Notes under the pieces: model-generated
What the model was told of the DNA's origin: nothing
Database searches by the model: none
The model's input: only the letters and a program-made list of their open reading frames with translations
Source of the DNA: Escherichia phage vB_EcoM-G3F7
Sequence record: MZ234035.1
Strand: one strand, 5' to 3'
Length of the DNA stretch: 64,000 bases
Made by a program: the position numbers and the translations under genes
Part shown: positions 1 to 64,000 of the stretch, one piece after another
How the letters are laid out: every line of letters begins with the position of its first letter
Numbering within the stretch: position 1 is the first letter of the stretch

Positions 1-1152
1 GAAACAGAAAAATATGTTCAGCAAAGGGCGATGTTTAATGCTACGTCTAAAATAATCGAAATTCAAACTAATGCTGAGCTTCCTCCGGAAAAACGAAATA
101 AGAAAATGCCAGATGTAGGTGCTATTCCTGACATCATGCGCCAAGCATTATCAATTTCATTTGATAGTTACGTTGGTCATGATTGGATGGATGACTACGA
201 AGCACGCTGGCTATCTTATATGAATAAAGCTCGTAAAGTTCCATTTAAACTCAGAATTCTAAACAAAATTACGAAAGGCGGAGCTGAAACTGGAACACTG
301 AACGTTTTAATGGCTGGCGTTAACGTTGGTAAGTCATTAGGTCTGTGTTCATTGGCAGCAGATTATTTGCAGCTCGGACATAATGTTCTTTACATTTCCA
401 TGGAAATGGCAGAAGAAGTCTGTGCTAAGCGTATTGACGCTAACATGCTTGATGTTTCTCTTGATGACATTGATGATGGGCATATTTCTTACGCTGAGTA
501 TAAAGGAAAAATGGAAAAATGGCGTGAGAAATCTACTCTCGGCCGTTTAATCGTTAAACAGTATCCTACTGGTGGAGCAGATGCTAATACATTTCGGTCG
601 CTTTTAAATGAATTAAAGCTCAAGAAGAATTTTGTTCCAACAATCATTATTGTTGACTATCTAGGTATTTGTAAATCTTGCCGCATTAGAGTTTATTCAG
701 AAAATAGTTACACAACTGTTAAAGCCATCGCAGAAGAATTGCGTGCTCTGGCTGTTGAAACTGAAACTGTTCTTTGGACTGCAGCACAGGTTGGTAAACA
801 AGCTTGGGACTCTTCCGATGTTAACATGAGTGATATCGCAGAATCTGCTGGTCTTCCAGCGACAGCTGATTTTATGCTTGCGGTCATTGAAACCGAGGAG
901 TTAGCAGCTGCTGAACAACAACTCATTAAGCAAATCAAATCACGATATGGTGATAAGAATAAATGGAATAAGTTTTTGATGGGTGTTCAAAAAGGAAATC
1001 AGAAATGGGTAGAAATTGAACAAGATTCTACTCCAACTGAAGTGAACGAAGTAGCAGGTTCACAACAGATTCAGGCTGAACAGAATCGCTATCAAAGAAA
1101 CGAATCGACTCGAGCTCAGTTAGATGCTTTGGCGAATGAATTAAAATTTTAG
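1..1152 (+). CDS. 41: Replicative DNA helicase gp41 (DnaB-like), 5'-truncated by window edge
   Basis: Frame open from nt 1; track ORF 31..1152 with P-loop-like GVNVGKS; matches my recollection of T4 gp41 C-terminal ~380 aa; followed by dmd/sp/61 as in T4. Confidence 0.93.
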   Translation, partial: ETEKYVQQRAMFNATSKIIEIQTNAELPPEKRNKKMPDVGAIPDIMRQALSISFDSYVGHDWMDDYEARWLSYMNKARKVPFKLRILNKITKGGAETGTLNVLMAGVNVGKSLGLCSLAADYLQLGHNVLYISMEMAEEVCAKRIDANMLDVSLDDIDDGHISYAEYKGKMEKWREKSTLGRLIVKQYPTGGADANTFRSLLNELKLKKNFVPTIIIVDYLGICKSCRIRVYSENSYTTVKAIAEELRALAVETETVLWTAAQVGKQAWDSSDVNMSDIAESAGLPATADFMLAVIETEELAAAEQQLIKQIKSRYGDKNKWNKFLMGVQKGNQKWVEIEQDSTPTEVNEVAGSQQIQAEQNRYQRNESTRAQLDALANELKF

Positions 1153-1181
1153 TTTACAAGCTGACAAGACTATGGTATAGT
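1152..1181 (+). promoter_or_regulatory. T4-type early promoter (GTTTAC -35, TATAGT -10) upstream of dmd
   Basis: GTTTAC at 1152-1157, 18-nt spacer, TATAGT at 1176-1181, then GGAG SD and ATG 1211. Confidence 0.5.
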
Positions 1182-1210
1182 AGTCTTGTTGGTTAAATGA
1201 GGAGATTGTT

Positions 1211-1393
1211 ATGGAATTGGTAAAGGTAGTTTTTATGGGGTGGTTTAAGAATGAAAGCACGTTTACTAAAGAAACCACAATGATGAAAGATGACGTTCAA
1301 TGGGCTACTACTCAGTATGCTGAAGTTAATAAAGCATTAGTTAAAGCTTTCATTGATGACAAGAAAGTATGTGAAGTGGATTGCCGAGGATAA
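1211..1393 (+). CDS. dmd: Dmd, discriminator of mRNA degradation (antitoxin against host RnlA/LsoA)
   Basis: 60-aa ORF MELVKVVFMGWFKNES...CEVDCRG, near-identical to T4 Dmd as I recall it; position next to gene 41. Confidence 0.88.
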   Translation: MELVKVVFMGWFKNESTFTKETTMMKDDVQWATTQYAEVNKALVKAFIDDKKVCEVDCRG

Positions 1394-1394
1394 T

Positions 1395-1652
1395 ATGCAT
1401 ATTGTTTTATTTAAACCTACTCCGTATAACGTCAGGAAAAATACACAATTCAAAGCACTTATTGCCGATACGTGGGAATTGGTGTTAGATATTCCAGCAG
1501 AAGAAAGTCCTCCATTTGGTCGAGTGGAATTTATTAAGTTTGCTGTTCGCCCTACGAAGCGGCAGATTCGTCAGTGTAAAAGGTATTTTCGTAAGATCGT
1601 TAAGCTAGAGAAACAGTTTGTAACATGTGATTACGCAAAAGTTTTAAAATAA
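1395..1652 (+). CDS. Hypothetical early protein (T4 61.4-like position)
   Basis: Track ORF 1353..1652 starts with TTG inside dmd; in-frame ATG at 1395 lies 4 nt after GAGGA and 2 nt after the dmd stop, so 1395 is preferred. Confidence 0.5.
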   Translation: MHIVLFKPTPYNVRKNTQFKALIADTWELVLDIPAEESPPFGRVEFIKFAVRPTKRQIRQCKRYFRKIVKLEKQFVTCDYAKVLK

Positions 1653-1710
1653 CTGTTTACTTTTATTGGAAATTGAGATACTATAAACATAAACTACTGA
1701 GGAGATTATC

Positions 1711-2004
1711 ATGAAAAAATTTATCTTTGCTACAATTTTTGCTTTAGCTTCTTGTGCTGCTCAGCCTGCTATGGCAGGTTATGATAAAGATTTGTGCGAA
1801 TGGTCTATGACTGCGGATCAGACTGAGGTTGAAACTCAAATTGAAGCAGATATTATGAATATCGTTGAGCGTGATCGTCCTGAAATGAAAGCTGAAGTGC
1901 AAAAACAGCTTAAGTCTGGTGGTGTAATGCAGTATAATTACGTTCTGTATTGTGATAAAAACTTTAATAATAAAAATATCATCGCTGAAGTGGTAGGTGA
2001 ATAA
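1711..2004 (+). CDS. sp: Spackle (Sp), periplasmic protein with signal peptide
   Basis: 97 aa, N-terminal signal peptide MKKFIFATIFALASCAAQPAMA; matches T4 Sp size and sequence as recalled; GGAGA SD. Confidence 0.82.
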   Translation: MKKFIFATIFALASCAAQPAMAGYDKDLCEWSMTADQTEVETQIEADIMNIVERDRPEMKAEVQKQLKSGGVMQYNYVLYCDKNFNNKNIIAEVVGE

Positions 2005-2016
2005 TTAGAGGCTAAT

Positions 2017-2181
2017 ATGAAAACGTTTAAAGAATTTATCAAAGAAGATATGGTCGCTGGAGATTCAGGTGGTAGTCCTGAAAATATCTCTACTGGAACA
2101 ACGTCAGGCGCTGTAGTAAATAAAGGTCCTGAACAGATTCCTAAAAAGAAAAAAGAGGAATCTAAAGAAAAAGAAGAGTAA
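2017..2181 (+). CDS. Hypothetical small Lys/Glu-rich protein (54 aa)
   Basis: ATG 2017 to TAA 2179-2181, hand-translated MKTFKEFIKEDMVAGDSGG...KEESKEKEE; ends 2 nt before the gene 61 ATG. Confidence 0.45.
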   Translation: MKTFKEFIKEDMVAGDSGGSPENISTGTTSGAVVNKGPEQIPKKKKEESKEKEE

Positions 2182-2183
2182 AA

Positions 2184-3212
2184 ATGTCATCAATACCTTG
2201 GATTGATAATGAGTTTGCATACCGTGCATTAGCTCATTTACCTAAATTCACACAAGTAAATAATAGTTCAACTTTTAAATTACGGTTTAGATGCCCAGTT
2301 TGTGGAGATTCAAAAACCGACCAGAATAAAGCCCGTGGATGGTATTATGGTGATAATAATGAAGGAAATATTCATTGTTATAACTGTAACTATCATGCAC
2401 CAATCGGAATATATTTAAAGGAGTTTGAACCTGATTTATATCGTGAGTATATCTTTGAAATAAGAAAAGAAAAAGGTAAAAGTCGTCCAGTAGAAAAACC
2501 TAAAGAACTTCCTAAACAACCTGAGAAGAAAATAATTAAATCTCTTCCGTCATGTGTTAGATTAGATAAACTGGCGGAAGACCATCCAATTATAAAATAT
2601 GTAAAAGCTCGTTGTATTCCAAAGGATAAATGGAAATATCTTTGGTTTACAACCGAATGGCCTAAATTAGTTAATAGCATAGCACCGGGAACATATAAAA
2701 AGGAAATTTCTGAGCCTCGTCTTGTTATTCCAATTTATAATGCTAATGGAAAAGCTGAGTCTTTTCAAGGACGCGCATTAAAGAAAGATGCTCCTCAAAA
2801 ATATATCACCATCAAAGCTTATCCTGAAGCAACAAAAATTTATGGAGTCGAACGAGTTAAAGATGGTGATGTATATGTTCTAGAAGGACCTATAGATTCA
2901 CTTTTTATTGAAAATGGTATAGCTATTACGGGTGGTCAATTAGACCTAGAAGTTGTTCCATTTAAAGATAGACGAGTGTGGGTTTTAGATAATGAACCTC
3001 GTCACCCTGACACTATTAAACGAATGACTAAATTAGTTGATGCAGGAGAAAGGGTTATGTTTTGGGATAAATCTCCCTGGAAATCAAAAGATGTTAATGA
3101 TATGATTAGAAAGGAAGGTGCAACCACTGAACAAATTATGGAATATATGAAAAATAATATTGCCCAGGGGTTAATGGCTAAAATGCGGCTATCTAAATAT
3201 GCTAAGATTTAA
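2184..3212 (+). CDS. 61: DNA primase gp61
   Basis: 342 aa, zinc-ribbon CPVCGDS...CYNC plus TOPRIM-like region; matches T4 gp61 as recalled. Confidence 0.93.
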   Translation: MSSIPWIDNEFAYRALAHLPKFTQVNNSSTFKLRFRCPVCGDSKTDQNKARGWYYGDNNEGNIHCYNCNYHAPIGIYLKEFEPDLYREYIFEIRKEKGKSRPVEKPKELPKQPEKKIIKSLPSCVRLDKLAEDHPIIKYVKARCIPKDKWKYLWFTTEWPKLVNSIAPGTYKKEISEPRLVIPIYNANGKAESFQGRALKKDAPQKYITIKAYPEATKIYGVERVKDGDVYVLEGPIDSLFIENGIAITGGQLDLEVVPFKDRRVWVLDNEPRHPDTIKRMTKLVDAGERVMFWDKSPWKSKDVNDMIRKEGATTEQIMEYMKNNIAQGLMAKMRLSKYAKI

Positions 3213-3409
3213 ATTAACCCAACTAAAGCAAATGCTAAATCTACGAATGTATCAAGAGTAACTACTGGAATACTAACGCCATGAGCAATAGCAACTGGCG
3301 ATAAAACAAAATTCCAAAGTAAAATTCCTATCATAGCAGTAATAGTAAAAGCTATACGTTTCTTATTACCTTTTATGGCATTAACAAGTGCCATTAATTT
3401 TTGTACCAT
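3209..3409 (-). CDS. Hypothetical small membrane protein, antisense to the early gene block
   Basis: 66-aa hydrophobic ORF; ATG at 3409 preceded on the minus strand by AAGGAGG with a 4-nt spacer; its stop overlaps the gene 61 stop tail-to-tail. Confidence 0.4.
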   Translation of the reverse strand: MVQKLMALVNAIKGNKKRIAFTITAMIGILLWNFVLSPVAIAHGVSIPVVTLDTFVDLAFALVGLI

Positions 3410-3421
3410 ATGTCCTCCTTA

Positions 3422-3446
3422 TTGCTTTATATATTTATTGTATAAT
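3422..3446 (+). promoter_or_regulatory. Candidate MotA-dependent middle promoter upstream of gene 56
   Basis: MotA-box-like TTGCTTTA at 3422-3429, 11-nt gap, TATAAT at 3441-3446. Confidence 0.4.
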
Positions 3447-3482
3447 TAATCTACTAACCCATGAATTGAAAGGAAAAATAAC

Positions 3483-3998
3483 ATGCCACATTTCAACGAA
3501 TGTAGTCAACTGATCGAAGGCGCTGATAAAGCTCAAAATGAATATTGGGATATTCTCGGTGATGAAAAAGACCCGCTGCAGGTAATGCTTGATATGCAGA
3601 AATCTTTACAGATTCGTTTAGCAAATGACCGCGAATACTGTTATCATCCAGATAAATTAGAAACTGCCGGTGATGTTGTTTCTTGGATGCGTGAACAAAA
3701 AGACTGTATTGATGATGAATTCCGCGAACTTCTGACTTCTCTTGGTGAAATGTCACGTGGTGAAAAAGATGCATCGGCAGTTTGGAAAAAATGGAAAGCA
3801 CGTTATATTGAAGCGCAAGAAAAACGCATTGATGAAATGTCCCCAGAAGATCAGCTCGAAATTAAATTTGAGCTTGTGGATATATTTCATTTCGTATTAA
3901 ATATGTTTGCTGGCCTTGGAATGAATGCGGAAGAAATCTTTAAACTTTATTATTTGAAAAATAAACATAATTTTGAACGTCAAGATAATGGGTATTAA
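3483..3998 (+). CDS. 56: dCTPase/dCTP pyrophosphatase gp56 (MazG-like)
   Basis: 171 aa MPHFNECSQLIEGADKAQNEYWDILGDEKDPLQVMLDMQ...; near-identical to T4 gp56 as recalled. Confidence 0.93.
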   Translation: MPHFNECSQLIEGADKAQNEYWDILGDEKDPLQVMLDMQKSLQIRLANDREYCYHPDKLETAGDVVSWMREQKDCIDDEFRELLTSLGEMSRGEKDASAVWKKWKARYIEAQEKRIDEMSPEDQLEIKFELVDIFHFVLNMFAGLGMNAEEIFKLYYLKNKHNFERQDNGY

Positions 3999-4662
3999 AC
4001 AAAAATTTTATAGAACATATATCGTAAAAGTTAGGACGCCGAAAGGCGTCTTTTGGTACGCTGGGAAACATGAATCATTTATTGTAAATCCATATGATGA
4101 TAAATATCCGGGGTCAGGCAAAATACTATGGAACATATATCGTAAGTATGGTTTTAATTATAAAATACGTTGGTCAAAATGCCATGGTTCTAGAGAAAAA
4201 TCATATGAAGTTGAACGCGAGCTAATATCTGCATTAAAACGTAAACACCCAGATACTTGCATTAATATTTCTCCTGGTGGTCAGGGTGGAGAAGGAAGAA
4301 AATGGACTGAGCAACAACGATTAGAACATAAACTTAGATTAAACAATCCTGAAACAAAAACTCGGATGAAGAATTCACAACGTATAGCCCAAAATAGAGC
4401 AGAACGAAAAGCTCGGCAATCTGAAGTAATGAAAAAGTTTTATTCGAATGGCGGAAATAAAAAGATTTCAGAAGGAACTTCAAGGGCGCAAAGAAAAGCG
4501 CCGCATTGGCATGAACCGCTTAAAAGCGAAATACATGAGTTATGGGTTTCTTTAGGTAAACCAGCAACAGGCCCGGTTGTAAAGGCGCTTAAAGGAAAAT
4601 ATGATGTAACAAGTTCAGCTCTTAAGAATTTAATTTACTTATTCAGAAAAGAAGATGTATAA
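3973..4662 (+). mobile_element. Free-standing GIY-YIG homing endonuclease (SegF-like position between 56 and soc)
   Basis: 229-aa ORF with GIY-YIG-like motifs (TYIVKV...WYAGKH; NISPGGQGGEGRKW); overlaps 3' end of gene 56; alternative ATG at 3988. Confidence 0.6.
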
Positions 4663-4665
4663 ATA
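4658..4665 (+). promoter_or_regulatory. T4 late promoter TATAAATA upstream of soc
   Basis: Exact TATAAATA overlapping the stop of the upstream ORF, about 30 nt before soc ATG. Confidence 0.55.
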
Positions 4666-4695
4666 ATCATGTAATTTAAATAAAAGGAGAATTAC

Positions 4696-4941
4696 ATGGC
4701 TAGTACTCGCGGTTATGTTAATATTAAAACATTTGAGCAGAAATTAGATGGAAATAAGAAAATTGAAGGAAAGGAAATTTCTGTAGCTTTCCCTCTTTAT
4801 TCTGACGTTCACAAAATTTCTGGTGCTCATTACCAGACGTTCCCTTCAGAAAAAGCAGCATATACTACTGTATATGAAGAAAATCAGCGTACTGAATGGA
4901 TTGCTGCAAACGAAGATTTGTGGAAAGTAACTGGTGGTTAA
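4696..4941 (+). CDS. soc: Small outer capsid protein Soc
   Basis: 81-codon ORF MASTRGYVNIKTFEQKLDGNKKIEGKEISVAFPLYSDVHKISGAHYQTFPSEKAAY...; matches T4 Soc as recalled. Confidence 0.93.
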   Translation: MASTRGYVNIKTFEQKLDGNKKIEGKEISVAFPLYSDVHKISGAHYQTFPSEKAAYTTVYEENQRTEWIAANEDLWKVTGG

Positions 4942-4947
4942 TAATTC

Positions 4948-4973
4948 AAGGACTCCTTCGGGAGTCCTTTTTT
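4948..4973 (+). terminator. Rho-independent terminator after soc
   Basis: aaGGACTCC-TTCG-GGAGTCCtt stem-loop with UUCG loop followed by T-run; same hairpin recurs at 58550-58574. Confidence 0.6.
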
Positions 4974-4983
4974 CATTTAAATG

Positions 4984-5013
4984 GTTTACTTTCCAAAATG
5001 AGTATGGTATAAT
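4984..5013 (+). promoter_or_regulatory. T4-type early promoter
   Basis: GTTTAC 4984-4989, 18-nt spacer, TGGTATAAT with TATAAT at 5008-5013. Confidence 0.5.
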
Positions 5014-5039
5014 AGAATTATCTTATAGAGGAGAGCGCT

Positions 5040-5246
5040 ATGTTAAATCGTTGGATTAAACCGAATGAAGATTTAGATATTATCATTTCACGACACGTAA
5101 TGAAGAAATATGAATTGCAACCATGGTCTACAGAAGTTGTTGTGCATTCATTTATGATGTACGCAGATGGTTCTGTTGAATTTAATGCAGAGATTCGATA
5201 CGATTATGGCGAGAAGCAAGTTGAATTCAAAAGAGGCTTTTTGTAA
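5040..5246 (+). CDS. Hypothetical protein (68 aa)
   Basis: ATG with GAGGAGAG SD; follows early promoter. Confidence 0.5.
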   Translation: MLNRWIKPNEDLDIIISRHVMKKYELQPWSTEVVVHSFMMYADGSVEFNAEIRYDYGEKQVEFKRGFL

Positions 5247-5587
5247 TGTTTATCTTTAATTGGTTTAAAAATTTCTTTACGGATTTTTTCTCTACAGTTC
5301 CTGGGGAAGGTGTAGTTCCTATTTCAAATGACGACCTTCCTTTAACTGTAGTTGAGTATGTTTATATGGGAGATGGAACAGTAGAAGCAGTCACTATGAC
5401 TTATGAAGAAGCCCAAGAATATTATAAAAATCCTTGGCGCTGGTCAGTACCTACTACATCATCTAATGCACAGAATACACAGTCTAGTTCTGATTCATAT
5501 GATACTAATGTTCCTGTTCATGTATGGACGGGCGATTCATGTGGAAGTTCTTGTGATTCTAGTTGTTCATCTACATCTTGTGATTGA
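5246..5587 (+). CDS. Hypothetical protein with Ser/Cys-rich C-terminal tail
   Basis: 113 aa; TAATG start overlap; C-terminus [18 protein letters not shown]. Confidence 0.5.
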
Positions 5588-5595
5588 GGAAAATT

Positions 5596-6081
5596 ATGGA
5601 AGCAATTTTGTTTGAAATGTCTATCAATAGTATTAGTATGGCGTTTGTCAAGGATGTTCCAATTACCGTAGCAGTAATGATTGATAAAAGATATGACAAT
5701 GACATGTATCTAGTAGAAGATTTTATTTCAATGCCAGTTCCAGAAGATGTTGAAATAAAACTTAAAAAGATCGGAATTATTGAAACTGTACAAAATTCTC
5801 CATTTATGGCAATTCAAGCATTTACTAAATCTAACTATATTGATGTTGCTGAAGCATACTATAATAATAAACCGTTATCCTTCTATTCATATGATTCAAT
5901 ATATGACTGGAAAATTGATAAGGGAAATAAATTTATAATTACGGACGAAAGTGCGCTATCATATTTTATTACCTCTTTATGGAATAATTTAAATCCTAAT
6001 TTGCTAAAAATTCATGAATTTGACGGTGTCCATACTATTGTTTTAGGTAAAATAAATGAAAGCTCTCAAGAAGATTCTTGA
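5596..6081 (+). CDS. Hypothetical protein (161 aa from ATG 5596; possible Mrh by size only)
   Basis: Track ORF 5584..6081 begins with TTG; ATG at 5596 follows GAGGAAAA. Confidence 0.45.
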
Positions 6082-6259
6082 ATGGTTCAATAGACCAAAC
6101 TCAATGTACATTGATGATGGTTGGGTTGAACAAGCAAATAAAGAAATGCAGAACGAATCAGAAGAATGGATGAAATCAATGATTAGTGCTGAGAAAGAAA
6201 AGAAATTAGAACGCTCAGCGCTTAAATTAATGAGAGACATCTATGGGGATAAATCGTGA
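6056..6259 (+). CDS. Hypothetical protein (67 aa)
   Basis: Track ORF overlapping end of previous gene; charged/coiled-coil-like composition. Confidence 0.4.
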
Positions 6260-6267
6260 ACAAAGAT

Positions 6268-6420
6268 ATGACGTTAGAAGAGGCTAAAGCAAAAGCAAAT
6301 GAAGCATTGGATTTGCTTCTTAAAATTGGCAGTAAAATGATGGAAGAAAATGAGAAATATATCCAGGAAAACAAAATTCCTGACGGCCCATTAGTAGGCA
6401 AGAGGAAATCACATGATTGA
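6268..6420 (+). CDS. Hypothetical small protein (50 aa)
   Basis: Hand-translated [50 protein letters not shown]; stop overlaps next ATG (ATGATTGA). Confidence 0.3.
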
Positions 6421-6883
6421 AGTAGCAAAACATTATTCAATAGAATTTATGTCTAAAGAAGGTAAATCAGTAAATACACTTGACAAAAAGTGCTCGTTAA
6501 TTATTCCTTTAGCAGAAAATCCGGATATTTTAATTAAAGATATAAAAGAAAGAAAATACCCAGAAAATGTTATTCTAATTATAAAGCATACTGAAGATAT
6601 TTTGCAGAATACTGATTCACCGTTTTCTTCTTCTGAAGCTTTAACTATTAAAGGCTATAAAAGAGCTCATGAATATGGTCTTTTTGACCTGTTTGAAGAC
6701 GATAAAGTTAAATTAGCGAGTCAACCTTCTAAAAGTAAAACATTCATTATTGAAGATATTAAAGATATAAATGCATTCGTTAAGATGGTCTGGGCTCATT
6801 TTGATGTTGGACTACGCTGGAGAATGTCCGAAGAAGAAAGAAAGATTATTGAAGCTAATCGTCAATTTGGTTTTTATCGCTAG
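6413..6883 (+). CDS. Hypothetical protein (156 aa)
   Basis: Track ORF with ATG start; no recognisable motif. Confidence 0.5.
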
Positions 6884-6891
6884 GAATTAAT

Positions 6892-7074
6892 ATGGATTTA
6901 TTTGAGATGTTAGAAGATAATCATTCTACGAATATCCAGAATGATTCTAGTGATTATAAGAAAGAGTACCGTATAGTATTACAGAATTATGGAATTGAAG
7001 CCCCAGATGCTCTTCTAGAAGAACTAGCTTCATACCATCTTGACCCTCCGCCTTGGGCTCCTTGGGCAAAATAA
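6892..7074 (+). CDS. Hypothetical protein (60 aa)
   Basis: Track ORF with ATG start. Confidence 0.4.
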   Translation: MDLFEMLEDNHSTNIQNDSSDYKKEYRIVLQNYGIEAPDALLEELASYHLDPPPWAPWAK

Positions 7075-7085
7075 TTCAAAAAGTT

Positions 7086-7115
7086 GTTTACTTTCCTTTC
7101 TAACGATGATATGAT
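7086..7115 (+). promoter_or_regulatory. T4-type early promoter upstream of modB
   Basis: GTTTAC 7086-7091, 18-nt spacer, TATGAT at 7110-7115. Confidence 0.4.
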
Positions 7116-7141
7116 AGCTTCTGAAGTATACGGAGGCTATC

Positions 7142-7765
7142 ATGATTATTAATCTTGCAGATGTTGAACAGTTATCTATAAAAGCTGAAAGCGTTGATTT
7201 TCAATATGATATGTATAAAAAGGTCTGTGAAAAATTTACTGACTTTGAGCAGTCTGTTCTTTGGCAATGTATGGAAGCTAAAAAGAATGAAGAGCTTCAT
7301 CGGCAATTGAATAAAATCATTAAAAAGCATTTAACTAAATCGCCTTATCAGTTATATCGTGGTATATCAAAATCGACAAAAGAACTTATTAAAGATTTAC
7401 AAGTTGGAGAAGTGTTTTCAACGAACAGGGTAGATTCATTTACTACTAGTTTGCATACAGCGTGTTCTTTTTCTTATGCTGAATATTTTACTAAAATAAT
7501 ACTTCGTTTAAAAACTAATAAAGCTTTTAATTATTCTGACCATATCAGCGATATTATACTTTCTTCTCCTAATACTGAGTTTAAGTACACGTATGAAGAT
7601 ACTGATGGGCTAGATTCAGAGCGTACTGATAACTTAATGATGATTGTGCGTGAACAAGAATGGATGATTCCAATTGGAAAGTATAGAATAACTTCTATTT
7701 CAAAAGAAAAATTACACGATTCATTTGGAACATTTAAAGTTTATGATATTGAGGTAGTTGAATGA
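7142..7765 (+). CDS. modB: ADP-ribosyltransferase ModB
   Basis: 207 aa; ART-like motifs (YRG, S-T-x, EQEWMIP); paralog of the next ORF; size and synteny as in T4. Confidence 0.7.
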   Translation: MIINLADVEQLSIKAESVDFQYDMYKKVCEKFTDFEQSVLWQCMEAKKNEELHRQLNKIIKKHLTKSPYQLYRGISKSTKELIKDLQVGEVFSTNRVDSFTTSLHTACSFSYAEYFTKIILRLKTNKAFNYSDHISDIILSSPNTEFKYTYEDTDGLDSERTDNLMMIVREQEWMIPIGKYRITSISKEKLHDSFGTFKVYDIEVVE

Positions 7766-8364
7766 AATACTCAGTAATGCAACTAAAAGATTTTAAAATA
7801 AAATCAATGGATGCATCGGTGCGTGCTTCTATTCGTGAAGAATTACTTTCTGAAGGGTTTAATTTATCTGAAATTGAACTTTTAATTCATTGTATTACTA
7901 ATAAGCCAGATGACCATACTTGGTTAAATGAAATAATCAAATCTCGTTTGGTTCCAAACGATAAACCTCTTTGGAGAGGTGTTCCAGCTGAGACTAAACA
8001 AGTATTAAATCAAGGAATTGATATTATTACATTTGATAAAGTCGTATCAGCTTCATATGATAAAAATATAGCTCTACATTTTGCTTCCGGTTTAGAGTAT
8101 AACACACAAGTTATTTTTGAATTCAAAGCTCCTATGGTATTCAATTTCCAGGAGTATGCTATAAAAGCTCTGCGCTGTAAAGAATACAATCCAAACTTTA
8201 AGTTTCCGGATAGCCATCGTTATCGTAATATGGAATTAGTTTCAGATGAACAAGAAGTAATGATACCAGCTGGAAGTGTATTTAGAATTGCAGATAGATA
8301 TGAGTATAAAAAGTATTCAACATACACTATCTATACTCTTGATTTTGAAGGATTTAATCTATAA
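7762..8364 (+). CDS. modA: ADP-ribosyltransferase ModA
   Basis: 200 aa; WRG, SAS, EQEVMIP motifs; size and synteny as in T4. Confidence 0.7.
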   Translation: MKYSVMQLKDFKIKSMDASVRASIREELLSEGFNLSEIELLIHCITNKPDDHTWLNEIIKSRLVPNDKPLWRGVPAETKQVLNQGIDIITFDKVVSASYDKNIALHFASGLEYNTQVIFEFKAPMVFNFQEYAIKALRCKEYNPNFKFPDSHRYRNMELVSDEQEVMIPAGSVFRIADRYEYKKYSTYTIYTLDFEGFNL

Positions 8365-8420
8365 TGGAAGGACTTAGATTCATTATACCATGAAATTTTT
8401 GAAGCATTTTTCATAAAATT

Positions 8421-8450
8421 GTTTACAAGCCAAGGTAAAAATGTTATAGT
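8421..8450 (+). promoter_or_regulatory. T4-type early promoter upstream of srd
   Basis: GTTTAC 8421-8426, spacer, TATAGT 8445-8450. Confidence 0.45.
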
Positions 8451-8485
8451 ATAGTAGTCAATCGTCCGTAAGATGTGAGAAAAAT

Positions 8486-9232
8486 ATGAAACTGTCTAAT
8501 AATCAAATTCGTAAAATTAAACGTCGTTTAGAGCACACTCAGGCATCTGCAAAAAGACGTTCTAAAGATTTTAACTTAGACTTCAATTACATTAAGAATA
8601 TTTTAGATCAAAAAGTTTGTGCCTATTCAGGAGAACCTTTTGATAATCGTATTGAAGGAGAGAAATTATCATTAGAACGTTTTGATAATAACATTGGATA
8701 CATTAAAGGGAATGTTATTGCAGTAAAGAAAAAGTATAATACATTTCGTTCTGATTATACTTTAGAAGAGTTGATTGAAAAACGGGATTTATTTGCTTTG
8801 CGAATTGGTCGTTCATCTGCGAAAAAAGTTCATAAACTAAATTTAGATGAAAAGAAATGGGCTAAAATCAAAAAGACTTATAATCAAATTAAAGCTATAC
8901 AGAAAAAGCGTGAAAATCGAATTGAACACATTTCTCAGCTTTCTAAATCAAAACAGACCTCTGACATTAAGCTAAGAATTATAGCACTTAAAGCTCGTAT
9001 TGATGGTTCTCGCATAGCAGAAGGCGCTGAAGTTGTTAAACTGAACGTTCTTCTTAAAGGCTCGGATTGGAAAATTGTGAAAAAGTTGTCAGAAGCAGAA
9101 ATGCAATATGATGTGTGTGATAAAATTATTCAAGGTGTAGAGCGGTATCAAAACTTGTCTTTTATTGATAAACTTAAACTGAAAAGAGGATACCCGCTAA
9201 ATTGTTCAATTTTTAAACTTATCCGAGGATAA
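8486..9232 (+). CDS. srd: Srd-like protein (sigma decoy), assigned by size and synteny
   Basis: 248 aa between modA and dda as in T4; no motif independently recognised. Confidence 0.55.
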   Translation: MKLSNNQIRKIKRRLEHTQASAKRRSKDFNLDFNYIKNILDQKVCAYSGEPFDNRIEGEKLSLERFDNNIGYIKGNVIAVKKKYNTFRSDYTLEELIEKRDLFALRIGRSSAKKVHKLNLDEKKWAKIKKTYNQIKAIQKKRENRIEHISQLSKSKQTSDIKLRIIALKARIDGSRIAEGAEVVKLNVLLKGSDWKIVKKLSEAEMQYDVCDKIIQGVERYQNLSFIDKLKLKRGYPLNCSIFKLIRG

Positions 9233-9233
9233 T

Positions 9234-9545
9234 ATGGTTTATGTATATGCGATAGTTTACCGAGACAAAGACGGATTTACGGCGCCAGTTCCACTTGATG
9301 AACATCGTCCTGCTGTGTTTTTTGAAAGAGAGATTGCTGATAGAGTTTTTACTACTCTCAAAGACCAATATAAACTAGCTTTAGGTATGGGAATTCCAAG
9401 ACTAGTTGAGACTCCACGCAAGTTTTGGTTTAATAAAATAGAAGTTAAACATGTTAAGCCTGATGTAGATACACAAAGATTATATCAACGAATTCTAGAT
9501 ACTGGGCGTATTGTTAGTATTCCAATTGCAGGGACTTTCCGATGA
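9234..9545 (+). CDS. Hypothetical protein (dda.1 position)
   Basis: 103 aa, ATG start, immediately upstream of dda. Confidence 0.5.
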   Translation: MVYVYAIVYRDKDGFTAPVPLDEHRPAVFFEREIADRVFTTLKDQYKLALGMGIPRLVETPRKFWFNKIEVKHVKPDVDTQRLYQRILDTGRIVSIPIAGTFR

Positions 9546-10861
9546 CATTTGATGATTTGACAGAAGGCCAGAAAAATGCCTTTAACATCGTTATGAGGGC
9601 TATTAAAGAAAAGAAACATCATGTAACTATTAATGGACCTGCTGGTACTGGTAAGACTACTCTTACTAAGTTCATCATTGAAGCTTTAATATCTACGGGT
9701 GAAACTGGTATTATTTTAGCAGCTCCTACACATGCAGCTAAAAAGATTCTTTCAAAACTGTCGGGGAAAGAAGCGAGTACTATTCACAGTATTCTTAAAA
9801 TTAACCCAGTTACGTATGAAGAAAACGTTCTTTTTGAACAGAAGGAAGTACCAGATTTAGCTAAATGCAGGGTATTAATCTGCGACGAAGCGTCAATGTA
9901 TGATAGAAAGCTATTTAAAATTCTGCTTTCAACTATTCCACCTTGGTGTACTATAATTGGAATAGGTGATAATAAGCAAATTAGACCTGTTGATCCAGGA
10001 GAAAATACTGCTTATATCAGTCCATTCTTTACACATAAAGATTTTTATCAGTGTGAACTCACTGAAGTTAAACGCAGTAATGCTCCTATTATTGATGTAG
10101 CTACTGACGTTCGTAACGGTAAGTGGATTTATGATAAAGTTGTTGACGGGCATGGAGTACGTGGATTTACTGGTGATACCGCTTTACGCGATTTTATGGT
10201 AAATTATTTTTCAATCGTCAAATCTCTAGATGATTTGTTTGAAAATCGCGTAATGGCATTTACGAATAAATCTGTTGACAAGTTAAATAGCATTATTCGT
10301 AAAAAGATTTTTGAAACTGATAAAGATTTTATTGTCGGTGAAATTATTGTAATGCAGGAACCATTAATTAAAACATATAAAATTGATGGAAAGCCTGTGT
10401 CAGAAATTATTTTTAATAACGGACAATTAGTTCGTATTATAGAAGCAGAGTATACATCAACATTTGTTAAAGCTCGTGGTGTTTCTGGAGAATACTTAAT
10501 TCGTCATTGGGATTTAACAGTAGAAACTTACGGCGATGATGAATATTATCGTGAAAAGATTAAAATAATTTCATCTGATGAAGAGCTATATAAGTTTAAC
10601 CTATTTTTAGGTAAAACAGCAGAAACTTATAAAAACTGGAATAAGGGTGGAAAAGCTCCATGGAGTGATTTTTGGGATGCTAAATCACAGTTTAGTAAAG
10701 TGAAAGCACTTCCTGCATCAACATTCCATAAAGCGCAGGGTATGTCTGTAGACCGTGCTTTCATCTATACACCTTGTATTCATTATGCAGATGCTGAATT
10801 GGCTCAACAACTTCTTTATGTTGGTGTTACCCGTGGTCGTTATGACGTATTTTATGTGTGA
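9542..10861 (+). CDS. dda: Dda 5'-3' DNA helicase (SF1B)
   Basis: 439 aa; Walker A GPAGTGKTT; matches T4 Dda as recalled. Confidence 0.93.
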   Translation: MTFDDLTEGQKNAFNIVMRAIKEKKHHVTINGPAGTGKTTLTKFIIEALISTGETGIILAAPTHAAKKILSKLSGKEASTIHSILKINPVTYEENVLFEQKEVPDLAKCRVLICDEASMYDRKLFKILLSTIPPWCTIIGIGDNKQIRPVDPGENTAYISPFFTHKDFYQCELTEVKRSNAPIIDVATDVRNGKWIYDKVVDGHGVRGFTGDTALRDFMVNYFSIVKSLDDLFENRVMAFTNKSVDKLNSIIRKKIFETDKDFIVGEIIVMQEPLIKTYKIDGKPVSEIIFNNGQLVRIIEAEYTSTFVKARGVSGEYLIRHWDLTVETYGDDEYYREKIKIISSDEELYKFNLFLGKTAETYKNWNKGGKAPWSDFWDAKSQFSKVKALPASTFHKAQGMSVDRAFIYTPCIHYADAELAQQLLYVGVTRGRYDVFYV

Positions 10862-10867
10862 GGATAT

Positions 10868-11128
10868 ATGATTAACATCAATTCAAAATATTTAAATCGT
10901 CTAATAGATTGTATAAGGAAGCATACTAATAAGCAAGATAATCTCGATGTTATGGTAACAGGAGCTGAGCTCCTTCATAAGCTTTATCTTATAAGTGATA
11001 CTATATTAGCAATTAAACGAATTGAAAAACAATCATATCACAGTAATACAGATACGGTAATTACACTAGATGAAAGTGTCTGTAAATTACTAATTAAATT
11101 TGAGGAAGCTATTCGTGGAAATAACTAA
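10868..11128 (+). CDS. Hypothetical small protein (86 aa)
   Basis: ATG with GAGGA SD. Confidence 0.45.
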   Translation: MININSKYLNRLIDCIRKHTNKQDNLDVMVTGAELLHKLYLISDTILAIKRIEKQSYHSNTDTVITLDESVCKLLIKFEEAIRGNN

Positions 11129-11360
11129 AGACCAGTTTTATCTGCTTCAAGATAAAGTGAGCGAAATTTATGAAATAGCTTATAGTAAAAATCGTGAAAC
11201 TGTAAAAATTGAATCTAGTAAGTTGATGCTTCAATTAGAAGAAATTGAACGAGATTTAATTGCGTTAGAATTCTTTTGTGGTGAAGTGAAAACTGTCACA
11301 ATCAGTGATTATGTTTTAGGTGAAATTAGCTATCTTTATAAGGCGATTATTAATGATTGA
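11100..11360 (+). CDS. Hypothetical small protein; paralog of next ORF; start uncertain (TTG 11100 or GTG 11115)
   Basis: Track ORF begins with TTG; shares L.EE...D......V.I.DY.LG.I..L pattern with 11353..11595. Confidence 0.4.
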   Translation: MRKLFVEITKDQFYLLQDKVSEIYEIAYSKNRETVKIESSKLMLQLEEIERDLIALEFFCGEVKTVTISDYVLGEISYLYKAIIND

Positions 11361-11595
11361 ATTAAGTTGGTGTCAGTTTAAATCTCTTATGACAAATGTT
11401 AAAGCTGTCATTGAGAAAAATTCTGGTCCTGAAAATATTACTATTCGCGAAAAAGCTTTAAAGATAATATACAGTCTTGAAGAGATGCAAAAAGATATTG
11501 AATCTATGGCAAAATTTATTGATGAACCTATTAATAAAGTTTATATTCAAGACTATACTGTAGGCCAAATTCGCGATTTAGCGAGGAAAATTTAA
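11353..11595 (+). CDS. Hypothetical small protein; paralog of previous ORF
   Basis: Track ORF 11320..11595; ATG at 11353 overlaps upstream stop; similarity to preceding ORF. Confidence 0.45.
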   Translation: MIELSWCQFKSLMTNVKAVIEKNSGPENITIREKALKIIYSLEEMQKDIESMAKFIDEPINKVYIQDYTVGQIRDLARKI

Positions 11596-12278
11596 TGTTT
11601 GATTTTATTATAGATTTTGAAACAATGGGAAGTGGTGAAAAAGCAGCTGTTATTGATTTAGCTGTAATTGCTTTTGACCCTAACCCAGAAGTAGTTGAAA
11701 CATTTGATGAATTAGTTTCACGCGGCATTAAAATCAAATTTGATTTAAAAAGCCAAAAAGGACATCGTCTTTTTACTAAAAGCACTATCGAATGGTGGAA
11801 AAATCAGTCTCCTGAAGCTCGAAAAAATATTGCACCGTCCGATGAAGATGTAAGCACTATCGACGGTATTGCGAAATTTAATGATTACATCAATGCACAT
11901 AATATCGATCCTTGGAAATCTCAAGGCTGGTGCCGTGGAATGTCGTTTGATTTTCCAATTTTAGTCGATCTCATTCGTGATATTCAACGTCTTAATGGTG
12001 TTTCTGAGAATGAACTTGACACATTTAAGTTAGAACCATGTAAATTCTGGAATCAGCGTGATATTCGTACCAGAATTGAAGCACTTCTGCTTGTTCGTGA
12101 TATGACCACGTGTCCTCTTCCAAAAGGAACTTTAGATGGATTCGTTGCGCATGATTCTATTCATGACTGCGCGAAAGACATCCTGATGATGAAGTACGCT
12201 TTGCGATATGCTATGGGTCTTGAAGATGCTCCATCAGAGGAAGATTGCGATCCTCTATCTCTTCCAACAAAACGATAA
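11595..12278 (+). CDS. dexA: Exonuclease A DexA (DnaQ-like 3'-5' exonuclease)
   Basis: 227 aa MFDFIIDFETMG...; matches T4 DexA as recalled. Confidence 0.88.
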   Translation: MFDFIIDFETMGSGEKAAVIDLAVIAFDPNPEVVETFDELVSRGIKIKFDLKSQKGHRLFTKSTIEWWKNQSPEARKNIAPSDEDVSTIDGIAKFNDYINAHNIDPWKSQGWCRGMSFDFPILVDLIRDIQRLNGVSENELDTFKLEPCKFWNQRDIRTRIEALLLVRDMTTCPLPKGTLDGFVAHDSIHDCAKDILMMKYALRYAMGLEDAPSEEDCDPLSLPTKR

Positions 12279-12284
12279 AAAGTT

Positions 12285-12314
12285 GTTTACTTCCTCGGTT
12301 AGTTGTGGTATTAT
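12285..12314 (+). promoter_or_regulatory. T4-type early promoter
   Basis: GTTTAC 12285-12290, 18-nt spacer, TATTAT 12309-12314. Confidence 0.4.
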
Positions 12315-12341
12315 AACACCATAGCTACTGAGGATAATAAA

Positions 12342-12842
12342 ATGAAAATTTATCGTGTTGAATCATCGTTTAGTATTCTTGATTATGAAGATGCTATAAC
12401 AATACGTCGAAATCTTTGTGTTCAAATAACGCCGTACAGGAGTATAATAGATTCATGGAGCGAAGAGTGGCTATTACACGTAGGTTATGACAGACCTAAT
12501 TTTATGCATCATAGCGATAATAATAAAAGAATTCCTTTACCACACGAAGATAAACTATTAGTTAAAAACGCTAATATAGTAATTAATACTAAGTTCAAGA
12601 AAGATTATGTTGGAGTAGAATATCATATTCCAGGATGGTTTATAGCTCTTTATCATTTTGCTTTCGCTAGCGAATATGATATGATGAGATGGTTCACACG
12701 AGAAGAGCGTGAAGAATTAGCTTCGAAAGGATTTTATCTTGCTGTATACGAAGTACCAGATGACCAAGTTATCGTTGGCGGGCATCAAGTAATGTTCCGT
12801 AAATCCCATGCTGAACTTGTAGATTTTATTGAAATGAGATAA
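12342..12842 (+). CDS. Hypothetical protein (166 aa)
   Basis: Track ORF 12303..12842 begins with TTG inside the promoter; ATG 12342 follows GAGGA. Confidence 0.5.
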   Translation: MKIYRVESSFSILDYEDAITIRRNLCVQITPYRSIIDSWSEEWLLHVGYDRPNFMHHSDNNKRIPLPHEDKLLVKNANIVINTKFKKDYVGVEYHIPGWFIALYHFAFASEYDMMRWFTREEREELASKGFYLAVYEVPDDQVIVGGHQVMFRKSHAELVDFIEMR

Positions 12843-12844
12843 TT

Positions 12845-13390
12845 ATGAAATTTAATTATAATCCTGAATACACACCGAATCCGGCAGCTAAACTGATTGA
12901 TTTTGACGTTGTAAGTACTTATGTATGCCCTGTTAAACCACTGGAAATTAAGGAACCTACTATGACTACCGCTATTGAAATCGGCAAAACCTACAAACTG
13001 GTTGAACCTAAAATTAAAACTAATGCCTTGATTTCTGGTCATAAAACTCTGACTGATGTTTTTGGCGAAGGCGAATTTATTGTTGAAGAATTTGCCAAAA
13101 GTGAGTGGTTTGACAAATCTTACGTCATCCACGGTCGCCGGTTAGATAATAACAAAATAAAGAAAAACCTGGTTTATGAAGATGAGTTCATCCTGTTCCA
13201 AGAAGTTGAAGAACAAGACCCTACAGACCTGTTGTGTGCTGCTGTGTCTATCCGTCGTCCTTTTGATAATCCTATCTGTGGTTGGGTAACAGACCAGTGG
13301 ATTGAAGATGGTGTTGAGCTTCTGAACGTTGTCCATGCAGGAGATTTTAGTGTAGTACCTCGTAGTGCGGTGGTAGCTATTTTGAATTAA
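12845..13390 (+). CDS. MotB-paralog protein (motB.1 position)
   Basis: 181 aa; C-terminal CGWVTDQWIEDGVELLNVVHAGDFSVVP is clearly paralogous to CGYITDQWVEDGVKLYNVVFLGTYKVIP in the next ORF. Confidence 0.5.
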   Translation: MKFNYNPEYTPNPAAKLIDFDVVSTYVCPVKPLEIKEPTMTTAIEIGKTYKLVEPKIKTNALISGHKTLTDVFGEGEFIVEEFAKSEWFDKSYVIHGRRLDNNKIKKNLVYEDEFILFQEVEEQDPTDLLCAAVSIRRPFDNPICGWVTDQWIEDGVELLNVVHAGDFSVVPRSAVVAILN

Positions 13391-13393
13391 TAG

Positions 13394-13422
13394 TTTACAA
13401 ACTCTTGGGACCAGAGTATAAT
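13394..13422 (+). promoter_or_regulatory. T4-type early promoter
   Basis: GTTTAC 13394-13399, 17-nt spacer, TATAAT 13417-13422. Confidence 0.5.
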
Positions 13423-13466
13423 GGTCCTGTGGAGTATAAAATCTTTTTAACAAGTGAGAGATAACT

Positions 13467-13955
13467 ATGATTATTAATATTGGTGAAATTGCTCGTGTAT
13501 CTGATAAATCCCGTTCTAAAGCAGCAGGAAAATTGGTCGAAGTTGTAAGCATTCAGCTTAAACACGGTGTTAAAGATGAAGATTCTGAAGTAAAAGTACG
13601 TATCATTGCTAAAGATGGAATGTCTAAGCCCCAGTTTGGTTATGTTCGATGGAAATTTCTTGAGCCTGCGTTTTTGAAAGCTGTTCCTGCTAAAGGAATT
13701 GAAACGATTGATACTTCGCATGTAGGTGTAGACTTTAAGTGGAAACTCGGTCAAGCTATCAAGTTCATTGCTCCTTGTGAATTTAAATTTATCAAAGATG
13801 ATGGAAAGGCTGTTTATACTCGCGCTATGTGTGGATACATTACCGATCAATGGGTAGAAGATGGCGTTAAGTTGTACAACGTGGTATTTTTAGGAACATA
13901 TAAAGTCATTCCTGAAAGTTGGATTAAACACTACAGCAATGCTCTCTATGCATAA
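13467..13955 (+). CDS. motB: MotB-like protein, assigned by size (162 aa) and synteny
   Basis: 162 aa; position between dexA and gene 39 as T4 motB; paralog of upstream ORF. Confidence 0.45.
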   Translation: MIINIGEIARVSDKSRSKAAGKLVEVVSIQLKHGVKDEDSEVKVRIIAKDGMSKPQFGYVRWKFLEPAFLKAVPAKGIETIDTSHVGVDFKWKLGQAIKFIAPCEFKFIKDDGKAVYTRAMCGYITDQWVEDGVKLYNVVFLGTYKVIPESWIKHYSNALYA

Positions 13956-13985
13956 AGTTTAAAATTTTTTCATAAAACTATATAC

Positions 13986-14028
13986 ATCAGTAGTTGATTA
14001 TGGTACTATATCAATATCAACTACTGAT
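13986..14028. repeat. 13-bp perfect inverted repeat bracketing a promoter-like -10 region
   Basis: ATCAGTAGTTGAT (13986-13998) and ATCAACTACTGAT (14016-14028) flank TATGGTACTATATCAAT. Confidence 0.5.
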
Positions 14029-14129
14029 ACAGAAAACAACTTGGAGAATAAAATGGATAATTCGTTAAAGGTGCGCTGATACTCTTCTGAAACGCATCGC
14101 TCCAATGTTCAATTAATGAGGAAATTATG

Positions 14130-14345
14130 ATGAAACGTAAAATTGTTCAGAATTGCACTAATGATGAATTTGAAGATGTATTATTCGATCCAGATTTGGT
14201 AGTAGTTCAAAAGGAACACACTATCAAGTTTACTCACTTGACTTCGGTTTATGTGTATGAAAAGGTTGGGGATAAACAACCAATTTACGGTGTATTTCGT
14301 GAAATCACTGAAGATGGTACAACTTACTGGAAGGAAATTTATTAA
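14130..14345 (+). CDS. cef: Cef-like protein, by size and synteny
   Basis: Track ORF 14127..14345 starts ATGATG; second ATG gives 71 aa, the size I recall for T4 Cef; GAGGA SD. Confidence 0.4.
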
Positions 14346-14758
14346 TGGCTATTAAATTTGAAGTTAATAAATGGTATCAATTTAAAAATAAACAAGCTCA
14401 AGAAAATTTTATTAAAGACCATACTGATAACGGAATCTATGCACGCCGTTTAGGTATGCATCCTTTTAAAATTTTAGATGTGGATGCTCTTGGGCGTCCT
14501 ATTAAAATTATGTCATTTGCTGGAAATTTAGTACTATCTTCTGGTAAAGATATTTTGGATGAAGATTTTATTTGGCTTTCATCGAATGAAGCTGAATTCT
14601 TTAATGAAGTTGAAAATCCATACCAGGCAGCTGAAGAGCAGGAAGAATCTGCACCGATAACTGATCAATCTAAATTCCCTGTAATGAAAGTTACTATTGA
14701 AAATGATGAACAGGCATGGTCCTTGTATCAGATGTTGAAAGCTCACTTTAAGGAATAA
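14345..14758 (+). CDS. goF: GoF-like protein, by synteny
   Basis: 137 aa, adjacent to cef-like ORF as in T4. Confidence 0.35.
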
Positions 14759-14760
14759 TT

Positions 14761-14937
14761 ATGCCGCTTTATGATTATAAATGTCAATCAAAAGACTGCG
14801 CAAAAGAATACGAAAAAATCAAGAAAATTTCTGAAAGAGATACTGATGTATGTCCTGATTGTCATCGGATTGCTATTCGGTTAGTCTCTGCCCCTAAGCA
14901 TGTGAATGGCGGATTTTACGACTTACTTAAAGGGTAA
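14761..14937 (+). CDS. Small zinc-ribbon protein (FmdB-like CxxC...CxxC)
   Basis: Hand-translated MPLYDYKCQSKDCAKEYEKIKKISERDTDVCPDCHRIAIRLVSAPKHVNGGFYDLLKG; AAGGA SD. Confidence 0.45.
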   Translation: MPLYDYKCQSKDCAKEYEKIKKISERDTDVCPDCHRIAIRLVSAPKHVNGGFYDLLKG

Positions 14938-14939
14938 TT

Positions 14940-15311
14940 ATGTTTAAAATCGGTAAGAAATATCGCATTCGCGAAGGTGAAGAAAAGAAATATCTATTTT
15001 CTGCTATTTATAGGAATGGTTCTATTAATGCTGTAATATCTACAAGCGAATTTATCGTTGAAGATATGAAAGGTAATAATGTTACAATGATTAGTACAGC
15101 ATCTGGAAATGACGGAAAAATTCTTCACAGTTTTCAGAGTAATGTTCTAATTTATGATGAAGAATTTGACTTCTTCGAAGAAGTTCCCGAAGGTTTTGCT
15201 TTTGAATGCACTATCACTATGAAATCTGGTGACCCTCTTTCTTTTACAGTTAAAGATGAAGGAAGTCGCTTGAGAATTATTAGTCTTCTTCAAGCCATTA
15301 AATTTAAGTGA
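14940..15311 (+). CDS. Hypothetical protein (123 aa)
   Basis: Track ORF, ATG start. Confidence 0.5.
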   Translation: MFKIGKKYRIREGEEKKYLFSAIYRNGSINAVISTSEFIVEDMKGNNVTMISTASGNDGKILHSFQSNVLIYDEEFDFFEEVPEGFAFECTITMKSGDPLSFTVKDEGSRLRIISLLQAIKFK

Positions 15312-15316
15312 AAATT

Positions 15317-15577
15317 ATGAAATATATTAATCGTTCTATCGCGGCATTAGTATTAGCAGTGTCTTTAGTAGGATGTACTGATGCTGATAATGCAACCAAA
15401 GTTTTGTCTTCAAGCGGTTTTACTAATATTGAAATCACTGGATATAACTGGTTCGGTTGTTCTGAAAATGATTTCCAACATACTGGATTTCGTGCTATTG
15501 GACCTACTGGGCAGAAAGTAGAAGGAACAGTATGTTCTGGGCTGTTCTTTAAGGATTCAACTATTCGTTTTAAATAA
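15317..15577 (+). CDS. Putative lipoprotein (signal peptide with lipobox LVGC)
   Basis: Track ORF 15308..15577 starts GTG; ATG at 15317 gives MKYINRSIAALVLAVSLVGCTD... Confidence 0.45.
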   Translation: MKYINRSIAALVLAVSLVGCTDADNATKVLSSSGFTNIEITGYNWFGCSENDFQHTGFRAIGPTGQKVEGTVCSGLFFKDSTIRFK

Positions 15578-15594
15578 AAGGCCTTCGGGCCTTT
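15577..15594 (+). terminator. Stem-loop terminator upstream of gene 39
   Basis: AAAGGCC-TTCG-GGCCTTT; same hairpin recurs at 63349-63366. Confidence 0.45.
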
Positions 15595-15619
15595 AGCTTT
15601 ATGATTACCGGAGTATAAT
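15595..15619 (+). promoter_or_regulatory. Candidate middle promoter for gene 39
   Basis: MotA-box-like AGCTTTA followed by TATAAT at 15614-15619. Confidence 0.3.
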
Positions 15620-15646
15620 ATTCCCGAAACCAAACGAGGATAAGTG

Positions 15647-17464
15647 ATGATTAAGAATGAAATTAAAATTCTGAGCGATATTGAACATATCAAAAAGCGT
15701 AGCGGCATGTACATTGGCTCTTCTGCTAATGAAATGCATGAGCGCTTTCTGTTTGGTAAATGGGAAAGTGTTCAGTATGTACCTGGTCTTGTTAAGCTTA
15801 TTGATGAAATTATCGATAACTCAGTAGATGAAGGTATTCGTACTAAGTTTAAATTCGCAAATAAAATTAATGTTACTATTAAAAACAATCAAGTAACAGT
15901 TGAAGATAACGGTCGTGGTATTCCACAAGCGATGGTTAAAACACCTACCGGTGAAGAAATTCCTGGTCCAGTTGCTGCATGGACTATTCCAAAAGCGGGT
16001 GGTAACTTCGGTGATGATAAAGAACGCGTCACCGGCGGTATGAATGGTGTTGGTTCTAGTTTGACAAACATTTTTTCTGTGATGTTTGTCGGTGAAACTG
16101 GTGATGGTCAAAATAATATTGTAGTTCGTTGTTCAAATGGCATGGAAAATAAATCATGGGAAGATATTCCTGGAAAATGGAAAGGAACTCGTGTTACTTT
16201 CATTCCAGATTTTATGTCATTTGAAACTAATGAATTATCTCAAGTTTATCTTGACATTACACTAGATCGTCTCCAGACACTTGCTGTTGTTTATCCTGAT
16301 ATTCAATTTACCTTTAATGGTAAAAAGGTTCAGGGCAATTTTAAGAAATATGCACGACAGTATGATGAACATGCTATCGTTCAAGAACAAGAAAATTGTT
16401 CTATTGCGGTTGGTCGTTCACCCGACGGTTTTCGTCAATTAACATACGTCAATAACATTCATACTAAGAATGGTGGCCATCACATTGACTGTGTTATGGA
16501 TGATATTTGTGAAGACCTTATTCCACAAATCAAACGCAAGTTCAAAATTGATGTAACTAAAGCACGCGTTAAAGAATGTTTGACTATCGTTATGTTTGTT
16601 CGTGATATGAAAAACATGCGATTTGATTCTCAAACTAAAGAGCGTTTGACTTCTCCATTTGGTGAAATCCGTAGTCATATTCAGCTTGATGCTAAAAAGA
16701 TTTCACGTGCTATTTTGAATAATGAAGCAATTCTGATGCCAATTATTGAAGCTGCTTTGGCTCGTAAATTGGCGGCAGAAAAAGCAGCAGAAACTAAAGC
16801 AGCTAAAAAGGCATCTAAAGCTAAGGTTCATAAACATATCAAAGCGAATCTTTGTGGTAAAGATGCTGATACTACATTGTTCTTGACTGAGGGTGATTCT
16901 GCTATCGGATATCTTATTGATGTTCGTAATAAAGAACTTCATGGTGGTTATCCATTACGTGGTAAAGTTCTCAACAGTTGGGGTATGTCATATGCTGATA
17001 TGCTTAAAAACAAAGAACTATTTGATATTTGCGCAATCACTGGATTAGTTCTTGGTGAAAAAGCTGAAAACTTGAATTATCATAATATTGCTATTATGAC
17101 TGATGCTGACCATGATGGTCTAGGAAGCATTTATCCTTCTCTGCTTGGATTTTTTAGTAATTGGCCAGAACTGTTTGAGCAAGGAAGAATTCGCTTCGTC
17201 AAAACTCCTGTAATCATCGCTCAGGTCGGTAAAAAACAAGAATGGTTTTATACAGTCGCTGAATATGAGAGTGCCAAAGATGCTCTACCTAAACATAGCA
17301 TCCGTTATATTAAAGGACTTGGCTCTTTGGAAAAATCTGAATATCGTGAGATGATTCAAAACCCAGTATATGATGTTGTTAAACTTCCTGAGAACTGGAA
17401 AGAGCTTTTTGAAATGCTCATGGGAGATAATGCTGACCTTCGTAAAGAATGGATGAGCCAGTAG
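15647..17464 (+). CDS. 39: DNA topoisomerase II large (ATPase, GyrB-like) subunit, uninterrupted 39+60-type fusion
   Basis: 605 aa from ATG 15647 (track ORF starts at GTG 15644); GHKL ATPase plus TOPRIM region in a single ORF. Confidence 0.9.
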   Translation: MIKNEIKILSDIEHIKKRSGMYIGSSANEMHERFLFGKWESVQYVPGLVKLIDEIIDNSVDEGIRTKFKFANKINVTIKNNQVTVEDNGRGIPQAMVKTPTGEEIPGPVAAWTIPKAGGNFGDDKERVTGGMNGVGSSLTNIFSVMFVGETGDGQNNIVVRCSNGMENKSWEDIPGKWKGTRVTFIPDFMSFETNELSQVYLDITLDRLQTLAVVYPDIQFTFNGKKVQGNFKKYARQYDEHAIVQEQENCSIAVGRSPDGFRQLTYVNNIHTKNGGHHIDCVMDDICEDLIPQIKRKFKIDVTKARVKECLTIVMFVRDMKNMRFDSQTKERLTSPFGEIRSHIQLDAKKISRAILNNEAILMPIIEAALARKLAAEKAAETKAAKKASKAKVHKHIKANLCGKDADTTLFLTEGDSAIGYLIDVRNKELHGGYPLRGKVLNSWGMSYADMLKNKELFDICAITGLVLGEKAENLNYHNIAIMTDADHDGLGSIYPSLLGFFSNWPELFEQGRIRFVKTPVIIAQVGKKQEWFYTVAEYESAKDALPKHSIRYIKGLGSLEKSEYREMIQNPVYDVVKLPENWKELFEMLMGDNADLRKEWMSQ

Positions 17465-17493
17465 TTTACTTTACCACAAGGATGTGGTATAAT
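17464..17493 (+). promoter_or_regulatory. T4-type early promoter
   Basis: GTTTAC 17464-17469, 18-nt spacer, TATAAT 17488-17493. Confidence 0.5.
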
Positions 17494-17518
17494 TAATTGG
17501 GCAAATGAGGATATTGAA

Positions 17519-17722
17519 ATGAAATCATATAAAGTAAATTTAGAACTTTTTGATAAAGCAGTTCATCGAGAATATAGAATCATTCAACGCTTTTTCGATA
17601 TGGGAGAAGCTGAAGAGTTTAAAAACCGCTTTAAGGATATTAGAGATAAAATTCAATCCGACACCGCAACTAAAGATGAACTACTAGAAGTTGCTGAAGT
17701 TATTAAACGCAATATGAATTAA
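17519..17722 (+). CDS. Hypothetical protein (rIIA.1 position)
   Basis: 67 aa, ATG with GAGGA SD. Confidence 0.5.
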
Positions 17723-17732
17723 TGAGGAAATT

Positions 17733-19910
17733 ATGATTATCACCACTGAAAAAGAAACAATTCTTGGTAATGGTTCTAAATCAAAAGCATTTAGCATCAC
17801 AGCATCTCCTAAAGTATTTAAAATTCTATCATCTGATTTGTACACAAACAAGATTCGCGCAGTAGTCCGTGAATTGATTACCAACATGATTGATGCCCAT
17901 GCTCTCAATGGAAATCCTGAAAAATTTATCATTCAAGTTCCTGGACGTTTAGACCCACGATTTGTTTGTCGAGATTTTGGTCCGGGTATGAGTGATTTTG
18001 ATATTCAGGGTGATGATAATTCTCCTGGGTTGTATAATTCATACTTCAGTTCATCTAAAGCTGAATCTAATGACTTTATTGGCGGATTTGGTTTAGGTTC
18101 TAAATCTCCGTTTAGTTATACTGATACGTTTAGTATTACTTCGTATCATAAAGGTGAAATTCGTGGTTATGTAGCTTACATGGATGGTGATGGCCCACAG
18201 ATTAAACCTACATTCGTAAAAGAAATGGGTCCAGATGATAAAACTGGTATTGAAATCGTAGTTCCAGTTGAAGAAAAAGACTTTAGAAACTTTGCTTATG
18301 AAGTTTCTTATATCATGCGACCATTCAAAGATTTGGCTATCATTAATGGTCTTGACCGCGAAATTGATTATTTTCCGGATTTTGATGATTATTACGGCAT
18401 AAATCCAGAAAGATACTGGCCTGATCGTGGTGGATTATATGCTATCTATGGCGGTATTGTTTATCCTATCGATGGTGTTATTAAAGACCGTAACTGGCTA
18501 AGCATTCGTAATGAAGTGAATTACATTAAGTTTCCAATGGGTTCGCTTGATATTGCTCCATCACGCGAAGCTCTTTCACTAGATGATCGTACTCGTAAAA
18601 ATATTATTGAACGAGTTAAAGAACTCAGTGAGAAAGCATTTAATGAAGATGTAAAACGATTTAAAGAATCTACATCTCCTCGTCACACATATCGTGAATT
18701 GATGAAGATGGGATATTCTGCTCGAGATTATATGATTAGTAATTCAGTCAAATTCACGACTAAAAATCTGTCATATAAAAAGATGCAGAGCATGTTTGAA
18801 CCTGACAATAAGTTATGTAATGCAGGAGTTGTGTATGAAGTAAATCTTGATCCTCGACTGAAGCGCATTAAGCAAAGTCATGAAACTTCAGCCGTTGCAT
18901 CAAGTTATCGTCTGTTTGGTATTAATACAACAAAAATTAATATCGTTATTGATAATATTAAAAATCGTGTTAATATTGTTCGTGGATTAGCACGAGCGTT
19001 AGATGATAGTGAATTTAATAACACTTTGAATATTCATCATAATGAGCGTCTTCTGTTTATTAATCCAGAAGTAGAATCGCAGATTGATTTGCTTCCTGAT
19101 ATTATGGCGATGTTTGAAAGTGATGAAGTTAACATTCATTATTTGTCAGAAATTGAAGCTTTAGTTAAAAGCTATATTCCAAAGGTAGTTAAAAGTAAAG
19201 CTCCTCGTCCTAAAGCTGCTACAGCATTTAAGTTTGAAATTAAAGACGGGCGCTGGGAAAAAGAGGAATTATTTACGCTCACATCAGAAGCAGATGAAAT
19301 TACTGGGTATGTAGCGTATATGCATCGTTCTGATATTTTCTCTATGGATGGTACTACATCTCTTTGTCATCCATCTATGAATATTTTGATTCGTATGGCT
19401 AATCTTATTGGCATTAATGAGTTTTATGTTATTCGTCCGCTTTTGCAGAAAAAGGTAAAAGAACTCGGTCAGTGCCAATGTATTTTTGAAACTCTGCGTG
19501 ATTTATATGTAGATGCTTTTGATGATGTAGATTATGATAAGTACGTAGGTTATTCAAGTTCAGCTCAACGATATATTGATAAAATTATCAAGTATCCTGA
19601 ACTAGATTTTATGATGAAGTACTTCAGTACAGATGAAGTTTCTGAAGAATATACACGACTCGCTAATATAGTTAGTTCATTGCGCGGTGTATATTTTAAT
19701 GGTGGAAAAGATACCATCGGTCATGATATCTGGACAGTAACTAATCTTTTTGATGTATTATCAAATAATGCTTCAAAAAACAGTGATAAAATGGTTGCTG
19801 AGTTTACCAAGAAATTCCGTATTGTTTCCGACTTCATCGGATATCGCAACTCTTTAAGTGATGATGAAGTTTCCCAAATCGCTAAAACTATGAAGGCCCT
19901 TGCGGCCTAA
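17733..19910 (+). CDS. rIIA: rIIA membrane-associated protein
   Basis: 725 aa, [20 protein letters not shown]...; matches T4 rIIA as recalled. Confidence 0.93.
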
Positions 19911-19921
19911 TAAGGAAAATT

Positions 19922-20860
19922 ATGTACAATATTAAATGCCTGACCAAAAACGAACAAGCTGAAATTGTTAAACTGTATTCAAGTGGTAATTACACCCAGC
20001 AGGAATTGGCTGATTGGCAAGGTGTATCGGTTGACACAATCCGTCGTGTTTTGAAAAATGCTGAAGAAGCAGAACGCTCTAAAGTTACTATTAGCGGTGA
20101 CATTACAGTTAAAGTTAATAGCGATGCAGTTATTGCTCCAGTTGCTAAATCTGACATTATTTGGAATGCATCTAAAAAATTCATTTCAATTACTGTTGAC
20201 GGTGTAACTTATAACGCAACTCCTAATACTCATTCAAACTTCCAGGAAATTCTTAATCTGCTTGTAGCGGATAAGTTGGAAGAAGCGGCACAAAAAATTA
20301 ATGTTCGTCGCGCTGTTGAAAAATATATTTCCGGCGATGTTCGAATTGAAGGTGGAAGCTTATTCTATCAAAATATTGAATTGCGGTCTGGTTTGGTTGA
20401 TCGTATTCTTGATTCGATGGAAAAAGGCGAAAACTTTGAATTTTATTTTCCGTTCTTGAAAAATCTGCTGGAAAACCCAAGCCAGAAAGCGGTATCTCGA
20501 CTCTTTGATTTCTTGGTAGCAAACGATATTGAAATTACAGAAGATGGTTACTTCTATGCTTGGAAAGTAGTTCGTAGCAATTACTTTGATTGTCACTCAA
20601 ACACTTTTGATAACAGTCCTGGTAAAGTAGTTAAAATGCCGCGTACTCGTGTGAATGACGATGATACGCAAACTTGTTCCCGCGGTTTGCATGTATGTTC
20701 TAAATCTTATATTCGTCACTTTGGCAGTTCAACCAGCCGAGTCGTAAAAGTTAAAGTACATCCGCGTGATGTAGTATCAATTCCGATTGATTACAACGAT
20801 GCTAAAATGCGTACCTGCCAATACGAAGTAGTTGAAGACGTTACTGAACAATTTAAATAA
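19922..20860 (+). CDS. rIIB: rIIB protein
   Basis: 312 aa MYNIKCLTKNEQAEIVKLYSSGNYTQQELADWQGVS...; matches T4 rIIB as recalled. Confidence 0.93.
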   Translation: MYNIKCLTKNEQAEIVKLYSSGNYTQQELADWQGVSVDTIRRVLKNAEEAERSKVTISGDITVKVNSDAVIAPVAKSDIIWNASKKFISITVDGVTYNATPNTHSNFQEILNLLVADKLEEAAQKINVRRAVEKYISGDVRIEGGSLFYQNIELRSGLVDRILDSMEKGENFEFYFPFLKNLLENPSQKAVSRLFDFLVANDIEITEDGYFYAWKVVRSNYFDCHSNTFDNSPGKVVKMPRTRVNDDDTQTCSRGLHVCSKSYIRHFGSSTSRVVKVKVHPRDVVSIPIDYNDAKMRTCQYEVVEDVTEQFK

Positions 20861-20874
20861 GGGCTTCGGCCCTT
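20859..20874 (+). terminator. Stem-loop after rIIB
   Basis: AAGGGC-TTCG-GCCCTT; weak T-tract. Confidence 0.4.
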
Positions 20875-20888
20875 AACTAAGGAAAATT

Positions 20889-21083
20889 ATGTTAGGTTAT
20901 CAAGCACGAGTAAAAGAAGAATACGATCAATTAATGCTCAAAATTAATGCACTTAGCAATTTTTTAGAAAGCACAAAGTTTCTAACGGTTAGTGCAGTTG
21001 AGCAAGAATTGCTACTTTCGCAGTTTATCTCAATGAAATCTTACGCAGATTGTTTAGAAAAAAGAATTGCACAATTCAAATAA
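20889..21083 (+). CDS. Hypothetical protein (64 aa)
   Basis: Track ORF with ATG, flanked by two GGGCTTCGGCCC hairpins. Confidence 0.5.
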   Translation: MLGYQARVKEEYDQLMLKINALSNFLESTKFLTVSAVEQELLLSQFISMKSYADCLEKRIAQFK

Positions 21084-21086
21084 AAT

Positions 21087-21108
21087 AAGGGCTTCGGCCC
21101 TTTTGTTT
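21087..21108 (+). terminator. Rho-independent terminator
   Basis: AAGGGC-TTCG-GCCCTT followed by TTTTGTTTT. Confidence 0.5.
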
Positions 21109-21146
21109 TAAGGGAAATTATGATTCCGACATAAAGGAAAGTTTAA

Positions 21147-21704
21147 ATGCAGAAAACGAATCCGGGTTTGCAGAGACTATTTCAGATTCCGTCATTTACC
21201 CTATCGAACAGTGACTTGACTAGTGAAATGAAGGTCAAAATTGCTGATACTGCAAGATACTCTTTAAAACAAAACCCGAACCAGGATAAAGCAGAAGTTA
21301 TCGAAAGATGTCGTATCGCTGTGTACGCAGAGTTTTTTGTGGCAGATTGGCTAAGAGGGTATGTTAACAAAGGCCAAGAGGATGTTAATGACCCGTATAC
21401 ATACGCATGGGATGTACTGGCGCATCCAAAATACTGCGGGCTTCGTGTAGAAGTTAAGACACATCAAACTGACTCACGTTGGATTTCGGTAACAACAGGA
21501 TGCAGCGGAGAGTATCCATATGGTTCTGGAATAAATCTAGGGCCCATTCTAAATCATCAAGTCGCTGACTGTATAATTATATTCAACACTAAAGAAATTC
21601 ATCCAGGTGTCATCCAGTACACTCCGAAGTTCATCGGTGACAGAGAAGACCTTCGTAAGGTTGTAAGAAAAAGCAACTACAATGGATGGTATCTTTCCAT
21701 TTAA
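21147..21704 (+). CDS. denB: Endonuclease IV DenB
   Basis: 185 aa, size and synteny (after rIIB) as in T4. Confidence 0.8.
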   Translation: MQKTNPGLQRLFQIPSFTLSNSDLTSEMKVKIADTARYSLKQNPNQDKAEVIERCRIAVYAEFFVADWLRGYVNKGQEDVNDPYTYAWDVLAHPKYCGLRVEVKTHQTDSRWISVTTGCSGEYPYGSGINLGPILNHQVADCIIIFNTKEIHPGVIQYTPKFIGDREDLRKVVRKSNYNGWYLSI

Positions 21705-21720
21705 AAATTTTCACAAAACG

Positions 21721-21750
21721 GTTTACATACCACAAGGACTGTGGTACTAT
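21721..21750 (+). promoter_or_regulatory. T4-type early promoter (member of repeated promoter cassette)
   Basis: GTTTAC 21721-21726, 18-nt spacer, TACTAT 21745-21750. Confidence 0.5.
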
Positions 21751-21777
21751 ACAACTATCAGCTACGGAGGAGTAAAA

Positions 21778-22041
21778 ATGAAATTTAAATTTTATTACGC
21801 TAAACATAAAATTACCGGTGAATTTATTGCATTTACGACTTCAACTACAGATGAAGGAGATATTTTTACTGCAGTATTTTTATCAAAATGGGAATCAGAT
21901 CAACCTTACTTATCATCACGTGAAGATCTCCAACGATTAGTTAATGGAGAATATAATGATTCATGGTCATATTTAGTCCATGATTGTGTTAAAAAGGCAA
22001 TAAAACAAAAACACTTGGAAATCGTTGAGATTGAACTATGA
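21778..22041 (+). CDS. Hypothetical protein (87 aa)
   Basis: Track ORF 21682..22041 runs through the promoter; ATG 21778 follows GGAGG with 7-nt spacer. Confidence 0.5.
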   Translation: MKFKFYYAKHKITGEFIAFTTSTTDEGDIFTAVFLSKWESDQPYLSSREDLQRLVNGEYNDSWSYLVHDCVKKAIKQKHLEIVEIEL

Positions 22042-22120
22042 GTTCATTATGGTGGTGTTTCGTTTGGTTAATTAGTATTCCATTAATTTGTTTAACATTT
22101 ACTTTTGTGATGAGGTTATT

Positions 22121-22219
22121 ATGAAAATTTTGAATTCTGTGCTTATTGCTTGTGCGTGGTGGGTTGCGCAAGTTTCAGCAGTAGTAGTTGGTATTCACAT
22201 TTATTACGAATATTTTTAA
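22121..22219 (+). CDS. Tiny hydrophobic peptide (32 aa)
   Basis: Hand-translated MKILNSVLIACAWWVAQVSAVVVGIHIYYEYF. Confidence 0.3.
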   Translation: MKILNSVLIACAWWVAQVSAVVVGIHIYYEYF

Positions 22220-22284
22220 AAAAGTTGTTTACAAGACTGTTCTTCCGTGGTATTATTACCCTATCAACTACGGAGGAACAGAAA

Positions 22285-22398
22285 ATGAAAAAGATTGTTA
22301 AAGCTATATGGAATGTAGTTATAATACTAATAGTTTTGAGTATATTCCCAATCGTTTTAATGATTGATGTATTAAACGCTTACTTTGGATTTATGTGA
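22285..22398 (+). CDS. Tiny transmembrane peptide (37 aa)
   Basis: Track ORF 22150..22398 N-terminus overlaps a promoter; ATG 22285 follows GGAGG; MKKIVKAIWNVVIILIVLSIFPIVLMIDVLNAYFGFM. Confidence 0.4.
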   Translation: MKKIVKAIWNVVIILIVLSIFPIVLMIDVLNAYFGFM

Positions 22399-22405
22399 GG
22401 AAAAT

Positions 22406-22603
22406 ATGAAGCGTAAACGCAGTGCTTTTACATTTATTGAATGGTTTTTCGATAATATTTTTCCGGCTTTATTCATTTTCATGCTGATTTTTGCTTTAGG
22501 TTCAGTTGTAGTTGGAATCTATTTGATGACAGTAGTCGGAATTGATATTCATCAAAATGGTTTAAAATCCGTAGTTGAAACAATTTGGAACGGTGTAAAA
22601 TGA
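22406..22603 (+). CDS. Small transmembrane protein (65 aa)
   Basis: Track ORF 22385..22603; ATG 22406 follows GAGGAAAA. Confidence 0.4.
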   Translation: MKRKRSAFTFIEWFFDNIFPALFIFMLIFALGSVVVGIYLMTVVGIDIHQNGLKSVVETIWNGVK

Positions 22604-22710
22604 TGAATTTGCTGAGCGGTTGGTTTTATATTCTTATGTTTTACATTGGCGCAAATTTTCCATATTGGATGGGATGGTCAACAACTGCGTTTGGATTTTA
22701 TACTCCTTGA
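22600..22710 (+). CDS. Tiny hydrophobic peptide (36 aa)
   Basis: Hand-translated MMNLLSGWFYILMFYIGANFPYWMGWSTTAFGFYTP; ATGATGA overlap with upstream stop. Confidence 0.3.
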   Translation: MMNLLSGWFYILMFYIGANFPYWMGWSTTAFGFYTP

Positions 22711-22718
22711 GGTGAATT

Positions 22719-22934
22719 ATGAAAATCTTTAAAGATGTAAAAGTTGGTGAAATTTTCTGTTTAGATAACGGTGATCAGTTAATTCGTATTTCACCTCTTA
22801 AGAGCACTAGCGAGAAACCGACAGTTAACGCTACTTTAGCAAACAATAGTAATGAACGTTTCTGTATTGAAAATGATACTGAAACTTATACCGTAGAAGA
22901 GTTTTGGGAATTGAGCGTCGACTGCGACGATTAA
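22719..22934 (+). CDS. Hypothetical protein (71 aa)
   Basis: Track ORF, ATG after GAGGTG. Confidence 0.45.
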   Translation: MKIFKDVKVGEIFCLDNGDQLIRISPLKSTSEKPTVNATLANNSNERFCIENDTETYTVEEFWELSVDCDD

Positions 22935-22994
22935 TTTAATGGCCGTGTGTATTCATGCGGCCTTGGAGTAGAAAATAATTTAGAGGAAATTAAT

Positions 22995-23453
22995 ATGAAA
23001 TACATGACTGTTACTGATCTGAATAATGCAGGCGCTACCGTTATTGGTACAATCAAGAACGGTGAATGGTTTTTGGGAGTTCCACATAAAGATATTTTAT
23101 CTAAACCTGGATTTTACTTTTTAGTAAGTAAATTAGATGGTCGTCCATTTAGTAATCCATGTGTGTCTGCACGATTTTATGTAGGTAATCAGCGTTCTAA
23201 GCAAGGATTTAGTGCGGTTCTAAGTCATATTCGTCAACGTCGGTCTCAGCTTGCGCGTACTATTGCAAATAACAATGTTCCATACACAGTATTTTATCTG
23301 CCTGCTTCTAAGATGAAACCTCTGACTACGGGATTTGGAAAAGGTCAGTTAGCTTTGGCGTTTATTCGTAATCATCATTCTGAGTATCAAACACTTGAAG
23401 AAATGAACCGTATGTTGGCTGATAACTTTAAATTCGTTTTGCAGGCATATTAA
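22995..23453 (+). CDS. ndd: Nucleoid disruption protein Ndd
   Basis: Track ORF 22947..23453; from ATG 22995 the sequence [18 protein letters not shown]... matches T4 Ndd as recalled. Confidence 0.85.
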
Positions 23454-23533
23454 TGAGTAATTTCCACAACGAACATGTGATGCAGTTCTATCGTAATAAT
23501 TTTAAAACTAAAGGCGTCTTCGGACGCCAGTGA
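23453..23533 (+). CDS. stp: Stp peptide (26 aa), activator of the host PrrC anticodon nuclease system
   Basis: Hand-translated [26 protein letters not shown], identical to T4 Stp as I recall it; TAATG overlap with ndd stop; contains GGCGTC-TTCG-GACGCC hairpin. Confidence 0.8.
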
Positions 23534-23540
23534 GGAAAAT

Positions 23541-23699
23541 ATAAATATTGCAAAATTATTAGGAGTTATTTCATTTATTTGTTGGATAGTAGCATGTGTT
23601 TTAACTATCTGTATTGATGTCAGCAGTGTGTTTTCGCAAGCTTTAGCTCAGGGTATGTGTGCATATTTAACATTTGTGTTGTTATCTACTAATGATTAA
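23541..23699 (+). CDS. ac: ac-like small membrane protein ORF without an in-frame AUG at its 5' end
   Basis: 52-codon hydrophobic frame INIAKLLGVISFICWIVACVLTICIDVSS...LSTND after GAGGA; possible AUA/AUU initiation or an inactivated gene; position between stp and 52 as T4 ac. Confidence 0.3.
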   Translation: MNIAKLLGVISFICWIVACVLTICIDVSSVFSQALAQGMCAYLTFVLLSTND

Positions 23700-23832
23700 G
23701 AAAATCTTGGGCTATTCATTAGCCCTTGCTATTTTATTGATAGCATTATATTACGGAATAATGTTCGGATTAATTCAAGTCGTGCTTTTCATTTCTGATG
23801 TTATTATGGCACTACATTCACTAGTATGGTAA
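23692..23832 (+). CDS. Small membrane protein (46 aa)
   Basis: Hand-translated MIKKILGYSLALAILLIALYYGIMFGLIQVVLFISDVIMALHSLVW; ends 4 nt before gene 52. Confidence 0.4.
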   Translation: MIKKILGYSLALAILLIALYYGIMFGLIQVVLFISDVIMALHSLVW

Positions 23833-23836
23833 ATTT

Positions 23837-25165
23837 ATGCAACTGAATAATCGTGATTTAAAAAGTATCATTGATAATGAAGCATTGGCTTATGCTATGT
23901 ACACGGTTGAAAATCGTGCCATTCCAAATATGATTGACGGATTTAAGCCAGTTCAACGATTTGTTATTGCTCGAGCTCTTGATTTGGCACGAGGAAATAA
24001 AGATAAGTTTCACAAACTCGCTTCTATCGCAGGCGGTGTAGCGGACCTTGGATATCATCATGGTGAAAACTCTGCGCAAGACGCAGGTGCTTTGATGGCT
24101 AACACTTGGAATAATAACTTTCCTCTGTTAGACGGTCAAGGAAACTTTGGTTCTCGTACTGTCCAAAAGGCAGCAGCAAGTCGTTATATTTTTGCTCGTG
24201 TAAGTAAAAATTTCTATAACGTATATAAAGATACTGAATATGCTCCAGTACATCAAGATAAAGAACACATTCCGCCTGCTTTCTATTTGCCTATTATTCC
24301 TACTGTTCTTCTTAATGGCGTTTCCGGTATTGCAACTGGTTATGCAACTTACATTCTTCCTCATAGTGTTTCTTCTGTCAAGAAAGCTGTACTGCAAGCT
24401 CTTCAAGGAAAGAAAGTAACTAAACCGAAGGTAGAATTCCCAGAATTTCGTGGTGAAGTCGTTGAAATTGATGGGCAATATGAAATTCGTGGAACATATA
24501 AGTTTACTTCACGAACTCAAATGCATATCACTGAGATTCCATATAAGTATGATCGTGAAACTTATGTGAGTAAAATCTTAGACCCGCTTGAAGATAAAGG
24601 CTTCATTACATGGGATGATGCTTGTGGTGAGCATGGCTTTGGCTTCAAAGTTAAATTCCGAAAAGAATACTCTTTGAGCGATAATGAAGAAGAACGCCAT
24701 GCAAAAATTATGAAAGACTTCGGGTTGATTGAGCGTCGTTCCCAGAATATTACCGTCATTAATGAGAAAGGAAAGCTGCAAGTTTACGATAATGTAGTTG
24801 ATTTAATCAAAGACTTCGTTGAAGTTCGTAAAACTTATGTCCAAAAACGAATTGATAACAAAATCAAAGAAACTGAATCAGCATTTCGTTTAGCTTTTGC
24901 CAAGGCACATTTCATTAAGAAAGTAATTTCAGGTGAAATTGTTGTACAAGGTAAAACTCGCAAAGAACTGACCGAAGAACTTTCTAAAATTGATATGTAT
25001 TCTTCTTATGTTGATAAACTAGTTGGAATGAACATTTTTCATATGACTTCCGACGAAGCAAAGAAACTTGCTGAAGAAGCTAAAGCCAAAAAAGAAGAAA
25101 ACGAATATTGGAAAACTACTGATGTAGTTACAGAATACACCAAAGATTTAGAGGAAATCAAATGA
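23837..25165 (+). CDS. 52: DNA topoisomerase II medium subunit gp52 (GyrA-like)
   Basis: 442 aa; matches T4 gp52 as recalled. Confidence 0.93.
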   Translation: MQLNNRDLKSIIDNEALAYAMYTVENRAIPNMIDGFKPVQRFVIARALDLARGNKDKFHKLASIAGGVADLGYHHGENSAQDAGALMANTWNNNFPLLDGQGNFGSRTVQKAAASRYIFARVSKNFYNVYKDTEYAPVHQDKEHIPPAFYLPIIPTVLLNGVSGIATGYATYILPHSVSSVKKAVLQALQGKKVTKPKVEFPEFRGEVVEIDGQYEIRGTYKFTSRTQMHITEIPYKYDRETYVSKILDPLEDKGFITWDDACGEHGFGFKVKFRKEYSLSDNEEERHAKIMKDFGLIERRSQNITVINEKGKLQVYDNVVDLIKDFVEVRKTYVQKRIDNKIKETESAFRLAFAKAHFIKKVISGEIVVQGKTRKELTEELSKIDMYSSYVDKLVGMNIFHMTSDEAKKLAEEAKAKKEENEYWKTTDVVTEYTKDLEEIK

Positions 25166-25311
25166 GTCCATTCATTGGTATCACAAGCGCTGCATTAGTA
25201 TCTGGTGGCATTTTACTGGCGGGTTTAGGTGTTGTTCCTGCCGTAGCAGGAGGTCTTCTTGCGTTCGGAATTCAACGTGTTATCATGACAGTTATCACAG
25301 TCATGCAGTAA
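25162..25311 (+). CDS. Small membrane protein (49 aa)
   Basis: Hand-translated MSPFIGITSAALVSGGILLAGLGVVPAVAGGLLAFGIQRVIMTVITVMQ; ATGA overlap with gene 52 stop. Confidence 0.4.
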   Translation: MSPFIGITSAALVSGGILLAGLGVVPAVAGGLLAFGIQRVIMTVITVMQ

Positions 25312-25316
25312 TTTTA

Positions 25317-25341
25317 GGGAGAGCCTCGGCTCTCCCTTTTT
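25317..25341 (+). terminator. Rho-independent terminator
   Basis: GGGAGAG...CTCTCCC stem-loop followed by TTTTT. Confidence 0.55.
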
Positions 25342-25366
25342 ATTTCAAAAATTTTTTCACAAAACG

Positions 25367-25396
25367 GTTTACAACCAAAGCATACTGTGGTACTAT
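25367..25396 (+). promoter_or_regulatory. T4-type early promoter (repeated cassette)
   Basis: GTTTAC 25367-25372, 18-nt spacer, TACTAT 25391-25396; cassette shared with 42716-42769. Confidence 0.5.
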
Positions 25397-25445
25397 ACAA
25401 CTATCAAATAAATGAACTGAAACAAACAACCCGGAGATACAAAAA

Positions 25446-25673
25446 ATGAAATTTAAAATCGAAAACGAAATCGTTAAAGCTAAAAATGCTCTGACTGCTA
25501 ACAAACTGGTTGTAGATGGTATTGAATATGATATCTGTGGAGTTCGTGAAGAAAAACCTGGTGTTCTGACTTTCTTCACAATGATTTTTAAATTTAAAGG
25601 TGACACAGAATTCAAACAGTTTGATTTTGCCCATGAAGACGAAATCGAAGTTCGTAATCTGAACATTAAGTAA
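25446..25673 (+). CDS. Hypothetical protein (75 aa)
   Basis: Track ORF, ATG start after promoter. Confidence 0.5.
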   Translation: MKFKIENEIVKAKNALTANKLVVDGIEYDICGVREEKPGVLTFFTMIFKFKGDTEFKQFDFAHEDEIEVRNLNIK

Positions 25674-25778
25674 GTACTTTATTAGAGCTCTTGAAAAAGA
25701 GTGCAAAAAAGTGTTTACTTCTGCTTTAAACATGATACTATAGACCTATCAAATAAATGAACTGAAACGGAGATTAAA

Positions 25779-26414
25779 ATGTCTAAAGTAACTTACATCA
25801 TCAAAGCTTCTAACGATATTCTGAATGAAAAAACTGCTGCGATTTTAATTACCATTGCTAAGAAAGATTTCATTACAGCTGCAGAAGTTCGTGAGGTGCA
25901 TCCAGATTTAGGCAATGCAGTAGTTAATAGTAATATTGGGGTATTGATTAAAAAAGGCCTGGTGGAGAAATCTGGTGATGGATTAATCATTACTGGTGAA
26001 GCTCAGGATATTATTTCAAATGCAGCAACTTTATACGCACAGGAAAACGCTCCGGAACTGCTGAAAAAACGAGCAACTCGTAAAGCTCGCGAAATTACTT
26101 CTGATATGGAAGAAGATAAAGACTTCATGTTAAAACTTTTAGATGAAAATGGATTTGTTCTTAAAAAGGTTGAAACTTACCGCAGTAACTATCTCGCTAT
26201 TTTAGAAAAACGCACTCACGGAATTCGTAATTTTGAAATTAACAACAATGGAAATATGCGAATTTTTGGATACAAAATGATGGAACATCATATTCAGAAA
26301 TTTACTGACATCGGAATGTCATGTAAAATCGCTAAAAACGGTAATGTGTATCTTGACATTAAACGTTCGGCAGAAAACATTGAAGCTGTAATCACTGTAG
26401 CATCTGAACTGTGA
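25779..26414 (+). CDS. motA: MotA, activator of middle transcription
   Basis: 211 aa MSKVTYIIKASNDILNEKTAAILITIAKKDFITAAEVREVHPDLGNAVV...; matches T4 MotA as recalled. Confidence 0.9.
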   Translation: MSKVTYIIKASNDILNEKTAAILITIAKKDFITAAEVREVHPDLGNAVVNSNIGVLIKKGLVEKSGDGLIITGEAQDIISNAATLYAQENAPELLKKRATRKAREITSDMEEDKDFMLKLLDENGFVLKKVETYRSNYLAILEKRTHGIRNFEINNNGNMRIFGYKMMEHHIQKFTDIGMSCKIAKNGNVYLDIKRSAENIEAVITVASEL

Positions 26415-26424
26415 GGAATAAATA

Positions 26425-26754
26425 ATGAACAAGTTAGAAATTGTCAATGAACTTCGTCGTTGTGTAGAACCTACTCAAGAGGGTTGGGACATCTGGTACC
26501 ATGGAGCTTATCTTGGAACTATCGTAAAGATTAAGACTGGCAAATACATGATTATTCGTGAAAGTAAAGATGCTCCAGTAGGTATTCGCAATAATTTCAT
26601 GGCAGCTATAAGTTCCTTTATGGATTCAGCTTACGAAATTTACCTTGCTGATTATAAAGAATTCCATGAATCTCAACCAGTTATTCGCTCAATTGGTGTT
26701 AACAAAGCTCAACAGAAAACTTTATGGCAACGTATTAAAGGATGGTTTAAATGA
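26425..26754 (+). CDS. Hypothetical protein (109 aa)
   Basis: Track ORF, ATG after GAGGA. Confidence 0.5.
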   Translation: MNKLEIVNELRRCVEPTQEGWDIWYHGAYLGTIVKIKTGKYMIIRESKDAPVGIRNNFMAAISSFMDSAYEIYLADYKEFHESQPVIRSIGVNKAQQKTLWQRIKGWFK

Positions 26755-26906
26755 AAACATTTAAAATTGTCGTAGAATTTTATAACGGCGAAGGTGTAGT
26801 CCATCTTAAAGCGGCCAACCAGTTTGATGCGGTAAGAGTATATTGTCAATGCTTTGAAAGTTCTAAACAAGCTATAAAAATTAAAAGTGTTGAGGAAACC
26901 AAATGA
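26751..26906 (+). CDS. Hypothetical small protein (51 aa)
   Basis: Hand-translated [51 protein letters not shown]; ATGA overlaps at both ends. Confidence 0.35.
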
Positions 26907-27370
26907 AAACCTTCAAAGAGCGTCTTGAATTATTAGACCTGGCTTTATTACGTGAAACTCCAGAAAGTCTAGCAGCTAAATTACAGGCCTATGGCGACTA
27001 CACCGAATATACGGAAGAGGATGTTTTAGAAGAGGTTCCTGAAATCTGTTGGCAAGTAGCTCATTGGAACAATAATGAAAAATATCAACGTCGAATTGTG
27101 TGTGCAGCCAACCGCTTTAAGTTAAAAGATGGTGGGACTCTGGTTATTCCTGGTGCTCGTCATTATTCTAAAGATATGGCTGAAGTTCTTGACCAGGTAA
27201 GTGATAAACTTGTATCAGACCATGTTTGTGGTGAAGACCAAGGATTTATTGACCAGTATAGCAATTACTGGACACGTGAAGAAGCAATGATTATTGCAAC
27301 TTACGCTGGACAAGTGCGTATTGAACGTGGTGGTAGTGAAAAAGAACTTTACTCTGAGGACCTTTACTAA
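26903..27370 (+). CDS. Hypothetical protein (155 aa)
   Basis: Track ORF, ATG after GAGGAAA. Confidence 0.5.
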
Positions 27371-27666
27371 TGAATATTAAAAAGTTTCAAATTGATGGAA
27401 TTAAGAATCAAATCCAGGCGTTGGAATATGCCAATAAAATGATGTCAACTAATTGGGGAATTTATACAAATGAACCGGCATTTCAGTTCTGTGATATGGA
27501 ATTCACTAAAAAGCTCGTAGGAAAAGATTATGTATGCCCATTTAGTTTTCCGGTAAATGGAATGCTAAAACCTGCTTTACGCGATCTTTATATTGCGATG
27601 AACGAAGAAATGATAAAAGAATTAAAACGTCAACTGAAGGTGATTCAATTTGGCCAGGGAAATTAA
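27370..27666 (+). CDS. Hypothetical protein (98 aa)
   Basis: Track ORF, TAATG overlap. Confidence 0.5.
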   Translation: MNIKKFQIDGIKNQIQALEYANKMMSTNWGIYTNEPAFQFCDMEFTKKLVGKDYVCPFSFPVNGMLKPALRDLYIAMNEEMIKELKRQLKVIQFGQGN

Positions 27667-27868
27667 TTCAAAATCTGATTATTTTAATTCTCTCAATGAT
27701 AAAGATAAAAATCTAATACGGCATTTTATTGTTGAGATGGGATATACTGATACACGTGATTTAAGAGAACATATATTTGAATGTGGTGTAGCTAAAAAGT
27801 TTTCATTCACATGCAAATGTTTAAGAGAGGTAATTCAGCATTATGAACAATTTAGTCGCAAAACATAA
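27650..27868 (+). CDS. Hypothetical Cys-containing small protein; start uncertain (TTG 27650 or ATG 27737)
   Basis: Track ORF begins with TTG overlapping the upstream gene. Confidence 0.3.
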   Translation: MAREINSKSDYFNSLNDKDKNLIRHFIVEMGYTDTRDLREHIFECGVAKKFSFTCKCLREVIQHYEQFSRKT

Positions 27869-27951
27869 TTTTAATAAAGCTTCTGTCCATAAAGATAAGA
27901 AGAAAGCGTTTAAAGAATCTAATCGCAAACAGAAACATAAGGGGAAGGTCT

Positions 27952-28230
27952 ATGATTATTGATTCTCAATCTGTGGTTCAATATACAATCAAAATTGATA
28001 TTCTAGAAAAGCTATATAAGTTTCTACCAAATTTATACCACTCAATTGTTAATGAATTAGTTGAAGAACTACATCTTGAGAATAATGATTTCTTGATTGG
28101 AACTTATAAAGACCTCTCAAAAGCAGGATATTTTTACGTAATTCCAGCTCCAGGAAAAAGTATTGATGATGTATTAAAAACTATAATGATTTATGTCCAT
28201 GATTATGAAATTGAAGATTATTTCGAATGA
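27952..28230 (+). CDS. arn: Acidic protein, candidate Arn (anti-restriction DNA mimic) by size and position
   Basis: 92 aa, Asp/Glu-rich, between motA and asiA where T4 arn lies; AAGGGGAAGG SD. Confidence 0.4.
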   Translation: MIIDSQSVVQYTIKIDILEKLYKFLPNLYHSIVNELVEELHLENNDFLIGTYKDLSKAGYFYVIPAPGKSIDDVLKTIMIYVHDYEIEDYFE

Positions 28231-28379
28231 GTTATAATCTTGAAATGGTAATCGAGCATAATGTAGCTCAGGAACGTGAGTCGTTCAAGGAATTCGTAGA
28301 AAAAATTTTTGAAGAAAATAACACAGACCAGTTTACAAATCAAACGTCTGATGATATTATAACAAAGTCAACTAATTGA
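28227..28379 (+). CDS. Hypothetical small acidic protein (50 aa)
   Basis: Hand-translated MSYNLEMVIEHNVAQERESFKEFVEKIFEENNTDQFTNQTSDDIITKSTN; ATGA overlap. Confidence 0.35.
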   Translation: MSYNLEMVIEHNVAQERESFKEFVEKIFEENNTDQFTNQTSDDIITKSTN

Positions 28380-28392
28380 GTGGTATAAGTTA

Positions 28393-28665
28393 ATGAATAA
28401 AAATATTGATACAGTTCGTGAAATTATTACTGTTGCGTCTATTTTGATTAAATTTTCCAGAGAAGATATTGTTGAGAATCGCGCTAATTTTATTGCATTT
28501 CTGAATGAGATTGGAGTAACGCATGAAGGTAGAAAGTTAAATCAGAATTCATTCCGTAAAATTGTTTCTGAATTAACTCAAGAAGATAAGAAAACCCTCA
28601 TCGACGAATTCAACGAGGGTTTTGAGGGTGTATATCGATATCTAGAGATGTATACGAACAAATAA
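28393..28665 (+). CDS. asiA: AsiA anti-sigma-70 factor
   Basis: 90 aa MNKNIDTVREIITVASILIKFSREDIVENRANFIAFLNEIG...; matches T4 AsiA as recalled. Confidence 0.9.
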   Translation: MNKNIDTVREIITVASILIKFSREDIVENRANFIAFLNEIGVTHEGRKLNQNSFRKIVSELTQEDKKTLIDEFNEGFEGVYRYLEMYTNK

Positions 28666-29322
28666 TTATTTAGCCCTTCCTAATATTCTGGCCGCCTGAG
28701 CACATATTGATTCAAGGCGGTCATTACTTATATGATCATTTCTATACCAGTACATGGTTATTGTTCCAGCATAGATATTATCCAAATTAAAATATGGACA
28801 ACTGTACATGTAGTTTATTTCGGGAGTAGGCTTTTTAGTTGGTAAAAAAGCAAATTTTGAGTCGGAATAATAATGACGTCCATTTAAATGAACTGTATAT
28901 TCATCCATAGTTTTATCAACAGGATATCCTCCAAGTGATTTTTCACTTATTGTTGAAGGTAATTTTCCTTCATATGCTATAATATCAACAAAATAGTTTA
29001 AGTTTTTAGGGCGGAAAGAATACACCGCACTAAAGTCTGCCTCAGATGATATATGAACTATCTGGAGTTGTTCCAGGGCGACAGATTCAAAGCGTGCATT
29101 TCTTTCCTTTTCAATAATTTCACTGTATGTTTCATACTTTGATTGCTTATAGTACTCAAAGAAACTATCTCCCCTATACCAAACAATCGCCATCATAAAT
29201 AAAAGAATTACGACAGCTACCCGGGAAGCAAGAACTTTCCCGGTAGCGTTATCTTTGAACAAGCGATCTAGAACACCAAACAGAATACCAGAGGGCGAAA
29301 ATGATATTCTAGGTGCTGCCAT
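28666..29322 (-). CDS. t: Holin T
   Basis: 218 aa with N-terminal TMD and large periplasmic domain; matches T4 T as recalled; AGGAGGG SD. Confidence 0.9.
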   Translation of the reverse strand: MAAPRISFSPSGILFGVLDRLFKDNATGKVLASRVAVVILLFMMAIVWYRGDSFFEYYKQSKYETYSEIIEKERNARFESVALEQLQIVHISSEADFSAVYSFRPKNLNYFVDIIAYEGKLPSTISEKSLGGYPVDKTMDEYTVHLNGRHYYSDSKFAFLPTKKPTPEINYMYSCPYFNLDNIYAGTITMYWYRNDHISNDRLESICAQAARILGRAK

Positions 29323-29355
29323 AGACCCTCCTTTTAAGGGTATTTATTCACATTA

Positions 29356-29552
29356 TACTCTTGGACCATATATTGCTCCAACATTTTGCCATGTTGGAGC
29401 GGACCCTATGACAGCATAACCAGCAGCGCCGCCATTATATTCAGATCCTTGACCGCGAATATTGCATCTACCTCCCGCGGAACCTACTTCACCACCGTTT
29501 CCACCATTATAGATACCATTCACGGATCCTGAGCCAGGTGCAGAAATAGAAT
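29356..29552 (-). other. 38: gp38 C-terminal coding segment lying in a different frame from the main gp38 ORF
   Basis: Minus-strand frame offset by one nt encodes ...[63 protein letters not shown] with stop at 29353-29355. Confidence 0.55.
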
Positions 29553-30107
29553 AGATCCTCCTGGCGCACCAAAAGGACGACCGCCACCACCACCAAAGGT
29601 CAATCTCATTCGTGAAAAAGGAGAATAATATCCGCCGCCGCCACCGCCGCCACCGCCTGCAATAGCTCCGCCATTATTAATTCTTAGTCTCCCACCAATA
29701 TCGTTTTGAATACAATGACCTCCAGCTGAGCCAGGACTATTGCTACCGCCATTACCTCCACGACCATACATCGTTACGCCATGTATATTTAACTGAACAT
29801 ATTCATTTGGTGTATCTCCGTACATGAAGAATAAAGGAACATCTTTAGAATAAGAAACGATATCACCAACAATATTGAATACAATAGGTGCACCGCCAGC
29901 TTCAAAGCATCTATCACGGAACCACTGACCATTAAAATTGTGGTTTGCTCCTACAGTATGAATAATTTCTCGTGAGCGACCTGCAAATTGACTCATCCAG
30001 CAAGGAACACCCAATCTTAATTGACCAGCCGCTTGACTCATCCAGCGCTGTCCTGTTTCATTTGCGGCTGAACTTCCAATCCAACCAGGAACACCAACTA
30101 CTGCCAT
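29520..30107 (-). CDS. 38: Tail-fibre adhesin gp38, T2-type with glycine-rich motifs; ORF ends prematurely at an apparent frameshift
   Basis: 195-codon [16 protein letters not shown]...[35 protein letters not shown] then out-of-frame tail; not the T4-type gp38 chaperone. Confidence 0.7.
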
Positions 30108-30120
30108 AATTTATACTCCA

Positions 30121-30139
30121 AAGGGGGCATTTCCCCCTT
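30121..30139 (-). other. Perfect 7-bp stem-loop between genes 37 and 38
   Basis: AAGGGGG-CATTT-CCCCCTT between gp37 stop and gp38 SD; no U-tract, so more likely an RNA structure than a terminator. Confidence 0.35.
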
Positions 30140-30143
30140 GTTG

Positions 30144-33092
30144 TTAGAATTTAAAATATTTACTAATTTTGCGAGCAATTTTAGTAAAGAGAGGCGTTTT
30201 CAATTCTTTAATTTCTTCACTCATTTCCTGAATAGCCTTAATTAAAAGAGCATTCACAGCAGAGTTAGAAATTGTCAGAACATCAGATCCATCAACTTCA
30301 ACTTTAGATACAGCTTCCGGTAATTCCTTTTCAAGGTCCTGAGCAATAATACCAACTTCACGTTTAATAACACTACGGTCTTTAATAGACTTAACTTTAT
30401 CGTAAATATAAACTTTCAGTCGGCAAACTTTTTCGACTGCTCCATATTCTAATTCTTCTTTATTAATCTTGAGACGGGAGTCAGAACGAATATACACATC
30501 GCTAAAGCTACCATTTCCTGGTGTATAAAAGAATCCATCATGATGGAATTCAAACACAGCTTGTGGGTGTCCAGCATCAGGAGAAGCCTCCGTGGATCCG
30601 ACACGAATGATTGCTTGCCCCCACTGTGATGGAATACGACGCATACCAAAGTCAACAGCGGTGCTATATCCTTGATTGGTTATAACGCTTCTTGCTTTAA
30701 GAATAGGATAATAACTATCTTGACCAACATAACCATGATCAACGAATAATGGAGCTTCTACTCGCCATTGGTTGCCCCAATCACCCGGTTGTCTAGCAAT
30801 CCATCCAGAACCGTTAATGTGTACACGGTCACGGTTAACGTTAACCATTGCGGTATTTTGCGGGTTTAACGCAATCTCACCATTGTTTGTGATATGTACT
30901 GCCGCCTGAGAAGCATAGCTATAAAATGCTAGCGAATTATCAGCACCACCCTTGCCAATATACCAGTTACCAGTCCCGTCTATGTCACCGCGAATATGCA
31001 AAGAATTACTAGCAGTTGTTGATAATACAATAGAATCATTAGGTGCATTGATTGTTAACCGACCTGTCATCGTATCACCGCCTTTACCTAGGCGAGTATT
31101 CAAGGCAGCATCTAAATTGGTTGCATCGTTGTATTTCTTCCAGATTGAACCAGCAATGTTACCATCAGTGTTCAAGAATGCTGCGCCAGCATAAACTCGG
31201 CTTTGTGACATGAATCGGCCAGACGGCAAGAAACGCCATATAGCTAATTCAGTGGCTGTAGTTCCAGTAGCGGATAAATCACCCTGAGCAACGATACGAT
31301 ATTCTGAACTAGCAATATCCATACCAGAAGCCATAGTAATATTTGTTACAGTGTTTTTCTGTTTAACAATTGGCGCAAACTGGTTTTTATTTGAATCGTC
31401 AATAGCCTGATATAATGGCGCAATGGTAGTATTCTGATTTGCGTAAGTATTAGAACCAGAACCGCTAGCAGGGGCTTGAATATATGCTCCTGGAGCAAGT
31501 GAAATTTTCTGATTAGCACCAAGATTAACAGCAGCAGTGATATTCAGCAATCCCCTAAAGTTTTGTTGAGCAGTCCAAGTGTGTGATCCGTCTTCAAGAA
31601 CAACACGACGACAAGTATTAGTCCTACTTCCTGGATTACCAGCGATACGAACAACGAAATAACGATAGTTCGCCTGAGATACAGTACCGCGCCACACTTG
31701 AACAGTTCGACCCGTTCCGGTATGTTCGCTAGGACCGACAGAAAACATAACCAGGTTTCCATCAATCGTGCCCCAATCCATATTTGCTGGCATATTCTTT
31801 ATTTTGTTCAAAGGAACACTAAACATACTACCAGGGACAAAATCAAAGGTTTGCCAATCTAACTCCGCTAATTGAGCTTTAATACCACCCATACCCAAAG
31901 TAATTGGCAGAGAATAAGATGTATATACTTCGTTCCATGCACCCCACGCACCACCAGTATATGCACGCTCAAAAATACGATCGCGAGTAGTTGCACCCGT
32001 TCCTGCGGTAGTGAAACGTTGGAAAATAGCACCGCCAGAAGCACGCTGTTTAACTTCCAGCAAACCAACAATAACAGTCGGCAAACCTTCACCTGTAGGA
32101 CAGTTAATAACGGCATCAGTGCCTAAAATATTATATAACCCGGGAGTTTTAAAATCATTCAGATCTCCATCATAGAAAGTCGCTGGTGTGCCATGACCAA
32201 CCTGCTTCCATTCCTCCCACTTAGGTGCACTAGCATCCCATGCAGCAGCGAGACAACGAGTATAAACCATACCCATGCGGGTAGTATAACGCTGAGTTCT
32301 CGTGTATAAACCACCTTCAAATATTTCTAAAAATCCTTGTGCGGCTGATCCTTCTTCTGGATAATGGCGATCAAATGATGCGATTGCGCTTGAACTGTTT
32401 CGCCATAAGCCACAATGTTCTAATTTTCCCAAGCTATCAAGGTCAATCGTTTGTGAAAGTGGACGAGTTGACGCTTGAACATTACGCCACACACCCCATG
32501 GACCATCGACGCCATTCCATTTAGCAGATAAGGAACGAATATAGACGTTACCAGATCTTACAGTATAACGCTGAGTGCCAGCAAATTGGCCGGCCACAAA
32601 CACTTCTAGTACACCTACGGCATTTTCTTCTGGGAATTTATTTGCTGGTTGCGCATTTGTTGAAGTAGATTTCGACCAAACACCAAGATATTCTTCAATG
32701 GGCCCATACGTATCTAAATTAGCATCAGTAGGTAATTCGCCATTATTTTTTATAAATGTTGTGCTATTGACATTTATGTCAGATGGAGTTAAGGTAATGT
32801 CCTTTGACCCATCAAAAGATATACCATTAATTTTCCTAGGTGTTTGCAATTTAGTAGCTGTGCTAGAATTTCCAATTAAAGTTCCAGTTATATTTTCTGT
32901 AACCTCTAAAGACCCATTTATAGTTCCTCCATATTTTAAACCTAATTCTATAACACTACCTGAGTCATCTTTTGTGAAAATTGTTTTATCTTTTAAGTTT
33001 ATAGCCAATTCACCTTCGGCTAATACTGAAGCAGCAGGACGTTGACCTGCAGTTTTGCTTCTTTTAAATTGTATTTGTTTTAAAGTAGCCAT
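30144..33092 (-). CDS. 37: Long tail fibre distal subunit gp37 (T2-type)
   Basis: 982 aa; N-terminus [13 protein letters not shown] conserved with T4 gp37, remainder divergent from T4 as I recall it. Confidence 0.88.
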
Positions 33093-33100
33093 AAGTCCTC

Positions 33101-33751
33101 TTAATAATAGCCGAAATCTTGAACAGAATCCTTAATTACGATTTGGTCAAATCGTGGAACGTGTGAAGGTTGAGATGCAGGATTCTGTGAAAAAAGGTTT
33201 GGCGCAGTTAAATTTCCTGTCATAGTGTCTCCAGAGCGTAATACCCTAGAGTTTGCATTTGCTGTAACAGTATTTATTGCTCCATCAACATAATCTTTGC
33301 GAGTAACATCAGATGCTGCGGAAGGAGTAGATGTAACAGTTACCGATGGAGCCGTTACAGCCCTGGTAAATGTTGTCAAACCTTCTGGCGTAATAGTAAT
33401 TTGTCCAGTAGTGATTTCACTACCTGCAGGTCTAAAACTAATACCACCGGAAGAGCCGCCAACTACAAGAGTATTACCAGTGCCGCCACCAGAACGAATT
33501 CGGATAGGGGTTTCATTATTACTTAATTGAAGATAACTATTTACCCCGTAATTAATAGTAATTGGACCGGCGTAAGTACCACCATTAGCTTTAGAAACGA
33601 AATCGTTATCAGCTGCCTGCGGTTTATTATATTCTGAATATATTTTAAATGATTTGTAGAGTACATCGTCACCGGCTGAATTCAATGGAAAATTTCCTTG
33701 ATGCCAAATGACAGATCCACCCACAGTTGAACCTACTTTTAAATCAGCCAT
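33101..33751 (-). CDS. 36: Long tail fibre hinge protein gp36
   Basis: 216 aa; N- and C-termini match T4 gp36 as recalled, central part divergent. Confidence 0.88.
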
Positions 33752-33774
33752 TATATGCCCCTTTATTTTAATAT

Positions 33775-33782
33775 TATTTATA
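33775..33782 (-). promoter_or_regulatory. T4 late promoter TATAAATA (minus strand) upstream of gene 36
   Basis: Plus-strand TATTTATA is the reverse complement of TATAAATA, ~25 nt upstream of gene 36 ATG. Confidence 0.55.
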
Positions 33783-33790
33783 AAGAAAAA

Positions 33791-33808
33791 GGGAACCCGA
33801 AGGCTCCC
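33791..33808 (-). terminator. Stem-loop terminator after gene 35 (minus strand)
   Basis: Minus strand GGGAGCC-UUCG-GGUUCCC followed by U-rich tract. Confidence 0.5.
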
Positions 33809-33813
33809 TCAGT

Positions 33814-34929
33814 TTAAACTTCTCTAAATTCCTGTCCAAACACTTTGCCAGTTTTAGAAGAGGCTTGTGTAGGAAGTACCATTATATCTGGAGGTGAAGC
33901 CGATTCACAGACATAATTAACGCGAATACCGTTGACGCCAAATTCGGCAGGTTTTGAAATGCCGCCATTTCTTGATACTTCAGAAAAACTTAAATTTCTC
34001 ATGCCGCCTTGACCTGCTTGAGCAGTTCTTTGTGCATATATCGTAAATCCTACGGCGTTTTCTGGAACAACTACATAGTCTTCTTTTAATTCCCAAGACC
34101 CAGCTTGCCCAGTAAACTCAGCTTGGGTCGAGGAAATATATCCATTTGATGCATCATAAAAACGAATGGATATGTTTGTAGTTCCAAGATCAAGTAAATC
34201 AGCATCAGCATATAACTGTGCTTTAAGATAAAGAACATCACCGGGAATTAAATTATAGTCAGAAAGTTTACTTATAGCAGCTGAAGTTGGCAATCGCGCA
34301 ATTTCGTTATTAGTTCCACCAACTGCTGACATGAATTGCTCTACACTTTCATAAGTTCTTTTTGGAAATCCTGTCGCTCCGACGTCTTCTAAACTATCAA
34401 ATACAACATCTAAAATAGTTTGATAATCATCTGTGCTTTTTCTATTACTTAGTTTAACATGCTCTAATGCAATAGCTCTTTTAGAAGAAGTATAAAAAGC
34501 AGCATATGATACGTCAAATCTTGACAATACTGAATCTGATGGAAAAACTGAAGTTCCTGCTCCCCTTAACCAAGATACCACTTCAGGAGGAAAATTAACC
34601 TTTCCGCTAGTTAATATAGCAACAAGTCTATTGTTTGACAAAGAATTCATGAAACTGACAAAAGCGGCAGATGTTGTATTGTTTGAAGCAGAAAAAGCAT
34701 ATGACTTGCTATCAACTAATGCTCCCGTAGAAGGGTCAAAAACTCTTAAATGAAGACCTGCACTAAATGTTTGATTTCCAACGGGATTATCCTGAAATTT
34801 AACATATGGCCCCGCAGTAGAAAGCGGGCAAGAACCCGCTATGCTTATTTTGTATCTTACTGAATTACTTTCCGATAAAAATGGCGTTTGGACGTATCCT
34901 TGTCCAAACTCTGCCATAAATTTTTCCAT
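33814..34929 (-). CDS. 35: Long tail fibre proximal connector gp35
   Basis: 371 aa MEKFMAEFGQGYVQTPFLSESNSVRYKISIAGSCPLSTAGP...; near-identical to T4 gp35 as recalled. Confidence 0.9.
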   Translation of the reverse strand: MEKFMAEFGQGYVQTPFLSESNSVRYKISIAGSCPLSTAGPYVKFQDNPVGNQTFSAGLHLRVFDPSTGALVDSKSYAFSASNNTTSAAFVSFMNSLSNNRLVAILTSGKVNFPPEVVSWLRGAGTSVFPSDSVLSRFDVSYAAFYTSSKRAIALEHVKLSNRKSTDDYQTILDVVFDSLEDVGATGFPKRTYESVEQFMSAVGGTNNEIARLPTSAAISKLSDYNLIPGDVLYLKAQLYADADLLDLGTTNISIRFYDASNGYISSTQAEFTGQAGSWELKEDYVVVPENAVGFTIYAQRTAQAGQGGMRNLSFSEVSRNGGISKPAEFGVNGIRVNYVCESASPPDIMVLPTQASSKTGKVFGQEFREV

Positions 34930-34937
34930 AATACCTC

Positions 34938-37900
34938 TTATTCAACCCATTCAAATTTAACAGTTTTATTCACTGGGTCAGGAATAATGCGAACATTACC
35001 AATTCGTAAGAAATCACGAATAGTAAGATTACCTATTATTCCATTATCAGATGGGATTGCTCCTATATCCGAAGGTTGAGGAGGGTTACCTCCATCAAAT
35101 ACCTGAACAAAACTTGACCAAGAATTTTTAGTTTTCTGCCATGTACGCGTCCAGCGAGTGGTACGTGCTTCTGGAGTCGTTGGATAAGTAATCCAATCTT
35201 GGTAAAGCGAATCAAGTGTGTTACCAAACTGAGTCAATGTACCAGGAGATTTAACTTCTTCGCCACGTTCTAAGTATGGAAGTCCAGTCACTTCATTAGT
35301 TTTTTCAACCATTTTAAAATAACCTGGGAACTGATTATAAGTGGCTGAATCGTTAATATCAATTGACCAGAATCCTACAGTATCAGATGTTGGAGCGCGG
35401 GTGTATAAATCAGATGTTTTAGTGCCCTGAGAACGAATTCTCGAGTTAACAGTTAAACCACCTGAATTTATAGTAGCACCTTTGGCAATGATTAAGCTTT
35501 CACCAATCGTTACTTGGCCAGATGCATTATTAATAGCTAAAGGACGTAATCCATTAAATCCACCAGTCTGATCACCCGATGCAGTAAGCATAAAATTCGT
35601 TACTGATCCATCATTGCGAACAATGAAACCATAATTTCCGTTAATAGCACGGAAAGCATTTGCGCTTCGAGAAATAATTTCACCAGTTGCAGTGACTGAA
35701 TTACCAAATGTTGCTACACCATTTGCATTCAATGTTCCTGAAGCATTAACATTTATCGGTGTTACTGTACCGTTGATATTAAATGTTATATTTCCAGCTT
35801 TATTACGCTGAGAATAAAAATGACTAGACGTTTCATCACTAACTTCAAATACGGTAGAACGTGTTGTGTCTGATTCCCCGCTAAATTGATTTCCCCACAC
35901 TCTGACTGTCATCGTTTGAGCCGGGTTTGTTCCAGTTTGAGGTCCTTTCTCAAAAATCAGACGAGTTGCCGTTCCAGTATTAGAAATAGTTAATGTACTA
36001 TTTGCTGAAACTGATCCACCGAATGTAGCAGTACTAGATGATACAAGAGGGGCACCCAGATTCGTTTGTTGGGTTAAGGTTAGTGAACCATTAACTGTTT
36101 GTGCAATGTCCCTACGAATGAACTGGAGCGAATCTAGACCATCTAATAAATTACTATCTACAGCTTTTGCTTTTAATGGCAAATAATTTGCTAATACGCG
36201 ATTTAATTCATATGGTGATACTGCATAACCATTTTTCTCATATGATTCTAATGGCTGTGTTGAACCTACCGTATCATTACCAACAAACGTTAATGAACCA
36301 GAAGAAGTTTTAACAAACCCTCTTATCAGAGTAGTTGCTGCCCAAGTTGGTTCACTCTGCACAATCCATTTTAAATTTTTTGGAGATACAGCAGTATTTG
36401 CTGACGTTCCAGTCACAGTTTCAGACTGAGTTGCAACTTTAATAACACCTTCTTGCGATTCGGTAGATTTAGTACCTAAAAGCTTTTTAGGAGTTATTAA
36501 AACATTATCTAATGTTCCTGCAGCAGCTTCAACTTGTGTAGCTACACGAAGTGTACCACGCTGTGTCTCATTTGCTTCAAGAATATTAAGGGTATAATGG
36601 TCCCAGAGAGTTCCTGATTCAACTAATCCAGATAGAGCAACAACAGAAGTACGATCAGTACTATTAAATCTGGTTTTAATTTTTAATGGTGTAGAGATAC
36701 GAGTATCGTCGACGCCTGCGTCGAATTCAACTTGCGTAGCAATTTCAGCTATACCACTTAAACTTTCAGTTGCTCTACGGTCATTTAAAGTTTTAGGAGT
36801 GACTGCGCGAGTATAATCAGTTCCTGTATTAACTTCGCTTTGCGTAGCAATTTCAATTAAACCAATTCTTCCATCAGTTGATGTCTTTTTATGTAACGTT
36901 TCTGGTGTTACAACCGCATTTGCCCATCCTTCTTGGCTTTGTCCAGCAATTACTTCACTTTCAACTGCTAAAATTACTGCGCCTTGTTGCGTTGGAGTAG
37001 CTTTATACTGATCCAAAGCTTTAGGTGAAACAACTAAATTATTAGTGTTTTTATTATAAACATTCGTACCATTTAATTCACGACTAGAAGCTGGAGTAGC
37101 TCCTGCGGTAGATACAAAAGTTACAATACCAGATAATGATTCAGAACCTTGACGAGCTTGAAGCTTTTTAGGAGTGATGATTGTAGTATCATCAGTACCT
37201 GTATTAGTTTCCTGCTGCGTAGCAATTTCAGCGACACCTCTACGAGTTTCTGTAGCAGTTCTTTCATTCAGCTTTTTAGGAGTGATGATAAGGTCATCTG
37301 CAAAAGAGAATGTGGTGTTCTGATTTACTTGAGCAGTAGTTGCTATTCTTGCAATACCTCTGCGAGTTTCAGTAGCAGTACGATTAGCTAACGTTTCTGG
37401 AGTAATTGCCAATTCTTTTTGCGGAGAATTTTCTAAATCAGCATTTGCTTGAGCTTGTGTAGCTAAAGCAATTACGCCTAATCTTGCTCTAGTAGAAGCA
37501 TTTAAAGAGTCTACTCTTTCTACAGTTGGAACGTTTTGCTGTACAACCCAGTATTTTCCATCAGAATCTTCTATATAAGCAAGTTGTAAAACTGGAACAT
37601 AATTAGTTTCACCGTTAAAAACTAATTCTTGAACTGTTACCCATTCAGCTTCAGGCGGATATTCTGAACGTTTTGGGAATTGCAGCAATTGAACTGAAGA
37701 AGCAATTTTATCTTCACCAGCAGCTTTGATTTTAACTGTTTGTCCTTTTCTCATGTAATTCATGGAAATTTTAACAGTATCACCAACAGAAATATCAGTC
37801 GGAAGCTGAAGTTCAATTGTTTGGGTTGTTCCATTATTCGCGCCAAATACCATGACTTCTTCATTTGGACGAATATTTGAATTAGTTGTTATAATGCGTA

Positions 37901-38807
37901 AACGTGCTTTACTATCCCCGTCAAACAATCTCCACAATTTCTCATTATCGTCAAACATCAAGAAACCGTCAATCGATGTACGGCCTTCAATGGAATGAGT
38001 TCCAACTTCTTGTACTGAAGTCGTTTCATCGTATGTAGTAACAATTGTATGATAAAGTGGATTCAGTTTATCTAAATCAACGAAATTAATAATATCGCCA
38101 TGATTAGCAAATCTCGGAAGTTTAACATTAATTGGTGCAGCAGAAGTAAATCTACGTACGATAAAATCATTAGATTGTGCTTGATACGCAGTCGATGGAG
38201 TAACAATCGCAGCTTCTCTGCTATAATCAGCAACATACATTTGCCACAAACGATTATTAAAAATGAATATCATCTGTGACTTTGGATGAGTCATTAAAAC
38301 TGAACGTACTTGTTCACCTCTAAAATTGACAATACTCTGATTTGAAGAATTTATTTTAACCTGATTTATGCCAGGTTTTCCACCGATATCTTGAATTATT
38401 ACGGTTTCTCCATCAAGCGGAGAAGGTGGTAAAGTAAACTCAATGTCATTGCCAACTGATGTATCTACTGAAATTGCTTCTCCGGATTTTAATTGATATG
38501 GTCCAGATGATACAGTTGTATATACAGCATCAGTACGTAATGCTTTCCAACGAATTCTATTAAAATTTCCAGCAGGTTTTGGAATATTATCCGTTGCTGC
38601 CCAAAAACGATTATTATAAATGATTACAAAATCTTTTAAATATCCACGAGTTGGATCATATTGCTGAACTGTGTTTTCTTGAATTAAGTAATCAACGTTA
38701 ACACCGTCAGTTCCTACGGTACGATCAGCTAAAGCTACGTTGATTATTTTATCGCCACCTGCGTCCAGACCATCTTCTGCTCTGAACTTTCTTTTAATCT
38801 CGGCCAT
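34938..38807 (-). CDS. 34: Long tail fibre proximal subunit gp34
   Basis: 1289 aa, same length as T4 gp34; repeated TPKKL/ATQ motifs. Confidence 0.93.
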   Translation of the reverse strand: MAEIKRKFRAEDGLDAGGDKIINVALADRTVGTDGVNVDYLIQENTVQQYDPTRGYLKDFVIIYNNRFWAATDNIPKPAGNFNRIRWKALRTDAVYTTVSSGPYQLKSGEAISVDTSVGNDIEFTLPPSPLDGETVIIQDIGGKPGINQVKINSSNQSIVNFRGEQVRSVLMTHPKSQMIFIFNNRLWQMYVADYSREAAIVTPSTAYQAQSNDFIVRRFTSAAPINVKLPRFANHGDIINFVDLDKLNPLYHTIVTTYDETTSVQEVGTHSIEGRTSIDGFLMFDDNEKLWRLFDGDSKARLRIITTNSNIRPNEEVMVFGANNGTTQTIELQLPTDISVGDTVKISMNYMRKGQTVKIKAAGEDKIASSVQLLQFPKRSEYPPEAEWVTVQELVFNGETNYVPVLQLAYIEDSDGKYWVVQQNVPTVERVDSLNASTRARLGVIALATQAQANADLENSPQKELAITPETLANRTATETRRGIARIATTAQVNQNTTFSFADDLIITPKKLNERTATETRRGVAEIATQQETNTGTDDTTIITPKKLQARQGSESLSGIVTFVSTAGATPASSRELNGTNVYNKNTNNLVVSPKALDQYKATPTQQGAVILAVESEVIAGQSQEGWANAVVTPETLHKKTSTDGRIGLIEIATQSEVNTGTDYTRAVTPKTLNDRRATESLSGIAEIATQVEFDAGVDDTRISTPLKIKTRFNSTDRTSVVALSGLVESGTLWDHYTLNILEANETQRGTLRVATQVEAAAGTLDNVLITPKKLLGTKSTESQEGVIKVATQSETVTGTSANTAVSPKNLKWIVQSEPTWAATTLIRGFVKTSSGSLTFVGNDTVGSTQPLESYEKNGYAVSPYELNRVLANYLPLKAKAVDSNLLDGLDSLQFIRRDIAQTVNGSLTLTQQTNLGAPLVSSSTATFGGSVSANSTLTISNTGTATRLIFEKGPQTGTNPAQTMTVRVWGNQFSGESDTTRSTVFEVSDETSSHFYSQRNKAGNITFNINGTVTPINVNASGTLNANGVATFGNSVTATGEIISRSANAFRAINGNYGFIVRNDGSVTNFMLTASGDQTGGFNGLRPLAINNASGQVTIGESLIIAKGATINSGGLTVNSRIRSQGTKTSDLYTRAPTSDTVGFWSIDINDSATYNQFPGYFKMVEKTNEVTGLPYLERGEEVKSPGTLTQFGNTLDSLYQDWITYPTTPEARTTRWTRTWQKTKNSWSSFVQVFDGGNPPQPSDIGAIPSDNGIIGNLTIRDFLRIGNVRIIPDPVNKTVKFEWVE

Positions 38808-38841
38808 TCTCCCGGGCTCCTATTGTGTTTTCAATAATAAG

Positions 38842-38849
38842 TATTTATA
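38842..38849 (-). promoter_or_regulatory. T4 late promoter TATAAATA (minus strand) for gene 34
   Basis: Plus-strand TATTTATA ~35 nt upstream of gene 34 ATG. Confidence 0.55.
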
Positions 38850-38852
38850 CCT

Positions 38853-38882
38853 GTTTACTTTAAGATTTAGATAGTATATAAT
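38853..38882 (+). promoter_or_regulatory. T4-type early promoter for rnh, divergent from the gene 34 late promoter
   Basis: GTTTAC 38853-38858, 18-nt spacer, TATAAT 38877-38882. Confidence 0.45.
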
Positions 38883-38911
38883 AGAAATCTCACTAATTGA
38901 ACGAGGTTCAT

Positions 38912-39829
38912 ATGGATTTAGAAATGATGCTGGATGAAGATTACAAAGAAGGAATTTGCTTTATTGACTTTAGTCAAATTGCTCTTTCAACTGCTCTGGT
39001 AAACTTCCCAGATAAAGAAAAAATTAATTTATCGATGGTTCGTCATTTGATATTGAACTCAATTAAGTTTAATGTCAAAAAAGCAAAAACGCTTGGATAC
39101 ACTAAAATTGTGCTGTGTATTGATAACGCGAAATCTGGATACTGGCGTCGTGATTTTGCTTACTATTACAAGAAAAACCGTGGAAAAGCACGAGAAGAAT
39201 CTACTTGGGACTGGGAAGGTTATTTTGAATCCAGTCATAAAGTTATAGATGAATTGAAAGCTTATATGCCATACATTGTTATGGATATTGATAAGTATGA
39301 AGCAGATGACCACATTGCTGTTCTTGTTAAAAAGTTCTCTTTAGAAGGACATAAGATTTTAATCATTTCATCGGACGGTGACTTTACACAGCTTCACAAA
39401 TATCCAAATGTTAAGCAATGGTCACCGATGCATAAGAAATGGGTTAAAATTAAAAGCGGTTCTGCTGAAATTGACTGTATGACTAAAATCCTTAAAGGCG
39501 ACAAAAAGGATAACGTTGCTTCAGTTAAAGTACGATCTGACTTTTGGTTTACCAGAGTTGAAGGTGAACGAACCCCTTCAATGAAAACTTCAATCGTTGA
39601 AGCTATTGCTAATGACCGTGAGCAAGCTAAGGTGCTTCTCACAGAATCTGAATATAATCGTTATAAAGAAAATTTAGTTCTAATTGATTTTGATTATATT
39701 CCTGATAATATTGCTTCAAACATTGTGAATTACTATAATTCATATAAATTACCACCGCGTGGCAAAATTTATTCATATTTTGTAAAAGCGGGTCTTTCTA
39801 AATTAACTAATAGCATTAATGAATTTTGA
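38912..39829 (+). CDS. rnh: RNase H (5'-3' exonuclease, FEN-1 family)
   Basis: Track ORF 38897..39829 starts with TTG; from ATG 38912 the 305-aa product MDLEMMLDEDYKEGIC... matches T4 RNase H as recalled. Confidence 0.9.
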   Translation: MDLEMMLDEDYKEGICFIDFSQIALSTALVNFPDKEKINLSMVRHLILNSIKFNVKKAKTLGYTKIVLCIDNAKSGYWRRDFAYYYKKNRGKAREESTWDWEGYFESSHKVIDELKAYMPYIVMDIDKYEADDHIAVLVKKFSLEGHKILIISSDGDFTQLHKYPNVKQWSPMHKKWVKIKSGSAEIDCMTKILKGDKKDNVASVKVRSDFWFTRVEGERTPSMKTSIVEAIANDREQAKVLLTESEYNRYKENLVLIDFDYIPDNIASNIVNYYNSYKLPPRGKIYSYFVKAGLSKLTNSINEF

Positions 39830-39837
39830 GGTGAATA

Positions 39838-40107
39838 ATGGCTAAAAAAGAAATGGTTGAATTTGATGAAGCTATCCACGGCGAAGACTTGGCTAAATTT
39901 ATTAAAGAAGCATCTGATCATAAACTGAAAATTTCTGGTTATAATGAATTGATTAAAGATATTCGAATTCGTGCCAAAGATGAACTTGGCGTTGATGGTA
40001 AGATGTTTAATCGTCTATTAGCTTTGTATCATAAAGATAATCGTGATGTGTTTGAAGCTGAAACTGAAGAGGTAGTTGAACTTTATGACACAGTTTTCTC
40101 TAAATGA
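39838..40107 (+). CDS. dsbA: DsbA, dsDNA-binding late-transcription enhancer
   Basis: 89 aa, size and position between rnh and gene 33 as in T4. Confidence 0.7.
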   Translation: MAKKEMVEFDEAIHGEDLAKFIKEASDHKLKISGYNELIKDIRIRAKDELGVDGKMFNRLLALYHKDNRDVFEAETEEVVELYDTVFSK

Positions 40108-40423
40108 TATTCGCCCGGTCGATGAGACCGGTCTTTCAGAAAAAGAACTTTCAATCAAGAAAGAAAAGGATGAAATAGCAAAGCTTCTTGATCGTCAAGA
40201 AAATGGATTTATTATTGAAAAAATGGTAGAAGAGTTTGGAATGAGTTATCTTGAAGCTACAACAGCATTCTTGGAAGAAAATTCTATTCCTGAAACTCAA
40301 TTTGCTAAATTTATTCCTTCTGGTATAATTGAAAAAATTCAGTCAGAAGCTATTGACGAAAATCTTTTACGTCCTTCTGTTGTTCGTTGTGAAAAAACTA
40401 ATACATTAGATTTTCTACTATGA
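40085..40423 (+). CDS. 33: Late transcription co-activator gp33
   Basis: Track ORF 40076..40423 starts TTG; from ATG 40085 the 112-aa product MTQFSLNDIRPVDETG... matches T4 gp33 as recalled. Confidence 0.85.
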   Translation: MTQFSLNDIRPVDETGLSEKELSIKKEKDEIAKLLDRQENGFIIEKMVEEFGMSYLEATTAFLEENSIPETQFAKFIPSGIIEKIQSEAIDENLLRPSVVRCEKTNTLDFLL

Positions 40424-41073
40424 TTAAACTCCGCATGCCTGCTGGTGGTGAAAGATACATTGATGGTAAATCAGTTTATAAATTATACTTAATGATAAAA
40501 CAGCATATGAATGGAAAGTATGATGTAATTAAGTATAATTGGTGCATGCGGGTGTCTGATGCCGCTTATCAAAAGCGAAGGGATAAGTATTTTTTCCAGA
40601 AGTTATCAGAAAAATATAAATTAAAGGAACTTGCTTTAATTTTTATAAGTAATTTGGTTGCTAACCAAGATGCTTGGATTGGTGACATCTCTGACGCTGA
40701 TGCACTTGTGTTTTATCGTGAATATATCGGACGCTTAAAACAAATTAAATTTAAGTTTGAAGAAGATATTCGCAACATTTATTATTTTAGTAAAAAAGTT
40801 GAAGTTTCTGCTTTTAAAGAAATCTTTGAGTATAATCCAAAGGTTCAATCAAGTTATATTTTTAAACTTCTGCAATCGAACATAATTTCGTTTGAGACGT
40901 TTATCTTGCTTGATTCGTTTTTAAATATAATTGATAAACACGATGAACAGACTGATAATTTAGTCTGGAATAATTATTCTATAAAGTTAAAGGCTTATAG
41001 AAAAATTTTAAATATTGATTCACAGAAAGCTAAAAATGTTTTCATTGAAACTGTGAAATCTTGCAAGTATTGA
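40420..41073 (+). CDS. 59: Helicase loader gp59
   Basis: 217 aa MIKLRMPAGGERYIDGKSVYKLYLMIKQHMNGKYD...; matches T4 gp59 as recalled. Confidence 0.9.
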   Translation: MIKLRMPAGGERYIDGKSVYKLYLMIKQHMNGKYDVIKYNWCMRVSDAAYQKRRDKYFFQKLSEKYKLKELALIFISNLVANQDAWIGDISDADALVFYREYIGRLKQIKFKFEEDIRNIYYFSKKVEVSAFKEIFEYNPKVQSSYIFKLLQSNIISFETFILLDSFLNIIDKHDEQTDNLVWNNYSIKLKAYRKILNIDSQKAKNVFIETVKSCKY

Positions 41074-41074
41074 T

Positions 41075-41707
41075 ATGAATATAGTATATTGGTTTACATT
41101 TGAAGACCGTGTCAAAAATAAGACTCCGCCATACTACTATATCGGTAGTAAATTAAATTGCTCATTTGAGAACGGAATAATATATGACTCTTCCGGAAAG
41201 GAATACTGGAGCTCATGTAAACAAAAAAGATTTTTGAATGCGCTAATGCTTCAAAAACCGAGCGTTAAAATAATTCAAATTGATGATGACTTGGATGTTA
41301 TTGAAGCAGAACGAAAATACCAACTTGAAGTAAATGCCAGAGATAATCCAGACTATTTTAATCTGGTATATGCTGGTGGTGGATTTGGTGTGAGTGGTGA
41401 AACTCATCCAGCCAAAGACTCGGAAGTTAGAGAGCATATGAGATTGGCTAATTATATGAACCGTGACGATTTTAGACCTTGGAAAACATCACGAGCTAAT
41501 ATAGAGTCTTGGAAATTATCTCATATTGCTTACGAGAATTATGTGTTATTATTATCCTCTAATCTGTACGGTAAAACTCCTGGATGGCGAAGAGTTAAAG
41601 GTAATATAAATATAACTGATACAACTGCTAAATCGATGGTAAAGTATTTCAACTCAGGTTGGATACCTCTCGAAGACCCAGAGTATTGCGAATTATGCCA
41701 GCTATGA
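41075..41707 (+). mobile_element. Free-standing GIY-YIG homing endonuclease (SegG-like position between 59 and 32)
   Basis: 210 aa; GIY-YIG-like N-terminus IVYWFTF...PYYYIGSK and downstream E/N region (YQLEVNARDNPDYFNLVYAGGGFG). Confidence 0.55.
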
Positions 41708-41761
41708 GGTAAAGTGTCATAGCACCAACTGTTAATTAAATTAAATTAAAAAGGAAATAAA

Positions 41762-42667
41762 ATGTTTAAACGTAAATCTACTGCTGAACTTGCTGCACAA
41801 ATGGCTAAACTGAATGGCAATAAAGGTTTTTCTTCTGAAGATAAAGGCGAGTGGAAACTGAAACTCGATAATGCGGGTAACGGTCAAGCAGTAATTCGTT
41901 TTCTTCCGTCTAAAAATGATGAACAAGCACCATTCGCAATTCTTGTAAATCACGGTTTCAAGAAAAATGGTAAATGGTATATTGAAACATGTTCATCTAC
42001 CCATGGTGATTACGATTCTTGCCCAGTATGTCAGTACATCAGTAAAAATGATCTGTACAACACTGACAATAAAGAGTACAGTCTTGTTAAACGTAAAACT
42101 TCTTACTGGGCTAATATTCTTGTAGTAAAAGACCCAGCTGCTCCAGAAAACGAAGGTAAAGTATTTAAATACCGTTTCGGTAAGAAAATCTGGGATAAAA
42201 TTAATGCAATGATTGCAGTTGATGTTGAAATGGGTGAAACTCCGGTTGATGTAACTTGTCCGTGGGAAGGTGCTAACTTTGTACTGAAAGTTAAACAGGT
42301 TTCTGGATTTAGTAACTACGATGAATCTAAATTCCTGAATCAATCTGCGATTCCAAACATTGACGATGAATCTTTCCAGAAAGAACTGTTCGAACAAATG
42401 GTTGACCTTTCTGAAATGACTTCTAAAGATAAATTCAAATCGTTTGAAGAACTGAGCACTAAGTTCAGTCAAGTTATGGGAACTGCTGCTATGGGTGGTG
42501 CCGCAGCAACTGCCGCTAAGAAAGCTGATAAAGTTGCTGATGATTTGGATGCATTCAATGTTGATGACTTCAATGCAAAAACTGAAGATGATTTTATGAG
42601 CTCAAGCTCTGGCAGTTCATCTAGTGTTGATGACACGGACCTGGATGACCTTTTGAATGACCTTTAA
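41762..42667 (+). CDS. 32: Single-stranded DNA-binding protein gp32
   Basis: 301 aa [49 protein letters not shown]...; matches T4 gp32 as recalled. Confidence 0.95.
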
Positions 42668-42689
42668 TAGATTATATTACTAATTAATT

Positions 42690-42714
42690 GGGGACCTCTA
42701 GGGTCCCCTTTTTT
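42690..42714 (+). terminator. Rho-independent terminator after gene 32
   Basis: GGGGACC-TCTAG-GGTCCCC followed by TTTTTT. Confidence 0.65.
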
Positions 42715-42739
42715 ATTTCAAAAATTTTTTCACAAAACG

Positions 42740-42769
42740 GTTTACATCCTTGTCCTTCCATGGTACTAT
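42740..42769 (+). promoter_or_regulatory. T4-type early promoter (repeated cassette)
   Basis: GTTTAC 42740-42745, 18-nt spacer, TACTAT 42764-42769. Confidence 0.5.
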
Positions 42770-42812
42770 ACAACTATCGGCAATACTGCTGATGATTAAA
42801 GAGGAAAATAAT

Positions 42813-43040
42813 ATGGCTAAAGTTGATATTGACATCGTTGATTTTGAATATATCGAAGAAATTATTCGTAATCGTTATCCTGAACTTAGTATCACAAGCG
42901 TGCAAGATTCTAAGTTTTGGAGTATTCAAATCGTTATTGAAGGTCCTCTTGAAGACCTCACCCGCTTTATGGCTAATGAATATTGTGATGGTATGGATTC
43001 TGAAGACGCAGAATTTTACATGGGATTGATTGAACAATAA
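42813..43040 (+). CDS. Hypothetical acidic protein (75 aa)
   Basis: Track ORF 42750..43040 starts TTG in the promoter; ATG 42813 follows AGAGGA. Confidence 0.5.
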
Positions 43041-43084
43041 TTATCAAGGGGCTATTACAGCCCCGTTAAAATGAGGAAAACATA

Positions 43085-43450
43085 ATGTATATCGGTAAAA
43101 AGTATGAACTTGTTCCAAGACTTATTGATACATTTATTAATTATCGCCCACGTTCTAATTCAGCAATAGTTAAAATTATTCAAGAAAATGGCGGATGGTT
43201 TGAAGTTAAAGAAGCTTTCTTTGTTGATGGATTTAGAGTAATAAAACACATTGAATGCGCAAATGGAAAGCATTTTTACTTTAACGTTTGTGAAGACGAA
43301 TTTCATTGTTTTCGTGAGTATAAAGAACCGACTTCTGAAGAAGATGAAGTCAAAGACAAAGTTTCTGGCGTAACAAAAATTCACTGCATTGTTGACGAAA
43401 ACAATGTAGATGAAATCATTGAACTTTTGCGAAAAACTTTCAAAAAGTAG
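43085..43450 (+). CDS. Hypothetical protein (121 aa)
   Basis: Track ORF, ATG after GAGGAAAA. Confidence 0.5.
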   Translation: MYIGKKYELVPRLIDTFINYRPRSNSAIVKIIQENGGWFEVKEAFFVDGFRVIKHIECANGKHFYFNVCEDEFHCFREYKEPTSEEDEVKDKVSGVTKIHCIVDENNVDEIIELLRKTFKK

Positions 43451-43588
43451 TTTACAGAAGGGTAGTAGTGTGATACTATTACCCTATCAAAACTAATGGA
43501 GAAAAGAAAATGTTCGCACCTTATATTATGGCAGCAGTTATGTTGGTCTGTTTATATCTTTTGATTAAAGCTTGCTAAGGAGAATAAA

Positions 43589-43831
43589 ATGAGATTACAA
43601 CGCCAGAGCATCAAAGATTCAGAAGTTAGAGGTAAATGGTATTTTAATATCATCGGTAAAGATTCTGAACTTGTTGAAAAAGCTGAACACCTTTTACGTG
43701 GCATGGGATGGGAAGATGAATGTGATGGGTGTCCGCTTTATGAAGACGGTGAAAGCGCAGGATTTTGGATTTATCACTCTGACGTCGATCAGTTTAAAGC
43801 TGATTGGAAAATTGTGAAAAAGTCTGTTTAA
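43589..43831 (+). CDS. Hypothetical protein (80 aa)
   Basis: Track ORF, ATG after AAGGAGA. Confidence 0.5.
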   Translation: MRLQRQSIKDSEVRGKWYFNIIGKDSELVEKAEHLLRGMGWEDECDGCPLYEDGESAGFWIYHSDVDQFKADWKIVKKSV

Positions 43832-43841
43832 GGAAAATAAT

Positions 43842-44671
<830 letters not shown>

Positions 44672-44691
44672 AATAACACGTGGCGGAAAAT

Positions 44692-45039
44692 ATGAATTTT
44701 AATTATTACCCTATTCTATTAGAAAAAGACACGAAACAGCCAAAGTGGCAGGGTCCTCAGTTTATTAAAGGTGTCTATCAATTAGTAGTTCCTAAAGACA
44801 AGATTTATAGCAGTTGTTTCACTGAATCCGCTTGCAGTATTTTCGGTAATAGTTCTCTGTATTGGAATTTTGACATAAAGCTGGATAGAAATATCGATAT
44901 TTGGTTGAAAGCTATGGATATTGGTAATATCACGTTTGATGAGAATAATTATCATATTATTGGTCGCTTTTCCAAACGCGGTAAAGAATTATATTTCACG
45001 CCTGAAATTGAGAGAAAATTTGATGCTAAACCGTATTGA
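44692..45039 (+). CDS. Hypothetical protein inserted between frd and td (115 aa)
   Basis: Track ORF 44680..45039 starts GTG; ATG at 44692; no recognisable domain. Confidence 0.5.
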   Translation: MNFNYYPILLEKDTKQPKWQGPQFIKGVYQLVVPKDKIYSSCFTESACSIFGNSSLYWNFDIKLDRNIDIWLKAMDIGNITFDENNYHIIGRFSKRGKELYFTPEIERKFDAKPY

Positions 45040-45084
45040 TTATTTAGCTTCATAAAATGTATTATAATTTATATAAGGTACTAA

Positions 45085-45945
45085 ATGAAACAATACCAAG
45101 ATTTAATTAAAGACATTTTTGAAAATGGCTATGAAACCGATGACCGAACAGGCACAGGAACAATTGCTTTGTTCGGTACTAAATTACGTTGGGATTTAAC
45201 TAAAGGTTTTCCTGCGGTAACAACTAAGAAGCATGCATGGAATGCATGCATTGCTGAGCTTCTATGGTTTATTTCCGGTTCTACCAATGTTAATGATTTA
45301 CGTCTTCGCACACATGGTAGTCTTATTCAAGGTAAAACTATTTGGGACGATAACTATGAAAACCAGGCTAAAGACCTAGGATATCATAGTGGTGAACTTG
45401 GTCCTATATACGGTAAACAATGGCGTGATTTCGGCGGCGTGGATCAATTAGTTGAAACTATTGATCGTATTAAAAAATTACCAACTGATCGACGTCAAAT
45501 CGTTTCAGCATGGAATCCAGCTGAAATCAATCAAATGGCATTACCACCCTGTCATATGTTCTATCAGTTTAATGTGCGTAATGGTTATTTGGATTTGCAG
45601 TGGTATCAACGATCAGTAGATGTTTTCTTGGGCTTGCCATTCAACATTGCCTCGTACGCTGCCTTGACGCATATTGTGGCTAAGATGTGTAATCTTATCC
45701 CAGGAGATTTGATATTTTCCGGTGGTAATACTCACATCTATATGAATCATACTGAGCAATGTAAAGAAATTTTACGTCGTGAGCCTAAAGAACTGTGTGA
45801 ACTTAAAATTGATTGGCCTATAGAGTTTGGAAATTGTGACACCGAAACGCAGCTTTACTGGTTAACTGAATACATGAAACCGAAAGATTTTATCCTTGAA
45901 AATTATGAATCGCATCCAGCAATTAAAGGGAAAATGGCAATATGA
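45085..45945 (+). CDS. td: Thymidylate synthase Td, uninterrupted (no group I intron)
   Basis: 286 aa continuous ORF with TS active-site region PPCH; matches spliced T4 Td as recalled. Confidence 0.93.
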
Positions 45946-46205
45946 TTTTACGATTTAAAGATACTTCTGGCGTTGTTCTTTTTACACTTCCTAACCCAAG
46001 CGAGTTAGAAGTTCCAGGACCAGAACAGCCTATTACCATTTATGGTAAAAAATACTATACTCATAAAATGACTCGTGAGTATTTTGATAATAAAATTTCC
46101 ACAGTTAAAACTTCTTCTGACTGTTACTACGATATTACTGTTTTAACGGAAAAACAATATGACGAATTATTCCAGCGTGGGCCGTCTATGCCGGGTAGTG
46201 AATAA
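45942..46205 (+). CDS. Hypothetical protein (87 aa)
   Basis: Track ORF, ATGA overlap with td stop. Confidence 0.5.
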
Positions 46206-46485
46206 ATACAAATCCGACTTTGATGTTAATATTCACCGCGGTACATTTTGGGGAAATTACGTCGGTAAAGATGCTGGCAGCCGGGAGGCTGCCATTGAAT
46301 TATTCAAAAAAGATTTTATACGTCGAATTAAATCTGGAGAAATAACTAAAGCACATTTAGAGCCTTTACGTGGAATGAGGCTAGGATGCACATGTAAACC
46401 AAAGCCGTGTCATGGTGATATAATAGCTCATATAGTTAACCGATTGTTTAAAGACGATTTTCAAGTTGAGGACTTATGCAATTAA
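46159..46485 (+). CDS. Hypothetical protein (108 aa); start uncertain
   Basis: Track ORF overlaps upstream gene by ~47 nt. Confidence 0.4.
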
Positions 46486-48740
46486 TTAATGTTATCAAAA
46501 GTAGTGGTGTTTCTCAGAGCTTTGACCCGCAAAAAATTATTAAAGTTTTATCTTGGGCAGCTGAAGGAACATCAGTAGATCCTTATGAATTATATGAAAA
46601 TATTAAATCTTATCTCCGTGATGGAATGACAACTAATGATATTCAGACTATTGTCATTAAGGCTGCTGCGAATTCTATTTCGGTTGAAGAGCCTGATTAT
46701 CAATATGTAGCTGCACGTTGTTTAATGTTTGCTCTTCGTAAGCATGTTTATGGACAGTATGAACCACGTTCATTTATTGACCATATTTCTTACTGTGTAA
46801 ATGAAGGTAAATACGACCCTGAATTATTGTCAAAATATTCAGCAGAAGAAATTACATTTTTAGAATCAAAAATTAAGCACGAGCGGGATATGGAATTTAC
46901 TTATTCCGGGGCGATGCAATTAAAAGAAAAATATCTTGTTAAAGATAAAACCACTGGTCAAATTTATGAAACTCCACAGTTTGCATTTATGACTATTGGA
47001 ATGGCACTGCATCAAGATGAACCTGTTGATAGATTAAAACATGTTATCCGTTTTTATGAAGCAGTATCTACTCGACAGATTTCATTGCCAACTCCTATTA
47101 TGGCTGGTTGTCGTACTCCGACTCGACAGTTTAGTTCATGCGTTGTTATTGAGGCAGGTGATTCGCTGAAGTCTATCAATAAAGCTTCTGCTTCAATTGT
47201 TGAATATATTTCTAAACGCGCTGGAATTGGAATTAACGTAGGTATGATTCGTGCTGAAGGTTCTAAGATTGGCATGGGTGAAGTACGCCATACTGGTGTT
47301 ATTCCTTTTTGGAAACATTTTCAGACTGCAGTTAAATCATGTTCACAGGGTGGAATTCGTGGCGGCGCTGCTACTGCTTATTATCCTATTTGGCATTTGG
47401 AAGTTGAAAATCTTCTCGTTTTGAAAAATAACAAAGGCGTAGAAGAAAACCGCATTCGTCACATGGATTATGGTGTTCAGCTGAATGATCTAATGATGGA
47501 ACGATTCGGAAAGAACGATTACATTACTTTGTTCAGTCCACATGAAATGGGTGGCGAGCTTTATTATTCTTATTTTAAAGATCAAGACCGTTTCCGTGAA
47601 TTATACGAAGCAGCAGAAAAAGACCCTAATATTCGTAAAAAGCGTATTAAAGCCCGTGAACTATTTGAATTGCTCATGACTGAACGTTCAGGAACAGCAA
47701 GGATTTATGTGCAGTTCATTGATAATACGAATAACTATACTCCGTTTATTCGTGAAAAGGCACCTATTCGTCAGAGTAACTTGTGCTGTGAAATTGCTAT
47801 TCCAACAAATGATGTGAATAGCCCTGATGCTGAAATTGGATTGTGTACTCTTTCTGCATTCGTATTAGATAATTTTGACTGGCAAGACCAAGATAAAATT
47901 AATGAATTGGCAGAAGTTCAAGTTCGTGCTCTTGATAATCTTTTGGATTATCAAGGATATCCAGTTCCTGAAGCAGAAAAAGCTAAAAAGCGTCGTAACC
48001 TCGGTGTAGGTGTTACCAACTATGCAGCTTGGCTGGCAAGTAACTTTGCTTCTTATGAAGATGCTAACGATTTAACACATGAACTATTTGAGAGATTACA
48101 GTATGGACTCATTAAAGCATCCATTAAGCTCGCCAAAGAAAAAGGACCTTGCGAATATTATTCAGACACTCGTTGGTCTCGAGGCGAATTACCTATCGAC
48201 TGGTACAATAAAAAGATTGACCAAATCGCAGCTCCAAAATACGTTTGTGACTGGTCGTCGCTGCGGGAAGACCTTAAGCTCTTTGGCATCCGTAATAGCA
48301 CATTATCAGCACTTATGCCATGTGAGTCATCTTCCCAAGTTTCTAACAGTACAAACGGTATCGAGCCTCCACGTGGACCAGTCTCTGTTAAAGAATCAAA
48401 AGAGGGCTCCTTTAATCAAGTCGTGCCCAATATTGAGCATAACATAGACCTTTACGACTATACATGGAAATTAGCTAAGAAAGGTAATAAACCTTATCTT
48501 ACGCAGGTAGCTATTATGCTGAAATGGGTTTGTCAATCAGCTTCGGCGAATACATACTATGACCCCCAAATCTTCCCTAAAGGCAAGGTTCCAATGTCAA
48601 TAATGATTGATGACCTTTTGTATTTTTGGTATTTTGGCGGAAAAAATTTCTATTATCATAATACCCGCGATGGTTCTGGTACTGATGATTATGAAATAGA
48701 AACTCCAAAAGCTGAAGAGTGTTCATCCTGTAAATTATGA
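46476..48740 (+). CDS. nrdA: Aerobic ribonucleotide reductase large subunit NrdA
   Basis: 754 aa, class Ia RNR; matches T4 NrdA size and sequence as recalled. Confidence 0.93.
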   Translation: MQLINVIKSSGVSQSFDPQKIIKVLSWAAEGTSVDPYELYENIKSYLRDGMTTNDIQTIVIKAAANSISVEEPDYQYVAARCLMFALRKHVYGQYEPRSFIDHISYCVNEGKYDPELLSKYSAEEITFLESKIKHERDMEFTYSGAMQLKEKYLVKDKTTGQIYETPQFAFMTIGMALHQDEPVDRLKHVIRFYEAVSTRQISLPTPIMAGCRTPTRQFSSCVVIEAGDSLKSINKASASIVEYISKRAGIGINVGMIRAEGSKIGMGEVRHTGVIPFWKHFQTAVKSCSQGGIRGGAATAYYPIWHLEVENLLVLKNNKGVEENRIRHMDYGVQLNDLMMERFGKNDYITLFSPHEMGGELYYSYFKDQDRFRELYEAAEKDPNIRKKRIKARELFELLMTERSGTARIYVQFIDNTNNYTPFIREKAPIRQSNLCCEIAIPTNDVNSPDAEIGLCTLSAFVLDNFDWQDQDKINELAEVQVRALDNLLDYQGYPVPEAEKAKKRRNLGVGVTNYAAWLASNFASYEDANDLTHELFERLQYGLIKASIKLAKEKGPCEYYSDTRWSRGELPIDWYNKKIDQIAAPKYVCDWSSLREDLKLFGIRNSTLSALMPCESSSQVSNSTNGIEPPRGPVSVKESKEGSFNQVVPNIEHNIDLYDYTWKLAKKGNKPYLTQVAIMLKWVCQSASANTYYDPQIFPKGKVPMSIMIDDLLYFWYFGGKNFYYHNTRDGSGTDDYEIETPKAEECSSCKL

Positions 48741-48791
48741 TATAATTTGACTCATGGACGAGTCACCAACTATTAACTAAGCGGAAAATTT

Positions 48792-49961
48792 ATGAGCACA
48801 GTTTTTAATACAAATCCAGTTGATGTTTTAAAAGAACCTATGTTCTTCGGTTCAGGTCTTGGTATTGCGCGTTATGATATTCAACGCCATAAAGTTTTTG
48901 AAGATTTGACTGAAAAGCAATTATCATTTTTCTGGCGTCCTGAAGAAGTAAACTTGATGATGGATGCTGCACAATTTAATAAACTTCCTCAGTATCAACA
49001 GAATATTTTTACTAATAACCTGAAGTATCAATCACTTTTGGATAGCATTCAGGGTCGCGCGCCATCTGCTGTACTTATGTCATTAATTTCAGACCCAAGC
49101 CTTGATACATGGGTTGCTACGTGGACTTTTAGTGAAACTATTCACAGCCGTTCATATACACATATCATGCGAAATCTTTATACTGATCCATCGAAGGTGT
49201 TTGATGAGATTGTATTAGATGAAGCTATTATGAAACGTGCTGAGTCCATTGGGCGATATTACGATGATGTCTTGGTTAAAACCCGTGAATGGGAAAACGC
49301 TAAAGAAGAATACGAAGGAATTTTGTCTGAAGGTTGGCGCAAAGATGAACTTGGTAAAGTCGTTGAATACGCCAAACGAGAGCTAATGAAATCTCTTTAC
49401 CTCTGTTTGCACGTTATTAATGCCTTAGAAGCTATTCGTTTTTATGTATCTTTCGCATGTACCTTTAACTTCCACAAGAATATGGAAATCATGGAAGGTA
49501 ATGCCAAGATTATGAAGTTCATTGCACGTGATGAACAGCTTCACCTTAAAGGCACCCAATATATTATTCGTCAGCTTCAATCCGGTACTGATGGTGATGA
49601 ATGGGTTAAAATTGCTCAAGAGTGTGAACAAGAAGCAGTTGATATTTTCATGGAAGTTAACCGCCAAGAAAAAGATTGGGCAGTTCATTTATTTAAAGAT
49701 GGCGATGTTCCTGGATTAAATACAAATAGCATGTGGAGCTTTATTGATTACTTAACTGTATCTCGTATGAAACAGTGCGGTCTTCCATGCCCAATTACCG
49801 ATGCTCCGGTTAAACATCCATATCCTTGGATTCGTGAATATCTTAATTCTGATAATGTTCAATCCGCGCCACAAGAAGTAGAACTGTCATCTTACCTTGT
49901 TGCACAGATTGATAATGATGTTGATGATAAAGTTATGATGAGTTTTAAAAAATACTTTTAA
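48792..49961 (+). CDS. nrdB: Ribonucleotide reductase small subunit NrdB, uninterrupted (no intron)
   Basis: 389 aa continuous ORF; T4 NrdB-like. Confidence 0.93.
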   Translation: MSTVFNTNPVDVLKEPMFFGSGLGIARYDIQRHKVFEDLTEKQLSFFWRPEEVNLMMDAAQFNKLPQYQQNIFTNNLKYQSLLDSIQGRAPSAVLMSLISDPSLDTWVATWTFSETIHSRSYTHIMRNLYTDPSKVFDEIVLDEAIMKRAESIGRYYDDVLVKTREWENAKEEYEGILSEGWRKDELGKVVEYAKRELMKSLYLCLHVINALEAIRFYVSFACTFNFHKNMEIMEGNAKIMKFIARDEQLHLKGTQYIIRQLQSGTDGDEWVKIAQECEQEAVDIFMEVNRQEKDWAVHLFKDGDVPGLNTNSMWSFIDYLTVSRMKQCGLPCPITDAPVKHPYPWIREYLNSDNVQSAPQEVELSSYLVAQIDNDVDDKVMMSFKKYF

Positions 49962-49966
49962 GGAGT

Positions 49967-49985
49967 GGGCCGCAAGGCCCATTTT
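49967..49985 (+). terminator. Rho-independent terminator after nrdB
   Basis: GGGCC-GCAA-GGCCC followed by ATTTT. Confidence 0.5.
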
Positions 49986-49988
49986 ATT

Positions 49989-51576
<1,588 letters not shown>

Positions 51577-51579
51577 GCT

Positions 51580-51611
51580 GTTTACAAGTCCCTCGTGTTG
51601 TGTTATAGTAG
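51580..51611 (+). promoter_or_regulatory. T4-type early promoter upstream of alc
   Basis: GTTTAC 51580-51585, spacer, TGTTATAGT -10. Confidence 0.45.
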
Positions 51612-51640
51612 TCTTACTGACATAACATGAGGACTTTATG

Positions 51641-52144
51641 ATGGATTTACAACTTATTACTACTGAAATGGTCGTTGAAGCATACGGTGATACTACAGAT
51701 GGGATTTCTGTATTCAAAGGAAATCGTCGAGTTGGATATATCACCGATCTTAAGAAAGATTTAGCTAAGCAAGTCAAGCGGAAAACGACCATTAAAGAAT
51801 ATCGAAATCGTCGTCTTGAGCAAGCCCGTGATATGCTTCCTGATGCGGTTGAGGAGATGAAAGTCTTTTTAGAAAATCAGCTTGCGAAATATGATTGTGA
51901 TGTGTTCATTAATCAGACTCAACCTAATGTTCATATTAACAACTGTAAATGCTATATCATCGTTAATCCTTTAACGGGAAAACACCGCCTTGGGATTAGT
52001 AATCCAAATCGTAGTGCATCAGATATGGCAGAAGATGTTGCGGCATGCTTTAAAATTTCTAAATCTCCGGCGGAACATCATATTTTAATTAACGGTCTTT
52101 CTCAAGACGATATTATAGAGGTTATTAAAACTTTATGCAATTAA
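51641..52144 (+). CDS. alc: Alc, inhibitor of host transcription elongation
   Basis: Track ORF 51638..52144 starts ATGATG; second ATG gives 167 aa, the size I recall for T4 Alc; synteny. Confidence 0.75.
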   Translation: MDLQLITTEMVVEAYGDTTDGISVFKGNRRVGYITDLKKDLAKQVKRKTTIKEYRNRRLEQARDMLPDAVEEMKVFLENQLAKYDCDVFINQTQPNVHINNCKCYIIVNPLTGKHRLGISNPNRSASDMAEDVAACFKISKSPAEHHILINGLSQDDIIEVIKTLCN

Positions 52145-52488
52145 GTAATACGACAACAGGTTTGCTATTAATTGTAATTGCATTGGGCGGAACTTCTTTA
52201 ATTTTAAAAAATAAAATTGAAAGATTAGAAACGTCTGTTGTAGAAATTACAAAAACGGCCAATGAAAACGCTTTAGCATTAAACAATTTGCGAATTCAGT
52301 ATAATTATATTGATGCGATGAATAATAAAAATCGTGAGGCAATTGCTGCTATTGAGCGTGAAAATGAAAAACTGCGCAAAGACGCAAAGAAGGCGGATGT
52401 GGTGGCTCATAAGCCAGGATTGGTTGAAAAACAAATCAACAACTCCTTCAACAAGTTCGCAGAAGACATCCAGGACCTTTCTAAATGA
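52135..52488 (+). CDS. Inner-membrane spanin (Rz-like; T4 pseT.3 equivalent)
   Basis: 117 aa with N-terminal TMD then coiled coil; paired with downstream lipoprotein. Confidence 0.6.
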   Translation: MQLSNTTTGLLLIVIALGGTSLILKNKIERLETSVVEITKTANENALALNNLRIQYNYIDAMNNKNREAIAAIERENEKLRKDAKKADVVAHKPGLVEKQINNSFNKFAEDIQDLSK

Positions 52489-52784
52489 TTAAACTATCAG
52501 CAGTAATATTATCTATTGGTCTTCTAGTTGGTTGTTCGACAAAGCCTCTAGAAGTAAAGAAAGAAACAGTTCATCCTAATTGGCCTGTACAAATAAAGTC
52601 ATATGATGAAGCTAAACTATCTTGGCAAGTTAAAGTTATTGATGGTAAAGCTTGGGTCGGTATGCCATTTGAAGATTCCCAGGAATTTCGTATTTGGCTT
52701 AATGATGTAAAACGATATGTACATGACCAAAAAACTATGATATGTTATTATCGTCAAGAGCTAAAAGAGGATAAATGCAAATGA
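52485..52784 (+). CDS. Outer-membrane lipoprotein spanin (Rz1-like; T4 pseT.2 equivalent)
   Basis: 99 aa, signal peptide with lipobox LLVGCS; ATGA overlap with i-spanin. Confidence 0.6.
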   Translation: MIKLSAVILSIGLLVGCSTKPLEVKKETVHPNWPVQIKSYDEAKLSWQVKVIDGKAWVGMPFEDSQEFRIWLNDVKRYVHDQKTMICYYRQELKEDKCK

Positions 52785-53005
52785 TTTCATGGCATCAATT
52801 TGAACATCTCAAAGGATTGATTTATGAATCCGAGATGGCTGCAATGATTTATGGACGCCAGATTCAACGGTTAGAATCTTTACCTCCAACTAATGATGTT
52901 TTATTAGCTCAATCTCGGGCTAATCTTAAAAATGAATACCAAAATAAGTGGGGTAAAGCATCTAAAGACCTGCATGATTATATTCAATCATTGGTTGAGA
53001 AATAA
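52781..53005 (+). CDS. Hypothetical protein (74 aa)
   Basis: Track ORF 52775..53005; ATG 52781 overlaps upstream stop (ATGA). Confidence 0.45.
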   Translation: MISWHQFEHLKGLIYESEMAAMIYGRQIQRLESLPPTNDVLLAQSRANLKNEYQNKWGKASKDLHDYIQSLVEK

Positions 53006-53008
53006 TAA

Positions 53009-54233
<1,225 letters not shown>

Positions 54234-54234
<1 letters not shown>

Positions 54235-54431
54235 TGGCGTGGCATCATGAAACTTGGTCTATTGTTATTGTAAATAGTGGTTTAGTTGGTACTAGTAATG
54301 GGCAATTTTGTGTATTCACTAGTGAAATCAGAGCTTGGGAGGAATGCCTTAAATTAAGAGAAAAGAATCCTGATATTGAACTAACAGTAAAGAAAACTAA
54401 ACTGCCTTTACCATGGAAAACTTATGAATAA
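54234..54431 (+). CDS. Hypothetical protein (65 aa)
   Basis: Track ORF, TAATG overlap. Confidence 0.45.
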
Positions 54432-54624
54432 TATAGAAAAGATTTATCGTCTTTGTGATAAAATTGAAAAAGAAAAGAAATATCTATTTTGTTTATGGCC
54501 TATTGTTGACGGAAGAGTAGGCCTAGATGTTCTTGATTATGAAACAGAAGACAAAGTAGATGGTTCAACTTTTGATAACGCTTTGGATGTTATTGATTGG
54601 CTCGAAGAAAATTATGTGAGGTAA
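54424..54624 (+). CDS. Hypothetical acidic protein (66 aa)
   Basis: Track ORF, ATGA overlap. Confidence 0.45.
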   Translation: MNNIEKIYRLCDKIEKEKKYLFCLWPIVDGRVGLDVLDYETEDKVDGSTFDNALDVIDWLEENYVR

Positions 54625-54626
54625 AT

Positions 54627-54902
54627 ATGTTTCCGACTTACTCTAAAATCGTAGAAGTAGTGTTTAGCCAAATTATCGCTAATAACATGTTTGAAAAGCT
54701 TGATAATGCAGCTGAACTTCGAATCCACGCTCAAGTGACTCATGTATTGAATACTTTGCTTCCAGATCAGGTGGATTCTGTTGCCATCACGTTGTATCCA
54801 GGTTCAGCGCATATCATTGTTGTATTCGGTCTTGATGCTGAGCTAGTCATCAAAGGCGATATTCGCTTTGAATCACAGACATCAGAATTCAAAGCAATTT
54901 AA
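54627..54902 (+). CDS. Hypothetical protein (91 aa)
   Basis: Track ORF 54597..54902 starts TTG; ATG 54627 follows GAGG. Confidence 0.45.
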   Translation: MFPTYSKIVEVVFSQIIANNMFEKLDNAAELRIHAQVTHVLNTLLPDQVDSVAITLYPGSAHIIVVFGLDAELVIKGDIRFESQTSEFKAI

Positions 54903-54904
54903 TA

Positions 54905-54934
54905 GTTTACTTTACGGTAGAGTTGTGATATTAT
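54905..54934 (+). promoter_or_regulatory. T4-type early promoter with -10 inside an inverted repeat
   Basis: GTTTAC 54905-54910, 18-nt spacer, TATTAT 54929-54934. Confidence 0.45.
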
Positions 54935-54943
54935 AGCTCTACC
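54916..54943. repeat. 7-bp inverted repeat bracketing the -10 element
   Basis: GGTAGAG (54916-54922) and CTCTACC (54937-54943). Confidence 0.45.
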
Positions 54944-54964
54944 AAAACAAATGAGGAAATTGAA

Positions 54965-55492
54965 ATGAGCGAATGGTTTGAAGAAGATAAGGTTTATCGC
55001 TTTAAAGCTGGATATAAAGATATTTTTAATGAAACTTGCGGGGCTAATAAACGAATTGCCCAGTTTATTGGGGAAAATTCATTTAAAGTAAAAATAGATC
55101 CTGCGAAAAATGTTATTAGCATTAAACGCGAAATTGATGATTGTTGGTATAAAGCTGTTGATGTAATGGGCGAATCTTATAAAGTTAGCCCGTTATTTTC
55201 AATTGCTTATATGTTAGAATATTCTTTTTTCGAAGAAGTTCAAAAAGATGATTCTGTCAGTAAATTTGAAATTAAAACTGATAAAGAAATTAAGTGGAAA
55301 GTAGTAGGTATTACTGGTTGTATGTTTTATATCTATGCTCAAACTGATACGAAGGAAGAAGCTAAAAAGAAAGCTCTAGAATATCTTGAAGAGTATGAAG
55401 AAGGCCCGGTAATGATTACTCAAGATGCTGAATTAGTTTCTGTCAAATTAGTTAAAAACGTTGAAAGTAAGGAGCTGGGATCAACATGCTAA
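54965..55492 (+). CDS. Hypothetical protein (175 aa)
   Basis: Track ORF, ATG after GAGGAAA. Confidence 0.5.
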   Translation: MSEWFEEDKVYRFKAGYKDIFNETCGANKRIAQFIGENSFKVKIDPAKNVISIKREIDDCWYKAVDVMGESYKVSPLFSIAYMLEYSFFEEVQKDDSVSKFEIKTDKEIKWKVVGITGCMFYIYAQTDTKEEAKKKALEYLEEYEEGPVMITQDAELVSVKLVKNVESKELGSTC

Positions 55493-55722
55493 GTGAAAAA
55501 CCAATTACTGTTAAAGAATTCCAAGAAAAAGTTAAACTATTTGCGCAGGAATTGGTAAATAAGGTTTCTGAACGATTTCCTGAAACATCGGTTCGTGTTA
55601 TTACCGAAACTCCTCGTTCAGTATTAGTAATTGTGAATCCAGGTGATGGCGATCAAATATCGCATCTTAAACTGGATTTTGATGGATTAGTTGAAGCACA
55701 AAGGGTGTATGGCGTACTATGA
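55486..55722 (+). CDS. Hypothetical protein (78 aa)
   Basis: Track ORF. Confidence 0.45.
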   Translation: MLSEKPITVKEFQEKVKLFAQELVNKVSERFPETSVRVITETPRSVLVIVNPGDGDQISHLKLDFDGLVEAQRVYGVL

Positions 55723-56057
55723 TGAATTTAACTGATATAATTGATAATTGTCTTGAAAATGATACTGGTGATCATAGAGCGCTTGACTCTGAAACAGCAA
55801 AGTTCATTAGAATAACTTTAATGAATGATACTCTGGTGAATAGTATTCATCCTTCTGTGTATGATGCTATTATTGTGACGAAGTATCCAGTTGAGCTTCA
55901 CAAAAAGATGACTGGTGCAGTTTTTATTGATAAGAAAAACCGCTTTAAAGATGGGCAGAATATAATTAGTTCTGTTATTAAAAGTATAACTAAACTTCGT
56001 CACGAAATTTATCGTGTTGAAACTGCTAAATCTGCTTATCTGGTGATTATGAAATGA
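55719..56057 (+). CDS. Hypothetical protein (112 aa)
   Basis: Track ORF, ATGATGA overlap. Confidence 0.45.
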   Translation: MMNLTDIIDNCLENDTGDHRALDSETAKFIRITLMNDTLVNSIHPSVYDAIIVTKYPVELHKKMTGAVFIDKKNRFKDGQNIISSVIKSITKLRHEIYRVETAKSAYLVIMK

Positions 56058-56635
56058 AAGCGAGTACAGTACTTCAAATTGCATATTTAGTATCGCAGGA
56101 ATCAAAATGTTGCTCCTGGAAGGTAGGAGCAGTAATTGAAAAGAATGGACGTATTATTTCTACTGGGTATAATGGTTCACCCGCAGGGGGTGTGAACTGT
56201 TGTGATTATGCTGCTGAGCAAGGTTGGTTGTTGAATAAGCCTAAACATACTATCATTCAAGGTCATAAGCCTGAATGCGTATCATTTGGTTCAACTGATC
56301 GTTTTGTTTTGGCGAAAGAACATCGTAGTGCTCACTCGGAATGGTCATCTAAAAATGAAATTCATGCTGAACTAAATGCAATTTTGTTTGCTGCACGAAA
56401 TGGTTCTTCTATTGAAGGTGCTACTATGTATGTAACACTTTCTCCTTGCCCAGATTGCGCAAAAGCGATAGCTCAATCTGGTATTAAAAAGCTGGTTTAT
56501 TGTGAAACATACGACAAAAATAAACCTGGTTGGGATGATATTCTGCGAAATGCAGGTATTGAAGTGTTTAATGTTCCTAAGAAAAACTTGAATAAGTTAA
56601 ACTGGGAAAATATCAACGAATTCTGCGGTGAATAA
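56054..56635 (+). CDS. cd: dCMP deaminase Cd
   Basis: 193 aa with zinc-binding HAE and PCxxC motifs; matches T4 Cd as recalled. Confidence 0.9.
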   Translation: MKASTVLQIAYLVSQESKCCSWKVGAVIEKNGRIISTGYNGSPAGGVNCCDYAAEQGWLLNKPKHTIIQGHKPECVSFGSTDRFVLAKEHRSAHSEWSSKNEIHAELNAILFAARNGSSIEGATMYVTLSPCPDCAKAIAQSGIKKLVYCETYDKNKPGWDDILRNAGIEVFNVPKKNLNKLNWENINEFCGE

Positions 56636-56871
56636 TGAAATTTCGTTTGGTAAAGCTCACAGCAATTAGTTCTTATTCTAACGAGAACATCTCATTTGCT
56701 GTAGAGTATAAGAAATATTTTTTCTCTAAATGGAAACAGTATTATAAGACAAATTGGGTTTGTATTGATAAACCATATAGTTGGAAATCTGATTTAGAAA
56801 AATGCCAAAAATTACTTTCCACCCTTAAAGAACGTGGAACAACTCATATTAAAACTGTGATAGGTAAATAA
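56635..56871 (+). CDS. Hypothetical protein (78 aa)
   Basis: Track ORF, TAATG overlap. Confidence 0.45.
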   Translation: MKFRLVKLTAISSYSNENISFAVEYKKYFFSKWKQYYKTNWVCIDKPYSWKSDLEKCQKLLSTLKERGTTHIKTVIGK

Positions 56872-57180
56872 ATGAAACTAACAACTGAGCAGAAAGTAGC
56901 AATTCGTGAAATTTTGAAAACTAAATTGTCCATGGGTGTTTCAAACGTAGTTTTTGAAAAGTCTGATGGTACTATTCGTACTATGAAAGGTACTCGTGAT
57001 GCAGACTTTATGCCAACCATGCAAACCGGTAAATTGACTGAATCTACTCGGAAAGAATCTACGGATATGATTCCAGTATTTGATGTTGAGCTCGGTGCAT
57101 GGCGAGGTTTTTCTATTGACAAATTGATTTCTGTTAATGGTATGAAAGTTGAGCATTTGCTTCAATTTATTGGTAAATAA
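56872..57180 (+). CDS. Hypothetical protein (102 aa)
   Basis: Track ORF, ATG start. Confidence 0.45.
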   Translation: MKLTTEQKVAIREILKTKLSMGVSNVVFEKSDGTIRTMKGTRDADFMPTMQTGKLTESTRKESTDMIPVFDVELGAWRGFSIDKLISVNGMKVEHLLQFIGK

Positions 57181-57236
57181 ATGCTTTAAGAATTATTTGT
57201 TATTATTAACTCATCTGTTAACAAAAAGGAAAAACG

Positions 57237-57572
57237 ATGTCTGAAGTACAACAGCTACCAATTCGTGCTGTCGGTGAATATGTTATTTTAGTTTCTGAAC
57301 CTGCACAAGCCGGTGATGAAGAAGTTACAGAATCAGGACTTATTATCGGTAAACGTGTTCAAGGTGAAGTTCCTGAACTGTGTGTAATTCACTCTGTCGG
57401 TCCTGATGTTCCTGAAGGTTTCTGCGAAGTTGGTGATTTGACTTCTCTCCCAGTTGGTCAAATTCGAAATGTTCCGCATCCTTTTGTAGCTCTGGGTCTT
57501 AAGCAGCCAAAAGAAATTAAACAAAAATTTGTTACCTGTCACTATAAAGCTATTCCGTGTCTTTATAAGTGA
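57237..57572 (+). CDS. 31: Co-chaperonin gp31 (GroES-like)
   Basis: 111 aa [49 protein letters not shown]...; matches T4 gp31 as recalled. Confidence 0.9.
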
Positions 57573-57580
57573 TATAAATA
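57573..57580 (+). promoter_or_regulatory. T4 late promoter TATAAATA upstream of rIII
   Basis: Exact TATAAATA directly after the gene 31 stop, ~140 nt before rIII ATG. Confidence 0.45.
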
Positions 57581-57719
57581 ATAATATGAATTGGGTGTCG
57601 GAATAATAAGTTAACCGAACAATTCTATGTGGTAGTCTACAACTGAGAGATCTGTCGAAAGAAGATGAAATTCAGAAGAACGTGACTACCGAGTTTTAAT
57701 CTCTAACGAGAATTTTTAA

Positions 57720-57968
57720 ATGATTAAACAATTACAACACGCTCTTGAACTGCAACGAAACGCATGGAATAATGGTCACGAAAACTATGGCGCATCTATT
57801 GATGTTGAAGCCGAAGCTCTTGAAATCCTGCGTTATTTCAAACATCTGAATCCTGCTCAAACTGCATTAGCTGCTGAGCTTCAGGAAAAAGATGAACTTA
57901 AATATGCTAAGCCTTTGGCTTCTGCTGCACGAAAAGCAGTTCGTCACTTTGTGGTAACACTGAAGTAA
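57720..57968 (+). CDS. rIII: rIII lysis-inhibition accessory protein
   Basis: 82 aa MIKQLQHALELQRNAWNNGHENYGASIDVEAEALEILRYFKHLNPAQTAL...; matches T4 rIII as recalled. Confidence 0.85.
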   Translation: MIKQLQHALELQRNAWNNGHENYGASIDVEAEALEILRYFKHLNPAQTALAAELQEKDELKYAKPLASAARKAVRHFVVTLK

Positions 57969-58368
57969 TTTACTGGAGATTCACTGCCTTAGTGTGAGCT
58001 AAAATCGAGGAGCCGTCGAACTGTCTGATTAATGATTTGCGAATCATTATAGTTTTAAGACCCCGGCAGTTTTACGGTGTACCTCTTGAATGTTATTCTT
58101 ATAGCGGCAAGTGCATGCTACCCCGAGGTGATGGCCAATCGGGAGTACGCCTCAAGGCCTATATATATCCATCAGTATATATCTTATCCTCGAGAAATCG
58201 AACCCGGAACCTTTAAGCTAACGGTGTGCAACAGATAAGAGCTATAAGGTATGATGACGGGTTTATGGTTATCCTGGTCGTTAAATATCCAAAAACCTAT
58301 GTTCCCCTTGAGGGCTTGCGCAGGCAATGCCAATAAGTCCTGCATTTTCATTTAAAAGAGAATTTATA
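57969..58368. other. ORF-free, G+C-enriched intergenic island; candidate structured RNA or decayed element
   Basis: No ORF of 60 aa or more on either strand; hand count ~45% G+C over 58051-58330 against AT-rich flanks; stable hairpin TAATGATT-TGCG-AATCATTA at 58030-58049. Confidence 0.4.
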
Positions 58369-58545
58369 ATGGCAAAACAAGCTAAAGCAAAGAAAGCAGT
58401 TGAAAAGAAAGTTGGTGATTCTAAACGCGCTGGCTACAAGCGTGGGTCGAACTCTCGTATCAATCAAACTGTTGAGAAGATCATGCGCCGAGCACGTGCG
58501 GTTCTTCGAGATGATGCTTCTCGTTTTGGTAAGCAGAAAGCATAA
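58369..58545 (+). CDS. Small highly basic protein (58 aa)
   Basis: Track ORF 58327..58545 extends into the island; internal ATG 58369 gives MAKQAKAKKAVEKKVGDSKRAGYKRGSNSRINQTVEKIMRRARAVLRDDASRFGKQKA. Confidence 0.45.
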   Translation: MAKQAKAKKAVEKKVGDSKRAGYKRGSNSRINQTVEKIMRRARAVLRDDASRFGKQKA

Positions 58546-58549
58546 GTTG

Positions 58550-58574
58550 AGGACTCCTTCGGGAGTCCTTTTTT
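58550..58574 (+). terminator. Rho-independent terminator (second copy of the soc terminator hairpin)
   Basis: AGGACTCC-TTCG-GGAGTCCT followed by TTTTT. Confidence 0.6.
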
Positions 58575-58598
58575 ATTTTCCAAAGATTGCATAAAGTT

Positions 58599-58631
58599 GT
58601 TTACAGTATGGTTCCTTTGTGATAGTATTAT
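58599..58631 (+). promoter_or_regulatory. T4-type early promoter
   Basis: GTTTAC 58599-58604, spacer, TGATAGTATTAT -10 region. Confidence 0.45.
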
Positions 58632-58655
58632 CTTACACAAACAAAGGAGAATAAA

Positions 58656-58988
58656 ATGAAAACGATTAATCTGAACGCTACAGTTAAAACTAAATGCTTC
58701 AATGGTAAATATGATGAAACTATGTGGTTCTTAATGGCAGTTGAAGGTGATATCATTGAAGTAGAAACAACAGAAGGTATGGGAACAGATTTCACCTTTA
58801 CAATTCAAGTTCATAATTTCTTTACTGGTTGGATTTATGAATTGAATACAGTAATCGTTGGAAAAATTGAACAAAATGAATTAGGTGAATGGTATTATGT
58901 TACAGCTCGCCAACGTGCCGAACGCTTAATTGAGAAGATGAAAAAAGTTGGTAAACTTGACATGCAGCATTGGAAAGTAGTAAAATAA
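58656..58988 (+). CDS. Hypothetical protein (110 aa)
   Basis: Track ORF, ATG after AAGGAGA. Confidence 0.5.
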   Translation: MKTINLNATVKTKCFNGKYDETMWFLMAVEGDIIEVETTEGMGTDFTFTIQVHNFFTGWIYELNTVIVGKIEQNELGEWYYVTARQRAERLIEKMKKVGKLDMQHWKVVK

Positions 58989-58990
58989 TT

Positions 58991-59019
58991 GTTTACTTTG
59001 GTACAGGATATGATATTAT
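58991..59019 (+). promoter_or_regulatory. T4-type early promoter with -10 inside an inverted repeat
   Basis: GTTTAC 58991-58996, 17-nt spacer, TATTAT 59014-59019. Confidence 0.45.
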
Positions 59020-59030
59020 ATACCTGTACC
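59000..59030. repeat. 8-bp inverted repeat bracketing the -10 element
   Basis: GGTACAGG (59000-59007) and CCTGTACC (59023-59030). Confidence 0.45.
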
Positions 59031-59055
59031 GCAATTAAACATCTTGGAGAATAAA

Positions 59056-59421
59056 ATGAACTACATCAACTTTGAACGTAAATATGTTTCTAATGGTATT
59101 GCAGGTTCTATTGATACTATTTGCCTTTGGAAACATCAAAATGGATCAGTATGCGAAATTGAGCAGTATATGACTCCTAATTACGTTTATATGCGATTTG
59201 AAAACGGTATCACGGTTTCAATCACGATGGAAGGTTCCAACTTTAAAATCGCTCTGGATGATGATTTCCGTGAACGCGATTTAGGGACTCATCCTTGCTG
59301 GAATGGCGTTAATCGCAAGCTTTTGGTTAAAACTTGGATTCGTCATATTCTGAGTAACAGAGCTAAACCTGAGCATCTTGAAGCAATCTTTGATGTAGTT
59401 CTTAACGAATTTGATATTTAA
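59056..59421 (+). CDS. Hypothetical protein (121 aa)
   Basis: Track ORF 59044..59421 starts TTG; ATG 59056 follows GGAGA. Confidence 0.5.
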   Translation: MNYINFERKYVSNGIAGSIDTICLWKHQNGSVCEIEQYMTPNYVYMRFENGITVSITMEGSNFKIALDDDFRERDLGTHPCWNGVNRKLLVKTWIRHILSNRAKPEHLEAIFDVVLNEFDI

Positions 59422-59461
59422 AATAAATGAGGGGCTTTGGCCCCTTACTGAGGAAAATGTT

Positions 59462-59749
59462 ATGTTTATGACTACTTATTTTGATACCCGTAAAAACTTC
59501 TGCGAAGTAGTTTTCTCAAAGGCGCCTAAAGACCTTCCTGCACATTTGCAACCTACCAGTGAATCGATTAAAAACTACGTTAATGTAGTCTGCCCTTTAG
59601 AGTTCCGTACTGTAAATGGGCGCGATACTTTAGCTATCACTAAACTCAATCGCGAAATTGACATTGACCCTTCAATTGCGCGTGAAATTAACATTTCTGA
59701 TATTGGCGGCGGTAATGTTAAATCGCACGGTTTTCAGATGAGGTTTTAA
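59462..59749 (+). CDS. Hypothetical protein (95 aa)
   Basis: Track ORF 59411..59749; ATG 59462 follows GAGGAAAA and a GGGGC-TTTG-GCCCC hairpin. Confidence 0.45.
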   Translation: MFMTTYFDTRKNFCEVVFSKAPKDLPAHLQPTSESIKNYVNVVCPLEFRTVNGRDTLAITKLNREIDIDPSIAREINISDIGGGNVKSHGFQMRF

Positions 59750-59946
59750 TGAAATTCTTTTTAGGTCAAACCGTTGAATTAAAGGGAGTTGGTATACCTG
59801 GATTAATTTCTAAGGTTTTACCTCCATTTAAATGGAGTGGTATTCAAATAAAAGAGGCTTATATTGTTTCCTGGGTAGATGGAAATGAAGACCTTCGTAT
59901 GGGTGATGAATTATCTCCTATCTACGGATTAAAGGAAATAGTATGA
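59749..59946 (+). CDS. Hypothetical protein (65 aa)
   Basis: Track ORF, TAATG overlap. Confidence 0.45.
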   Translation: MKFFLGQTVELKGVGIPGLISKVLPPFKWSGIQIKEAYIVSWVDGNEDLRMGDELSPIYGLKEIV

Positions 59947-60149
59947 ATATAATTAATAAGATTTTTGGAATTCAGTACATTAAGGTCACATATAAAGTAA
60001 CAGATAAAAATCCGTATACTGATGAACATGAAGAACCGCAAGTTGAGTCTATTATATTAGAAAAGGACCCTAACTGGCCAGTTGAATTTCGTCTTCCTTG
60101 CTATGGTCATTGGGCTGATGTTGAAATTATAAGCATTGAAAATGTCTGA
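59943..60149 (+). CDS. Hypothetical protein (68 aa)
   Basis: Track ORF, ATGA overlap. Confidence 0.45.
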   Translation: MNIINKIFGIQYIKVTYKVTDKNPYTDEHEEPQVESIILEKDPNWPVEFRLPCYGHWADVEIISIENV

Positions 60150-60600
60150 GTTAGAGATTAGAAGCAATTTTAGGTGGCCATCATGTGCATTAAGTAATTT
60201 CGCCCATTGGCCTTTCGTTATGGATGGCATTCAATTTGGAGGTCTTGAAGGATTCCTCCAAGGATGCAAAGTGAAAAATGTTGAACAACAACGTCGTATA
60301 TTTGGGTTATCCGGGCTTGCCGCCCAACAAGCTGGAAGGTCTTATGCAAGAGCTCAGGACCGTGGGACCCTCTTCTGGCTTGGAGTTCCATTTTCAAGAT
60401 ACTCCCCGGCGTGGAAAGAATTATACACAAATGCATATTTTGAAGCAGCGATCCAAAACAAGGGCTTCCGTGATGCATTACAAGCCTCGAAAGGAAAAGT
60501 TTTGAAGCACAGCATGGCTAGTGGTCTAACAAAAGATGATACAATACTAACCGAAGCTGAATTTATTGATGTGTTAAACCTATTAAGAGACTCTCTATGA
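60142..60600 (+). CDS. NADAR/YbiA-like domain protein (candidate ADP-ribosyl hydrolase)
   Basis: Track ORF 60136..60600 starts TTG; ATG 60142; motif LSNFAHWPFVMDGIQFGGLEGFLQGCK resembles the YbiA/NADAR signature and C-terminal FIDVLNLLRDSL resembles the YbiA C-terminus as I recall them. Confidence 0.55.
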   Translation: MSELEIRSNFRWPSCALSNFAHWPFVMDGIQFGGLEGFLQGCKVKNVEQQRRIFGLSGLAAQQAGRSYARAQDRGTLFWLGVPFSRYSPAWKELYTNAYFEAAIQNKGFRDALQASKGKVLKHSMASGLTKDDTILTEAEFIDVLNLLRDSL

Positions 60601-61436
60601 AGCCTACTATTTTAACTGATATTGATGGAGTGTGTTTAAGCTGGCAATCAGGCCTTCCTTATTTTGCTCAGAAATATAATCTTCCGTTGGAACATATTTT
60701 AAAAATGATCCAAGATGAAAAATTTATTTCTCCTGGTAAACTTTTTAATTGTGATGAAGAACTTGGTGTCAAGTTAATTGAAAAATACAATCGTTCAGAT
60801 TTTATTCGTTACTTGTCTCCATATAAAGATGCTCTGTGTGTAATTAACAAATTAAAAGAAGATTATAATTTTGTAGCTGTTACAGCGCTGGGTGATTCTA
60901 TTGACGCTCTGCTGAATCGTCAATTTAATTTGAATGCTCTTTTTCCTGGTGCCTTCTCAGAAGTACTGATGTGTGGTCATGATTCTTCAAAAGAAGAGTT
61001 GTTCAAAAAGGCAAAAGAGAAATATAACGTAATTTGTTATATTGACGATCTCGCTCACCACTGCGATCACGCGAGTGAAATATTAAGTGTTCCTGTTTAT
61101 TGGATGGCTCGAGGGGAACGTGACAGTATTCCAAAAACTGCTCAGCGAGTTTATACATGGAACGATGTAGAGAATAAGCTTTTTTCACCAAAGGAAAATA
61201 AAGAAAGTTTTGATAGTGAAAAAACTATAAAAGATGTAATTGAAAAGATGATTAAAAACGATTCTTTTCGTTGGAACACTACCTGGAGAACTCCTGGATT
61301 TAATCCTTATAATCATCTATATCATCCATATCAGACACATCCGTTTCAGACATGGAACTATATTAAACCCGGCGGTATAGAGTATTTGTATAATAGACCT
61401 ACTTGTGGTGATAATATTTTCCAAGGAGCATTCTAA
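60597..61436 (+). CDS. HAD-superfamily hydrolase-like protein
   Basis: 279 aa; N-terminal motif I ILTDIDGV typical of HAD phosphatases/nucleotidases. Confidence 0.5.
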   Translation: MKPTILTDIDGVCLSWQSGLPYFAQKYNLPLEHILKMIQDEKFISPGKLFNCDEELGVKLIEKYNRSDFIRYLSPYKDALCVINKLKEDYNFVAVTALGDSIDALLNRQFNLNALFPGAFSEVLMCGHDSSKEELFKKAKEKYNVICYIDDLAHHCDHASEILSVPVYWMARGERDSIPKTAQRVYTWNDVENKLFSPKENKESFDSEKTIKDVIEKMIKNDSFRWNTTWRTPGFNPYNHLYHPYQTHPFQTWNYIKPGGIEYLYNRPTCGDNIFQGAF

Positions 61437-61705
61437 TGTTTGTTGTTCACACTATTTATGAAAATGAAGGTAATACTACACGTGATTACGGTCACGTAAA
61501 TCAATTTTTTAGATGCAATCCAGAATTCCGAGCTCAAAAAGACGAACGAATTTTTAAAAAATGCGTAGAGCAAGGTTTCATTTATATCAAGCACTGGATG
61601 CAAGGAAATAAAGTTAGAACCACATATCATAAGTCTTTGACTGAGCTTAATGATGAATTGATTTATAATAGAGCTGTAAACCAAACTCTGAAGGATGAAC
61701 AATGA
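61436..61705 (+). CDS. Hypothetical protein (89 aa)
   Basis: Track ORF, TAATG overlap; immediately upstream of ligase. Confidence 0.5.
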   Translation: MFVVHTIYENEGNTTRDYGHVNQFFRCNPEFRAQKDERIFKKCVEQGFIYIKHWMQGNKVRTTYHKSLTELNDELIYNRAVNQTLKDEQ

Positions 61706-63165
61706 TTCTTAAAATTCTGAACGAAATAGCATCTATTGGTTCAACTAAGCAGAAGCAAGCAATTCTTGAAAAGAATAAAGATAATGAATTGCTTAAACGA
61801 GTATATCGTCTGACTTATTCTCGTGGGTTACAGTATTATATCAAGAAATGGCCTAAACCTGGTATTGCTACCCAGAGTTTTGGAATGTTGACTCTTACCG
61901 ATATGCTTGACTTCATTGAATTCACGTTAGCTACTCGGAAATTGACTGGAAATGCGGCAATTGAGGAATTAACTGGATATATCACCGATGGTAAAAAAGA
62001 TGATGTTGAAGTTTTGCGTCGAGTGATGATGCGAGACCTTGAATGTGGTGCTTCAGTATCTATTGCAAACAAAGTTTGGCCAGGTTTAATTCCTGAACAA
62101 CCTCAAATGCTTGCAAGTTCTTATGATGAAAAAGGCATTAATAAGAATATCAAGTTTCCAGCCTTTGCGCAGTTAAAAGCAGATGGAGCTCGGTGTTTTG
62201 CTGAAGTCCGAGGCGATGAATTAGATGATGTTCGTCTTTTATCACGAGCTGGTAATGAATATCTAGGATTAGATCTTCTTAAGGAAGAGTTAATCAAAAT
62301 GACTGCAGAAGCTCGCCAGATTCATCCAGAAGGTGTGTTAATTGATGGCGAATTGGTATACCATGAGCAAGTTGAAAAGGAGCCAGAAGGCCTAGATTTT
62401 CTTTTTGATGCTTATCCTGAAATTAGTAAAGCTAAAGAATTCGCCGAAGTAGCTGAATCACGTACTGCATCTAATGGCATCGCCAATAAATCTTTAAAGG
62501 GAACCATTTCTGAAAAAGAAGCTCAATGCATGAAGTTTCAGGTCTGGGATTATGTCCCGTTGGTAGAAATATACGGTCTTCCTGCATTTCGTTTGAAATA
62601 TGATGTACGTTTTTCTAAACTAGAACAAATGACATCAGGTTATGATAAAGTAATTTTAATTGAAAACCAGGTAGTAAATAACCTAGATGAAGCTAAGGTA
62701 ATTTATAAAAAGTATATTGACCAAGGTCTTGAAGGTATTATTCTCAAAAATACCGATGGATTGTGGGAAAATGCTCGTTCAAAAAATCTCTATAAATTTA
62801 AAGAAGTAATTGATGTTGATTTAAAAATTGTAGGAATTTATCCTCACCGTAAAGACCCTACTAAAGCGGGTGGATTTATTCTTGAATCAGAGTGTGGAAA
62901 AATTAAGGTAAATGCTGGTTCAGGCTTAAAAGATAAAGCCGGTGTAAAATCGCATGAACTTGACCGTACTCGCATTATGGAAAACCAAAATTATTATATT
63001 GGAAAAATTCTAGAGTGCGAATGCAACGGTTGGTTAAAATCTGATGGCCGCACTGATTACGTTAAATTATTTCTTCCGATTGCGATTCGTTTACGTGAAG
63101 ATAAAACTAAAGCTAATACATTCGAGGATGTATTTGGTGATTTTCATGAGGTAACTGGTTTATGA
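61702..63165 (+). CDS. 30: ATP-dependent DNA ligase gp30
   Basis: 487 aa; adenylation motif region KADGAR; matches T4 ligase as recalled. Confidence 0.93.
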   Translation: MILKILNEIASIGSTKQKQAILEKNKDNELLKRVYRLTYSRGLQYYIKKWPKPGIATQSFGMLTLTDMLDFIEFTLATRKLTGNAAIEELTGYITDGKKDDVEVLRRVMMRDLECGASVSIANKVWPGLIPEQPQMLASSYDEKGINKNIKFPAFAQLKADGARCFAEVRGDELDDVRLLSRAGNEYLGLDLLKEELIKMTAEARQIHPEGVLIDGELVYHEQVEKEPEGLDFLFDAYPEISKAKEFAEVAESRTASNGIANKSLKGTISEKEAQCMKFQVWDYVPLVEIYGLPAFRLKYDVRFSKLEQMTSGYDKVILIENQVVNNLDEAKVIYKKYIDQGLEGIILKNTDGLWENARSKNLYKFKEVIDVDLKIVGIYPHRKDPTKAGGFILESECGKIKVNAGSGLKDKAGVKSHELDRTRIMENQNYYIGKILECECNGWLKSDGRTDYVKLFLPIAIRLREDKTKANTFEDVFGDFHEVTGL

Positions 63166-63350
63166 AAGCTTACTTAGAAACAATTGTCATTGCTCAAAAA
63201 GAAGGTGGAGATGTTTCTACTTCTGTATCACAAGTCATTCTCGAATTTGTAGATGCATACGCTTATAATAAATTTACAGAAACATTTGATGCCTATGAAA
63301 AAGGACCAAAGTTTGAAATATATCGTACTCTCTTACCACTAGATTACTAA
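63162..63350 (+). CDS. Hypothetical protein (62 aa)
   Basis: Track ORF, ATGA overlap with ligase stop. Confidence 0.45.
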   Translation: MKAYLETIVIAQKEGGDVSTSVSQVILEFVDAYAYNKFTETFDAYEKGPKFEIYRTLLPLDY

Positions 63351-63366
63351 AGGCCTTCGGGCCTTT
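63349..63366 (+). terminator. Stem-loop terminator (second copy of AAAGGCC-TTCG-GGCCTTT)
   Basis: Same hairpin as at 15577-15594. Confidence 0.5.
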
Positions 63367-63371
63367 AATTT

Positions 63372-63379
63372 TATAAATA
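63372..63379 (+). promoter_or_regulatory. T4 late promoter TATAAATA upstream of alt
   Basis: Exact TATAAATA ~25 nt before the alt ATG. Confidence 0.5.
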
Positions 63380-63402
63380 GAATAAACACTAGAGAGGCTA
63401 TG

Positions 63403-64000
63403 ATGGAACTTATTACAGAATTATTTGACGAAGATACTACTCTTCCGATTACAAACTTAAATCCAAAGAAGAAAATACCGCAAATTTTTTCAGTTCATGT
63501 TGATGATGCAATTGAACAACCAGGCTTTCGTTTATGTACCTATACATCTGGAGGTGATACTAATCGCGATTTAAAAATGGGCGATAAAATGATGCATATT
63601 GTTCCTTTTACATTAACCGCTAAAGGTTCAATTGCTAAATTAAAAGGTCTTGGTCCAAGCCCAATTAATTATATCAATTCAGTTTTTACTGTTGCAATGC
63701 AAACAATGCGTCAGTATAAAATTGATGCTTGTATGCTTCGTATTCTTAAGTCTAAAACCGCTGGTCAAGCTCGACAAATTCAAGTTATTGCTGATAGACT
63801 TATCCGTAGTCGTTCAGGTGGCAGATACGTCCTTCTTAAGGAACTCTGGGATTATGATAAAAAGTATGCATATATTCTTATACATCGCAAAAATGTATCA
63901 CTAGAAGACATTCCAGGAGTTCCGGAAATTAGTACCGAGCTCTTTACTAAAGTTGAATCGAAGGTCGGTGATGTTTATATCAATAAAGATACCGGAGCTC
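63403..64000 (+). CDS. alt: Alt ADP-ribosyltransferase (head-packaged), 3'-truncated by window edge
   Basis: Open frame from ATG 63403 to window end; MELITELFDEDTTLPITNLNPKKKIPQIFSVHVDD... matches T4 Alt N-terminus as I recall it; position after ligase. Confidence 0.7.
   Translation, partial: MELITELFDEDTTLPITNLNPKKKIPQIFSVHVDDAIEQPGFRLCTYTSGGDTNRDLKMGDKMMHIVPFTLTAKGSIAKLKGLGPSPINYINSVFTVAMQTMRQYKIDACMLRILKSKTAGQARQIQVIADRLIRSRSGGRYVLLKELWDYDKKYAYILIHRKNVSLEDIPGVPEISTELFTKVESKVGDVYINKDTGA

Follow-up and report, generated by a model that had tools for sequence, protein, structure and literature searches.

On the minus strand of the 64-kb window (the whole stretch of DNA analysed here), positions 28666-38807 hold the Tequatrovirus genes 34-35-36-37-38-t (Table 1), gene 38 following gene 37 directly and preceding the holin gene t. 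The ORF sizes given for gp34 and gp37 in an earlier, sequence-only reading of this DNA (1289 and 982 aa, respectively) proved correct when the ORFs were recovered on the minus strand; the span to which that reading assigned a mosaic long tail fibre, 30144-33751, covers only genes 37 and 36, with genes 34, 35 and 38 lying outside it. No finding speaks against this assignment of the locus. An Rfam scan of the whole window found no family above its threshold, and a PDB sequence search with gp37 as the query returned no match at E <= 0.001.

Table 1. Genes and sequence features of the long-tail-fibre locus (window coordinates)
Feature	Position	Strand	Basis or remark
TATAAATA, T4 late-promoter consensus, 35 nt upstream of gene 34 ATG	38842..38849	-	window-wide count as expected by chance; position only suggestive
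Gene 34, proximal half-fibre subunit, 1289 aa	34938..38807	-	ORF; Pfam Gp34_trimer and Gp34_2nd matches
Gene 35, proximal hinge connector, 371 aa	33814..34929	-	ORF
TATAAATA, 24 nt upstream of gene 36 ATG	33775..33782	-	present in T4, T2 and T6; GC hairpin and T-run before it
Gene 36, distal hinge connector, 216 aa	33101..33751	-	ORF; Pfam Phage_T4_gp36 restricted to residues 140-190
Conserved island: gene 36 3' end, 8-nt intergenic region and first ~45 codons of gene 37	32960..33310	-	sliding DNA identity
Gene 37, distal half-fibre subunit, 982 aa, T6-like	30144..33092	-	Pfam gp37_trimer at residues 693-743
gp37 residues ~500-680, sole gp37 segment unlike T6	31053..31595	-	protein identity
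gp37 C-terminal intramolecular chaperone domain (Peptidase_S74), residues 870-928	30309..30485	-	Pfam PF13884, E = 6.3e-10
Gene 38 truncated ORF, 195 aa	29520..30107	-	Pfam Gp38_N; GP38 profile positions 1-142 of 218 only
28-nt deletion junction in gene 38	29549..29550	-	missing GATATGCAATCAGGCGCGACTGGCGGTA, nt 559-586 of the 783-nt gene
Gene 38 out-of-frame remnant, 56 codons, beginning at a GTG that shares bases with the premature TGA	29353..29523	-	rest of HVS3, GRM4, HVS4, GRM5 and conserved C-terminus
Gene t, holin, 218 aa	28666..29322	-	Pfam Phage_holin_T; BLASTP 214/218 vs T4 (98%)

From what is known of this family, trimers of gp34 would form the proximal half-fibre, gp35 and gp36 the hinge and trimers of gp37 the distal half-fibre. 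In such a fibre, gp37 is expected to fold by means of its own C-terminal S74 chaperone domain, which it would then shed, and one molecule of gp38 would cap the gp37 tip via its N-terminal attachment domain, presenting four hypervariable loops on a polyglycine sandwich of five glycine-rich motifs. In the T4 fibre, the receptor is bound by the tip of gp37 itself, and T4 gp38 is an assembly chaperone.

The operon shares with T4 gp34 (91% identity), gp35 (96%), the ends of gp36, the first ~45 residues of gp37 and the holin t (98%), whereas the centre of gp36 and the remainder of gp37 are unrelated or very distant and gp38 is another protein. The sequence-only reading, which called gp34 and gp35 near-identical to T4, overstated the likeness, above all for gp34, the identity of which dips to 75-88% at residues 61-240 and to 73-80% at residues 901-1080. 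Its description of gp36 as a protein with T4-like ends and a divergent centre is borne out by identities of 95-100% at residues 1-60 and ~145-216 and of 15-35% at residues 61-140, and at the DNA level similarity to T4 within gene 36 falls at ~33575 and resumes at ~33310 (sliding DNA identity). The same is true of gp37, which is indeed T4-like at its N-terminus only (92% at residues 1-40, then 0-35%), the T4-like stretch ending at about residue 40-45, and of the gene 38 product, which has no similarity to T4 gp38 (E = 1.6) and matches instead the Pfam Gp38_N and GP38 adhesin family. Neither gp37, 24% identical overall, nor gp38 is therefore collinear with its T4 counterpart. In sum, identity breakpoints against T4 are found at ~33575, ~33310 and ~32960, T4 similarity is back at gene t, and the conserved island (83-100% identity with T4, T2 and T6) is flanked by two divergent blocks.

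By amino acid identity, all five fibre proteins are closest to T6, not T2. Identity with the long tail fibre of T6, which carries a Tsx-binding gp38 adhesin and has the same architecture, including the S74 chaperone tail on gp37, amounts to 99% for gp34, 98% for gp35, 98% for gp36, 81% for gp37 and 92% for gp38, and the centre of gene 36 (about 33310-33575) is 90-100% identical to T6, unlike T4 and T2. The differences are that gene 38 is intact in T6 and that gp37 residues ~500-680, which form the one mosaic patch in the comparison with this closest classical phage, are only 12-22% identical to T6 (25-32% to T4 and T2). With T2, the fibre shares the gp38 family, the junction island between genes 36 and 37 and the principle of a C-terminal chaperone on gp37, since the S74 domain aligns with the C-termini of T2 and T6 and is absent from T4 gp37. 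T2 identities are 90% for gp34, 95% for gp35, 67% for gp36 (the centre of which is T4-like in T2, not T6-like), 31% for gp37 (1341 aa in T2, i.e. 359 aa longer than in the window) and 52% for gp38. The label 'T2-type' that had been attached to the adhesin and its module is therefore correct for the family, the T2/T6-type gp38 adhesin being defined by Pfam PF21721 and PF05268, but the actual module is T6-like, as the identities of both gp37 and gp38 indicate.

Far closer relatives are found among publicly deposited phages. The whole window corresponds to nt 32001-96028 of vB_EcoM-G3F10 (MZ234038.1) with zero mismatches and one 28-nt gap; window positions 9100-58500 aligned to this record show 0 mismatches and this one 28-nt gap, and the two ends of the window match it at 100.0%. 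G3F10 has the same gene order and the same tail-fibre proteins throughout, but its gene 38 is intact (783 nt, 260 aa). The one paper that a literature search on the G3F10 name brought up concerns its sibling vB_EcoM-CHD94UKE2 (MZ234031.1; Loose et al., 2021, PMC8614997). In WilhelmHis (Bas35 in the BASEL collection, MZ501113.1), the cassette is 99.6% identical, with gp34-gp36 at 100%, gp37 at ~100% and a gp38 that is the same except for one substitution and the deletion; its gene 38 is intact and it differs by a few SNPs. More broadly, 117 public phage records match the 10.4-kb cassette at 95% identity or higher, and coverage of the cassette reaches at least 80% in 172 records. The window belongs, by near-identical DNA, to the Tequatrovirus gee4498 lineage that comprises G3F10, WilhelmHis and G4498. 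As judged from these alignments, the locus is the standard, published long-tail-fibre operon of a T6-like Tequatrovirus, and the cassette is not new.

Long-tail-fibre loci of T-even phages combine conserved proximal genes with exchangeable 36-37-38 modules (Trojet et al., 2011, PMC3157838). The idea of modular exchange of these genes, which the sequence-only reading invoked, is therefore textbook and holds in general, but an exchange event in this particular genome is unsupported, the whole locus being collinear with T6 and more than 100 public phages. A recombinant genome, in which T4-like proximal genes would have been joined to an imported T2-type 36-37-38 cassette and the junctions in g36 and g37 would mark a notable exchange, could be argued for from the sharpness of the breakpoints against T4, with similarity returning at gene t, from a gp38 family that differs from T4 gp38 and from the documented recombination at conserved motifs of this locus (PMC3157838). 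This scenario is nevertheless very unlikely. The comparison with T2 shows the same breakpoints, gp34 and gp35 are both nearer T6 than T4, the distal module is T6-like, not T2-like, and the locus is identical or near-identical in many public phages; moreover, among the best hits, no relative that is more than 99% identical elsewhere carries T4-type g36-g38. Since the locus is collinear with T6 and common to many phages, any exchange would be ancient and clade-wide, T4 merely representing another allele. The mosaic look relative to T4 is, on these comparisons, the well-known allelic modularity of the locus and no new chimera.

What is private to the window is a 28-nt deletion in gene 38, between 29549 and 29550 and inside hypervariable segment (HVS) 3, which is the sole difference from G3F10 over 64 kb. 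The junction reads GGATCTATT followed by CTATTTCTG, the lost sequence being GATATGCAATCAGGCGCGACTGGCGGTA, and it is situated just upstream of a BamHI site, which is the HVS3 marker in Trojet et al. (PMC3157838), and also upstream of a SacII site in glycine-rich motif (GRM) 4. In the intact form, the interval between g37 and t is 849 nt. Direct-repeat slippage was considered as the cause of the deletion and rejected, the computed junctional microhomology being 0 bp and both CTATT pentamers being retained. Because a loss of 28 nt shifts the frame, the gene 38 ORF is cut from 260 to 195 aa: the first 186 residues are native (attachment domain, part of the beta-helix, GRM1-GRM3 and the start of HVS3), the next nine (LFLHLAQDP) are read beyond the junction and a TGA follows, leaving GRM4, HVS4, GRM5 and the C-terminus out of frame. 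A programmed frameshift or bypass was likewise discarded as unsupported, as there is no canonical slippery heptamer between the junction and the TGA. Gene 38 had previously been taken to encode a working adhesin and the deletion had been missed; as written, the gene is frameshifted.

The consequences for the protein can be followed along the family profiles. The N-terminal gp37-attachment domain is present (PF21721 Gp38_N, residues 1-42, E = 4.8e-20), whereas the specificity domain, which in a single frame comprises five glycine-rich motifs, four hypervariable segments and the C-terminus, is incomplete and matches only part of the GP38 profile (Table 1), of which gene 38 of G3F10 and WilhelmHis covers 218/218 positions. 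The intact allele aligns full-length with gp38 of Salmonella phage S16 (PDB 6F45) and with a GFP-gp38 fusion (PDB 9V85), at E = 1e-50 and 1e-75, while the truncated product aligns with residues 5-184 of 249 in S16 gp38 (6F45_D), i.e. it covers that protein up to residue ~184 only. A 31-mer spanning the junction had no match in IMG/VR, JGI metagenomes or GTDB genomes, and an 18-mer gave two unrelated chance hits only. In BLAST searches of phage records with gene 38 and with 101 nt round the junction, all the alleles found keep the 28 nt, and an exact look-up of the 195-aa product found nothing on record.

The outer-membrane protein Tsx is the expected target of the gp38 loops in the intact allele, by analogy with WilhelmHis, infection by which needs tsx, a dependence that was complemented (PMC8594841), and in view of the 92% identity to T6 gp38. 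A product devoid of GRM4, HVS4, GRM5 and the C-terminal strand would be a non-functional adhesin, and virions carrying it would look normal but be unable to adsorb. That the encoded 195-aa adhesin is non-functional is a prediction based on experiments in another phage, T6, the gp38 of which is 92% identical. Amber mutations in T6 gene 38 before GRM3 or GRM5 resulted in virions of normal morphology, no adsorption and no plaques, and no mutants deleted for HVS1-3 or GRM2-4 were ever obtained (PMC3157838). The C-terminus of gp38 contributes to the beta-helix domain (PMC12032242).

Taken jointly, a T6-like operon identical to that of G3F10 and a private deletion predicted to break the adhesin gene 38 make up a reading that is very probably right. 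As the window runs exactly from nt 32001 to nt 96028 of G3F10, the 28 nt were already absent from the genome out of which the window was taken, which makes that genome as such a variant of G3F10. Given that the remainder matches a viable phage on deposit and that the deletion has no counterpart in any other sequence searched, the most probable explanation is a defect at the sequence level (an edit, or an error in the consensus or assembly) or a defective variant, rather than a design that works. It is possible, although doubtful, that a G3F10-like phage did lose the 28 nt by spontaneous mutation; it would then be adsorption-defective and would persist only as a minority or complemented form in a lysate, or come from a non-plaque source. 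The change is clean, single within 64 kb of otherwise perfect identity, unlike homopolymer-type sequencing noise and already present in the source genome, all of which would suit a mutation of this kind; however, the junction lacks microhomology, the usual mark of slippage deletions, the predicted phenotype is lethal to plaque formation (PMC3157838) and no other record has the deletion.

That the deletion is not only real but tolerated, i.e. fixed in a plaque-forming phage, strains belief. Such a phage would either make a two-piece gp38 that reassembles, translation stopping at the TGA and restarting at the GTG, or adsorb without a complete adhesin. Stop and start codons overlap as GTGA at 29520-29523, an AGGA lies a few bases upstream, and restarted translation would run in the frame native to GRM4-HVS4-GRM5 and the C-terminus, which would be consistent with the former possibility. 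Even so, roughly half of HVS3 would remain missing or scrambled, and in T6 deletion of HVS3 is inviable and an amber truncation placed as late as GRM5 was enough to abolish adsorption (PMC3157838); nor is there any precedent among 360 gene-38 matches. Were the deletion real and the phage viable, this would challenge T6 genetics, in which every GRM and HVS is essential, but this is considered unlikely.

The preferred reading, that of a T6-like operon with a gene 38 predicted to be broken by a sequence-level defect or in a defective variant, leaves little that is new in the fibre itself. The literature already covers the modular exchange of 36-37-38, the adhesin-type gp38 and this exact allele, and experiments have identified Tsx as the receptor of a phage that is near-identical. 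It does call for caution, since a sequence-based prediction of the host range or receptor of this phage would yield a functional Tsx adhesin, in a gene that is broken as written.

The long-tail-fibre locus of vB_EcoM-G3F7 is a contiguous set of six ORFs on the minus strand (28666-38807, by ORF finding), and protein-by-protein alignment of gp34 to gp38 with the fetched T4, T6 and T2 proteins, and also with those of WilhelmHis (Bas35, MZ501113.1), showed T6 to be the nearest of the classical T-even phages for every fibre protein, the proximal ones included. A sequence-only reading had instead described T4-like proximal genes joined to a T2-type distal module, giving for the whole fibre set a span (30144-33751) that takes in just genes 37 and 36. 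Its 'near-identical to T4' was too strong for gp34, whose identity falls to 73-88% in two patches (sliding windows), while gp35 is 96% identical.

Coordinates (window positions) and features of the locus and neighbouring genes, with protein identity to reference phages
Feature	Position	Strand	Size, domains or sequence	T4	T2	T6	WilhelmHis
gene 34 (gp34)	34938-38807	-	1289 aa; Pfam Gp34_trimer + Gp34_2nd	91%	90%	99%	100%
gene 35 (gp35)	33814-34929	-	371 aa	96%	95%	98%	100%
g35-g36 spacer, with hairpin	33752-33813	-	GGGAGCC-TTCG-GGTTCCC, then T-run, then TATAAATA				
gene 36 (gp36)	33101-33751	-	216 aa; Pfam Phage_T4_gp36	69%	67%	98%	100%
gene 37 (gp37)	30144-33092	-	982 aa; Pfam gp37_trimer	24%	31%	81%	~100%
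gp37 C-terminal intramolecular chaperone	residues 870-928	-	Pfam Peptidase_S74				
g37-g38 spacer, with hairpin	30108-30143	-	GGGGG-AAATG-CCCCC-TTT				
gene 38 (gp38 adhesin)	29520-30107	-	195 aa; Pfam Gp38_N + GP38	unrelated (BLASTP E = 1.6)	52%	92%	96%
g38-t spacer, with hairpin	29323-29352	-	ACCCT-TAAAAGG-AGGGT				
holin t	28666-29322	-	218 aa; Pfam holin T	98%			
gene 59	40420-41073						
homing endonuclease ORF	41075-41707	+	210 aa				
gene 32	41762-42667						
td	45085-45945	+	286 aa				
nrdB	48792-49961	+	389 aa				

Boundaries relative to T4 were placed by sliding protein windows and DNA alignment. Similarity ends at ~33575 (gene 36 codon ~60), resumes at ~33310 (codon ~147) and spans the gene 36/37 junction down to ~32960 (gene 37 codon ~45), in agreement with the T4-like ends and divergent centre ascribed to gp36, and with a gp37 of 982 aa that is T4-like at its N-terminus alone. 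The remainder of gene 37 and gene 38 have no T4 similarity, which is regained at holin t. A T4-type distal module was thus rejected, since in these alignments gp37 and gp38 are not T4-like over their full length. Gene 38 is indeed of adhesin rather than T4 chaperone type, as had been proposed, but it is T2-type in family alone, being T6-like within it. The boundaries relative to T2 are identical to those relative to T4 which, with the closeness to T6 throughout, indicates that the module is T6-type and that the locus is a common clade-wide allele, not a T4/T2 chimera. Modular exchange of genes 36-37-38 therefore holds as a long-established, already known feature of this locus. At the sequence level, the locus is of the adhesin-type (T2/T6) long-tail-fibre class, the same as in published phages. 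By the same alignments, just one patch is mosaic with respect to T6: gp37 residues ~500-680 (31053-31595), which are 12-22% identical to T6 and 25-32% to T4 and T2, are flanked by 85-100% T6-like sequence and are common to WilhelmHis.

Short GC hairpins are present in all three spacers listed, and T4, T2 and T6 all keep the one between genes 35 and 36. Elsewhere in the window, td (thymidylate synthase) and nrdB (ribonucleotide reductase beta subunit), which carry introns in T4, are each one uninterrupted ORF, and Rfam revealed no group I intron or other RNA family across the 64 kb. An ORF annotated in phage vB_EcoM-G3F10 (MZ234038.1) as a homing endonuclease sits between genes 59 and 32, where T4 has SegG.

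The 10.4-kb tail-fibre region matched 748 phage records, 172 with at least 80% coverage and 117 with at least 95% identity, the best (99.6-99.7%) being G3F10, vB_EcoM-CHD94UKE2, Isf-Pm2, WilhelmHis and UTI-E2. The G3F10 accession series is that of Loose et al. 2021, where the sibling CHD94UKE2 is a wastewater Tequatrovirus (PMC8614997). Against window 9100-58500, G3F10 shows 0 mismatches and one 28-nt gap over 49,429 alignment columns, and both ends are 100.0% identical (G3F10 32001-41300 to window 1-9300, and 90328-96028 to 58300-64000). The window is thus G3F10 nt 32001-96028 (64,028 nt) minus 28 nt, and since its ends fall exactly on these two positions, the source genome, a variant of G3F10, was without the 28 nt before windowing.

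The gap lies in gene 38, which is intact in WilhelmHis and G3F10 (783 nt, 260 aa). The window copy is without nt 559-586 (GATATGCAATCAGGCGCGACTGGCGGTA), with the junction between 29550 and 29549 (minus strand), a frameshift overlooked when the gene was read as an encoded adhesin and the reason why gp38 is only 96% identical to WilhelmHis. The product has 186 native residues and nine more (LFLHLAQDP) before a TGA, spans positions 1-142 of 218 of the Pfam GP38 profile and aligns with residues 5-184 of 249 of S16 gp38 (PDB 6F45_D). The deletion is directly upstream of a BamHI site, with a SacII site further downstream; in T6 gene 38 these sites mark hypervariable segment HVS3 and glycine-rich motif GRM4 (Trojet et al., PMC3157838), which puts the break inside HVS3. 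Out of frame, the native sequence carries on at 29353-29523 with the remainder of HVS3, followed by GRM4, HVS4, GRM5 and the conserved C-terminus. Hence, while the intact allele has all the sequence features of the gp38 adhesin family, the window copy lacks a complete specificity domain.

This deletion is private to the window. Every gene 38 match among phage records includes the additional 28 nt, the 31-mer junction has no match in IMG/VR, JGI metagenomes or GTDB genomes, and exact look-up of the 195-aa product returned no record; two 18-mer junction matches in IMG/VR were unrelated, chance hits. It could be an artefact or edit, or a real defective variant. The missing nucleotides lie exactly between two CTATT pentamers, both kept (TCTATT/CTATTTCT), and since computed junctional microhomology is 0 bp, repeat-mediated slippage was rejected as the cause. 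Identical outer pentamers would flank ~0.3% of random 28-nt deletions, a pattern spotted post hoc and predicted by no known deletion mechanism.

In gp38 adhesins, the attachment domain is N-terminal, the beta-helix domain combines N- and C-terminal parts, and five GRMs form a polyglycine sandwich with the HVS loops exposed (PMC12032242). The gp38 of T6 is 92% identical to this allele. T6 mutants with a gene 38 amber codon immediately ahead of GRM3 or GRM5 had morphologically normal virions that neither adsorbed nor formed plaques, and HVS1-3 or GRM2-4 deletions were recovered in 0/220 screened progeny (PMC3157838). By analogy, the premature stop in HVS3 is expected to abolish adsorption. Tsx would be the receptor of a phage with gene 38 intact, since WilhelmHis depends on tsx and this dependence was complemented (PMC8594841). 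The premature TGA overlaps a GTG (GTGA, 29520-29523, minus strand) that opens the native GRM4-HVS4-GRM5-C-terminus frame, with an AGGA a few bases upstream, making it a possible termination-reinitiation site; however, a restart there would leave HVS3 damaged all the same, and between the junction and the TGA there is no evident slippery site for regaining the frame. That a viable phage manages with a split or missing adhesin is highly improbable. Artefact or true variant alike, gene 38 as written should not be expected to provide a working adhesin and, rather than a discovery, the broken gene is a point of caution when annotating the sequence or predicting host range.

Follow-up and report, generated by a model that had tools for sequence, protein, structure and literature searches.

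The T4 gene segG (gene 32.1; Liu et al., 2003, J Mol Biol 334:13) is listed as a free-standing, experimentally active homing endonuclease gene of the GIY-YIG family, located between genes 32 and 59 and with gene 32 as target (PMC2988022, Table 1). According to the account of Liu et al. (2003) given in two reviews, SegG introduces a break in the T2-type gene 32, and these reviews place the cleavage no closer than 'gene 32' (PMC2988022; PMC2330249). When T4 is crossed with T2, gene 32 markers of T2L are excluded, and this was found to be due to SegG, acting by homing with co-conversion (PMC2330249); T4 x T2 is the only combination for which over-inheritance with co-conversion was demonstrated experimentally (PMC2988022; PMC2330249). 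The cleavage sites of free-standing endonucleases lie hundreds to thousands of bp away from the endonuclease gene and, therefore, resection has to reach homology past the insert for this gene to be inherited (PMC2988022). The T4 enzyme SegF is similar in being a free-standing GIY-YIG endonuclease that cuts a neighbouring conserved gene of T2 and causes localised marker exclusion (PMC2988022; PMC2330249). It differs from SegG in its family, PHROG 314 as compared to PHROG 7504, and in its target, gene 56, and the two proteins show no detectable sequence similarity past the motif level (hhalign not significant). I-TevI (catalytic domain 1LN0/1MK0) is encoded in an intron, and its cleavage site is at most 25 bp from its insertion site; for the free-standing Seg enzymes the distance amounts to hundreds of bp (PMC2988022). 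SegG and I-TevI share 15% sequence identity; in SegG the GIY-YIG spacer is longer and includes an additional helix, and the conserved arginine has no obvious equivalent. SegG-like endonucleases named 'gp32.1' are encoded by, e.g., the phages VR5, VR7, PSD2002 and DK-13, being 58-63% identical over the full length; these are divergent alleles from other genera of Tevenvirinae. At least in VR7, DK-13 and NC-G the SegG-like gene adjoins gene 59 according to the annotation.

The stretch of DNA analysed here, referred to as the window, comprises 64,000 nt of Escherichia phage vB_EcoM-G3F7 (MZ234035.1), a Tequatrovirus of the species gee4498. A preliminary description of it, made from the letters alone, had reported a 210-aa ORF wedged between the genes for the helicase loader and the single-stranded DNA-binding protein (SSB), at the position of T4 segG. 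The ORF list bears this out, including the quoted N-terminus: the ORF starts with ATG and the protein begins with MNIVYWFTFEDRVKNKTPPYYYIGSK (Table 1). Both flanking genes are identified by Pfam, gene 59 by T4_Gp59_N (E 1e-53) and T4_Gp59_C (E 1e-52) and gene 32 by gp32 (E 1.5e-66), and gp33, DsbA and RNase H are encoded further upstream of gene 59. The resulting gene order, rnh-dsbA-33-59-segG-32-frd.3, is that of T4. The ORF has the same orientation as genes 59 and 32, and the TGA stop codon of gene 59 (41071-41073) ends one base ahead of its ATG. Directly after gene 32, at 42690-42708, a strong hairpin resembling an intrinsic terminator is present (GGGGACC...GGTCCCC, followed by a T run).

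The ORF not only occupies the position of T4 segG, it is segG itself. Its product is identical to T4 SegG (NP_049855.1) in 209 of 210 residues, with no gaps, and the DNA is 99.8% identical. The T4 RefSeq and GenBank records annotate 'SegG homing endonuclease; GIY-YIG family' between genes 59 and 32, also with a length of 633 bp, and segG is annotated in T4 and in RB phages. PHROG 7504 ('homing endonuclease') matches the ORF end to end (E 3e-133); together with the identity to T4 SegG this means that the ORF is a real conserved gene and no chance ORF. A megablast search with the block from gene 59 to gene 32 returned 838 phage records. The identity of the block is 100% to Escherichia phages vB_EcoM-CHD94UKE2 and vB_EcoM-G3F10; to T4 it is 98.5%, and the T4 annotation names the middle gene segG. 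The gene is thus like its T4 counterpart in length, site, orientation and overlap with the gene 32 leader, and unlike it in a single residue, S116 instead of P116 (one base change at 41420), and in the surrounding genome, which belongs to another Tequatrovirus species. Residue 116 is located just past the inter-domain linker; it is proline in T4 and in four other sampled segG carriers, and mostly proline in the closest members of the SegG family. It is almost certain that the ORF is segG in its canonical place, flanked by genes 59 and 32, and that it is a free-standing homing endonuclease gene of the GIY-YIG type, with homing as in T4. As such it is already known, being a textbook gene that is annotated in an identical public genome.

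Table 1. Features of the segG locus and of further endonuclease-related loci in the window.
Feature	Position	Strand	Basis or remarks
segG ORF, 210 aa, free-standing homing endonuclease	41075..41707	+	ORF list; T4 SegG identity; PHROG 7504
segG insert, defined against empty sites	41072..41697	+	genome alignments
N-terminal catalytic domain, ~aa 1-102, GIY-YIG fold	41075..41380	+	Y5 (IVY), Y22-I23-G24 (YIG), K26, E79, N96
C-terminal helical domain, ~aa 110-210	41402..41704	+	presumed DNA-binding/target recognition
Candidate gene 32 middle promoter inside segG	41523..41552	+	MotA-box-like ATATTGCTTAC (TGCTT at 41527); -10 TATTAT 41547-41552
Candidate gene 32 late promoter inside segG	41605..41612	+	T4 late-promoter consensus TATAAATA; PMC2988022
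Candidate RNase E processing site GAAUUA	41690..41695	+	71 nt upstream of gene 32 AUG
Gene 32 leader pseudoknot (translational operator)	41696..41723	+	5' part overlaps last segG codons; PMC535899, alignment
Gene 59 (helicase loader), left flank	40420..41073	+	Pfam T4_Gp59_N and T4_Gp59_C; T4 annotation
Gene 32 (SSB), right flank; published SegG target in segG-less phages	41762..42667	+	Pfam gp32; PMC2988022, PMC2330249
segF, between 56 and soc, 224 aa	3988..4662		PHROG 314 homing endonuclease
td, uninterrupted, 286 aa	45085..45945		without T4's 1-kb intron and I-TevI
nrdB, uninterrupted	48792..49961		without nrdB intron
Gene 39, topoisomerase II large subunit, single 605-aa ORF	15647..17464		blastn against T4 and ORF map

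The insert could be delimited against empty sites. For this, 15 genomes were aligned, of which six carry segG and nine do not (T2, RB27, SG1 and six others). Between genes 59 and 32, a near-identical spacer of 99 bp is present at all nine empty sites (TAA TTGCTTATTATAAATAGATTATAATTATCTCACTGA CCAGCTATGAGG...); 38 bp of this spacer (AATTGCTTATTATAAATAGATTATAATTATCTCACTGA) are replaced by the 626 bp of the insert. The last three codons of segG (CAG CTA TGA) fall in sequence that is also found at the empty sites. In T4, the pseudoknot of gene 32 was reported to overlap with the reading frame of segG, and it was suggested that segG may have grown into operator sequence that was already present (PMC535899); the shared last codons agree with this overlap. 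Concerning the distribution, 498 phage records have flanks with at least 95% identity and only about 140 of them span the whole query; the remaining ones match in two pieces, over 1662 bp versus 2248 bp, and their annotations leave the interval from 59 to 32 free of genes. An independent count gave 141 records with segG at 95% identity or more. Carriage thus amounts to approximately 28% of the flank-matching records, duplicate database records being counted. segG is missing from roughly 70% of the close relatives and the empty site is clean, so that the gene is not conserved in all relatives, as a non-mobile gene would be, and the reading as a mobile element holds.

Possible traces of segG transfer are seen in the flanks. 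Compared to T4, the window has one difference in segG, and gene 32 differs at 25 of 906 positions, of which one lies in the first 270 bp and 24 in the remainder, from 42034 onward. Averaged over all pairs of the six carriers, the insert differs by 1.3%, gene 59 by 2.0% and distal gene 32 by 3.0%. These differences are compatible with a spread of segG along with its nearest flanks, as judged from few genomes and with no phylogenetic control. Across the 15 aligned genomes, the only fixed flank differences between carriers and non-carriers are located at 41709-41715, a segment that would, by our own assignment, form the 3' arm of stem 1 and the loop of the gene 32 pseudoknot. Carriers have the pseudoknot sequence UGCC...GGUAAAGUG and non-carriers UGACC...GGUCAUACAUCG, in strict linkage with segG in all 15 genomes. 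Both arms of stem 1 differ together, the 5' arm (UGCC) being located inside the last segG codons. Codons 18-21 of gene 32 (41813-41824) show a two-state haplotype, which includes a 3-bp indel resulting in a gp32 of 301 versus 302 aa and which tracks segG in 13 of the 15 genomes; the exceptions are HY01 (segG-positive with the T2-type) and SG1 (segG-negative with the T4-type). The fixed differences and the haplotype are, within these 15 genomes, compatible with co-conversion of the flanks. No fixed polymorphism within gene 32 separates all segG-positive from all segG-negative phages among the 15 genomes, which could have marked an immune target. The gene 32 leader further contains an AATTA repeat (41733-41749), present in about two to five copies among close relatives independent of segG.

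Identity with the T4 gene, the boundaries of the insert, its patchy occurrence, the fold of the protein and the promoter motifs were established in the present analysis, while cleavage, homing and co-conversion are taken from the literature on the near-identical T4 SegG, which differs in one residue. Accordingly worded, segG would be co-transcribed with its neighbouring genes and, in a mixed infection with a segG-less relative, SegG would introduce a double-strand break in the relative's gene 32, distant from the insertion site. The cleavage site may be located about 330 bp from the insertion site. The break would be resected and repaired from the segG-carrying genome, whereby segG and flanking gene 32 and gene 59 sequence would be copied into the recipient. 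Genetically, such intronless homing would be apparent as a localised exclusion of gene 32 markers of T2. On arrival, the insert would have displaced the ancestral spacer holding the gene 32 promoters and would have supplied substitute middle and late motifs in its own coding sequence. Loss of the insert would then be costly, because the promoter motifs lie inside segG and its 3' end overlaps the translational operator of gene 32.

In T4, gene 32 is essential and has its middle and late promoters within segG, which discourages a loss of segG by deletion; furthermore, RNase E processes the segG/gene 32 transcripts (PMC2988022). In the window, a scan for sigma-70 promoters gave no excess of sites over shuffled sequence. 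Since such a scan is blind to T4 middle and late promoters, these motifs were searched for directly. The ATATTGCTTAC/TATTAT motif probably corresponds to the published middle promoter of gene 32. The late motif TATAAATA at 41605 is the only one in 40420-41770 and one of five on the plus strand of the whole window. At the empty sites, the spacer contains TGCTTA, TATAAATA and TATAAT. These are gone from the spacer here, and segG holds TGCTTA/TATTAT and TATAAATA within its own coding sequence. The RNase E site at -71 with the motif RAUUW is presumably represented by GAAUUA in the segG-gene 32 transcript. A scan of 40400-42800 against Rfam returned no family for the gene 32 pseudoknot; a sub-threshold match to a Drosophila scaRNA was dismissed as chance.

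The location of gene 32 signals inside the ORF raises the question of whether segG is kept in this phage only for these, i.e., as an inactive or domesticated remnant whose remaining role is to supply gene 32 with its promoters and with the 5' part of the operator pseudoknot. Besides the promoter motifs (PMC2988022) and the pseudoknot overlap, the private P116S change of this SegG copy would fit such a remnant, and according to the annotations T4 itself holds defunct endonuclease genes such as I-TevIII and mobA. However, the ORF is full-length and encodes a protein that is one residue off the T4 protein reported to be active, the conserved residues of the catalytic domain are all intact, and residue 116 is located outside this domain. 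A remnant is thus very unlikely, and an active homing endonuclease gene that at the same time carries gene 32 signals is the preferred reading.

The preliminary description had also proposed a GIY-YIG-like N-terminal module, and this part of the protein is regarded here as a nuclease fold of the GIY-YIG alpha/beta type. In the structural model, the catalytic domain is connected by a linker of low confidence (aa 103-108) to a C-terminal helical domain, which is presumed to be responsible for DNA binding and target recognition. A homologue search among 5.8 billion proteins yielded 29 homologues, and in an alignment of 27 SegG family members Y22, I23, G24, E79 and N96 are invariant and Y5 is kept in at least 90%. 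In order and spacing, the conserved residues fit the GIY, YIG, Glu and Asn elements of the superfamily, and by this they would correspond to Y6, Y17, E75 and N90 of I-TevI. The spacer between the GIY and YIG motifs comprises 17 residues, which is unusually long, and bears a short helix with the near-invariant R12. GIY-YIG enzymes usually have a conserved arginine in the helix after the YIG strand. In the 27 sequences no arginine past YIG is kept throughout: several members have another residue in place of R52, R12 is located ahead of YIG, and the invariant K26 is a lysine. The model shows a beta-hairpin at residues 30-37, where I-TevI has a helix with the conserved R27.

These deviations probably explain why sequence profiles miss the domain, namely the long spacer and the lack of an invariant arginine after YIG. 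A Pfam scan of the ORF gave no match at E<=1, and the 29 homologues likewise have no Pfam domain on record. Searches of PDB sequences with phmmer, and with hmmsearch using the 27-sequence family profile, gave chance matches only. The hhalign comparison of the SegG family with an I-TevI/SegA/SegF alignment was not significant (probability 0.4%), this alignment of three sequences probably being too shallow, and the Foldseek match to I-TevI was not significant (E 1.5). The missing Pfam and PDB profile matches and the long GIY-to-YIG spacing might be taken to indicate an ordinary, non-mobile accessory gene of T-even phages with no nuclease activity, its resemblance to GIY-YIG enzymes being accidental. 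This is contradicted by the published experiments on T4 SegG, and such an accessory gene has a negligible probability. For segG as a homing endonuclease gene, a more speculative reading can be tentatively considered, namely that the SegG family is a divergent GIY-YIG subgroup missed by the profiles and that the arrival of segG brought or selected the stem 1 variant of the pseudoknot. If so, the active site of the SegG family would possibly be built otherwise than in I-TevI. A small divergent SegG subgroup and a segG-linked pseudoknot variant are mildly non-obvious and leave the overall picture unchanged. More distant members of the SegG family keep the N-terminal domain and have different C-terminal domains. 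Within the 29-member family, at least four C-terminal halves that are unrelated to one another follow the nuclease domain, one with a CxxC...H..C pattern and another with a terminal helix-turn-helix-like segment.

The further endonuclease content was assessed by blastn of the window against the corresponding T4 regions and by the ORF map. The earlier assertion that another seg-type element is present between 56 and soc, and that the T4-type intron and mob elements are lacking in td, nrdB and gene 39, was confirmed: the former is segF, and the three latter genes are uninterrupted. mobE and nrdB.1 are absent between nrdA, which ends at 48740, and nrdB. Gene 39 has neither the mobA/60.1 insertion of T4 nor the split into 39 and 60 nor the translational bypass region of 50 nt. 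Of T4's free-standing seg endonucleases, two are retained in the window (segF and segG), and the introns of td and nrdB, mobE and the insertion of mobA/gene 60 are missing. This corresponds to the known patchwork of endonucleases in T-even phages, and the finding of segG has little weight beyond correct annotation. In co-infection, gene 32 markers of segG-less relatives and gene 56 markers of segF-less relatives are predicted to be excluded by this phage, which would in turn serve as a recipient for I-TevI and mobE of T4.

ORFs of the window that are missing from T4 were considered as further homing endonucleases and rejected, as all belong to PHROGs without known function. A 115-aa ORF (PHROG 1928, function unknown) at 44692-45039 separates frd from td, two genes that directly overlap in T4; in T2, an ORF is present at this spot as well. 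Compared to the T4 junctions, extra small ORFs belonging to PHROGs of unknown function are found at 53009-53329, 54965-55492, 14940-15311, 10868-11128, 21682-22041, 25446-25673 and 43842-44087. PHROGs 622 and 3710 are each matched by two of these ORFs, 54965-55492 and 14940-15311. Most of the distal tail-fibre region (T4 genes 37/38), at 29347-32938, has no blastn match to T4, so that the receptor-binding tail-fibre sequences differ from those of T4.

Follow-up and report, generated by a model that had tools for sequence, protein, structure and literature searches.

An annotated gene in the frd–td slot

In phage T4, the genes encoding dihydrofolate reductase (frd) and thymidylate synthase (td) overlap by 4 nt (ATGA), with nothing between them. 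A small hypothetical gene at this junction is already known, annotated and common in relatives of T4; it is RB32ORF229c in phage RB32, whose record remarks 'flanked by 9 bp repeat', and it is named td.1 in the phage T2H record AY262132. PHROGs assigns a matching family, phrog_1928, which it lists as function unknown (E=1.2e-35, 123 bits, residues 8–115 of the td.1 product versus profile positions 2–125 of 126), and full-text literature searches returned no paper on td.1. Some GenBank records name a function, namely 'putative homing endonuclease' in the BASEL records MZ501113 (WilhelmHis), MZ501089 (KarlGJung) and MZ501047 (AlbertHofmann), and 'putative glucose-1-phosphate adenylyltransferase' in MN580668 (pSe_SNUABM_01). 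Sequence and fold give no support to either label.

The DNA analysed here, a 64,000-nucleotide stretch of Escherichia phage vB_EcoM-G3F7 (MZ234035.1; hereafter the window), is a segment of a Tequatrovirus genome, and its positions 44000–45200 are 100% identical to CHD94UKE2, G3F10, WilhelmHis (Bas35), UTI-E2 and Isf-Pm2. According to the open reading frame (ORF) list and the raw sequence, frd, td.1 and td are three consecutive genes on the + strand, with the following features:

44087..44671, + strand: frd (dihydrofolate reductase), 194 aa; Pfam DHFR_1 (E=6.6e-19), phrog_316, and frd annotation in identical phage records
44665..44679, + strand: left copy of the flanking direct repeat, TAAATGAAATAACAC; 13/15 identical to 45082–45096, at a spacing of 417
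44680..44691, + strand: 12-nt leader GTGGCGGAAAAT, with a Shine-Dalgarno-like GGCGGA for td.1 inside; from the left-junction comparison
44692..45039, + strand: td.1 (RB32ORF229c; phrog_1928), 115 aa, 13.7 kDa, pI 8.5; phrog_1928 match, identical GenBank proteins, dN/dS and an AlphaFold2 (AF2) model
45040..45084, + strand: 45-nt cassette-borne spacer; consensus scan, 'promoter' annotation in phage Lutter, and comparison with NHEP29
45082..45096, + strand: repeat copy at the right end, TAAATGAAACAATAC, the functional start of td; T4, RB69 and QL01 have the identical sequence at their junctions
45085..45945, + strand: td (thymidylate synthase), 286 aa, uninterrupted; Pfam Thymidylat_synt (E=1.9e-95, full length)

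The sequence-only reading had described an ORF of 115–119 codons separating frd and td, and its coordinates, length and peptide are right; the frame spans 115 aa from ATG 44692 or 119 aa from GTG 44680, and the interval 44672..45084 is exactly the gap from the frd stop (TGA, 44669–44671) to the td start. Its statement that the two genes overlap in T4 is also correct, and the same ORF is absent from the T4 junction. The window gene is an allele of the known hypothetical gene. Its protein is 100% identical to QXV85906.1 and several further GenBank accessions, and 96–98% identical to those of RB32ORF229c and T2H td.1 (ABI95053.1, ABI48932.1), which occupy the same frd–td position within the same flanking repeat and differ from it in nothing of substance.

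ATG 44692 is likely the start codon of td.1, because GGCGGA lies at Shine-Dalgarno distance (5–10 nt) ahead of it and because it matches the start of the closest homologue, that of the metagenomic T4-like phage L013; the resulting 348-nt version is used in every GenBank record inspected. Among five copies (window, RB32, T2H, PhiZZ6 and NHEP29), pairwise dN/dS is 0.03–0.14 (Nei-Gojobori), with up to 30 synonymous versus 11 non-synonymous differences per pair, a substitution pattern indicating that td.1 is under strong purifying selection. In addition, the AF2 model of its product, built from a 48-sequence alignment, is confident (mean pLDDT 90.8, pTM 0.84). These selection values and the confident model, together with homologues at 26–66% identity in other genera, argue that td.1 is not a chance frame.

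Two further features of the region were observed. An 81-aa ORF between frd.1 and frd (43842–44087, + strand; phrog_3183, RB32ORF231c) overlaps the frd start by ATGA and is absent from T4, which has only a 71-nt gap at that site. Public assemblies contain an in-frame Frd–Td.1 fusion of 316 aa (WP_146639004.1; ..SVYK-NEITRGGN-MNFNYY..; the region corresponding to window 44669–44692) and a Frd extended by 11 residues (204 aa), both the result of A runs that differ in length within the 20-nt spacer, and the fusion put td.1 and Frd into one 90% cluster. These forms may be real variants or homopolymer sequencing errors, and the fusion, which differs by homopolymer lengths only, was not relied on as Rosetta-stone evidence.

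A polymorphic slot and a cassette exchanged between genera

The content of the frd–td slot varies among close relatives. Sixty rows, drawn at even steps through the 567 records matching the region, comprised 38 with td.1, 13 with a different 207-bp insert and two empty junctions (T4 and phage FN), the other seven being partial GenBank records or matches in other genera. A tblastn search with td.1 matched 580 phage records, 362 at ≥90% identity and 218 at 26–45%. Within Tequatrovirus, td.1 is present in about 356–362 records, the product of the 207-bp insert (68 aa, phrog_9550) at ≥95% identity in about 134, and the empty junction in about 2 of 53 sampled. With at least three alleles in this genus, the slot is a genuine hot-spot of exchange. 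The sequence-only reading had presented the ORF as an extra one inserted at a conserved junction. Such an insertion is neither unusual nor new: td.1 is the majority state in Tequatrovirus, is already annotated, and belongs to a family long resident in the slot. T4, the reference genome, holds the rare empty allele, and comparison with T4 alone makes a common gene look special.

The 68-aa phrog_9550 ORF, the third slot allele, is found in the Yersinia phage fPS-90 (L016:1266-1472) and also at L013:4670-4879 and L011:2148-2354, and it joins frd and td by seamless ATGA / TAATG overlaps. It shares 79–81% identity with its counterparts in Marfavirus and in a T4-like phage from metagenomic data, the latter having a Frd ~46% identical to that of the window, and 43% identical homologues occur in the unrelated Phapecoctavirus group. 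The label 'flagellar biosynthesis protein' that it bears in some records looks like a mis-annotation.

Mosigvirus is likewise polymorphic, RB69 and many others being empty and NHEP29, NHEP36, SF, Shf125875, F2 and AlbertHofmann harboring td.1. The Mosigvirus form is compact, its start overlapping the frd stop and only 13–15 nt separating it from td; comparison with NHEP29 shows that it has neither the 24-nt left leader nor a 30-nt piece of the right spacer. The td gene itself is variable in T4-like phages, being split in T4 by an intron encoding I-TevI, which also occurs in fPS-90, KMB39 and the IMG/VR contig L025, while the window td contains neither group I intron nor I-TevI. A strict mutual exclusion of td.1 and the td intron was considered and rejected, as all four combinations are seen, with both elements in KMB39 and L025, only the intron in T4 and only td.1 in the window.

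Alignment of the window, RB32 and T4 reveals a single clean indel of exactly 417 bp between the window and T4. Its ends form a direct repeat, TAAATGAAATAACAC (44665–44679) and TAAATGAAACAATAC (45082–45096), which is perfect over 9 bases and matches at 13/15, and the T4 sequence is regenerated exactly by dropping one repeat copy and the intervening DNA from the window. In the left copy, which extends over the frd stop, the sequence is ATG AAA TAA (44668–44676), a two-codon mini-ORF that corresponds to td codons 1–3 with CAA turned into a stop. The empty junction of T4 is shared base for base by Mosigvirus RB69 and Dhakavirus QL01 (..TA(T/C)AAATGAAACAATACCAA..), representatives of the genera nearest Tequatrovirus. 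The claim of an insertion at a conserved junction therefore holds insofar as a discrete 417-bp cassette distinguishes the window from the junction of T4, RB69 and QL01, and fails insofar as this state was taken to be unusual or new. With a repeat at both ends of the indel and empty sites in these three phages, the locus has the form of a target-site duplication. A 9-bp perfect repeat is within chance for the region, and the informative part is its position.

The cassette encodes no transposase, integrase or nuclease, its sole ORF, td.1, containing no such domain in Pfam, so its movement must use host or phage recombination. The 12-nt leader GTGGCGGAAAAT resembles the longer frd 3' tail of L013 and L014 (TGGTGAAAA(G/A)CG), two metagenomic T4-like phages in which the td.1 homologue overlaps frd, and is probably a remnant of a donor frd tail, judging from this likeness. 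On the other side of td.1, the spacer contains a sigma-70-like TTGATT-18-TATTAT/TATAAT at 45036–45068, a candidate promoter found by consensus scan, and the same stretch carries a 'promoter' annotation in phage Lutter; the Shine-Dalgarno sequence AAGG (45075–45078) lies eight bases before the td ATG. With these elements the cassette seems to give td its own start signals, replacing translational coupling to frd. An RNA element near frd–td was also considered and rejected, an Rfam search of 43500–46500 yielding one sub-threshold chance match only.

td.1 has been exchanged horizontally between Tequatrovirus and Mosigvirus, as judged from its synonymous divergence between the window and NHEP29 (dS 0.62), which is lower than that of the flanking frd (2.0) and td (1.2). 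Compared with L013/L014, td.1 is 63–66% identical at the amino acid level and Frd 46–51%; in all other genera, td.1 is more distant from the window copy than frd is. The window and RB32 differ little in frd (dS 0.12) and td.1 (0.05) but strongly in td (1.11), and the pattern is reversed between the window and PhiZZ6. These opposite patterns place a recombination breakpoint at or near the td.1/td border. Tequatrovirus contains two deeply diverged td alleles, those of the window and RB32 (L001:3585-4445) being 80.8% identical in nucleotides beside frd and td.1 genes that are 97–98% identical, and those of the window and PhiZZ6 (L020:1693-2553) being 97.6% identical beside frd genes at 90.3%.

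Overall, we lean, by a little more than an even judgement, towards td.1 being a functional, dispensable accessory gene of phrog_1928 that would have entered an empty junction as a cassette, spread by recombination and encode a binding protein. The series of events that we infer would begin with an overlapping frd/td junction (..TATAAATGAAACAATAC..) as the basal state of the slot in Tequatrovirus, Mosigvirus and Dhakavirus. A cassette consisting of a short donor frd-tail remnant, td.1, and a spacer in which a ribosome-binding site follows a promoter-like one would have been inserted directly after td codon 4 through recombination, either illegitimate or microhomology-mediated, duplicating the td start, and the left td-start copy would then have decayed to ATG-AAA-TAA. 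Ordinary homologous recombination between co-infecting phages would have spread the cassette, which probably also hitch-hiked on repair tracts begun by the nearby td-intron endonuclease I-TevI. Deletion between the repeats could remove it again and would produce the T4 junction exactly. From the position of the intron in T4 td, we take the I-TevI site to lie ~0.6 kb from the slot. Since co-conversion tracts can extend as much as 2 kb from the cuts of homing endonucleases (PMC2790892), intron homing should drag the donor's slot allele along over such a distance. The td.1 cassette would then be a clean natural case of a nuclease-less gene crossing phage genera beside a homing site.

The reverse direction, in which td.1 was ancestral in Tequatrovirus as the residue of a frd-ORF1-ORF2-(ORF3)-td array and was deleted via ATGA(AA) microhomologies in T4 and, independently, in RB69 and QL01, is a serious rival but rather unlikely. 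The family fills the slot in every other genus examined, td.1 is the commonest Tequatrovirus allele whereas the empty one is rare (~2 of 53 sampled rows), and the 68-aa allele is likewise bounded by ATGA/AATGA; deletion between the 9-bp repeats, moreover, gives the T4 sequence exactly. However, a base-for-base identical empty junction in three genera would take three identical deletions, and is more readily understood if the cassette entered an ancestral empty site. The left repeat with its decayed td codons 2–4 is most simply a duplication made on entry, and the leader GTGGCGGAAAAT, by its likeness to the L013/L014 frd tail, looks like donor sequence. The lower inter-genus dS of td.1 than of its flanks, and its identity to L013/L014, higher than that of Frd, also mean that it has moved horizontally at least once, and favor entry. 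The repeat alone is weak evidence for duplication, because its 9 perfect bp are mostly constrained by coding, the frd C-terminus dictating seven of them and the td start six; of the positions that follow, only 4/6 match. The two directions are partly compatible, since T4 could represent the secondary loss of an earlier insertion.

Family, predicted fold and possible roles of the td.1 product

Homologues of td.1 at 26–45% identity are present in Kanagawavirus, Jiaodavirus, Gelderlandvirus, Moonvirus, Winklervirus, Kagamiyamavirus and Marfavirus, and homologues overall span at least eight genera. In the other genera, a td.1 homologue and then a second ORF of ~115–125 aa come after frd, stop codons overlapping start codons. 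The second ORF is paralogous to td.1 (hhalign probability 99.4%, E=1e-21; phrog_1928 matches); the tandem paralogues are just 20–25% identical and have in common the motifs Q-K-x-W, H/K-G-[IVL]-Y and G-R-F-x-K-x-G. When all ORFs of the 27 family-bearing loci were scanned against the family HMM, Frd and Td, every family copy (46/46) lay between frd and td on the same strand, at 27/27 loci, each locus containing one to three of them. Searched exhaustively with the HMM, 1.84 billion representative proteins yielded only 20 genuine members, all of 95–116 aa; a word-indexed protein search with the single td.1 sequence found 3 relatives, and a profile search mainly returned the paralogous subfamily. 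Given the 46/46 copies in the slot and the 20 members in 1.84 billion, the family is tiny, restricted to T4-like phages and always located between frd and td. The largest array observed, on a metagenomic T4-like contig (L021:2245-3288; SRR28387184), comprises three tandem phrog_1928 paralogues (148, 106 and 95 aa), and a 76-aa phrog_8520 ORF is also present in the frd–td slot of this contig.

The predicted td.1 product is beta-rich with one helix (strands 6–12, 27–34 and 38–64, helix 68–76, strands 86–96 and 99–104). W19, G27, G91, K95 and G97 are invariant over 48 sequences of both paralogue groups, and L9, Q16, Y29, R92 and F93 nearly so. The absence of Asp, Glu, His and Cys from this set argues against an enzymatic role. 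Pfam contained no relative of the td.1 product or of its 48 aligned relatives, giving only scattered noise at E>0.01 (HlyIII, PapC_N), and NCBIfam, PADLOC and the PDB (by sequence and by profile) gave no match to the td.1 product. Foldseek of the model against the PDB gave a best E of 0.3, and the structure neighbours in BFVD were uncharacterised T4-like phage proteins only, none of them named. The order of strands and helix in the model is compatible with an OB-like barrel and is OB-like at best, the closest described counterparts being OB-fold nucleic-acid-binding domains (RecO N-terminal, Teb1/RPA, S1 and cold-shock domains, phage SSBs). If so, the conserved residues, placed by secondary structure alone, would sit where OB folds bind ligand, with Q16/W19 in the first loop, G27/Y29 on strand 2 and G91-R92-F93-x-K95-x-G97 in the last hairpin.

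Most likely, the td.1 product is a small protein that acts by binding rather than catalysis and is produced along with Frd and Td. Its binding face would be formed by the Q16/W19 loop, the G27-x-Y29 strand and the G91-R-F-x-K-x-G97 hairpin, and the variable middle (residues 35–65) would set specificity. Td.1 would be made early with Frd and Td, and its ligand would be either nucleic acid or protein, in the latter case one belonging to the host or to the thymidylate/folate branch. An integral role in Frd or Td function is opposed by T4 and RB69, which live without td.1.

The sequence-only reading had also pointed to a GVYQL...IYSS stretch as faintly GIY-YIG-like, and a free-standing GIY-YIG-like homing endonuclease that cuts empty junctions is what the BASEL labels imply. 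In its favor are those three GenBank annotations (WilhelmHis, KarlGJung and AlbertHofmann), the presence or absence of td.1 at a fixed site beside td, which is already the target of I-TevI, and the G-V-Y ... I-Y-S string in the window copy. The GIY and YIG motifs of such enzymes are 10–11 residues apart. In the td.1 family, however, only the first half is conserved (G27, Y29), and the family alignments show no conservation of I38-Y39-S40, which lies 8 residues away in the window copy, so the resemblance does not hold up. Among 48 family members there is no Pfam match to GIY-YIG, HNH or any other nuclease at E≤1, and the alignment of these sequences, invariant only at W, G, G, K and G, contains neither the invariant GIY-YIG catalytic set of Arg, Glu and Asn nor any invariant or near-invariant His, Asn or Cys that could serve as HNH ligands. 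The td.1 product has neither the alpha/beta GIY-YIG fold nor a separate DNA-binding domain; its 115 aa include no DNA-binding extension and amount to roughly half of a seg or mob protein, and its two or three translationally coupled copies per operon in other genera are unlike such genes. Sequence and fold effectively refute this function.

Counter-defence and partnership with the thymidylate enzymes are, we infer, two concrete versions of a binding role. As an anti-defence or host-takeover effector, Td.1 would be a small early protein neutralising a host factor, its copy-number variation and divergence reflecting an arms race. The presence/absence polymorphism in two genera and the exchange between genera are consistent with this, as are tandem paralogues only 20–25% identical at copy numbers of 0 to 3, a location in an early-gene cluster rich in small dispensable ORFs, and the lack of catalytic residues, which fits an inhibitor. 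However, the protein shows no likeness to any described anti-defence protein or fold (PADLOC, BFVD, Foldseek), no literature on such a role was found, selection in Tequatrovirus is purifying rather than diversifying (dN/dS 0.03–0.14), and so absolute a tie to one position, between frd and td over deep divergence, is atypical of counter-defence genes, usually found in variable islands; we regard such an effector as unlikely. That same tie, with 46 copies at 27 loci between frd and td and mostly overlapping stops and starts that imply co-translation, would suit a partner or regulator of the thymidylate branch, acting either as an adaptor that docks Frd and Td into the complex for dNTP synthesis or, by binding RNA, on the translation of td. 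The OB-like strand order of the model, with conserved aromatic and basic residues in its putative ligand loops, and the 316-aa Frd–Td.1 fusion in public assemblies point the same way. Nevertheless, T4, RB69, QL01 and the ~134 Tequatroviruses with the 68-aa allele keep the same enzymes without td.1, td.1 copy number varies, and the fusion, differing by homopolymer lengths in the 20-nt spacer only, may be a sequencing error. Because gene order is generally conserved in the T4 nucleotide-metabolism cluster, synteny alone is a weak argument, and a dedicated thymidylate partner appears distinctly unlikely.

A broader proposal, quite improbable as it stands, is that phrog_1928 represents an unrecognised small beta fold for the thymidylate node, binding Frd, Td, their mRNA or a host factor that attacks the node (for example, a defence sensing or blocking phage dTMP/folate metabolism), and that td.1 is a nuclease-less cassette of this fold spread in trans by I-TevI-initiated gene conversion. 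Such a fold would explain why the frd–td position has stayed fixed over deep divergence despite churning copy number and sequence, and if td.1 modulates or protects thymidylate synthesis it would be a new player in a classic pathway. The residual interest of td.1 is modest and lies in a tiny, phage-only family with a confident fold but without structural or functional relatives, which is tied to the DHFR–thymidylate synthase pair in all T4-like lineages possessing it.

Comparison with described mobile genes and slots

The seg and mob cassettes of T4-like phages, such as mobE between nrdA and nrdB, are also small optional genes located between conserved genes of nucleotide metabolism. Like them, the td.1 cassette is polymorphic among close relatives, lies at a mosaic boundary and is exchanged between phages, and it may carry its own promoter-like sequence. 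Unlike them, td.1 encodes no nuclease domain, motif or fold and is half the size, and in other genera its family has long occupied the slot as part of an operon; in addition, its cassette has a target duplication at its ends, a feature that homing does not leave behind.

The frd–td slot as a whole resembles the hyperplastic or accessory small-ORF slots of T4-related genomes described by Petrov et al. 2010 (PMC2993671) in that its content varies (0–4 small ORFs) between flanking core or quasi-core genes. It differs from these slots (PMC2993671) in being one gene wide in Tequatrovirus and, whereas their cargo is unrelated, in being filled across genera from phrog_1928, the 68-aa phrog_9550 and phrog_8520.

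Follow-up and report, generated by a model that had tools for sequence, protein, structure and literature searches.

Alc is a main weapon of bacteriophage T4 against host transcription, and if the transcription units upstream of its gene read into alc, the shut-off of the alc promoter alone cannot explain why Alc is confined to the first minutes of infection. What, then, could set the translation of alc apart from that of its upstream neighbours? The locus considered here lies in a stretch of 64,000 nucleotides of Escherichia phage vB_EcoM-G3F7 (MZ234035.1), referred to below as the window. According to the T4 omics classes, which are coarse (onset is the point at which 10% of the maximum is exceeded; PMC9697503), alc is an early RNA with an early protein, nrdA.1, nrdA, nrdB.1, nrdB and rnlA are early RNAs with late proteins, and denA is a middle RNA with a late protein (PMC9697503 supplementary tables). 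The same tables list lysozyme e, the textbook case of an occluded gene, as an early RNA with a late protein. The change of protein class across the 64-nt spacer between rnlA and alc agrees with translational uncoupling, and an early promoter alone could give the same pattern.

The rnlA-alc spacer and its hairpin

The gene order in T4 (AF158101) is nrdB, denA, rnlA, alc, pseT.3, pseT.2, pseT.1 and pseT, and the rnlA-alc spacer of T4 and that of the window do not differ at any position. Escherichia phage slur03 matches the region under study at 100% identity, and about 500 Tequatrovirus genomes match it at 95-99%. The gene upstream of alc, whose transcripts would read into it, is rnlA (RNA ligase 1), with a coding sequence at 50452-51576 on the plus strand (ORF 50416-51576; 136340-137464 in the T4 annotation); its start was taken as the ATG that agrees with the 374-codon T4 annotation. 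The rnlA stop codon TAA occupies 51574-51576, and the first paired base of the hairpin described below lies 9 nt further on. On the same strand, alc extends over 51641-52144 (167 codons and a stop in the ORF list; 135772-136275 in the T4 annotation). Two adjacent in-frame ATG codons are found at 51638-51643, and annotators differ on which of them starts alc. The ATG annotated in T4 corresponds to 51641 and the other lies at 51638; since the Shine-Dalgarno (SD) spacing is 7 nt for 51641 and 4 nt for 51638, the former is favoured as the start.

Several elements upstream bear on the transcripts that could enter alc. Among the middle promoters mapped in T4, PnrdA, PnrdB and PI-TevIII are located upstream of alc and point in the same direction (PMC2988021). 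Just 5' of rnlA, a MotA-box-like TGCTTC (50400-50405) stands 14 nt before TACTAT (50420-50425); judged by their sequence, these two elements may constitute a middle promoter, a candidate that is missing from the mapped T4 list in PMC2988021. Searched as a possible feed for rnlA, the late promoter motif TATAAATA was found nowhere on the plus strand between 41612 and 57573, including 51500-51640, and a terminator scan found no terminator-like site between rnlA and alc. At 50481-50510, early in the rnlA coding sequence, the plus strand carries a hairpin that resembles a terminator and has a T-run (GCTGTGTAAGGATTCGCAGC GTAAGTTTTT). Further upstream, nrdB (48792-49961) is one uninterrupted 389-codon ORF in this phage, and the group I intron with I-TevIII of T4 nrdB (a joined coding sequence in AF158101) is absent from it.

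An earlier note on this DNA had proposed that AAGTCCCTC at 51586-51594 pairs with GAGGACTT at 51629-51636, a segment that includes the GAGGA SD of alc. This pairing is present at these positions, with C51592 bulged, but the helix of 8-9 bp described in the note forms only the base of a longer hairpin of about 22 bp, which spans 51586-51636. On the plus strand, the 5' arm at 51586-51604 (AAGUCC, the bulged C51592 and UCGUGUUGUGUU, in both the MFE and the centroid structures) pairs with the 3' arm at 51619-51636 (GACAUAACAUGA GGACUU) through 51586-91/51631-36 and 51593-604/51619-30. Folding places an apical element at 51607-51618, in which a 4-bp stem (51607-10/51615-18) closes a loop of 4 nt (51611-14). 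The SD of alc (GAGGA, 51629-51633, plus strand) lies wholly within the 3' arm, 7 nt before the ATG at 51641. The base of the stem is A-U rich and then reads UAUGAUGG, the hairpin was not flagged as an intrinsic terminator by the scan, and the T4-type tail that follows the stem, UUUAUGAU, is weakly terminator-like.

The free energy of the hairpin is -23.9 kcal/mol, compared with -8.4 +/- 2.3 kcal/mol for dinucleotide shuffles (z = -6.7), and none of 200 shuffles was as stable; the same helix dominates in contexts of 111 and 141 nt. The antisense strand reaches -14.6 kcal/mol, and the sense strand is thus better by 9 kcal/mol, because three pairs of the stem are G.U. The bulge and the G.U pairs also account for the outcome of an exact-seed repeat search of the region, which did not report the hairpin. 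No Rfam family matched either strand of 51300-51900 up to E = 1.

A promoter scan detected a sigma-70/T4-early-type promoter at the same place (TTTACA, a 17-nt spacer and TATAGT, with TG 5' of the -10 box), which has 10 of 12 matches. Its -35 element, GTTTAC(A) at 51580-51585 on the plus strand, lies directly 5' of the hairpin, with G51580 extending the box to GTTTACA. The extended -10 element at 51601-51609, also on the plus strand, comprises TGn (51601-51603) and TATAGT (51604-51609) and falls within the upper stem; in one Tequatrovirus variant the -10 sequence is TATAAT. T4 early promoters have been reviewed as UP/-35/TGn/-10 promoters (PMC2988021), and the alc promoter, TTTACA-17-TATAGT, fits the PST/T4 consensus TTTACW-N17-TAYWAT (PMC4122927) except for the G at -10 position 5. 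With the -10 box at 51604-51609, promoter geometry predicts a transcription start at A51616, 7 nt after the box and at the top of the 3' side. An early promoter inside the loop had been claimed, and in fact the -10 box and the predicted start are inside the hairpin, whereas the -35 box is located just 5' of it. The 5' arm occupies the promoter spacer and would therefore be missing from transcripts begun at this promoter; the 3' arm is common to read-through and promoter-proximal transcripts.

Leader length and predicted access to the ribosome-binding site

RNA that begins at 51616 has a leader of 25 nt and is predicted to be essentially unstructured (-1.8 kcal/mol), and the mean unpaired probability of the SD is 0.00 with a long leader versus 0.52 from the predicted start. 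The cost of opening the alc initiation region (-16 to +3) was calculated as 20.0-20.8 kcal/mol for leaders of 55-100 nt, 17.0 kcal/mol at 50 nt, 7.3 kcal/mol at 45 nt and 2.5-3.0 kcal/mol for leaders of 30 nt or less. The earlier note had suggested that the SD would be occluded in read-through RNA and left free in promoter transcripts, and had pointed to the folding of long versus short 5' leaders as a check. Both expectations are borne out in the models, with predicted opening costs of 20 kcal/mol (unpaired probability 0.00) and 2.9 kcal/mol (unpaired probability 0.52 in a leader that folds at -1.8 kcal/mol), respectively.

Among the 112 predicted genes scored, which come from a crude gene call over the whole window, alc ranks first for the long-minus-short difference in opening cost (16.6 kcal/mol; median 1.0). 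The window also contains soc, an accepted T4 case, which served as the positive control and gave 8.6-9.0 versus 2.6 kcal/mol in the same calculation; by this measure, the effect of leader length is about three times larger for alc. At soc (4658-4700), the late promoter TATAAATA at 4658-4665 is accompanied by a hairpin (CAUGUAAUU.../...AAUUACAUG) that sequesters the AUG at 4696.

We consider it probable, at about 0.65, that the alc ribosome-binding site is occluded in a manner dependent on leader length and that Alc is translated only from transcripts of its own early promoter. The intergenic region would then be a composite element, in which a T4 early promoter is set within an RNA hairpin whose 3' arm carries the alc SD. 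Transcripts from upstream (the nrdA/nrdB/denA/rnlA unit, with early and middle promoters) would carry both arms; the read-through RNA would fold once the 3' arm has been transcribed, burying the SD in the helix of about 22 bp and preventing independent 30S initiation on alc. Transcripts begun at 51616, which would be without the 5' arm, would present a free SD on the 25-nt leader. Alc, which terminates transcription on cytosine-containing DNA, would thus be made essentially only from its own immediate-early promoter, and the shut-off of early promoters would end its synthesis while transcription from upstream goes on. What the analysis shows is the structure with its stability and its preference for the sense strand, the match to a promoter, the difference in predicted accessibility, and conservation with covariation. 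The position of the start, read-through and its extent, the block of translation and the rationale, which would be a burst of Alc restricted to early infection, are inferred.

Similar elements are found elsewhere in the window. The long-minus-short difference is at least 11 kcal/mol in 4 of the 18 pairs of a predicted GTTTAC-type promoter and a gene, among them alc with 16.8 kcal/mol, and a difference of 10 kcal/mol is reached by one of the 95 other genes. The gene at 12342, which encodes 166 aa (phrog_1106), has the second largest difference in the window (14.9 kcal/mol; 17.8 for the long leader versus 3.0 from the predicted start). Its upstream region at 12285-12345 has the same architecture as that of alc: an early-type promoter, GTTTAC-N18-TATTAT, lies inside a hairpin (-23.7 kcal/mol, z = -5.2) whose 5' arm (TTCCTCGGTTAG...) pairs with the SD, CTGAGGA. 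For the ModB-like RNA polymerase ADP-ribosyltransferase gene (207 aa, ATG at 7142), the difference is 14.5 kcal/mol (16.9 versus 2.4); here an early-type promoter contributes its -10 box and early transcribed region to a hairpin at 7086-7160 (-20.8 kcal/mol, z = -3.7), in which they pair with the SD and the AUG. The gene at 58656 (110 aa, phrog_1507) shows a difference of 11.0 kcal/mol (11.5 versus 0.5), and its early-type promoter at 58599-58660 is associated with a hairpin over the SD (UCCUUUGUG.../...CAAAGGAG, -12.1 kcal/mol). A covariance model built from alc orthologues also matches 12285 and 58599.

Early-type promoters with hairpins of another kind are located at 1152-1200 (before dmd), 13393-13435 (before motB), 43450-43500, 54905-54955 and 58991-59040, the last three lying before genes of unknown function. 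These five hairpins of 10-14 bp are centred on the -10 box and stop short of the SD; they resemble the promoter-early stem-loop (PeSL) cassettes discussed below and have no U-tracts.

More tentatively, the alc hairpin could belong to an unrecognised class in which T4-like early promoters embedded in hairpins act as translational insulators, their genes being translated only from transcripts of their own promoters; we regard such a class as possible, although doubtful. Its members would be selected immediate-early genes of host takeover, the candidates being alc, the gene for the ModB-like ADP-ribosyltransferase and the two window genes of unknown function.

Conservation and covariation among relatives

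A tblastn search with Alc returned 1137 phage records with a relative. From 18 annotated loci representing 15 genera and 51 IMG/VR loci, we obtained 53 distinct upstream regions, which form 30 sequence clusters. In 52 of the 53 regions, GTTTACA precedes the alc ATG by 57-61 nt (64-67 nt in Acinetobacter phages), a Vibrio phage being the exception. Across the loci examined in Tevenvirinae, Bragavirus, Aeromonas and Proteus phages, the order rnlA-alc-(spanin genes pseT.3/pseT.2) is kept.

The SD-occluding arrangement is present in 15-18 of the 30 clusters and in at least nine genera, with arms that differ and yet co-vary. The unpaired probability of the SD is 0.00-0.17 for the long RNA versus 0.43-0.83 from the start in 18 of the 30 clusters. 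In 15-16 clusters GTTTACA is followed directly by bases that complement the local SD region, and there the helix runs for 9-17 bp; the start of the 5' arm tracks the local variant of the SD (GGAGA, GAGGA, GAGAGG or GGGGA) in the same number of clusters. Such complementarity occurs in Tequatro-, Gelderland-, Jiaoda-, Karam-, Roskilde-, Braga-, Dhaka- and Winklervirus, and in Kanagawavirus CIP9. In two further lineages (L030 and L068), the 5' arm is placed downstream of the -10 box and upstream of the start site, and the SD is affected in the same way. The arm pairs of individual lineages include AAGTCC-CTCGTGTT with AACATGAGGACTT, TCTCCATTTGGTT with AACCAAATGGAGA, TCTCCTCAT with ATGAGGAGA, CCTCTCGTTTTT with AAAAACGAGAGG and ATCCCATTTTGTT with AACAAAATGGGGAT; complementarity is kept despite the difference in genus in TCTCCGTTT with AAACGGAGA, TCCTCGTCAG with CTGATGAGGA and ACCTCTCATTTT with AAAATGAGAGGT.

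Sequence-based MAFFT alignments of the promoter-to-ATG regions did not bring the 3' arms into structural register, and no structure was obtained from them with RNAalifold. Their place was taken by two tests, namely an alignment-free comparison of cognate with non-cognate arms and an analysis of an 11-sequence subset without gaps in the arms. Duplexes of cognate arms have a mean energy of -12.4 kcal/mol versus -7.2 kcal/mol for non-cognate arms, and none of 20000 permutations was as good. In the 11-sequence alignment, which was made from sequence only, 93.5% of the cells are paired versus 38-48% with slid partners; double changes occur at four pairs (13 cells), and the covariation score was reached by none of 500 shuffles. 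The covariance model (R1) realigned most of the orthologues, but its hits also included copies on the reverse strand and paralogous promoters, and because of the bulge it placed the T4-type sequence in the wrong register; its sole use was to locate similar elements in the window, and no pairs were counted from it.

Across all orthologue hairpins, 30 G.U pairs were counted versus four A.C 1x1 mismatches. Within Tequatrovirus, substitutions in the stem are confined to exchanges between G.U and A-U, and the remaining changes lie at the apex or strengthen the -10 box; the adjoining 230 nt of rnlA differ at 7-16 positions within this genus. The covariation and the G.U asymmetry together indicate a selected structure of the sense-strand RNA, and the absence of equally stable shuffles together with the co-varying arms excludes chance. 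The hairpin is real and strong, it exists at the RNA level, and it is maintained by compensatory change.

Not all relatives with the hairpin occlude the SD, and the arrangement proposed for alc holds for at least nine genera but not for every lineage. The hairpin ends before the SD in Mosigvirus (L003, L007 and L045), in Kanagawavirus PEi26 (L011 and L046), in the Acinetobacter phages and in two unassigned IMG/VR lineages (L059/L061 and L039/L057); in these SD-free lineages it is located in the spacer or around the -10 box. Such relatives suggest that the hairpin may be kept for another reason, or that occlusion was lost several times. The 3' flank is A-rich in most genera (AAACGAAAUG, AACAAAAUGA and ACAACAUGAA) and has no U-tract.

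Among the loci examined, only in the Acinetobacter phages, ZZ1 (L014, 1415-1470) and KARL-1 (L015, about 1416-1480), are rnlA and alc separated by a small additional ORF, and both phages carry a promoter hairpin without contact to the SD. In ZZ1 the hairpin is followed by TTTATTCTTTTT, which contains a T-run, and the two may form a plausible intrinsic terminator that overlaps the promoter. About two-thirds of the 30 clusters have only 5-10 nt between the rnlA stop codon and the first paired base. For many genera this stop is a TAG that overlaps the -35 box (TAGTTTACA; L009, L010 and L013, at about 1440-1446, and many IMG/VR loci), and at these loci the stop codon, promoter, hairpin, SD and ATG are all contained within 57-59 nt.

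Alternative explanations and known systems

Hairpins are known to couple translation in RNA phages such as MS2 (coat/lysis/replicase) and in many bacterial operons. In these systems the downstream SD is locked in a helix, the 5' strand of the helix is at the end of the upstream cistron, and the upstream ORF ends within the helix or overlaps it. Applied to alc, coupling would mean that ribosomes ending at the rnlA stop melt the base of the stem and expose the SD, which would make alc expression proportional to the translation of rnlA. The close spacing of stop and stem (9 nt in this phage, and 5-10 nt in about two-thirds of the clusters) is compatible with this, as are the overlap of the TAG stop with the G of GTTTAC in many genera and the fact that the base of the stem is exactly the segment that pairs with the SD. 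However, judging by ribosome footprints in general, a terminating ribosome with its stop codon 9 nt before the stem would open at most the first one or two pairs, and the freeing of the SD from a T4-type stem of about 22 bp seems improbable. The arrangement is also variable in lineages with gaps of 20-38 nt. The alc locus differs from MS2-type coupling in that the rnlA stop precedes the helix by 9 nt and in that the promoter inside the hairpin would supply a structure-free mRNA. Finally, RnlA is a late and Alc an early protein, contrary to tight coupling (PMC9697503), and we judge this explanation unlikely.

About equally improbable, in our estimate, is a hairpin kept for what it does to upstream RNA. 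PeSL cassettes of T4-like phages (Arbiol et al. 2010; Comeau et al. 2014; PMC2839356, PMC4122927) have been proposed to terminate upstream transcription and to promote recombination in plastic ORFan regions, and one such stem-loop cut downstream lacZ expression as strongly as rrnB T1 (PMC2839356; PMC4122927). The alc hairpin might likewise terminate or attenuate transcription from upstream, or protect the 3' end of the rnlA mRNA, in which case the SD would be overlapped only as a side effect of packing a promoter, a hairpin and a ribosome site into about 60 nt. Consistent with such a role, alc orthologues without SD occlusion retain the promoter hairpin, several other early promoters of the window have -10 hairpins that do not touch the SD, and a T-run follows the hairpin in Acinetobacter phage ZZ1, as does UUUAUGAU in the T4 type. 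Against it, the 3' flank in most genera is A-rich rather than a U-tract, and the 5' arm follows the local SD variant in 15-16 clusters. The locus is moreover syntenic in all Enterobacterales, Aeromonas and Proteus phages examined, and it is not a plastic ORFan region. A plain intrinsic terminator was rejected, given the missing scan flag, the A-U-rich stem base and the A-rich tails of the orthologues other than ZZ1-type Acinetobacter phages. An inverted repeat that straddles the -10 box of a strong promoter could also act as DNA, as a cruciform or a protein-binding palindrome that modulates the promoter, or could have arisen by chance, but both possibilities are very remote. A DNA palindrome was rejected on the 9 kcal/mol advantage of the sense RNA and the ratio of 30 G.U to four A.C, since no such asymmetry is expected of it, and a chance repeat conflicts with shuffles that never reach the same stability and with arms that co-vary. 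Cleavage of the SD by RegB was ruled out for this phage, whose SD is GAGGA and whose leader contains no GGAG.

If leader-dependent occlusion holds, the alc design may help to account for why, in the published classes, early RNAs go with late proteins in some cases and with early proteins in others. The conservation with covariation in at least nine genera, together with the recurrence at other early genes of the window, points to a concrete function for some promoter/stem-loop cassettes. Should the proposed class of insulators exist, PeSL stem-loops would gain a second function, which for some of them would be the primary one, and the shut-off of early proteins despite persisting early-region RNA would be explained. 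As an element of about 60 nt with a promoter, an insulator and a ribosome-binding site, the alc region is also a possible part for synthetic biology.

Like the PeSL cassettes, alc has a strong, intergenic sigma-70-like early promoter that is followed by an SD and an ATG. In RB49 and phi1, the PeSL stem-loop is mostly located between the -35 and -10 boxes or over the -10 box, and G-T pairs in the stems have been noted (PMC2839356), whereas the PST/T4 stem-loops are placed just upstream of the promoter (PMC4122927); hiding of the SD is not among the roles proposed for PeSL stem-loops. The alc hairpin, which extends from the spacer through the -10 box into the initial transcribed region, fits the description for RB49 and phi1 but not that for PST/T4. 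It differs from the PeSL cassettes in its conserved, syntenic locus, in the usual lack of a U-tract and in a stem that includes the SD; the setting typical of these cassettes, a hyperplastic region with variable ORFans and breakpoints of indels or recombination, is not found at alc.

Sequestered ribosome sites in transcripts initiated upstream have been described for e, soc, 49, I-TevI, I-TevII, I-TevIII, Aeh1 mobE and segB, a list in which alc does not appear (PMC3014915). In our literature search, no description of the alc hairpin, no alc start site and no T4 ribosome profiling were found, although older T4 literature may mention the hairpin. The homing endonuclease genes (I-TevI, I-TevII, I-TevIII, Aeh1 mobE and T4 segB) resemble alc in that their hairpins occlude the ribosome-binding site in upstream-initiated transcripts, as demonstrated experimentally for I-TevI and Aeh1 mobE (PMC3014915). 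However, occlusion there limits selfish endonucleases (and, for I-TevI, also protects intron folding) and the internal promoters are late, whereas alc serves host shutoff, is conserved and has an early internal promoter.

The closest parallel is with e and soc of T4, in which the SD and/or the AUG lies in the 3' arm, transcripts from the internal promoter are without the 5' arm, and the long transcripts are translationally silent (PMC3014915). The likeness to these genes drawn in the earlier note thus applies to the logic of occlusion (PMC3014915), but the temporal logic is reversed. The internal promoter of e and soc is late (TATAAATA) and delays translation until late in infection, whereas the early, sigma-70-type promoter of alc would confine its translation to the immediate-early period; the alc helix is also stronger than that of soc (opening costs of about 20 versus about 9 kcal/mol). 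Since the late internal promoter of all established members is missing at alc, the alc element is best described as a variant of the mechanism of e, soc, 49 and I-TevI. With an early promoter placed within the hairpin, the same RNA trick would serve both temporal directions, late-only translation of e and soc and early-only translation of alc.

Follow-up and report, generated by a model that had tools for sequence, protein, structure and literature searches.

The riboswitch aptamers for lysine, purines and cobalamin, in which a multi-helix junction is held by a loop-loop lock, are ~100-170 nt long, are closed by a P1 helix leading into a multi-way junction, carry conserved nucleotides in junctions and loops, contain a covarying kissing loop and are located in untranslated leaders. 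The pRNA of phage phi29 (~120-170 nt) is a phage-encoded structured RNA with a covarying loop pair, and there the loop contact is made between molecules and builds a ring. Small RNAs of obscure function are found in the T-even phages themselves: rnaC and rnaD of T4 (species 1 and 2) are promoterless, are derived from a longer transcript and lie in the tRNA cluster with tRNA-like features (GGUUCGAAUCC T-arm). Structured leaders that control translation are represented in T4 by the operators of gene 32 (a pseudoknot), gene 43 and regA and by the ribosome-binding-site hairpins of e, soc and 49, each operator being one hairpin or pseudoknot to which the protein product of the gene binds. T4-like genomes are known to shuffle, gain and lose small non-coding cassettes by recombination in conserved flanks, among them PeSL, ~50-bp units of an early promoter and a terminator stem-loop (PMC2839356, PMC4122927).

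The RNA described here, referred to as the core, is located between rIII and gene 30.9 in the window, the whole 64,000-nt stretch of Escherichia phage vB_EcoM-G3F7 (MZ234035.1) that was analysed. All of the features listed above for riboswitch aptamers recur in the core, which has a conserved fold backed by covariation; it differs from these aptamers in that no covariance model matches it, no conserved platform lies beside P1 and near-identical phages can do without it. The covarying loop-loop pairing that characterises phi29 pRNA is likewise present, but no sequence or model similarity to pRNA was seen, and the core lies in an early/middle accessory region away from the packaging genes. To our knowledge, T4-type phages package DNA without RNA. 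With rnaC and rnaD the core shares its small size, the lack of a promoter, a position within a longer transcript and an obscure function, whereas T4 possesses both of these tRNA-like RNAs and lacks the core; kinship was rejected, as no resemblance was found by eye. Like PeSL, the core is a short non-coding module that is gained and lost between T4-like genomes; unlike PeSL, it is a complex folded RNA in a spacer where neither promoter nor terminator was found. A real PeSL lies 3' of 30.9 (58549-58628), and a search of PMC4122927 found no mention of rIII or 30.9. The 3' modules of the spacer (X, M3b and the pairing with the ribosome-binding site) do resemble T4 translational operators and sequestering hairpins, but the core is far larger than these and does not co-vary with gp30.9 or RIII.

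Known families were searched with Rfam 15 (4227 models, including riboswitches, ribozymes, sRNAs and GOLLD/ROOL). No match with E<=10 was obtained inside 57969-58368 in a 2.2-kb search, nothing was found with a 181-nt piece containing the core, and the search of the whole window returned no gathering-level match. No RNA is annotated at the spacer in the records inspected, including FN868251 (a 1.9-kb entry for the phage LZ9 locus); one record labels part of P3 as a terminator, and in many records "hypothetical protein" features underlie the core match, with three hypothetical CDS over the spacer in MZ234031. Searches of full-text literature by locus, phage group and sequence string returned no description within the searchable part, which leaves out most subscription papers. 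The core RNA family is therefore apparently previously undescribed.

The rIII-30.9 spacer and its modules

The untranslated spacer (57969-58368) of this T4-like phage is bounded by rIII on its 5' side and by gene 30.9 on its 3' side. The gene order, with all genes on the + strand, is cd, 31.2, 31.1, 31, rIII, the 400-nt spacer, 30.9 and 30.8, and was established from the open reading frames and from the way syntenic records (RB3, JS98, PEi20, Merlin and others) are annotated. rIII (57720-57968, + strand) is an 82-aa ORF with syntenic rIII annotation in RB3, JS98, PEi20 and others, and gene 30.9 (58369-58545, + strand) encodes a 58-aa basic protein with syntenic annotation in RB3, JS98 and PEi20. 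The protein gp30.9 corresponds to phrog_1427 and gave no match against Pfam. The spacer is 100% identical to that of Escherichia phage vB_EcoM-CHD94UKE2.

The earlier note had described the region as free of ORFs of 60 codons or more, and none is present on either strand in 57969-58326. The longest ORFs in the spacer are of 59 aa (TTG start, 58037-58216), 53 aa and 55 aa, and a 72-aa ORF (58327-58545) that covers the last 42 nt is merely an in-frame upstream ATG of 30.9. The resulting ORF-free gap of 358 nt ranks second by length in the window. The G+C content, estimated by hand in the note as ~45% over 58051-58330, was measured as 45.4%, and amounts to 42.2% for 57969-58368 vs 35.7% for the whole window; the AT-rich flanks that were also claimed exist only further out, the adjoining genes being above average (rIII 40.6%, 30.9 44.6%). 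Folding of the single sequence, carried out for both strands and the whole spacer, gave z = -1.9 for the core and z = -1.1 for the spacer, neither significant. The folding energy is unexceptional; support for structure is drawn from comparative data.

Small RNA modules, all read on the + strand, form a mosaic across the spacer. Module A (57980-57998), delineated by eye, is a small hairpin, UUCAC-UGCCUUAGU-GUGAG, whose stem, by eye, reads CAC/GUG, CGC/GCG or UGC/GCA depending on the phage group. Module B (58007-58085) is a long interrupted hairpin limited to Tequatrovirus, Dhakavirus and VR-type spacers, that of T4 included, for which RNAalifold applied to ten spacers, all close relatives, returned 25 pairs of which five are compensated. 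Its tip is the UNCG hairpin TAATGATT-TGCG-AATCATTA, located exactly at 58030-58049 as the note had it, which belongs to a module separate from the core and recurs in a relative (L065) in compensated form with a UACG loop. A role of this hairpin as an intrinsic terminator was rejected: it was not called by the scan, has a single G-C pair and is followed by a short U stretch.

Module X (58250-58297) is present in almost all spacers, T4 included, and comprises a UAUGAUG motif, a hairpin (58256-58279) with the conserved loop GGUUAUC, GUUAAAUAU and, at 58289-58295, a candidate partner for a pseudoknot. The stem covaries by eye (GAC/GUC, GGC/GCC, GUU/AAC, GUC/GAC and GUGG/CCAC), and the candidate pseudoknot with the A-rich tail reads, again by eye, UUGUGAG/CUCACAA in Merlin and UUAGUAG/CUACUAA in L090; a crude per-sequence helix test of this pseudoknot was not significant. 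Competition of the module X loop (UUAUC) with helix P5 of the core was also considered and was dropped, as it is not kept in fHe-Yen9-01. Module M3a (58304-58319), assigned by eye, consists of a hairpin, CCC-UUGA-GGG, followed by CUUGCG; it is found in all genera, with stem changes to CCUC/GAGG and GCC/GGC, and lies directly 3' of the rIII stop in some phages. Module M3b (58320-58368), likewise assigned by eye, is a hairpin, GCAGG...CCUGC (GGGAGC...GCUCCC in other genera), 3' of which a U-rich stretch (58345-58349, UUUUC) has the capacity to pair with the Shine-Dalgarno sequence of 30.9 (58358-58362, GAGAA). By eye, this U/C-rich stretch and the Shine-Dalgarno sequence change jointly, to UUUCUCC...GGAAGA and, in Cronus, to CCUC...GAGG. 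For these 3' modules, including the hairpin and the U-rich stretch that could pair with the ribosome-binding site, the suggestion of a regulatory leader that serves the small basic protein is plausible.

Fold, kissing loop and covariation of the core

The core (58097-58249, + strand; ~150 nt) folds into a four-way junction with a three-way sub-junction and a kissing loop. Closing helix P1 (58097-58105/58241-58249) meets P2 (58106-58108/58157-58159), P4 (58162-58168/58175-58181) and P5 (58182-58188/58234-58240) in a four-way junction that is without unpaired linkers in most members, the copy in the window having a 2-nt UA insertion there. P5 is the long-range pairing of TCTTATC with GATAAGA that had been singled out from the letters alone; its position is exact, and compensatory changes in other phages are found in it. 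P5 leads to a three-way junction with P6 (58190-58193/58198-58201), which carries a GAAA loop (GAAA, GUAA or UAAA across members, GNRA-type), and P7 (58202-58206/58222-58227), whose conserved 15-nt loop has the form GA(A/C)CC...GCUAA, with J7/5 reading GCAACA. P2 and P3 (58117-58126/58139-58150) are joined via a conserved internal loop, AAGUGCAU/CUCAAG, the unpaired J2/3 side of which (58109-58116) reads AAG.GCAU in all members of the alignments. The most conserved stretch of the family spans L7, the 3' strand of P7 and J7/5 (58207-58233; GCUAA(C/U)GGUG(U/A)GCAACAGAU), is invariant or nearly so in 22 distinct sequences, and was used as a search pattern. Readings of the internal loop as a K-turn, an 11-nt receptor or a loop E gave no convincing match by eye. 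A tRNA-like reading of the core was discarded on account of differing junction linker lengths and the lack of a T-loop, and ARAGORN found no tRNA or tmRNA in the window.

The kissing loop is formed between L3 (58129-58134, UGAUGG) and L4 (58169-58174, CCAUCA), the latter being the whole P4 loop. The complementarity was first spotted by eye and then entered into the formal pair counts. All six pairs are formed in 20 of 20 sequences, three of the six covary (C-G/U-A, 13:7; G-C/A-U/U-A, 16:2:2; G-C/A-U, 18:2), and one-sided changes number zero. The two loops change jointly to CGAUGG/CCAUCG in Klebsiella phages, to CUAUGG/CCAUAG in Muldoon and to CAAUGA/UCAUUG in Cronus, EcS1 and fHe-Yen9-01. A local alternative returned by RNAalifold (33-35 with 40-42) has weaker support, with two unpaired cells at 35-40. 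The contact between P3 and P4 could be made within one molecule or between two, as the covariation fits both arrangements. An all-against-all column scan for further tertiary pairs, dominated by single-sequence noise, found none past the nested helices and the kissing loop, and a search within the window for antisense targets of the conserved loops found none.

For the assessment of covariation, 20 distinct copies from at least 10 genera were aligned with 10-nt flanks (alignment A3) and then folded. In these 20 sequences 98.8% of 939 cells pair, kissing loop counted in, and compensatory change is seen in 23 of 47 pairs vs 9.2±1.8 in shuffled alignments (0 of 500 reaching the observed count) and 2-7 in slid controls. 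The covariation score was 0.279, compared with 0.111 for shuffles and 0.03-0.06 for slid controls. P2 and P7 are invariant in the first 20 sequences, and EcS1 and Yersinia phage fHe-Yen9-01 add compensations in both (P2, GGC/GCC to GGU/ACC; P7, CCCGG/CGG to CCCAG/UGG). Read on the + strand, the wobble cells comprise 33 G-U and 0 A-C; the folded molecule is therefore the + strand transcript. Of the explanations offered in the earlier note, a structured non-coding RNA is the one that this + strand covariation strongly supports.

Nucleotide identity to the window is 77-98% for the core, 71-85% for rIII and 65-88% for 30.9, and the core is better conserved than both genes in 8 of 9 comparisons, the exception being AmPhEK29 (30.9 88.1% vs core 86.3%). 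Some 45 unpaired core nucleotides (~45) are invariant across genera whose RIII proteins are just 63-77% identical, although in a family this narrow phylogenetically some "invariant" positions could be due to low divergence or to a recent exchange instead of function.

Distribution and exchange of the core

The spacer was compared by BLAST with 50,697 phage records, yielding 993 hits in a mosaic pattern. T4-type phages match it in two pieces, Klebsiella, Enterobacter, Edwardsiella and Salmonella phages match query positions 137-273 only (92-94% identity), and the aligned T4/RB3 spacer is without exactly 58096-58252. The core (~140-150 nt) is present in 407 phage records, in a single copy each and always between rIII and 30.9. 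Carriers are a minority of Tequatrovirus, Dhakavirus, the VR5/VR26 group, Moonvirus, Karamvirus, Kanagawavirus, Muldoonvirus, Roskildevirus, Klebsiella T4-like phages including Marfavirus, EcS1 and Yersinia phage fHe-Yen9-01, and the core was also found in 20 of 48 viral contigs anchored on rIII. Covariance model R1 detected one copy in the window with 177.7 bits and scored EcS1 and fHe-Yen9-01 at 128 and 109 bits, respectively. Among E. coli genomes, plasmids and 185,579 species genomes (one per GTDB species) the core had no match, and exact-pattern scans of viral contigs and metagenomes returned T4-like contigs only, plus chance hits (L020, L098). Across the sequences searched, the family is restricted to T-even-type phages of Enterobacterales. 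Retention on the same strand at one transcript position 5' of 30.9 fits a cis element equally, and also plain vertical inheritance.

Spacers for the comparison of alleles were retrieved through an rIII protein profile. Three alleles occupy one site between the flanks CUUGAAUGU and (U/G)AUGAUGACG: an empty one (T4), a ~45-nt hairpin related to module X, and the core. By a rough count, as BLAST joins pieces, this type of flank occurs in ~720 records, 179 of which have the full core-bearing spacer and ~225 the small-hairpin allele. In the empty T4 allele short repeats are found (GAATGT|GAATGA), the T4-type junction reading GAATGT|GAATGATG. At the core-less loci L050-L054, RIII and gp30.9 are 98-100% identical to those of the window. 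The position of the core among the modules also differs, being 5' of module X in the window, Merlin, PG7 and Cronus and 3' of it in Klebsiella phages, PEi20 and Muldoon. That the region might be an acquired or degraded element is partly borne out: the central 155 nt are exchangeable and are present or absent in close relatives, but they are strongly constrained and no decaying remnant.

Expression and possible function

Neither a sigma-70-like promoter nor an intrinsic terminator was found when the spacer was scanned. Promoter readings (late or MotA-type) of GUUAAAUAU and GGGCUUGCG were rejected, as these are off consensus and vary between genera. In several genera (Merlin, Moon, PG7, Cronus and L090) the core starts 3-10 nt past the rIII stop codon, too close for a promoter to fit in. 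The rIII-30.9 unit ends at a strong intrinsic terminator (58549-58580, + strand) with a 9-bp G+C-rich stem followed by a T-run, this hairpin after 30.9 being the site of a weak Rfam Atu_C8 match, and an early-type promoter (58600-58628) lies 3' of 30.9. With neither signal of its own and no room for a promoter, the core is therefore produced within the rIII-30.9 transcript. Early, middle and late promoters all drive rIII in T4 (PMC9409239), so that the core RNA should be present during most of infection.

The reading that we tentatively favour, with a probability of roughly 0.45, is that the core is an accessory RNA which would act, through loops and junctions that do not vary, on a partner whose gene lies elsewhere, in the host or the phage. 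It is favoured because there are phages with identical neighbours and leader modules that are without the core, and because its position among the modules is not fixed. The core would most likely be an accessory RNA "gene" riding in an untranslated spacer that is probably copied into the rIII-to-30.9 mRNA for most of infection. The arm formed by P2, the internal loop and P3 is predicted to reach across to the P4 hairpin through the 6-bp loop-loop contact, and invariant loops and junctions would be presented to a specific partner, which could be a protein (of the host or the phage), a small ligand or a different RNA. Neither base-pairing nor coding would be the mode of action of the core; the fold would shield it from nucleases, and it may be released by trimming at the A/U-rich linkers on either side of P1. 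It is rather doubtful that the core is a new functional class of phage RNA acting as a macromolecule by itself, either as a decoy, sponge or inhibitor of a host factor or immune sensor conserved in Enterobacterales, or as a homo-oligomer built by pairing of the covarying loops between molecules in the manner of pRNA or ROOL/GOLLD.

The main rival, which is possible though on the unlikely side, is a cis-regulatory sensor, in which an aptamer-like core (a riboswitch or a protein operator) would tune the stability, termination or translation of the 30.9 or rIII message via the modules that follow. Its appeal lies in the invariable placement of the core, promoterless, within the untranslated leader of 30.9 and on its strand, a location that is also the 3' UTR of rIII, and in an architecture typical of aptamer design, in which several helices meet at a junction of conserved nucleotides and two loops lock together. 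The leader moreover ends in a hairpin and a U-rich stretch that could pair with the ribosome-binding site and, as judged by eye, changes jointly with it between genera, and gp30.9 is a small, very basic protein, of a kind that may often autoregulate via its leader. However, no conserved expression platform is found at P1, where module X, M3a or a third module follows depending on the genus, and neither P1 nor P5 showed an alternative pairing. The core is also missing from phages in which rIII, 30.9 and the leader modules are 98-100% identical, and since such near-identical phages exist, the core is dispensable for the regulation of these genes and has not co-evolved with gp30.9.

In a further reading the spacer is a passive structure, in which the folded modules, core included, would only shield the transcript from Rho loading and RNases or stabilise the rIII 3' end without any specific partner. 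An untranslated stretch of 250-420 nt within an operon is otherwise open to attack by Rho and RNase E, and modules A, B, X, M3a and M3b are all hairpins; but a shield needs stems only, yet ~45 unpaired nucleotides are invariant across genera and a precise 6-bp tertiary contact is kept by compensatory change, and T4 manages without the core, so that this explanation is improbable. Many invariant unpaired nucleotides, a compact junction and a loop-loop contact are also features of self-cleaving RNAs such as hammerhead, hairpin and twister-sister, and the core sits between two cistrons; a new ribozyme class that parts the rIII message from that of 30.9 by self-cleavage or processing is nevertheless still less probable, as no ribozyme family of Rfam matches at E<=10 and the core is optional in close relatives. 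The small protein-coding genes annotated in several GenBank records, for which ORFs of 59, 53 and 55 aa and the many "hypothetical protein" features could be cited, are contradicted by indels that break the frame (+2 nt in the window; single-base in COW86c, Cronus and L026; +1, +2 and +7 nt in EcS1), by substitutions that arrive as compensating pairs and by annotated ORFs that differ in frame and length between records. Presence or absence at a fixed site, short repeats in the empty T4 allele and the cassette shuffling known from T4-like genomes (PMC2839356, PMC4122927) might instead point to a signal in the DNA itself, such as a promoter, an origin or a recombination site, or to a decaying mobile-element remnant. 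Against this, the compensatory changes and the confinement of G-U pairs to one strand show that selection acts on a folded RNA read from the + strand, the scan of the spacer returned no promoter-like site, and conservation above that of the flanking genes in most comparisons means that the element is not decaying. The coding and DNA-level explanations are effectively refuted.

The core is a well-supported candidate for inclusion among the few large structured RNAs that are still orphans, and for annotators the consequence is that no ORFs are to be called there. T-even phages are the most closely studied of bacterial viruses, and the core has been left unannotated or mis-annotated in ~400 of their genomes. 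Natural alleles (core, small hairpin or nothing) at the same site in near-identical phages constitute a ready-made experiment, by which the core is directly testable. The locus also makes plain that T4-like genomes shuffle RNA modules besides ORFs and promoter cassettes. If the core itself acts as a macromolecule, the rIII-30.9 spacer would be a landing pad at which T-even phages swap RNA "accessory genes".

ORF-free gaps and transcription signals in the window

Across the whole 64 kb window, no tRNA genes were detected and no Rfam family reached its gathering threshold. A weak, sub-threshold match to the Rfam family 'Atu_C8' (31 bits) corresponds to the terminator hairpin 3' of gene 30.9. This hairpin is followed directly by an early-type promoter, the two together occupying 58549-58628, an arrangement typical of a PeSL-like unit, the PeSL being a mobile T4-type cassette of early promoter and terminator stem-loop. 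Upstream of rIII, GTTAACCGAACAATTCTATGTGGTAGTCTAC at 57606-57640 is similar to the T4 early-promoter consensus (GTTTAC-N14-gtggTAttaT); a simple sigma-70 scan returned no call for it. Of the stretches lacking a 60-codon ORF, the longest in the window (23454-23836) separates ndd from gene 52 and encompasses a small hydrophobic ORF of 52 residues (23674-23832), which we take to be the T4 ac gene; the third-longest (63351-63649) is located near the window end.

Module X and the small hairpin at the core site

Module X (58250-58297), located 3' of the ~150-nt structured RNA core, is also carried by T4 itself (~1620-1680 of L001, the T4/RB3 locus), and a second copy, termed 'module C', was identified in many phages. 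It consists, in order, of a conserved UAUGAUG motif, a hairpin with a GGUUAUC loop, and GUUAAAUAU with an A-rich tail, and its stem displays compensatory changes from genus to genus. The tail appears complementary to the hairpin loop, and judged from the sequence the two are candidates for a possible H-type pseudoknot. No published description of module X was found in the searchable literature. A ~45-nt hairpin (…CGUCAGAAAAAGGUUAUCUGUCUAAGUCG…) similar to module X occupies the exact core site in the homologous phage loci L050, L052, L055-L058, L061, L063 and L065, and in CC31-like and EcS1-like spacers it lies inside a longer hairpin immediately 5' of the 30.9 ribosome-binding site.

Record annotation and the start of gene 30.9

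The 72-residue ORF at 58327-58545 is simply an in-frame extension of gene 30.9 from an upstream ATG (compare 1569-2077 of the homologous locus L004). This long form is annotated in GenBank MZ234031, together with two 'hypothetical proteins' of 59 and 36 residues, both placed on the structured RNA, and five comparable mini-CDS span the spacer of Klebsiella phage TNG87; the mini-CDS and the long 30.9 form are probably annotation artefacts. Among the core-bearing records, PP212877.1, titled 'Aeromonas phage PS49', contains a core that matches the Enterobacter phage cores at 99.4% identity, and it may carry a wrong host label or represent a phage with an unusual host range.

At 58345-58362, the Shine-Dalgarno sequence of 30.9 (GAGAA) has a potential pairing partner in a U-rich stretch (UUUUC), and in other genera the two vary in concert (UUUCUCC/GGAAGA and CCUC/GAGG). 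This pattern suggests that the 30.9 ribosome-binding site may be sequestered by the U-rich stretch, in the way known for the T4 genes e, soc and 49.
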